Both the position numbers and the translations under genes were made by a program. DNA of 20,000 nucleotides, taken from sequence record DRR723986_1769. One strand, given 5' to 3'. The notes under the pieces are model-generated. The model ran no database searches. It was given only the letters and a program-made list of their open reading frames with translations, and had not been told where the DNA came from. Shown in pieces: positions 1-20,000 of this stretch. Every line of letters begins with the position of its first letter. The first letter of the stretch is position 1.

Positions 1-592
1 ATATTAAATCCGCCTCATCTAAGATTTCAGAGATGGACCTTAAATCTGCATCAGCGACGAACTGCTCTTTAGTTCTCTCATGGAGAGCGGCAACAGCAGC
101 CGTTACGTTACAAATCTCGTTAGGATAGGACAGCTCATCAACATACCCTAACACCCAAAGAAGCACCCAAGCAGCCTCATAACGCCAGATGAACTGAGTT
201 TTATCATGATAGGAAGGAGACTTCTCTGAAATAAACTCCATCTCTTTTGGCGATAGAACATTCTTTAAACCATAGTCTTCCACTAATTGATCGACAATTT
301 CCTGTTCTAAGCCTTCCGCTTTTACTGCAACAACAATGAGCGCCATTACCCTCTCGGCAATCTCACCTTTACTTCTTACCAAAGCTTCGCTTTCATCTTC
401 AATATATGGAAGGCTCTCATTTATTGGAACGTTGTTTTTGTGGAGAACAGCTTCTGAACTAGCTTTTCGCTCTGCAGATGCCATAGAAAATTTAGTTTCC
501 ACCTTCTTGATGTGGATTCTCCTTTCACTGAGATCCGATGCACTAACATTAATAACGAAAAATATCGCAATAACCGTTAGTACTATTTTCAT
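1..592 (-). CDS. DUF4272-family protein, 3' end runs off the window (not in the supplied ORF track)
   Basis: Manual translation from the ATG at 592-590 is open to base 1: MKIVLTVIAIFFVINVSASD...ERKASSEAVLHKNNVPINESLPYIE...RSKGEIAERVMALIVVAVKAEGLEQ...WRYEAAWVLLWVLGYVDELSYPNEICNV...ILDEADLI. The WRYE..W.LLW.LG / YP..IC.V / ILD.ADLI pattern is recognised as DUF4272-like. The N-terminus looks like a signal peptide, and AGGGA lies upstream as an RBS. Confidence 0.8.
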   Translation of the reverse strand, partial: MKIVLTVIAIFFVINVSASDLSERRIHIKKVETKFSMASAERKASSEAVLHKNNVPINESLPYIEDESEALVRSKGEIAERVMALIVVAVKAEGLEQEIVDQLVEDYGLKNVLSPKEMEFISEKSPSYHDKTQFIWRYEAAWVLLWVLGYVDELSYPNEICNVTAAVAALHERTKEQFVADADLRSISEILDEADLI

Positions 593-671
593 TTTAAATC
601 CCTATTCGCCTTCACATACCACACAGCTACATAGCACCGCTTTTCGCCTCTTTAAGCGCTTTTTTACGCAT

Positions 672-1115
672 TTACTCCTCAACCATTGTAAGCGCTATCT
701 TTACTAATTTAGAAAAATCGGAATCGCATCCCTTGTGCGAGTATAGAGTTAAAATTGGCCCATCAACCCAAAACCGTCGAACGAACCAAACACCCACCTC
801 CCCAGCACTCCCATCATACTCAGAAGCTCTACAAACCCAAAAAACACCCTCTTTTTTTCCGCTAGAAATAAATATCGTGCCATCAGGGTCGTCGAAAAAT
901 CCTCTCCTAAAAGATTGGACGAAGTCTTTACCTGAGTCGTAGCCCCAGGCAGATTTTGAAATGAGCTCGCCGATTTTTTTATCCGACGAATAAATTACAG
1001 GACCTTTTATTTCCCAGCCATCAGGAGCAATAAGTGAAATATTTTTGTACACCAGCTCTCCAGAAGAAACCTCACCAGAAAGCCATAGAAAAATAACGCA
1101 TATATATTTCTTCAT
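672..1115 (-). CDS. Hypothetical exported protein (probable gene cassette)
   Basis: 147-aa ORF with a signal-peptide-like N-terminus (MKKYICVIFLWLSGEVSS). Co-oriented with the array and starts just after a degenerate attC. Confidence 0.7.
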   Translation of the reverse strand: MKKYICVIFLWLSGEVSSGELVYKNISLIAPDGWEIKGPVIYSSDKKIGELISKSAWGYDSGKDFVQSFRRGFFDDPDGTIFISSGKKEGVFWVCRASEYDGSAGEVGVWFVRRFWVDGPILTLYSHKGCDSDFSKLVKIALTMVEE

Positions 1116-1125
1116 AGCCTTTTAC

Positions 1126-1206
1126 CCGCAAAGCCGCCAGCCACCGCGAGATTAAACCAGAACGGCACGTAGACGAAATTGGCCGACTTACCCGCCCATG
1201 TTAGAC
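1126..1206 (-). repeat. Degenerate attC site
   Basis: On the minus strand R'' GTCTAAC (1206-1200) lies right after the stop at 1208. AGGTCTAAC pairs with the cassette start GTTAAACCT (1587-1579) with one mismatch. The distal end reads GCTGGCGGC-TTTGCGG, which has the same spacer as the attC at 3214 but TTT in place of GTT. The internal arms pair poorly. Confidence 0.55.
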
Positions 1207-1207
1207 C

Positions 1208-1567
1208 TTATGCTATAACCCGCTTTTTATAGCGATTTATTGCTATAAACCCCGGCGCGTACAACACCACAACAAACGCTCCCATGATCAAGCTCTCTAC
1301 CGAATCACCCGTTCCTGCAAGAATGTAAACCCACCAAAATACGCAAACGTAGAAGATCGCAGCAGCTAATTTCGTTGACACCAAGGCTTTTTCGAAAGCG
1401 AAACAGAAAAGCGGGAACGCAAACGCCACAGAAAATGTAGCCTTGAGGATACATAGAAGGATACCAGCGCCAGAAAAAGCATCCACCGCAATCTCTGACG
1501 AAACCAGAACCACATAAAATACAAAGTAGAGCTTCCAGCCCATTTTATTGCCTAATCCCAGCGCCAT
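1208..1567 (-). CDS. Hypothetical small membrane protein (gene cassette)
   Basis: 119-aa ORF with about 4 hydrophobic segments, bounded by attC cores. Alternative start at 1543. Confidence 0.7.
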   Translation of the reverse strand: MALGLGNKMGWKLYFVFYVVLVSSEIAVDAFSGAGILLCILKATFSVAFAFPLFCFAFEKALVSTKLAAAIFYVCVFWWVYILAGTGDSVESLIMGAFVVVLYAPGFIAINRYKKRVIA

Positions 1568-1580
1568 AACATCACTATAG

Positions 1581-1653
1581 GTTTAACGCCGCAAGCAAAG
1601 GCCAGCGTTAGCGAGTCCAGACCTCAGGGCTATTTTGCCTCGCCTTGTTATAC
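1581..1653 (-). repeat. attC site (73 bp)
   Basis: Minus strand GTATAAC-AAGGC...GCGGC-GTTAAAC. ACGTATAAC is the exact 9-bp complement of the cassette start GTTATACGT (1973-1965). Confidence 0.85.
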
Positions 1654-1659
1654 GTTTGC

Positions 1660-1956
1660 TCACGGCTGCGCCTGAATTACTTGGCATAAAGCCGTAAGAT
1701 TATTATGGAAATCTTTTTCAGTACCCTCGGGAACAATTGGCTCCAACATTACCCAAGTATTGTTACCTTGCCAGGACTCAACTGAGCCAAAACCTTCCTC
1801 AGCGTCCCACGAGATCATAAACTGATTTTCGCCTGCCGCATAAACACAATGGACAGAACCACAATAGTCAGTCTCTGTATCAGGCTTAACTTCTTCGTAG
1901 CCCGCCTTAGAAAGCAGCTCTGCAATGTGATTTTTTATCTTGTGATATTCGTGCAT
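1660..1956 (-). CDS. Hypothetical protein (gene cassette)
   Basis: 98-aa acidic ORF that fills the space between two attC sites. Confidence 0.75.
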   Translation of the reverse strand: MHEYHKIKNHIAELLSKAGYEEVKPDTETDYCGSVHCVYAAGENQFMISWDAEEGFGSVESWQGNNTWVMLEPIVPEGTEKDFHNNLTALCQVIQAQP

Positions 1957-1966
1957 TCTGGTCTAC

Positions 1967-2050
1967 GTATAACGCCGCCATAACCGGCCGGAGCACGCGG
2001 TGCGGAGGTCCAGCCAGCTTTGCTGGCGATGGTTGATGGCCTTGTTAGGC
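1967..2050 (-). repeat. attC site (84 bp)
   Basis: Minus strand R'' GCCTAAC, spacer AAGGC, L'' CATCAACC ... L' GGTTATG, spacer GCGGC, R' GTTATAC. L'' carries the canonical single extra base relative to L'. The TAA stop of the upstream gene lies inside R''. Confidence 0.92.
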
Positions 2051-2740
2051 ATTTTTAAAATTCGGATATGTGATGACCATTGCAATGATACTAACTGTAG
2101 CGACAACGATCATGCCCTCGGGCATTAATGATTGCATCATCTCAACCTCTCCATCTCTTACAGGGAGACCTTGAACTTCTCTCCTTGTTAAGACCATCTG
2201 CTCTACTACAGGATCCCATAGCTTCCAGCTAAGTGCGTCTGAAATTACGCTAATTAGTGCTACGCTAATGCCTGCAATAAAACCTCGAATATTGAGCTTT
2301 AAAAACCAGTAACCTGCTAGGATAGAAATTGACCCAAGCGCTAAATGTATAATTATTTGTGTGGTTTCGTTAGGAAAGTAACCAAATGCTGGTTGAGATA
2401 CGAACATTTGTGTCCATCTTACTAGCTGTTTAGTGCCTTCAAGAATAAGTAGCACTCCGAGCAATATTGAAAGCCAATTTTCTCTTCTAAATATTTCTTC
2501 ATTCACGCACATAGTATTCTTATCGATACTTAGGAAGCTGAACCCAATCGAACCGATAAATTTTGAAGTTATAGCGCGTATTAAGAGAAATGCTAAATAA
2601 GGAGCCCAAAATGGTACACTTTCTTCAAGCTTCATAAAGTATGACAGTAAGCCCCACAACGTCATGAAGAATAAGAGATCTATGTACCATGACAATAACA
2701 GTCGTTTTTTTGTTGCTAAATTAGTATTGCTCTCTTCCAT
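2045..2740 (-). CDS. Multi-pass membrane protein with RDD-like N-terminus (gene cassette)
   Basis: Start corrected from 2815 to the ATG at 2740 (MEESNTNL), because the longer version runs through an attC and GGAG precedes 2740. ATKKRLLLSWYIDLLFF resembles the first helix of RDD proteins. Several TM segments. Confidence 0.75.
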   Translation of the reverse strand: MEESNTNLATKKRLLLSWYIDLLFFMTLWGLLSYFMKLEESVPFWAPYLAFLLIRAITSKFIGSIGFSFLSIDKNTMCVNEEIFRRENWLSILLGVLLILEGTKQLVRWTQMFVSQPAFGYFPNETTQIIIHLALGSISILAGYWFLKLNIRGFIAGISVALISVISDALSWKLWDPVVEQMVLTRREVQGLPVRDGEVEMMQSLMPEGMIVVATVSIIAMVITYPNFKNA

Positions 2741-2754
2741 TGTTACTCCATTTT

Positions 2755-2843
2755 GCCTAACGCCCCCAAAGGGGTAGACAAATAAGCGCAGCGATTTGGC
2801 TGTCCCGGCGACCAAAGGGAGCGATTACTGCGGCTTGTTAGCA
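2755..2843 (-). repeat. attC site (89 bp)
   Basis: Minus strand TGCTAAC-AAGCC...GGGGC-GTTAGGC. GTTAGGCA is complementary to TGCCTAAC at the end of the next cassette (2051-2044). Confidence 0.85.
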
Positions 2844-2846
2844 CTT

Positions 2847-3197
2847 TTAAAACACCATTGCATGATCACAATGATACTCACCGTCTTGGTGAACTAAGAC
2901 CATTTCTGCTACAAATTCACCTTTTGCTTTAGTGAAAGATTGTTTCCATATAATAGCTACTGAACCAGGGCGCTTGAATACTGCAACTGGCTTTCTAGCT
3001 GAAAAGAACCCTTTTTCTTTTTGATATTGCTCACACACTTTTTGAAGGTATTCCTCGGTGACGATTTCCTTCATTCGATCAGTAAAATCTCGCGTGTGTG
3101 CTTTATGATCAATGCGAGTAGACGCATCCATCAGGTTATCCATAATTGGATTAGCTATGTGGAAGATTTCATCTTCTGTCATTCCTTCGAAGTTCAT
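2847..3197 (-). CDS. Hypothetical protein, possibly NTF2-like alpha+beta fold (gene cassette)
   Basis: 116-aa ORF with a strong AGGAG RBS, flanked by attC sites. The fold is a guess from the helix-then-strands pattern. Confidence 0.75.
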   Translation of the reverse strand: MNFEGMTEDEIFHIANPIMDNLMDASTRIDHKAHTRDFTDRMKEIVTEEYLQKVCEQYQKEKGFFSARKPVAVFKRPGSVAIIWKQSFTKAKGEFVAEMVLVHQDGEYHCDHAMVF

Positions 3198-3213
3198 GGC
3201 TTCTCCTTGTGAG

Positions 3214-3295
3214 TACTACCGCCGCCAGCTGGCGGCCATTTGCAGTGGAGCAAAGCGCAACGAAAAATGGGTCGCGCTGCCTGCCCTTGTTAGGT
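3214..3295 (-). repeat. attC site (82 bp) with mutated R' core (GGT instead of GTT)
   Basis: Minus strand ACCTAAC-AAGGG-CAGGCAGC...CCAGCTG-GCGGC-GGTAGTA. TCACCTAAC matches the cassette start GTTAGGTGA (3669-3661). Confidence 0.8.
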
Positions 3296-3313
3296 GATGA
3301 ATTTCCTGCATGC

Positions 3314-3643
3314 CTAGCTGTGAATTCCGAATATTGCCAGATAAGCTACCAACCCTACCAAACAAACAGAAGAAAGCATGCGAATGTAATTCGCCATTCG
3401 TGCGACATTCTGCCCCCTAATATATGCCTCATGCTCCTTCAGCCTATCGTCTTCTCTCTTAGCCGCATCGTTAGCGGATTTTTCTAGAGATTTTTGATAG
3501 TCCTCACTACTCTTACATTGTTCCTCTAGATAATCTCTATATTTCGCGTTCTTATTTTTCGTTTGCTCTAGAAGCTCGTTAAGAACAATTAATTGTTGCC
3601 TCTGTATCTCGAGAACTTCTTTGAGAGTGTTAGCTTCATTCAT
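3314..3643 (-). CDS. Hypothetical coiled-coil protein with C-terminal TM anchor (gene cassette)
   Basis: 109 aa with an E/K/Q-rich helical body and a hydrophobic C-terminus (MLSSVCLVGLVAYLAIFGI). Flanked by attC sites. Confidence 0.75.
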   Translation of the reverse strand: MNEANTLKEVLEIQRQQLIVLNELLEQTKNKNAKYRDYLEEQCKSSEDYQKSLEKSANDAAKREDDRLKEHEAYIRGQNVARMANYIRMLSSVCLVGLVAYLAIFGIHS

Positions 3644-3662
3644 CTATAAATACTCGCTTTTC

Positions 3663-3746
3663 ACCTAACGCTTGCAGCATGCGCGCCATCGGAGTGGAGC
3701 GGAAGGCGCAATGTAGTGGGCGTCGCCGTGCCTGCACTGGTTAGTA
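3663..3746 (-). repeat. attC site (84 bp)
   Basis: Minus strand TACTAAC-CAGTG-CAGGCACG...CATGCTG-CAAGC-GTTAGGT. GAGTACTAAC is the exact 10-bp complement of the cassette start GTTAGTACTC (4505-4496). The stop codon lies inside R''. Confidence 0.9.
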
Positions 3747-4466
3747 CTCATTGGCACGAGTCCAGATATCTTTATATATGCCAATTTTTGAAGTTGCGAT
3801 TGTTGGCGACAGCGGTATCAAATATGTCGATTTTTTAGCAGCATCTTTAATCGAGTTACCCACGATCCAACAATCTGACTGATCAATGATTACAAGGCGA
3901 TCATGAATTTCTTTCGACTTTCGGAGCTCAATTGGCGTACCAAACTGAGCGGAATATTTTTCGGTGTAGCTTTTTAAGTCGTCGGCATAGCGCTCTGAGA
4001 GAATGCGCACTGATGCCTGCTCGGAGATTGAGGACAGGTAGGACTCAAAGGCTTCGCCGTTGAAATACGGATCAACGATAAAAACGCTTTTGTGAGCATT
4101 CCCGATGATAGCTTTCAGATCCGAAAAGAAGCTATAGACTTCTCCAGGCTGATAGACACTTCCCACTTCGGTCTTTCCATTAAGCTCTAAGTCCAGCTTC
4201 AACTCTTCAATAGCATCGCCAACTTGGCTAATAATATGATTCAGCGCAAATTCTTTGTGCTGCGACAGCATTCCCATATGTGTGCGATAGTTGACTGAGT
4301 GCTGGCCCCCTAAAGCGTTGAATATCGCCCCCAGCTTTGACAGCCATTCTCGTTGAGGCGTCATGGCTCGGACGGGACCGTCACCAAACTCCGGAGCGTT
4401 CTCGTAGGCATCAACCAATTTGAGCAACATGATGTGTTTCTGCATCGGATCGATACTAAAGATCAT
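3741..4466 (-). CDS. Protein with C-terminal phospholipase D-like (nuclease-type, HDR variant) domain (gene cassette)
   Basis: VFIVDPYF...VRILS...IHDRLVIIDQSDCWIVGNSIKDA fits the PLD-like HxK/R-x4-D-x6-G-x-S pattern. Helical N-terminal domain. Confidence 0.75.
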   Translation of the reverse strand: MIFSIDPMQKHIMLLKLVDAYENAPEFGDGPVRAMTPQREWLSKLGAIFNALGGQHSVNYRTHMGMLSQHKEFALNHIISQVGDAIEELKLDLELNGKTEVGSVYQPGEVYSFFSDLKAIIGNAHKSVFIVDPYFNGEAFESYLSSISEQASVRILSERYADDLKSYTEKYSAQFGTPIELRKSKEIHDRLVIIDQSDCWIVGNSIKDAAKKSTYLIPLSPTIATSKIGIYKDIWTRANEY

Positions 4467-4498
4467 TGCGGTCCTTTTTGCACTTAACTAGATCGGAG

Positions 4499-4574
4499 TA
4501 CTAACGCCTTTAGCAACGGCAAATTGCGGAGCCGAAGGCGTAGTAATTTGTCCGCTTGCCTAAATTTGTTAGGG
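4499..4574 (-). repeat. attC site (76 bp)
   Basis: Minus strand CCCTAAC-AAATT-TAGGCAAG...GTTGCTA-AAGGC-GTTAGTA. GCCCTAAC is complementary to the cassette start GTTAGGGC (5079-5072). Confidence 0.9.
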
Positions 4575-4576
4575 CT

Positions 4577-5059
4577 TTACCCACACCACTTTACCTCAAC
4601 CTGACGCGGCTTCTCAGTATTGACTGGACCAGCAAGGCCTTTGCACTCATTACTGCCACACATATAGCCCAATGCACCGGTTACCTCGCCATACTCTGTG
4701 ATTAAGCCGACTGACTTGCCGTTAACAAAATAGAAGCGATTTTCATCGTGCCCTGTAGGAACCACTAGGGGTATAGGGAAGAATACAATAAATGCCCCAA
4801 CACCTGACCAGCTGTAACCATCATGGTATGTGACAACCTCGCAACTGCCCACTTGAGTTATGGCGTCAGGCTCTCCCCAGGATGAAATTAGAGCCTCTTT
4901 GGTTAGTGCCGTGGCGCTCGCACCATAGTTAAACTTGTTTCGCTCACTGGTGATATTTACGGACGTTTTCTCATCTTCGAAGGTTCCGTAAGTACCCACA
5001 GCCAAACCTACACATCCCTGAAGGAAGAACGTAAGACAGAAAATCGATAATTTCTTCAC
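4577..5059 (-). CDS. Putative lipoprotein (gene cassette)
   Basis: GTG start with an AGGAG RBS. Lipobox in MKKLSIFCLTFFLQGC. TKEALISSWGEPD resembles the SmpA/BamE-like motif. Confidence 0.8.
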   Translation of the reverse strand: MKKLSIFCLTFFLQGCVGLAVGTYGTFEDEKTSVNITSERNKFNYGASATALTKEALISSWGEPDAITQVGSCEVVTYHDGYSWSGVGAFIVFFPIPLVVPTGHDENRFYFVNGKSVGLITEYGEVTGALGYMCGSNECKGLAGPVNTEKPRQVEVKWCG

Positions 5060-5072
5060 GCTCTCTCCTGAG

Positions 5073-5136
5073 CCCTAACGCTGTTAATAATAGGCGCTGC
5101 GCGTAGCGAGCGTCCTTTTTGATTTGATGGTTATGT
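5073..5136 (-). repeat. attC site (64 bp)
   Basis: Minus strand ACATAAC-CATCA-AATCAAAA...TATTATT-AACAGC-GTTAGGG. ACACATAAC is the exact 9-bp complement of GTTATGTGT at 5927-5919. The stop codon lies inside R''. Confidence 0.88.
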
Positions 5137-5913
5137 GTCGATTTCCACACTTTTGTACATAACATGTGATTCGACTGCATTTATTATGGCGACCACATAT
5201 TCTATAGACGCATTCAAATACTCGCTGAAATCGCTGCTACTGACTCTAATAGAATCACCAATTTCGAATTTGAGTCCAGGACAAAGTGAAACAAATCTCT
5301 CATCTGCAATACCAGCTTTATGAACCAAAACATTTCTTATCGCGGCCATTTCATTTAGAGTTTTCCGAATTGCTGAAGGAACTTTAGGCTTTAGTTTGAG
5401 TGGGTTTAGTATGCAATCGAACCTACCAATTCCTGGCTTAAGCGTTGCGCTAAGTTCTCTTTCAAATTGATCAAGGAGAAAGCGCATCCTATCTAGGGAT
5501 TCTAGCTTTTCAAACTCAACCAGCCTAATTTTAAGTTTTTCAAATTCGGGAATATTTCGAGATGTCGGATATCTATATAGCCAACGAACGAGAAAATCCT
5601 TAATTGACGTCTCGAGTGCACCCCACAATAGAATAGTTGTAGACCCTCGGAGCAAAGCGAAATCACTTTCTACTTCGTTCTTGGCTAAAGATTCTATTTC
5701 CGCGGCTCTTTCGATTTCTTCCGCGTCTGATTTCAGCACCTTTCTGAGCTTTTCTAACCCGGTCATATTTTGAACCGAGAATGTTACCAGCTTAGTAAGA
5801 TTCGTTAATTCTTCGACCCGTGAAAGGAATATATCTTCGAACGGGACAACTTCGTACTCCGTGTTGGGTCTCTCTGCTTCTTCTTTCTTATTCATGTTGG
5901 ATATTGGCACCAT
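5131..5913 (-). CDS. Putative HEPN-domain protein (first gene cassette)
   Basis: Helical 260-aa ORF with an Rx4H motif (RNVLVHKAG) near the C-terminus and an upstream conserved-looking helix (LLWGALETSIKD). Alternative start at 5895. Confidence 0.65.
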   Translation of the reverse strand: MVPISNMNKKEEAERPNTEYEVVPFEDIFLSRVEELTNLTKLVTFSVQNMTGLEKLRKVLKSDAEEIERAAEIESLAKNEVESDFALLRGSTTILLWGALETSIKDFLVRWLYRYPTSRNIPEFEKLKIRLVEFEKLESLDRMRFLLDQFERELSATLKPGIGRFDCILNPLKLKPKVPSAIRKTLNEMAAIRNVLVHKAGIADERFVSLCPGLKFEIGDSIRVSSSDFSEYLNASIEYVVAIINAVESHVMYKSVEIDT

Positions 5914-5920
5914 CTAGTAC

Positions 5921-5945
5921 ACATAACATTTGTATATCGCGCACG
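5921..5945 (-). other. attI-like recombination site (start of the cassette array)
   Basis: Minus strand ...GCGCGATATACAAAT-GTTATGT. The core is complementary to the R'' of the first cassette. No attC hairpin or ORF lies upstream. The A-rich ACAAAT before GTT is reminiscent of attI1 (ACAAA-GTT). Confidence 0.65.
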
Positions 5946-6307
5946 CTCGGTTTATTCCAGCGTTAGCTAGTTCAAAAATCTCGTAACGCTCTGATTTTAA
6001 ATATACATGGGCGTTAACGCGGGAATCGCTTATCGGGATAAACGGACATGCGCTTAAATCTTCTTGGTGGGGTCTCATAGATATTGCCCATATTTCCTTA
6101 TGTGGCTTTTTTGCTGCGCGCTAAACGAATGCTTTGAACAGCGCGCTTTCCTTGCTGGAGGGCTCAGCATAAAACGTGATCACTAAAAACACTAGCCACG
6201 ACAGCACGTCAATTAGAATATGCGGCGCTTTCAGAAGGCTGTATTCGCGGGTCTATATAAGAATCGAAGGGAAAATAGCGGCGCCTGGGCTTTAAGGCGG
6301 GGAGGAT

Positions 6308-6331
6308 GCTTGGCGCGAAACAGCGCCAAGC
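6308..6331 (-). terminator. Stem-loop downstream of mmsB (possible terminator)
   Basis: GCTTGGCGC-gaaaca-GCGCCAAGC forms a perfect 9-bp stem 13 bp after the mmsB stop. No clear U-tract. Confidence 0.5.
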
Positions 6332-6344
6332 GGGTAAGCGTGTG

Positions 6345-7232
6345 CTAGCCCTGCATCATTTCAATAATGGCGGAGAAGTCTCGCTGGGCATTGCCGTCTT
6401 TGCCGGCAAAGCTGGCGTAGAGGCTGCGCGCCAATGCACCCATGGGCACAGCGCTTTGGGTTTTCAGGCTGTTTTCCATCGCCAGCCCAAGGTCTTTGAG
6501 CATCAGCTGGGCCATAAAGCCGGGCTGGTAGTCGTTGCTGGCTGGGGTGGCCGGCATAACGCCGGGTACCGGGTTGTAGTTTTGCAGTGACCAGTTATCG
6601 CCAGAGCTGTTCTTCATAATCTCTGACAATATGCTGGCATCCAGGCCGTTATTTAAGCCCAGCTGCAGTGCTTCGGCGGTGCCGACCATATGCACGGCCA
6701 GCAGCATGTTGTTGCACATTTTGGCGATTTGGCCAGCGCCGTGGTCACCCGCGTGGAAGATTTTTTTACCCATCCCCGCCAGGATTTTTTCTGCGCGGGC
6801 AAAGCCCGCCTCGCTGCCGCCGCACATAAAGGCGAGTGTGCCCGCCTGCGCGGCTTTTACGCCACCGGATACCGGCGCGTCTAACATATCCAGCCCTGCG
6901 GCCTCGGCCGCCGCGCCAACTTCGCGGGCAGTTTCGGCGTCGATGGTGCTGCAGTCGAGGATGAGCGTGCCTTTTTGCGCCTTGGCAATCAGGCCTGCCT
7001 CGCCAAGGTACAAACCGGCCACGTGTTTGCCAGCGGGGAGCATACTAAGAATCACTTCGGCGCCATCCATGGCCGCTTCAGCAGTGCTGGCACACTGTGC
7101 GCCCTGCTCGGCTAGCGCTTGCATGGCGGGCTGAGACAGGTCAAAAACGGTCAGGCTGTGGCCTGCCTTGAGTAGATTGGCCGCCATTGGGCCACCCATA
7201 TTTCCCAAGCCGATAAATGCAATGCTGCTCAT
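6345..7232 (-). CDS. mmsB: 3-hydroxyisobutyrate dehydrogenase
   Basis: IAFIGLGNMGGPMAANL Rossmann motif, DAPVSGG, GAGQIAKMCNNMLL and YNPVPGVM...PASNDYQPGF, plus operon context. Confidence 0.95.
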   Translation of the reverse strand: MSSIAFIGLGNMGGPMAANLLKAGHSLTVFDLSQPAMQALAEQGAQCASTAEAAMDGAEVILSMLPAGKHVAGLYLGEAGLIAKAQKGTLILDCSTIDAETAREVGAAAEAAGLDMLDAPVSGGVKAAQAGTLAFMCGGSEAGFARAEKILAGMGKKIFHAGDHGAGQIAKMCNNMLLAVHMVGTAEALQLGLNNGLDASILSEIMKNSSGDNWSLQNYNPVPGVMPATPASNDYQPGFMAQLMLKDLGLAMENSLKTQSAVPMGALARSLYASFAGKDGNAQRDFSAIIEMMQG

Positions 7233-7275
7233 GGTGTTCTCCTTATTGCGGCCCCTGGAAGGCGCGGCGGTATGG

Positions 7276-8391
7276 TTATAAATCGTGCAGTGGATGTTCT
7301 GACCAAGGGGCTTCGAAGTAAGCGCCTACTTCGGCGCTGTCTATCGCTTCGTAGCTGCAGTGGCGCCACTGGGGGTTTTTATCTTTGTCGATTAACAAGG
7401 CACGCACACCCTCGGCGAAGTCGCTGTTACGCACCACATTGGTGGACAGCACCAGCTCAGCGCGAAATACCTCGCGCAGGCTCAGGCCGTCGGCGCGGCG
7501 CAATTGCTCCAGGATTAGGCGTGCGCTCAACGGCGAACCGGCAGACAAAGTTGCCGCCGCTTTTTGCAGCCAGGGGTTGTCGCTGGATAGCTCGGTGATG
7601 GCCTTGATGGCGGCTATATCATCGCCATCGCAGAGCTGATTAATTATTGGCGCCGCAGGCTCGACGTTGGCCTCGGGAAGCGCCGCTTGTGAGGCTTCTA
7701 TATGGCTGGCCATCAGGCTGTACAGGCGCTCGTGATTGTCGCTGACATCGTCGGACCACAGCTCGCTGGCCATCGCTGCCAACACGTCGTCGCGGCGGCT
7801 GTTTTCAATAAAGCTCTCGGCCAAACCGAGGTACAGGGCGTCGCGGCCATTGAAAGACGCGCCGGTTAGCGCCAGGAAGCGCCCACAATAGCCGGGCATG
7901 CGATTAAGGAAATAACTGCCGCCCACGTCGGGATAGAGGCCGATGGTAATTTCCGGCATCGCCAGACGGGATTTTTCGGTGACAACGCGATAACTGCCCG
8001 CCGCGAAGATACCCAAGCCACCGCCCATAACAATGCCGTGCCCCCACACCACAACGGGTTTGGCGAACTGGTGCAGCGCGTAGTCGAGGCGATATTCCTG
8101 CTCGAAGAAGCGCTCGGCGTATTCGCAGGGGCCGCCCGGTGTTTCGGTTGCGGAGCGATACAGAGCCTGCACGTCGCCACCTGCACAGAAGGCTTTTTCA
8201 CCGGCAGCGGTAATAAACAAGCAGGCGATATCGCGACGGTCTCGCCACTCGGCCAGCTGCGTTAGCATGGCCTCGACCATGCCTAGGTTAAGGGAGTTCA
8301 GCGTTTTTTCTACATTGAGGGTGACAATGCCCAGCTTCTGACCGCTGGCGGTGTCGCGCTCTTCAAATAGTACGTCCTGGCTTGTGCTCAT
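7276..8391 (-). CDS. Enoyl-CoA hydratase/isomerase family protein, probable 3-hydroxyisobutyryl-CoA hydrolase
   Basis: AFCAGGDV, GIVMGGGLG, AMPEITIGLYPDVGGS and DFAEGVRALLIDKD. Start placed at the ATG at 8391, which overlaps the upstream stop (TAATG). Confidence 0.92.
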   Translation of the reverse strand: MSTSQDVLFEERDTASGQKLGIVTLNVEKTLNSLNLGMVEAMLTQLAEWRDRRDIACLFITAAGEKAFCAGGDVQALYRSATETPGGPCEYAERFFEQEYRLDYALHQFAKPVVVWGHGIVMGGGLGIFAAGSYRVVTEKSRLAMPEITIGLYPDVGGSYFLNRMPGYCGRFLALTGASFNGRDALYLGLAESFIENSRRDDVLAAMASELWSDDVSDNHERLYSLMASHIEASQAALPEANVEPAAPIINQLCDGDDIAAIKAITELSSDNPWLQKAAATLSAGSPLSARLILEQLRRADGLSLREVFRAELVLSTNVVRNSDFAEGVRALLIDKDKNPQWRHCSYEAIDSAEVGAYFEAPWSEHPLHDL

Positions 8392-9179
8392 TAGGCGTTT
8401 TTCCACTCCGGTTGCCGTTTTTCCAAGAAGGCATTCACGCCTTCTTTTTGGTCGACGGTATCAAACAGTTGCACAAAACGCTCGCGCTCCAGAATCAGCC
8501 CTTTTGGCATGACGGCATCGCGCGCTTCATGGATTAACTGTTTGCAGAAGCTGACGGCCACTGGGCTTTGCTGGGCAACAGCGCTTGCCATATTCAGCGC
8601 CGCCTGCAACGACTCGCCTCGGGGCACTAGCTCTTCAACCAAGCCGATGCGATGCGCCGTTTCGGCATTCACTCGCTCGCCACACAGAATCATGCGTTTG
8701 GCCCAGCCCGCACCCACCAGCGCGGTAAGGCGCTGAGTGCCACCCGCGCAGGGCAACAGGCCAACCTTGGCTTCGGGCAGTGCCATTTGCGCCTGCTCTT
8801 CGGCAATACGGATATCGCAAGCCAGCGCACATTCCAAACCACCGCCCATCGCAAAGCCATTAATGGCTGCAATGCTCACGCCGCGAAAATCGGCTAAGGC
8901 TTCAAACGCCTGACCAAACTTCAGGCCGATATCTTGCGCCACGGCTTTGTCGCCGCTGGCAAACATTTTCAGGTCGGCCCCGGCGGAGAAGAATTTTTCG
9001 CCGCTGCCGGTGATCACCAAGGCGTAGATATTTTTGTCGGCGTTCAGCGCGGCGATCAGCGTTTTCAGGCCACTCAGAGATTCAGCGTCCCAGGTGTTGG
9101 CGGCGGGGTTATTGATGGTTACCACGGCTGTGTGGCCCTGCACGTCAAGCTGTAATTTTTCAGTTGGACTCATGCTCAT
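8391..9179 (-). CDS. Enoyl-CoA hydratase
   Basis: FFSAGADL, AMGGGLECALACDIRIA and LPEAKVGLLPCAGGTQRL. ATGA overlap with the upstream gene. Confidence 0.95.
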   Translation of the reverse strand: MSMSPTEKLQLDVQGHTAVVTINNPAANTWDAESLSGLKTLIAALNADKNIYALVITGSGEKFFSAGADLKMFASGDKAVAQDIGLKFGQAFEALADFRGVSIAAINGFAMGGGLECALACDIRIAEEQAQMALPEAKVGLLPCAGGTQRLTALVGAGWAKRMILCGERVNAETAHRIGLVEELVPRGESLQAALNMASAVAQQSPVAVSFCKQLIHEARDAVMPKGLILERERFVQLFDTVDQKEGVNAFLEKRQPEWKNA

Positions 9180-10336
9180 TTAATCACCTCCAGTGCGCCT
9201 TCCATTAAGATTCGGCGGGCGATAATCACCCGCATAATTTCGTTGGTACCCTCCAGAATTTGATGCACGCGGCTGTCGCGCAGGTGCCGCTCCAAGGGGT
9301 ACTCACGTATATAGCCATAGCCGCCGTGCAGCTGCAGCGCGGTATTACACACGTCAAAGCCCACGTCGGTGGCAAAGCGCTTGGCCATGGCGCAGTAGCT
9401 GCTGGCCTCTGGGTGGCCGGTGTCGAGTTTAAACGCCGCCAGCCTGACCATTTGTCGCGCGGCAACAAGCTGTGTGGCCATATCGGCCAGGGTAAATTGG
9501 GTGTTTTGAAAATCGGCTATGGCCTGGCCAAATTGCTCACGTTCTTTCACGTAGGCGGTTGCCGTTTCCAGTGCGGCTTGCGCGGTGCCAATAGAGCAGG
9601 TGGCGATATTAATGCGGCCGCCGTCCAGGCCTTGCATTGCAATGCGAAAGCCCTGCCCCTCGTCGCCGAGGCGGTTGGCAGCGGGCACCCGCACATTGTC
9701 GAAGGTAACCGTGGCGGTCGGCTGACTGTTCCAGCCCATTTTTTCTTCCGGCTTACCGTAGCTGATGCCTTCACTATCGGCGGGAATAGCGAAGGCGCTA
9801 ATGCCTTTGGGGCCAGGCTCTCCGGTGCGCAGCATGGCAACCAACACGTCGGTGGCGCCAGCGCCAGAGATGAACATTTTGCTGCCATTCACAATGTAGT
9901 GCTCACCGTCGCGGCGAGCGGTGCTTCGCAGGTTGCCCGCATCGGAGCCGGCACCGGGCTCGGTAAGGCAGTACGAGGCCAGCGCCTCGCCAGTCACCAA
10001 AGCTGGGCACAGCGCTTCAACCAACTCAGGCTGGCCGTAGTGGCCGATCATGCTGGTGGCCATATTATGGATGGTTAAAAACGCCGCCGTAGAGGTGCAG
10101 CCGCGGGCCAGCTCTTCAACGATCAGGCTGGTATCCAAACGGCTCATGCCCAAGCCCCCTGCAGATTCCGGGGTATACATGCCCATGAACCCCAGCTCTC
10201 CGGCTTGACGCAGTGCGTCTTTAGGGAAGATGTGTTCGGCGTCCCACTTTGCGGCATTGGGCATGAACACGCCCTCGGCAAACTGGCGCGCGCTCAGGAC
10301 ATAGGCCTGCTGGTCGTCGTTTAATTCAAAATCCAT
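9176..10336 (-). CDS. Acyl-CoA dehydrogenase, isobutyryl-CoA dehydrogenase-like
   Basis: SYCLTEPGAGSDA, GSKMFISG, KMGWNSQPT, GLDGGRINIA, LQLHGGYGY and RVHQILEGTNEIMR. Confidence 0.93.
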   Translation of the reverse strand: MDFELNDDQQAYVLSARQFAEGVFMPNAAKWDAEHIFPKDALRQAGELGFMGMYTPESAGGLGMSRLDTSLIVEELARGCTSTAAFLTIHNMATSMIGHYGQPELVEALCPALVTGEALASYCLTEPGAGSDAGNLRSTARRDGEHYIVNGSKMFISGAGATDVLVAMLRTGEPGPKGISAFAIPADSEGISYGKPEEKMGWNSQPTATVTFDNVRVPAANRLGDEGQGFRIAMQGLDGGRINIATCSIGTAQAALETATAYVKEREQFGQAIADFQNTQFTLADMATQLVAARQMVRLAAFKLDTGHPEASSYCAMAKRFATDVGFDVCNTALQLHGGYGYIREYPLERHLRDSRVHQILEGTNEIMRVIIARRILMEGALEVIK

Positions 10337-10366
10337 AACTGCGTTACCTTAACCACAACAACTCAC

Positions 10367-11806
10367 TTATGCACCAGGCGCCAAACCCCCGGCATGCTCG
10401 GCAGCGATCGCTGAGGCAAATAGCTGCTCGTCGGCGGGAAGCTGTTTGGTTTGAGCCAACGGCCGCGACACCCAGGTAATGTTTACCAAGTCTTGCCAGC
10501 TAATATTATTGTTGGTGCCATTGCCGCCCCAACTGCCACAACCAAGCGAAAAGGTCTGGCGCATACCATTCCAAACATTACCACTATTCGACGGCGCTTG
10601 CGGCTGATTTACCATCACCCGCGAGGTAAACGTTTGCTCGGCATAGCGCTGGATATTGTCATCGCTGCGCGAGTAAATGCCGCAGCTATGCCCCTGCCCC
10701 TGATACGCCTGAATGGCATTGGTGGTGGCAATGGCCTCGTCCAGGTCGGCCACTCGATAGAAGGCCATTACCACCGACATTTTTTCCCCTGAGAAAGGAT
10801 GCTCCGGGCCCGCGCCGGTTTCCGGCACGATGAAAAACTGCTTGCCCTCAGGCAGATCGATACCTGCCATTGCTGCCAATACCGATGCCGGCTGGGCGAC
10901 AATTTTGCTGTTGATGTGGCCATCTTCCCAGATCAACGCCTGTAAGCGCTGCTTTTCTTCCCTGTTGCAAATATAGCCGCCCTCGGCCTGAAGCTTGTCG
11001 AGCAGGCTGTCGGCGATAGCCTCGAACGCCACCACCGAGTTATCGGAGGAACACGACGCTGCCAGATCCAGGGTTTTTGAAATACGAATTTTCTCCGCCG
11101 CCATCTCCAGGTCGGCGGTGTCATCAACCACAATCACCGCATTGCCCGCACCAACGCCCAGTGCAGGCGTGCCGCTGGCATAGGCCGACTTCACCATTGC
11201 CGCGCCACCGGTGGCCAGAATGCGGTCGCACTGCTTCATTAATTCGTTGGTGCTTTCCAGTGAAGGCTGCTCAATCGCGATGACCAAATCCTCGGGAGCG
11301 CCCAGCGCGGCGATGGCGGCACGCATGCGATCGCAGATCATTTTATTGGTGAGCTTGGAGCGCGGGTGCGGCGCAATAATGATGGCATTGCGCCCTTTTA
11401 CGGCAAAAATAGACTTAATCACCGGCGTCGCTTCGGGGTTAGTGCAGGGTGCCAAGGCGCCGATCACGCCGACGGGCTTGGCGATTTTAACAATATTGCG
11501 CTCGCGGTCCTCTTCGATCACACCCACGGATTTGTCGTGCAAAATATCGAACAGGGTTGCCCGCGTTTTCTTGGCGATTTTTAAATACTTGCCCTCGTAG
11601 TTACCCAACTGGGTTTCCTCTACGGTAAAGCGCGCCACGTCTTCGGCAACACCGGGTTTGGCAACCGCCCACACCATGGCGGTGATCAATTCATCAACCT
11701 GCTGCTGGCTGTAGTGCGCAATTTGCTGCTGAGCAGCGCGCGACCGCGCCATCAAACCTGCAATATAGTCGGCGGCGTTGGCCTCTGCCTGTTGGGTATT
11801 TTCCAT
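10367..11806 (-). CDS. CoA-acylating aldehyde dehydrogenase of the AdhE-N/SauS type
   Basis: KPVGVIGALAPCTNPEATP, NAIIIAPHPR, ATGG..MVKSAY, GVGAGN, SKTLDLAASCSSDNS, SGEKMS, GHSCGI and SLGCGSWGGN. Start placed at the ATG at 11806 (MENTQ). Confidence 0.9.
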   Translation of the reverse strand: MENTQQAEANAADYIAGLMARSRAAQQQIAHYSQQQVDELITAMVWAVAKPGVAEDVARFTVEETQLGNYEGKYLKIAKKTRATLFDILHDKSVGVIEEDRERNIVKIAKPVGVIGALAPCTNPEATPVIKSIFAVKGRNAIIIAPHPRSKLTNKMICDRMRAAIAALGAPEDLVIAIEQPSLESTNELMKQCDRILATGGAAMVKSAYASGTPALGVGAGNAVIVVDDTADLEMAAEKIRISKTLDLAASCSSDNSVVAFEAIADSLLDKLQAEGGYICNREEKQRLQALIWEDGHINSKIVAQPASVLAAMAGIDLPEGKQFFIVPETGAGPEHPFSGEKMSVVMAFYRVADLDEAIATTNAIQAYQGQGHSCGIYSRSDDNIQRYAEQTFTSRVMVNQPQAPSNSGNVWNGMRQTFSLGCGSWGGNGTNNNISWQDLVNITWVSRPLAQTKQLPADEQLFASAIAAEHAGGLAPGA

Positions 11807-11899
11807 GGTGTTTACCTGCTGATCTCTGTGCCCCAGCAACCGTGCATAGGACGAAATTGTTAACAGGTCGCTATAAAACCACAGCCAAGCTGGCTTCTG

Positions 11900-11934
11900 G
11901 ATTGACTATATTGGGCTATTGATGGACTATATTG
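11900..11934. promoter_or_regulatory. Tandem direct repeat, candidate AraC-family operator
   Basis: GATTGACTATATTG (11900-11913) and GATGGACTATATTG (11921-11934) are 13/14 identical with a 21-bp period, in the divergent intergenic region. Confidence 0.65.
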
Positions 11935-11969
11935 CTACGCCAAAGAACCACTCCGGCTAGGCAATAATT

Positions 11970-12860
11970 ATGAGCATCACCTCTGACTGGCCCCTTCCCC
12001 CCAATGGCGTGCGCTTCCTCACACCCCAGCGCGTCGCCCAACAATTGGCCGCCCACCCACTGAGCGAGGCCCTGTATCCACTGGCCATGGGCTACTACCC
12101 TTATGCCCACGGCCACCGTATGGAGCGGGACCAGCACGACAGTTTTCTGCTGATCTACTGCATTGATGGCAGTGGTGTTCTGCGCAGTGGCGAGCGCCAG
12201 TTCAGCATTGCCAGCGGGGATTTAATTTTGTTGCCCAAGGGCATGGCGCATCAGTACGCTGCGGACGACGACACGCCGTGGACCATTTACTGGCTACACT
12301 TTGACGGCCGATTGGCCGACGACTTTTATCGCCACAGTCAGCTACACACTCCGCATATCCATATTGGCGTTCAACCCCGCGTGGTACGCATATTTGACGG
12401 CCTGTCAGAGTTGCGACGCAGCGCCTATCAACTCGCCGAGTTTATTCAGGGCTGCCACCAGTTGCAGGCCCTGTTGAGCTACATCGCCCTGCTGGTTCGC
12501 CAGCAACCCTCACGTGGCGGCAAGCGCCTGGATTGGGAACATATTCGTGCGGTAATGCAGGAGCATATTCACGGCCAGCTGAACTTAGAGACACTCGCAG
12601 CCAGCGCCAATATGTCGAAGTATCACTTTATTAAAAAGTTTAAGGCCTGGAGCGGGCAGTCGCCGATTCAGTACTTTATTCACATGAAAATACAGCGGGC
12701 TTGTTACCTGCTGGACAGCACGGCAATGTCGGTGAAGGAAGTGGCGGCCACGCTGGGCTATGACGATATGTATTATTTTTCACGGATTTTTAAAAAAGTG
12801 CTGGGCATTGCGCCCAGCGACTACCGACGCCATCGAGGCGCTATTCCACCACGCCCTTAA
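11970..12860 (+). CDS. AraC-family transcriptional regulator, MmsR-like
   Basis: N-terminal cupin sensor (PWTIYWLHFDG) and C-terminal double HTH (LGYDDMYYFSRIFKK). Divergent from the mmsB-containing operon. Confidence 0.92.
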   Translation: MSITSDWPLPPNGVRFLTPQRVAQQLAAHPLSEALYPLAMGYYPYAHGHRMERDQHDSFLLIYCIDGSGVLRSGERQFSIASGDLILLPKGMAHQYAADDDTPWTIYWLHFDGRLADDFYRHSQLHTPHIHIGVQPRVVRIFDGLSELRRSAYQLAEFIQGCHQLQALLSYIALLVRQQPSRGGKRLDWEHIRAVMQEHIHGQLNLETLAASANMSKYHFIKKFKAWSGQSPIQYFIHMKIQRACYLLDSTAMSVKEVAATLGYDDMYYFSRIFKKVLGIAPSDYRRHRGAIPPRP

Positions 12861-13639
12861 ACCAGCAGCTCCCCGGCCAATACGGTGCGGGCACTGCCCG
12901 ATAACACGACCCGCTCGCTGTGTATGGCAATACCGACGTTGCCACCGCGCGCGGAAATTTGCCGCGCCTGGAACGTATCGCGACCGAGCTTTTGCTGCCA
13001 GTAATGCGCCAACGCGCAGTGCGCCGAACCTGTTACTGGATCCTCTTCAATACCGACAGCCGGTGCGAAGAAGCGCGATACGAAGTCATGCTGTTCGCCG
13101 CGAGCGGTAACGATTAAGCCCCTTACATTCAGGGCGGAGATAGCTGCGCTGTCAGCAGCAAAATTCTCCACCGCGCGCTGATCCGTCAGCTCCAGCAACA
13201 GGTCTTCCCCTGCCGTTGCCGCCGCTACGGCGCCAGCGGTGAGGCTGGCCGGCCAGCGGTCATAGCTACAGCTTTGCGTCACACACAGGGGAAAGTCCAT
13301 CGACATACCATCGCCACGACGCTGCACGCGCAACTCGCCGCTCAGAGTGTCAAAGCGCAAGGTTTCGGCGCCGATCTGACACTGCTCCCACAGGGCGTGC
13401 GCACAAGCCAGCGTTGCATGACCGCAGAGGGACACCTCCGCTTTCGGGGTAAACCAGCGCAGACTCCAGCATTCCCCTTGGCTGTCCAGTGGCTGAAGAA
13501 ATGCGGTTTCAGAGAGGTTAAATTCCGCAGCGATCTTTTGCAGACTTTCGTCATCGAGCTGACGGTTTTGTAAAACGACCGCGGCCGGGTTACCGGAGAA
13601 CGGCTGATCACTGAAGGCATCGACAATAAAACTTTTCAT
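12857..13639 (-). CDS. PhzF-family isomerase/epimerase
   Basis: VDAFSDQPFSGNPAAV, NLSETAF, LRWFTP..EV.LCGHATLA and EDPVTGSAHC. Start placed at the ATG at 13639. Confidence 0.93.
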   Translation of the reverse strand: MKSFIVDAFSDQPFSGNPAAVVLQNRQLDDESLQKIAAEFNLSETAFLQPLDSQGECWSLRWFTPKAEVSLCGHATLACAHALWEQCQIGAETLRFDTLSGELRVQRRGDGMSMDFPLCVTQSCSYDRWPASLTAGAVAAATAGEDLLLELTDQRAVENFAADSAAISALNVRGLIVTARGEQHDFVSRFFAPAVGIEEDPVTGSAHCALAHYWQQKLGRDTFQARQISARGGNVGIAIHSERVVLSGSARTVLAGELLV

Positions 13640-13661
13640 GTGTTGTTTTCCTTGTAGCGCA

Positions 13662-14365
13662 TTAGCCGTAAGCGCCATTGAGTATGTCTTCACAGAGTTG
13701 TGGCAACACTACACTGGCAGGGCCCTGGCGATGCTCGGCAAATTCGCTGGCGGGGCTCGCCGGCTCGATATTAACCTCAATACTGTGCGCACCGGCACGG
13801 CGCGCCTCATGAACGAAGCCAGCGGCGGGATACACCTGCCCGGAGGTGCCTATGGCAATAAATAACTGGCACTGAGACAACGCCTGCTGAATATCGTCCA
13901 TATACAGCGGCATCTCGCCAAACCATACCACGTGGGGACGCAGTGTCTGCGGCAAATTACAGCATTCACAATGCTGTGATGGCAGCAGATCCTGCCGGAT
14001 CTCAAAACACTGGCCGCTATTGGCGCAGCGCATCTTCAGCAGCTCACCGTGCATATGCAGCAGCTTATTCGAACCGGCCCGCTCGTGAAGGTTGTCGATA
14101 TTTTGGGTAACCAGTAGCAGGTCACCGGCAAAGTGTTTCTCCAACTCCGCCAGCGCAATATGAGCGGGATTGGGCGCAATATCAGCAGACAACAGCTGCT
14201 GGCGGCGACGGTTGTAAAAGTCATGGACTCGCTCGGGGTTGCCACCTCTTCAATGCGGTGCTCTTCCCAGAGGCCATCGGCCGCGCGAAAGGTCTGTATG
14301 CCCGACTCGGCGGAAATACCCGCGCCCGTTAACACAACAATGCGTGACAGGGTTTGGCTACTCAT
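13662..14365 (-). pseudogene. cobB: NAD-dependent protein deacylase (sirtuin), frameshifted
   Basis: The N-terminal part [34 protein letters not shown] (ATG 14365) is in one frame. [17 protein letters not shown]...[12 protein letters not shown]...HMHGEL...[10 protein letters not shown]...[13 protein letters not shown] is in another. The junction is at 14232-14242, and the total of 704 nt is not a multiple of 3. Confidence 0.88.
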
Positions 14366-14861
14366 ATACGACGCCCTCCAAAGGCTTCTCCATAAAGCGC
14401 GCGCTACCGTACTCCGGCCGCAGTTGGTAGTCGACGAAGCCAAAGCGTTGATAGCTGTGCCGGGCAGCGGTATTGCCCTCTAATACCTCCAGCGTCAGCT
14501 TGCAGTAACCGCGCCTCTGCGCCAGTGTTTGAATATGCGCCAGCATGGCCGAACACACGCCGCGCTGGCGCCAGGCGGGGTGCACGATAATGTCGTGGAT
14601 ATTTAACAGCGGCTTGGCTTTGAAGGTGGAAAACCCCACAAAGGCGTTGATCAGGCCAATGGCTTGCCCGCTGTCCCACGCAATGACACTGATCGCCCCC
14701 GGCTGCTCGGCCAGCGCATCACACAAACCCGACACCACTTCTGGAGCCAGCGCTTCTGCACCACCCATTGGGTCTTTGGCGTAGCATTCCATCAGCGACG
14801 CGATCGCCTCACAATCACTCTCACAGGCATAGTCCGCCAGGCGACACTGCCAGTCTTTCAT
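14358..14861 (-). CDS. GNAT-family N-acetyltransferase
   Basis: [45 protein letters not shown]. Start placed at the ATG at 14861 with a GGAG RBS. The stop overlaps the cobB start. Confidence 0.9.
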
Positions 14862-14994
14862 TTGTTTCTCCCAACTTGCCAAACGCGCTTACGGCCCGCG
14901 GCGCACCACTTACCTGGCGCGTCATATTCACACTTCTAGCGGCCGCGCGCGTTACGTATACTCTGTGTCATAAACACCAATAAAGAGAACCGTT

Positions 14995-16761
14995 ATGTCC
15001 CAGAAACTCTTGCCTGTACTCGGCATCAGCGCCGCGCTAATGCTTAGCGGCTGCGGTAGCAGTTCATCCTCGTCAACGACCAATAACGGCTCGCCAAGTG
15101 GGAACGGTGGTGTTGCTGAGGCAAAAACCTTCAGCGACCAGGCCATTACCGCCGATGACGGCGAAACCATCGCCTTCACCGCCTACACACCGGAGAACCC
15201 GAGCGGCAAAGCCGTACCGCTGATTCTGCACGGTCACGGCTTTGGTCTTTCCCGCGCAAAAAATCTGGAAAACCCCAATCCACTGGAAGCGTTTACAACC
15301 AAAGATGTTTCCGGTGATGTGGCTCGCCAAGCGTGGCTGGACAAGGGCTACTATGTGATCAGCTTCGACCAGCGCGGCTTCGGTGACAGCACCGGGAAAA
15401 TTAGTGTGATGGACCCCGATGTGGATTGCAAAAGCATTTCCTCCATCATCGACTGGGCCGAAATCAATCTACCGAATTTAAAGCGCGACAATGGCGACCC
15501 GCTGATTGGTTCGGTGGGACTCTCTTACGGCGGCGGCTTCCAGACCGTGTGCTCGAGCGTCGACAAACGCTTCGACGCTATTGTACCGCTGGCAACCTGG
15601 AGCCACCTGCCCTATAGCCTGTACGCCGACAGCAGCCCCAAAACCAGCTGGCTGGACGTGCTGGGCATCGCCTCGATGGGCAATCTGGAAGACTACCTGT
15701 GGCCGGCGTTTCTGCAGGCCAACTCCACCGGCAACATCGACCAGTCGGTCATCGATAAACTCGCCGGGCACGGCCCGCTGTCCTACTGCCTGGGTGAGCG
15801 CAGCGACGGCGGCACCTTATCCAAAGCAGACGCACTGTTTATTCAGGGCGCTAACGATATCTTATTCAATGCCAACGAGGCTGTTGAGAATTACGAATGC
15901 TGGACCGGCCAAGGCCGGGACACCCACTTGTTTGTGCAGCGCGAGGGACATATTTTACCGCTGCTGCAAGATGCCGGTGAAATGATCCTGTTTGGCACCG
16001 ACGAGACCCTGTACTGCGACGACCAGCAGTTCGACACCACCACCATCGCGCTGGGTTTCCTCGCCAATAAATTGATGGGCGAACCGCAACAAGACCTGCC
16101 CGACGTGTGCTTCAGCCACGCGGCGTCTCAGCAGGGTCGCAGTTTCAGCAGCGTGGTTCGCGGTGGCACCACAACCCTGCTGCCGGCCAGCCAGGTAATT
16201 CCGGGCGGTGCCGCCTACGTCATCAACCTCTTACAGGCCTTGCCACTGGGCACCTTGCTAGAGGTGTTAGCGGGCCTACCCGGCGAAACCGCTGGCGTAT
16301 TGCAGGCCGTATTGGGCGGCTTGCAAGACCCGGCCTCCATCGCCGATTCCCTGGATGACATCCTGAATCTGATTCCCGCTGAAGTGATCAATAAAACCCT
16401 CGCGGCGGGTCAGTTTATTCCGCTAATTACAGTAGACAACGACGGCTTACTGGCCGGCATTCCCACCGCCAACCTGCTATTGGAAGGCGGCAACGGTGAC
16501 GGCAATCTGCTGTATGTTGGCCTGGGTAAACGCCGGGGCGGCGACGCGGCGCTGGTTAACGACCAGGTGCGGCCGGTGCGCGGTATCGGCGCCAAGCAAT
16601 TGGAACTGGTGGGTGTGAACGAAGACTTACAGGTGGGCGATGAGCTGGGACTGATGGTCTATGGCATTCATCCCTACTACTTGTATCCTGCGGGCCTGGT
16701 GCAACCGCCTCTGCCGGTTAGCGTGAATGGCACGGTACAGCTCCCCATTCACACTCAGTAA
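14995..16761 (+). CDS. Lipoprotein alpha/beta hydrolase, CocE/NonD (peptidase S15) family
   Basis: Lipobox LSGC followed by a Ser-rich linker, ILHGHGFG, FDQRGFGDSTG, nucleophile elbow GLSYGGG and IQGANDILF. Confidence 0.88.
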   Translation: MSQKLLPVLGISAALMLSGCGSSSSSSTTNNGSPSGNGGVAEAKTFSDQAITADDGETIAFTAYTPENPSGKAVPLILHGHGFGLSRAKNLENPNPLEAFTTKDVSGDVARQAWLDKGYYVISFDQRGFGDSTGKISVMDPDVDCKSISSIIDWAEINLPNLKRDNGDPLIGSVGLSYGGGFQTVCSSVDKRFDAIVPLATWSHLPYSLYADSSPKTSWLDVLGIASMGNLEDYLWPAFLQANSTGNIDQSVIDKLAGHGPLSYCLGERSDGGTLSKADALFIQGANDILFNANEAVENYECWTGQGRDTHLFVQREGHILPLLQDAGEMILFGTDETLYCDDQQFDTTTIALGFLANKLMGEPQQDLPDVCFSHAASQQGRSFSSVVRGGTTTLLPASQVIPGGAAYVINLLQALPLGTLLEVLAGLPGETAGVLQAVLGGLQDPASIADSLDDILNLIPAEVINKTLAAGQFIPLITVDNDGLLAGIPTANLLLEGGNGDGNLLYVGLGKRRGGDAALVNDQVRPVRGIGAKQLELVGVNEDLQVGDELGLMVYGIHPYYLYPAGLVQPPLPVSVNGTVQLPIHTQ

Positions 16762-16767
16762 GGATTC

Positions 16768-16792
16768 AGCCGGGGGCATTGCGCCTCCGGCT
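16768..16792. terminator. Stem-loop between convergent genes (probable terminator)
   Basis: AGCCGGGGGC-attgc-GCCTCCGGCT followed by TGTTGTT, located between the stops at 16761 (+) and 16809 (-). Confidence 0.65.
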
Positions 16793-16808
16793 TGTTGTTA
16801 AGCGGCGT

Positions 16809-17000
16809 TTAGCCAATACCCACAAAGGTTGCCAGCCAAAGGCTCAGCACGGTCATCGAGGTGACCGACGCAGCCAGAATCAGCAGCAATTTAAACGGCT
16901 TAAAGGGCTTTCGCTCGACGTCGTTATAACCCTTCTTCAGAAATTCATCGACTTTGAGCTGATCTTCGGGATACAGCTTATTGTGTTCGTTTTCCATCAA
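16809..17000 (-). CDS. DUF3094-like small membrane protein
   Basis: KLYPEDQLKVDEFLKKGYNDVERKPFKP followed by a single C-terminal TM helix. Confidence 0.8.
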   Translation of the reverse strand: MMENEHNKLYPEDQLKVDEFLKKGYNDVERKPFKPFKLLLILAASVTSMTVLSLWLATFVGIG

Positions 17001-17029
17001 TTACCGCCCCAATATAAATACATCGCCAT

Positions 17030-17066
17030 AAAAAAAGGCGGCCCCATTATCACAGGATGCCGCCTT
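17030..17066 (-). terminator. Rho-independent terminator
   Basis: AAGGCGGC...GCCGCCTT stem (17035-17042 / 17059-17066). The A-run at 17030-17036 gives a U-tract on the minus strand, downstream of the stop at 17118. Confidence 0.7.
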
Positions 17067-17117
17067 CAACTCCAGCCGTCGCCGTGCAGGGCACGGCAGG
17101 CTCTGGGATATCCGCGT

Positions 17118-18905
17118 TTACGCGAACGCTTCTTCCGCAATATCCATCAACGTGCTGCTGCCGTTGCGGATTGATGCGCTCAGTGCGCTGGCCTGTGGCA
17201 ACAGGCGCTGAACGAAGAAGCGAGCGGTTTGCAGCTTGGCTTTGTCGAACTCTTCACCCTGCTGGCTTTCACCGCTGAGCACAGTGCGACACATCATTGC
17301 CCACATGTAGCTGAACAGTGTGAAGCCCATTACGTGCAGGTATTCGTTCGCGGCTGCGCCAATCGCGTTGGCATCGCTGCCCGCTTGCTCAAGTACAAAC
17401 TTGGTCAGCGACTCGAGGTTGTCGACCGCGTCGTTCAGCGGGTTCAGGAATTCATCCATGCCCGCAACCGATGCAGAGTCGGCGCTGAAGGCGCGCATTT
17501 CAGCGATCAGTGCCTGAAGGTTCTTCGCGCCATTGGCGGCAACCTTACGCCCCATCAAATCCATCGCCTGGATGCCGTTGGTGCCTTCGTAGATCTGCGC
17601 AATGCGCACGTCACGAACCAGCTGCTCCATGCCCCACTCACGCACGTAACCGTGGCCGCCGTAACACTGTTGACCCAGTACGGTGCCCTCGAAGCCCTTA
17701 TCGGTCAGGAAGGCTTTCGCAACAGGCGTCAGCAATTCAACCATGCCCGAGGCCAGCGCCTTGGCATCGCCGTCGCCAAATTTAGACACGTCCAACTGCT
17801 TGCCCACATACACGGCAAATGCGCGACCCGCTTCAACCAGTGCTTTCTGGGTGAGCAGCATGCGGCGAACATCGGGGTGTACAACGATTGGGTCGGCAGG
17901 GCCGGCTTGGTTAACAGGGCCAGTCGGTGCACGGCTTTGCAGACGCTCACGCGCGTATTCACAAGACCACTGGTAAGCGGTTTGCGCAGCACTCAGTCCC
18001 TGAATACCGACTGACAAACGCTCGTAGTTCATCATGGTGAACATGCCTTGCAGACCGCGGTTGATTTCACCAACGAGGTAGCCTTCGGCACCGTCGAAGT
18101 TCATCACACAGGTTGCCGAGGCATTGATACCCATTTTGTGTTCGATGCTGCCGCAGTTCACGCCGTTGCGCTCGCCGAGGCTGCCGTCGTCATTCACTTT
18201 TACCTTGGGTACCAAGAACAGTGAAATACCTTTAGAACCCGCTGGAGCATCGGGCAGTTTTGCCAGCACCAGGTGGATAACGTTTTCGGTCAGGTCGTGG
18301 TCACCACCGGTGATGAAGATCTTAGTACCGGTAACCTTGTAGGTGCCATCGGCTTGTGGCTCGGCCTTGGTACGGATCATACCCAGATCAGTACCCGCGT
18401 GGCTCTCTGTCAAACACATGGCGCCGGCCCACTGACCGGAGTACATGTTAGGCAGGTATTTTTCCTTCAGCTCATCGGAGGCGTGGTTGTCGATGGCCAG
18501 TGCCGCGCCTGACGTCAGGGTCAGGTAGAGGCCCATCGCGATGTTGGAGGAGTACAGCATTTCCTCGAACAACAGTACCAGCATCTTGGGCATGTTCTGG
18601 CCGCCGTAATTCGGCTCACCCGCCAGACCACCCCAGCCGCCTTCGGCCAGTTGTTTAAATGCTTCTGGATACCCTTTGGGTGTGGTGACAACACCGTCGT
18701 CCCACTTCACGCCCTCTTCATGGCCAGACTGGCTCAAAGGGGCGATCAGGTTTTCATTGATCTTGGCACTTTCTTCAAGGATCGCATCCGCCAGCTCGCG
18801 GTTAACTTCCTCGGTTCCCGGCATGTTTTGCCAAAGCTGCTCGGCCTTAAATACCTCGTGCAGGACAAACTGCATATCACGCAGCGGCGCTTTATATTCG
18901 GGCAT
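17118..18905 (-). CDS. Acyl-CoA dehydrogenase (long ~600-aa type with C-terminal domain)
   Basis: MPEYKAPLRDMQF, MCLTESHAGTDLG, GTKIFITGG, EHKMGINASATC, GGHGYVREWG and QIYEGTNGIQAMDL. Confidence 0.95.
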   Translation of the reverse strand: MPEYKAPLRDMQFVLHEVFKAEQLWQNMPGTEEVNRELADAILEESAKINENLIAPLSQSGHEEGVKWDDGVVTTPKGYPEAFKQLAEGGWGGLAGEPNYGGQNMPKMLVLLFEEMLYSSNIAMGLYLTLTSGAALAIDNHASDELKEKYLPNMYSGQWAGAMCLTESHAGTDLGMIRTKAEPQADGTYKVTGTKIFITGGDHDLTENVIHLVLAKLPDAPAGSKGISLFLVPKVKVNDDGSLGERNGVNCGSIEHKMGINASATCVMNFDGAEGYLVGEINRGLQGMFTMMNYERLSVGIQGLSAAQTAYQWSCEYARERLQSRAPTGPVNQAGPADPIVVHPDVRRMLLTQKALVEAGRAFAVYVGKQLDVSKFGDGDAKALASGMVELLTPVAKAFLTDKGFEGTVLGQQCYGGHGYVREWGMEQLVRDVRIAQIYEGTNGIQAMDLMGRKVAANGAKNLQALIAEMRAFSADSASVAGMDEFLNPLNDAVDNLESLTKFVLEQAGSDANAIGAAANEYLHVMGFTLFSYMWAMMCRTVLSGESQQGEEFDKAKLQTARFFVQRLLPQASALSASIRNGSSTLMDIAEEAFA

Positions 18906-18962
18906 ATCTGATTCTCCACATTCTTTCGCGACGATCAGTCGCTATCCATAACGCAATGCACA

Positions 18963-18986
18963 AACGCCCACCGAAGGGTGGGCGTT
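18963..18986. terminator. Intergenic perfect stem-loop between the two acyl-CoA dehydrogenase genes
   Basis: AACGCCCACC-gaag-GGTGGGCGTT, a 10-bp stem with a weak U-tract. Confidence 0.6.
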
Positions 18987-19008
18987 GCTCGTTTGGGACC
19001 TTGCTAAT

Positions 19009-20000
19009 TTAGAACGCAAATGCCTCTTCGGGCATCTCCATCAAACTGTCAGCGCCGTTGAGCATGGACAGTTTGTGCGATTCAGTACGCGGCAGCAGGC
19101 GATCGTAATAGAACTTCGCAGTCTGCAGCTTGGCTTTCAGGAACTCGTCGTCGGCAGCGCCGTCTACGGCGGCAGCGGCCATGCGTGCCCACATGTAAGC
19201 CAGTGAGATGTAGCCAGAATACATCAGGTAGTCCACCGATGCAGCACCGACTTCGTCGGGGTTCTGCATGGCTTTCTCACCCAGCTTCATGGTGACTTCG
19301 CCCCACTCTTTGTTCAGTTCAGCCAGCTTGCTAATGAACGGCTCCAGCTCTGGGCGTGACGCCTGCTCTTCACAGAACTTGTGAATGATCTTAGTGAAGA
19401 CCATCAACTGCTTGCCGCCAGTACCCATTACCTTGCGACCCAACAGGTCGAGGGCTTGGATGCCGGTGGTGCCTTCGTACAGTGTAGAGATGCGCAGGTC
19501 GCGAACGATCTGTTCCATGCCCCATTCTGAAATGTAGCCGTGACCACCGTACACTTGCATACCGTAGTTGGCAGACTCCAGGCCTGTTTCGGTAACGAAG
19601 GCCTTGGCGATCGGCGTCAGCAGTTCAGACAGCTCTTCTGCGTCTTTACGCGCTTGCTCGTCGCCACTGAAGTAGAACGTGTCGACCAGTTGCGCCACCC
19701 AGTAGATAAACGCACGGCCACCTTCAGCCAGTGCTTTCTGAGTCAGCAGCATACGGCGCACATCGGGGTGTACGATCAGCGGATCAGCGGGGCCTTCTGG
19801 GTTTTTCGGGCCGCTCAGTGAACGCATTTGCAGACGCTCGCGAGCGTACTCCAGCGCACCTTGGAATGAGGCTTCACCCGCAGACAAGCCCTGCAGAGCA
19901 GTACCCAGACGGGCAGAGTTCATCATGTGGAACATCGCCTGCAGACCGCGGTTCTCTTCGCCAACCAGGAAGCCCTTGGCACCGTCGAAGTTCATCACAC
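19009..20000 (-). CDS. Acyl-CoA dehydrogenase (paralog of the adjacent gene), 5' part outside the window
   Basis: MFHMMNSARLGTALQG, HPDVRRMLLTQKA, GGHGYISEWGMEQ and LYEGTTGIQALDL. Confidence 0.93.
   Translation of the reverse strand, partial: VMNFDGAKGFLVGEENRGLQAMFHMMNSARLGTALQGLSAGEASFQGALEYARERLQMRSLSGPKNPEGPADPLIVHPDVRRMLLTQKALAEGGRAFIYWVAQLVDTFYFSGDEQARKDAEELSELLTPIAKAFVTETGLESANYGMQVYGGHGYISEWGMEQIVRDLRISTLYEGTTGIQALDLLGRKVMGTGGKQLMVFTKIIHKFCEEQASRPELEPFISKLAELNKEWGEVTMKLGEKAMQNPDEVGAASVDYLMYSGYISLAYMWARMAAAAVDGAADDEFLKAKLQTAKFYYDRLLPRTESHKLSMLNGADSLMEMPEEAFAF

Follow-up and report, generated by a model that had tools for sequence, protein, structure and literature searches.

The gene at positions 10367-11806 (minus strand) of the window, i.e. 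the whole 20,000-nucleotide stretch of DNA analyzed here, codes for a 479-residue CoA-acylating aldehyde dehydrogenase belonging to what we term clade X. We regard it as reasonably probable that this protein is a non-decarboxylating (methyl)malonate-semialdehyde dehydrogenase, which has displaced MmsA in the valine operon. While the family of the enzyme, its operon position, the displacement itself, the phyletic co-occurrences and the residue conservation are directly observed, its substrate and, especially, the preservation of the carboxyl group are inferred, and there are no biochemical data. We also lean, with slightly less assurance, towards the view that a catabolic CoA-acylating non-decarboxylating dehydrogenase, acting in a valine pathway without propionyl-CoA in abundant marine heterotrophs, represents a previously unrecognized activity.

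Affinities of the clade X dehydrogenase

The source organism of the window is a marine Spongiibacter. The nearest genome (G001), which shares 20% of 31-mers with the window and encodes a clade X protein 98% identical to that under study, was used as a stand-in for the window's own genome. The minus-strand frame stays open for 490 aa between a TTG at 11839 and the stop at 10367, and initiation at the ATG at 11806 yields a protein of 479 aa. This length fits that of the homologues (468-482 aa), and hence the coordinates 10367-11806 are correct and define a real ORF.

The original prediction had assigned this gene, based on its motifs, to the AdhE-N/SauS type of aldehyde dehydrogenases rather than to MmsA, and this assignment is upheld by the matches of the protein to AdhE-N and SucD and the lack of a match to the MmsA model. 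The motifs PCTNP (at residue 120), APHPR (145), GVGAGN (217), CSSDNS (252) and GCGSWG (422) are all present in the 479-aa protein. The characteristic MmsA motifs ITPFNFP and GQRCMA, which are seen respectively at positions 147 and 279 of the true MmsA of G001, are missing from it. The further motif described as SKT.D...CSS is also present, in the form SKTLDLAASCSS, but the aspartate and the cysteine are separated by four residues and not three. The unusual CSSD in place of the more typical CxSE is a feature of the entire clade, with an aspartate at the Cys+3 position in 39/39 clade X sequences. A glutamate occupies this position in 20/20 SauS-model sequences and in 5/6 AdhE-type or other sequences.

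Searches against NCBIfam recovered the SauS model NF047625 as the best match of the clade X protein (498.8 bits, against a cut-off of 600), along with AdhE-N (422.8 bits) and EutH_ACDH (355.4 bits); the MmsA model TIGR01722 (cut-off 448.5) is missing from the 22 NCBIfam families matched with E<=0.001. In the PDB the best match was SucD from Clostridium kluyveri (CkSucD; 8cei, 319.6 bits, E 3.5e-94, residues 27-459), with further matches to AdhE (303.5 bits) and the acetylating ACDH (287 bits). These matches all span residues ~20-459, pointing to similarity with the structurally solved members over the full length. Judged by these profile and sequence matches, the protein belongs to the Cys-dependent CoA-acylating aldehyde dehydrogenases, i.e. 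the group comprising AdhE-N, EutE, PduP, SucD and SauS.

The relationship to SauS was investigated by means of a quick IQ-TREE phylogeny (LG+G4), which included 39 clade X sequences and 20 SauS sequences scoring over the model's cut-off, and in which SucD was not placed. Each of these two sets lies on one side of a branch with an SH-aLRT support of 99, with SauS forming the sister clade of X. The 20 true SauS members score 625-792 bits with the SauS model and the orthologue of X from G001 scores 493.4 bits; a protein from G437 with 528 bits was left out of both the alignment and the tree. The X copies drawn from two distinct genomic contexts, namely the valine operon and an operon with AptA and malonyl-CoA decarboxylase (MCD; see below), form one clade with one invariant signature. 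Clade X is, as far as sequence comparisons can establish, an uncharacterized and tightly conserved clade of the above group. SauS is reportedly the acylating sulfoacetaldehyde dehydrogenase of Cupriavidus necator and Bilophila wadsworthia, and its substrate is, by our inference, isosteric with malonate semialdehyde, a sulfonate replacing the carboxylate. It has in common with X the Lys80/Ser253 pair, the CSS motif and the GCGSWG motif; however, the genes of clade X occur beside valine or beta-alanine genes, and not sulfoacetate genes.

Displacement of MmsA at the head of the valine operon

The neighbors of the clade X gene in the window comprise genes of the valine pathway, AraC and PhzF. Beginning 30 nt past its stop, on the same strand, is a short/branched-chain acyl-CoA dehydrogenase (ACAD; 9176-10336, with Acyl-CoA_dh N, M and C domains), which by context is the isobutyryl-CoA dehydrogenase and is kept beside either X or MmsA in the compared loci. 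Its stop overlaps by 4 nt with the gene for an enoyl-CoA hydratase (ECH; 8391-9179, minus strand; ECH_1 197 bits, NF006566 439 bits with a cut-off of 286), by context the methacrylyl-CoA hydratase. These are accompanied, again on the minus strand, by genes for the 3-hydroxyisobutyryl-CoA hydrolase (HIBCH; 7276-8406; ECH_2 373.9 bits, NF004127 346 bits with a cut-off of 274) and the 3-hydroxyisobutyrate dehydrogenase MmsB (6345-7232; TIGR01692 406.2 bits with a cut-off of 291.6). Directly after mmsB lies a terminator-like hairpin (6282-6299, minus strand), which possibly marks the end of the operon; it is only a pattern match from a consensus scan, which found 13 such sites in the region against 7.9 expected. 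On the other side is a divergent MmsR-like regulator of the AraC family (11970-12860, plus strand), combining an AraC_binding domain with HTH_AraC/HTH_18. Domain and NCBIfam matches hence confirm the operon as it had been predicted, and homologues of its regulator (41-74% identity) are found divergently upstream of X-type as well as MmsA-type operons.

Textbook catabolism of valine, thymine and beta-alanine ends with the decarboxylating MmsA. The proposal that X sits in the mmsA slot is supported by comparisons of gene order, with relatives carrying AraC/MmsA-ACAD-ECH-HIBCH-MmsB where this lineage has AraC/X-ACAD-ECH-HIBCH-MmsB. The version with X is shared by the window and G001 and recurs in 11 of 17 further clade X loci (nine of them with a divergent AraC), and that with MmsA is found in a genome of the sister genus (G055) and in G094, G306, G200 and G274. 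Swaps between MmsA and X are even observed within genera (G306 and G200 versus G282; G274 versus G032): G282 with X and G306 with MmsA belong to the same genus and have even a flanking convergent MCD gene in common. The linkage of X to the valine operon is conserved in at least nine families. Across many marine Gammaproteobacteria, as well as some Alphaproteobacteria, MmsA has given way to clade X as the leading gene of the distal valine operon.

In a 401-genome order sample X was detected in 57 genomes, and MmsA is present in only 11 of these as against 224 of the 344 others; the distributions of the two enzymes are largely complementary. The large searches for X and MmsA scored only 3-4 candidates per genome, and the absence of MmsA was fully verified, with every candidate scored, in only five genomes: in these five complete X genomes no MmsA was found, the best TIGR01722 score being 300.4 bits against the cut-off of 448.5. 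The closest kin of the window (G001, G140 and G310) possess a bona fide solitary MmsA away from the operon, with that of G001 scoring 753.6 bits. Hence, the non-orthologous replacement of mmsA that was originally predicted holds for the operon, but in this lineage it probably does not extend to the genome as a whole. Given that 11 of the 57 X genomes, including the closest kin of the window, keep MmsA, X need not be the sole enzyme for this step here. In comparison with the MmsA/BauC/IolA family (TIGR01722, ALDH6), X shares the slot and the regulator family, but the two enzymes come from unrelated branches within the ALDH superfamily; further, MmsA yields propionyl-CoA or acetyl-CoA by a decarboxylation that X is predicted not to carry out.

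Predicted active site and reaction

Six residues, namely Cys252, Lys80, Ser253, Arg82, Asp255 and Arg416, are unchanged across all 39 clade X sequences. His373 and Ser374 are likewise invariant in 39/39 sequences, and along with Cys252 align to His364, Thr365 and Cys242 of CkSucD. According to PMC10249356, Cys242 of CkSucD is catalytic and operates with a His364/Thr365 proton relay, Lys70 and Ser243 coordinate the distal carboxylate, and PduP has Leu/Val at the latter two pocket positions. Lys80 and Ser253 of X align to this Lys70/Ser243 pair and are invariant both in X (39/39) and in SauS (20/20), whereas AdhE-type sequences have Ala/Ala. The pocket of X is hence predicted from the alignment to contain the Lys/Ser pair of enzymes with anionic substrates, and not the Ala/Ala of the acetaldehyde enzymes. 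Residues of the pocket loops distinguish X from SauS (R82 versus L/F/M, D255 versus E, Q403 versus H and R416 versus P/N) and are invariant inside each clade.

SucD of C. kluyveri (8CEI/8CEJ/8CEK; PMC10249356) has in common with X the catalytic cysteine, the His-Thr/Ser dyad and the Lys/Ser carboxylate pair. SucD is CoA-acylating on an acid semialdehyde whose carboxyl group is kept, which is the same chemistry as proposed for X. However, the substrate of X would be one carbon shorter (a beta-carboxy aldehyde, either C3 or branched C4), X has Asp rather than Glu at Cys+3, and the loop around Thr395 of SucD differs, being an invariant QAPSNS...W..R in X. Moreover, X would run oxidatively in an aerobic valine operon; no 4-hydroxybutyrate genes, which form the fermentation context of SucD, occur among the annotated window neighbors.

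The proposed reaction would convert (methyl)malonate semialdehyde, CoA and NAD(P)+ to (methyl)malonyl-CoA and NAD(P)H. Cys252 would form a thiohemiacetal, from which hydride transfer would generate a thioacyl-enzyme, with the acyl group then passing to CoA; the beta-carboxylate would be held by Lys80 and Ser253, and perhaps also by Arg82 and Arg416, rather than being lost. In the valine operon the resulting methylmalonyl-CoA would be converted by methylmalonyl-CoA mutase to succinyl-CoA, bypassing propionyl-CoA along with its ATP-dependent carboxylase. Applying the CIP priority rules, we infer that (R)-methylmalonyl-CoA, the substrate of the mutase, would arise from (S)-methylmalonate semialdehyde. 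On the C3 substrate the proposed reaction is the reverse of that of the malonyl-CoA reductases (EC 1.2.1.75), such as Mcr of Sulfolobus/Metallosphaera and the C-terminal domain of Chloroflexus MCR, which convert malonyl-CoA and NADPH to malonate semialdehyde. These enzymes belong to families unrelated to X (the aspartate-semialdehyde dehydrogenase and SDR types), and their role is in anabolic CO2 fixation, not catabolism.

Genomic context and the fate of the carboxyl group

A second context of clade X is provided by an operon of the form LysR/AptA-X-MCD, which is found in G158, G275 and, with a second copy of X, in G083. AptA is an omega-aminotransferase/beta-alanine aminotransferase (NF052567 707 and 693 bits, cut-off 500), and the adjacent MCD is recovered by PF05292 (348 and 354 bits), with ~30 nt between X and MCD in G083. 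The AptA-X combination parallels the aminotransferase-plus-ALDH pairing of BauA and BauC for beta-alanine. A dedicated decarboxylase would have no purpose in this operon unless X yielded malonyl-CoA, and the arrangement hence speaks for retention of the carboxyl group by X. It is nevertheless rare (3/57 X genomes from two genera), and neither X nor AptA was found near relatives of this MCD in 12 metagenome loci, four of which are on short contigs.

Across the 401 genomes methylmalonyl-CoA mutase is present in 57/57 genomes with X, and X in 0/216 genomes without mutase. The 185 mutase-positive genomes include 46 with X only, 11 with both X and MmsA, 75 with MmsA only and 53 with neither; 149 of the mutase-negative genomes have MmsA and 67 neither. 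Within one family (f17) the mutase occurs in two of 14 genomes and X in the same two. These counts ignore kinship, and X occurs only in lineages most of which possess the mutase in any case; because genomes of shared ancestry are not independent data points, the support is weaker than 57/57 would imply. No prpB scoring over the cut-off was found in G001, which agrees with use of the mutase, although this is a single-genome observation. Formation of methylmalonyl-CoA without decarboxylation, one of the two activities originally suggested, is thus favored by the mutase co-occurrence, the conserved SucD carboxylate residues and the AptA-X-MCD operons.

An unlikely but still viable alternative is that X does exactly the job of MmsA, decarboxylating its substrate to propionyl-CoA, which would then pass through propionyl-CoA carboxylase, epimerase and mutase. 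The occupation of MmsA's operon slot and the complementary distribution would fit such a role, and a beta-carboxy thioacyl-enzyme could lose CO2, which is the course taken in MmsA. A PCC-like (TIGR01117-like) carboxyltransferase is encoded no more than ~5 kb away from the mutase in all five of G001, G355, G015, G351 and G055, and the propionyl-CoA route is hence not excluded; as to the product of X, this proximity is uninformative. However, on this reading the MCD that immediately follows X in three genomes would be redundant. It is also opposed by the lack of X in all mutase-less genomes, so many of which have MmsA, and by the characterized relatives, given that SucD and, from what is generally known of its chemistry, SauS retain the anionic group.

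The other activity originally suggested would place X at the top of the pathway, converting isobutyraldehyde, derived from isobutanol or via a keto-acid decarboxylase, to isobutyryl-CoA and bypassing BCKDH, with another dehydrogenase taking methylmalonate semialdehyde. This appears rather improbable, even though X heads the operon, the separate MmsA in G001 could complete the pathway, and no BCKDH-type E1alpha was found in G001, G355 and G015, where PF00676 matches only a SucA-sized frame. The MmsA-type G055 likewise lacks E1alpha, and the X-type G080 has it; loss of E1alpha is hence not linked to X, and the idea of a BCKDH bypass drawn from it was rejected. Further, the 46 X genomes without MmsA would be left with no enzyme for methylmalonate semialdehyde, the AptA-X-MCD context is unrelated to isobutyraldehyde, and the pocket has the SucD-like Lys/Ser rather than the Ala/Ala seen in AdhE or the Leu/Val given for PduP in the SucD study. 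That X is instead a true SauS lying near valine genes incidentally, as its best NCBIfam match and the name given to homologues by several sources might suggest, is very hard to sustain in view of its score below the curated 600-bit cut-off, its separation from the 20 passing SauS in the tree (SH-aLRT 99 for each clade), its distinct pocket-loop residues, its conserved valine-operon linkage, and the absence of the expected CoA ligase, transporter and Xsc/Pta among its neighbors, for which only the window was considered.

Implications for valine and beta-alanine catabolism

No description of a non-decarboxylating enzyme or route was found in the literature searched, with subscription journals and supplements lying outside the search; in PMC6572756 the formation of malonyl-CoA from malonate semialdehyde is raised only as speculation. 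If the proposed non-decarboxylating function of X is correct, its widespread replacement of MmsA would constitute an undescribed variant of a core pathway, as far as the literature searched is concerned. Spongiibacteraceae, Porticoccaceae, Halieaceae and some Sphingomonadales would degrade valine without propionyl-CoA, with (R)-methylmalonyl-CoA going straight to the B12-dependent mutase, so that one ATP would be spared and neither the carboxylase nor the epimerase would be needed; AptA and MCD would extend this propionyl-CoA-free scheme to beta-alanine. The choice between MmsA and X would be tied to the use by a lineage of the mutase or the methylcitrate route, and the use of branched-chain amino acids in marine bacteria to B12-dependent metabolism. 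An oxygen-tolerant AdhE-type enzyme interconverting malonyl-CoA or methylmalonyl-CoA and the semialdehydes would also be of use in engineering 3-hydroxypropionate, 3-hydroxyisobutyrate and synthetic CO2-fixation pathways. Finally, a gap in pathway reconstruction would be closed for the 46/401 sampled genomes with X and without MmsA, and a systematic mis-annotation would be corrected: the homologues are currently labeled either 'sulfoacetaldehyde dehydrogenase', the name used by JGI, or 'succinate-semialdehyde dehydrogenase (acetylating)'.

The aldehyde dehydrogenase gene and its operon

The gene at 10367-11806 (minus strand), which belongs to an uncharacterized clade of CoA-acylating aldehyde dehydrogenases termed X here, occupies a frame open from a TTG at 11839 to the stop at 10367. 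Initiation at the ATG at 11806 gives a protein of 479 residues, in keeping with its homologues (468-482 residues), and the boundaries in the original prediction are correct. Every motif named in that prediction was recovered, including SKT.D...CSS, but in this motif four residues, and not three, lie between SKT.D and CSS. The protein matches the Pfam Aldedh profile only weakly (64 bits), and its best NCBIfam models are SauS, the acylating sulfoacetaldehyde dehydrogenase (498.8 bits, curated cut-off 600), the N-terminal half of AdhE (422.8 bits) and the EutH-type acetaldehyde dehydrogenase (355.4 bits). The same NCBIfam search gave no match to TIGR01722, the model for MmsA, the decarboxylating methylmalonate-semialdehyde dehydrogenase that usually heads the distal valine operon. 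An acyl-CoA dehydrogenase (ACAD) gene follows X after 30 nt, and the succeeding genes, with overlapping stops and starts, encode an enoyl-CoA hydratase (ECH; NF006566, 439 bits), a 3-hydroxyisobutyryl-CoA hydrolase (HIBCH; NF004127, 346 bits) and MmsB (TIGR01692, 406 bits). A divergent AraC-family regulator lies upstream of X, and a terminator-like hairpin, identified by pattern match only, follows mmsB. Spongiibacter marinus has the closest named homologue of X (97% identity); the best 120 database matches are all 72-99% identical, come from Spongiibacteraceae, Porticoccaceae, Halieaceae and their allies, and are named either 'aldehyde dehydrogenase family protein' or 'sulfoacetaldehyde dehydrogenase'.

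Phylogenetic position of clade X

In a sample of 401 genomes of the order, X orthologues form a sharply bounded group found in 57. The matches are full-length in 54 of these (65-98% identity, at least 675 bits); in the others X is broken into two pieces at contig ends (G002) or present only as a fragment (G379), and in G188 and G229 the match contains one in-frame stop each. Beyond the 57 genomes the next matches reach at most 45% identity and 406 bits. A maximum-likelihood tree (quick search, LG+G4) was computed from 39 clade X, 20 SauS (over the cut-off) and six AdhE-type or other sequences, with one unpublished genome excluded; several long branches were flagged. Clade X and SauS are each set off by a branch with SH-aLRT support of 99, and SauS is the sister of clade X relative to AdhE. 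The long-branched L088 was placed beside X. X belongs to the group of Cys-dependent acylating aldehyde dehydrogenases, and it also fails the tested criteria for MmsA membership.

Spirochaetales, Victivallaceae and Acidaminobacter have an intermediate clade that shares 44-54% identity with X (Spirochaetales MAG contigs L107 and L109, and L110-L114); it retains the residues equivalent to Lys80 and Ser253 of X and lacks Arg416. In L107 and L109 its gene comes immediately after that of an aminotransferase sharing 27-28% identity with the omega-aminotransferase AptA, and it may be another semialdehyde-capturing variant. In Alphaproteobacteria, clade X members (70-71% identical) are the first genes of valine operons with a different order, X-ACAD-HIBCH-ECH-MmsB (L098 and L103, Parasphingorhabdus and Sphingomonadaceae records), which suggests that X was either transferred between classes or recruited independently.

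Active site

Among relatives with solved structures, SucD of C. kluyveri is the best match to X (8CEI, 319.6 bits). The account of that enzyme gives Cys242 as catalytic, His364 and Thr365 as a proton relay, and Lys70 and Ser243 as holding the distal carboxyl group, with Leu and Val at the latter two positions in PduP (PMC10249356). The aligned residues of the window protein are Cys252, His373/Ser374, Lys80 and Ser253, all invariant in 39 of 39 clade X sequences. The Lys and Ser pair is likewise invariant in all 20 SauS sequences and is Ala/Ala in AdhE-type sequences; in 58 further relatives the two positions co-vary, Lys always occurring with Ser, and Ala with Ala save for two exceptions. This conservation and co-variation of Lys80 and Ser253 points, at the level of sequence, to an anionic substrate for X and not to isobutyraldehyde or acetaldehyde. 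Clade X has invariant residues of its own, namely Arg82, Glu125, Asp255 (Glu in SauS, SucD and AdhE), Gln403, Ser406-Asn407-Ser408, Trp412, Arg416 and Gln417. Several of these align to the loop holding the SucD pocket residue Thr395; no pocket placement is shown for Arg82 or Arg416.

Displacement of MmsA from the valine operon

The operon of the window recurs in G001, the nearest genome available for comparison (X 98% identical). Among 17 further clade X loci, from 16 genomes, 11 have X-ACAD-ECH-HIBCH-MmsB in one direction, nine of them with a divergent AraC gene; X is divergent from the ACAD operon in two, is joined to HIBCH alone in one and is located elsewhere in three. In five genomes without X the same AraC-flanked operon is headed by MmsA. 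One of these (G055) represents the sister genus in the same family, two (G306 and G200) are congeneric with the X-type G282, and another (G274) with the X-type G032; the fifth is G094. Even a flanking convergent malonyl-CoA decarboxylase (MCD) gene is common to G282 and G306, so that one slot accommodates either enzyme. The closest kin of the window (G001, G140, G310 and G233) retain a true MmsA outside the valine operon. That of G001 follows SDR and alpha/beta-hydrolase genes beside a FabR-like regulator, and a two-subunit 2-oxoacid:ferredoxin oxidoreductase of the pyruvate/2-ketoisovalerate family is encoded about 5 kb away (L011 295-3278).

MmsA (TIGR01722, E<=1e-120) was detected in 235 of the 401 genomes and methylmalonyl-CoA mutase (PF01642, E<=1e-100) in 185. 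The mutase-positive genomes comprise 46 with X only, 11 with X and MmsA, 75 with MmsA only and 53 with neither; among the 216 mutase-negative genomes none has X, with or without MmsA, 149 have MmsA only and 67 neither. MmsA is thus present in 11 of 57 X genomes as against 224 of 344 others, and the mutase in all 57; in family f17 the mutase is found in two of 14 genomes, exactly the two with X. The large searches scored just three or four candidates per genome, and five complete X genomes were therefore searched again with every candidate scored; none contained MmsA (best 300.4 bits, cut-off 448.5). Since related genomes are not independent, these counts are given as a pattern without a statistical test; the pattern is repeated within three genera and across five or more families. 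The shared slot and complementary distribution support the original reading of a non-orthologous replacement of mmsA, and X probably takes over methylmalonate semialdehyde as a substrate from MmsA.

A second genomic context

Three X genes, with the complete clade X signature, lie outside valine operons in a unit of AptA, X and MCD genes with a divergent LysR regulator (L054 7828-11995, L061 7877-12169 and L158 7860-12134). That of G083 is a second X copy, and those of G158 and G275 are the sole ones. AptA scores 707 and 693 bits (NF052567, cut-off 500) and MCD 348 and 354 bits (PF05292) in G083 and G158 respectively, and both were recognized by tblastn in G275; the X-MCD gap in G083 is about 30 nt. 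The named records L093 and L150 duplicate the DNA of two of these loci and were left out of the count. In pseudomonads, beta-alanine is degraded by an aminotransferase and BauC, a decarboxylating MmsA homologue. The AptA-X-MCD unit is a candidate for a beta-alanine pathway that would instead proceed through malonate semialdehyde and malonyl-CoA to acetyl-CoA and CO2, and not by the one-step BauC/MmsA reaction. The unit is rare (three of 57 X genomes), and neither X nor AptA was found near related MCD genes at any of 12 metagenome loci. By our reading of the matches MCD occurs somewhere in 24 of the 57, unlinked to X except in these three genomes and in G282, where it flanks the operon.

In a Halioglobus MAG record (L118 5119-6840) a homologue of AptA (74% identity) and a shortened X-like match (59% identity) overlap, without a detected MCD; this may represent the unit in rearranged or decayed form.

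Proposed reaction and alternatives

SucD and SauS are acylating enzymes that leave the anionic group of their acid or sulfonate aldehyde substrate in place; like them, X is predicted to retain the carboxyl group of its substrate while taking over the pathway role of MmsA. In the valine operon the same non-decarboxylating chemistry on a methyl-branched substrate would yield methylmalonyl-CoA, which fits the strict co-occurrence of X with the mutase. We regard this product as the best explanation, with moderate confidence. Conversion of the aldehyde of (S)-methylmalonate semialdehyde to a thioester would, as inferred from the CIP rules, change the descriptor to (R), the form used by the mutase; the route would then need neither the epimerase nor the carboxylase and its ATP, an inference of ours without assay. 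Unrelated malonyl-CoA reductases catalyze the reverse reaction on malonyl-CoA. No AdhE-type (methyl)malonate-semialdehyde dehydrogenase or valine variant of this kind was found described in the literature searched, which excluded subscription journals and supplements.

A decarboxylating, MmsA-like X is unlikely but retains some support, in that a PCC-like carboxyltransferase is encoded near the mutase in five of five genomes checked and propionyl-CoA could still be handled; against it, a separate MCD beside X would have no purpose unless X retained the carboxyl group. It is still less probable that X feeds in isobutyraldehyde as isobutyryl-CoA, as the original prediction also allowed. Spongiibacter-type genomes have no BCKDH-type E1alpha: in whole-genome PF00676 searches of G001, G355, G015 and G055, all with the distal valine operon, matches were confined to one frame of SucA size and a weak one of 650 residues. 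However, G055 is of the MmsA type and the X-type G080 possesses this subunit, so that its absence lends the feeder reading no support, and the Lys80/Ser253 pattern again favors an anionic substrate. That X is a true SauS is barely tenable, as it falls below the cut-off, in a separate clade and in a different context, and so fails each criterion tested.

Other features of the window

The alignment to G001 (96.3% identity over 5916-19998) ends at 5916, just after mmsB. The region 1-5915 has a GC content of 41-48%, as against 55-59% elsewhere, and contains small minus-strand ORFs, most without a Pfam match; it encodes a DUF4272 protein (2-592) and a weak RiboL-PSP HEPN match just below the cut-off (5131-5913, 27.6 bits). 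The region resembles a strain-specific island, possibly one related to defence. A Sir2/CobB-type deacetylase gene (13662-14443, minus strand) is split into ORFs at 14036-14443 and 13662-14192; relative to the intact 241-residue version in G001 it lacks 22 bp near 14241 and has 5 bp inserted near 14435-14439, and it is a pseudogene unless the assembly is in error here. Finally, a tandem pair of long acyl-CoA dehydrogenases of about 595 residues, with an Acyl-CoA_dh_C extension, is encoded at 17118-18905 and 19009-19998 (both minus strand, the latter running off the window) and is also kept in G001.
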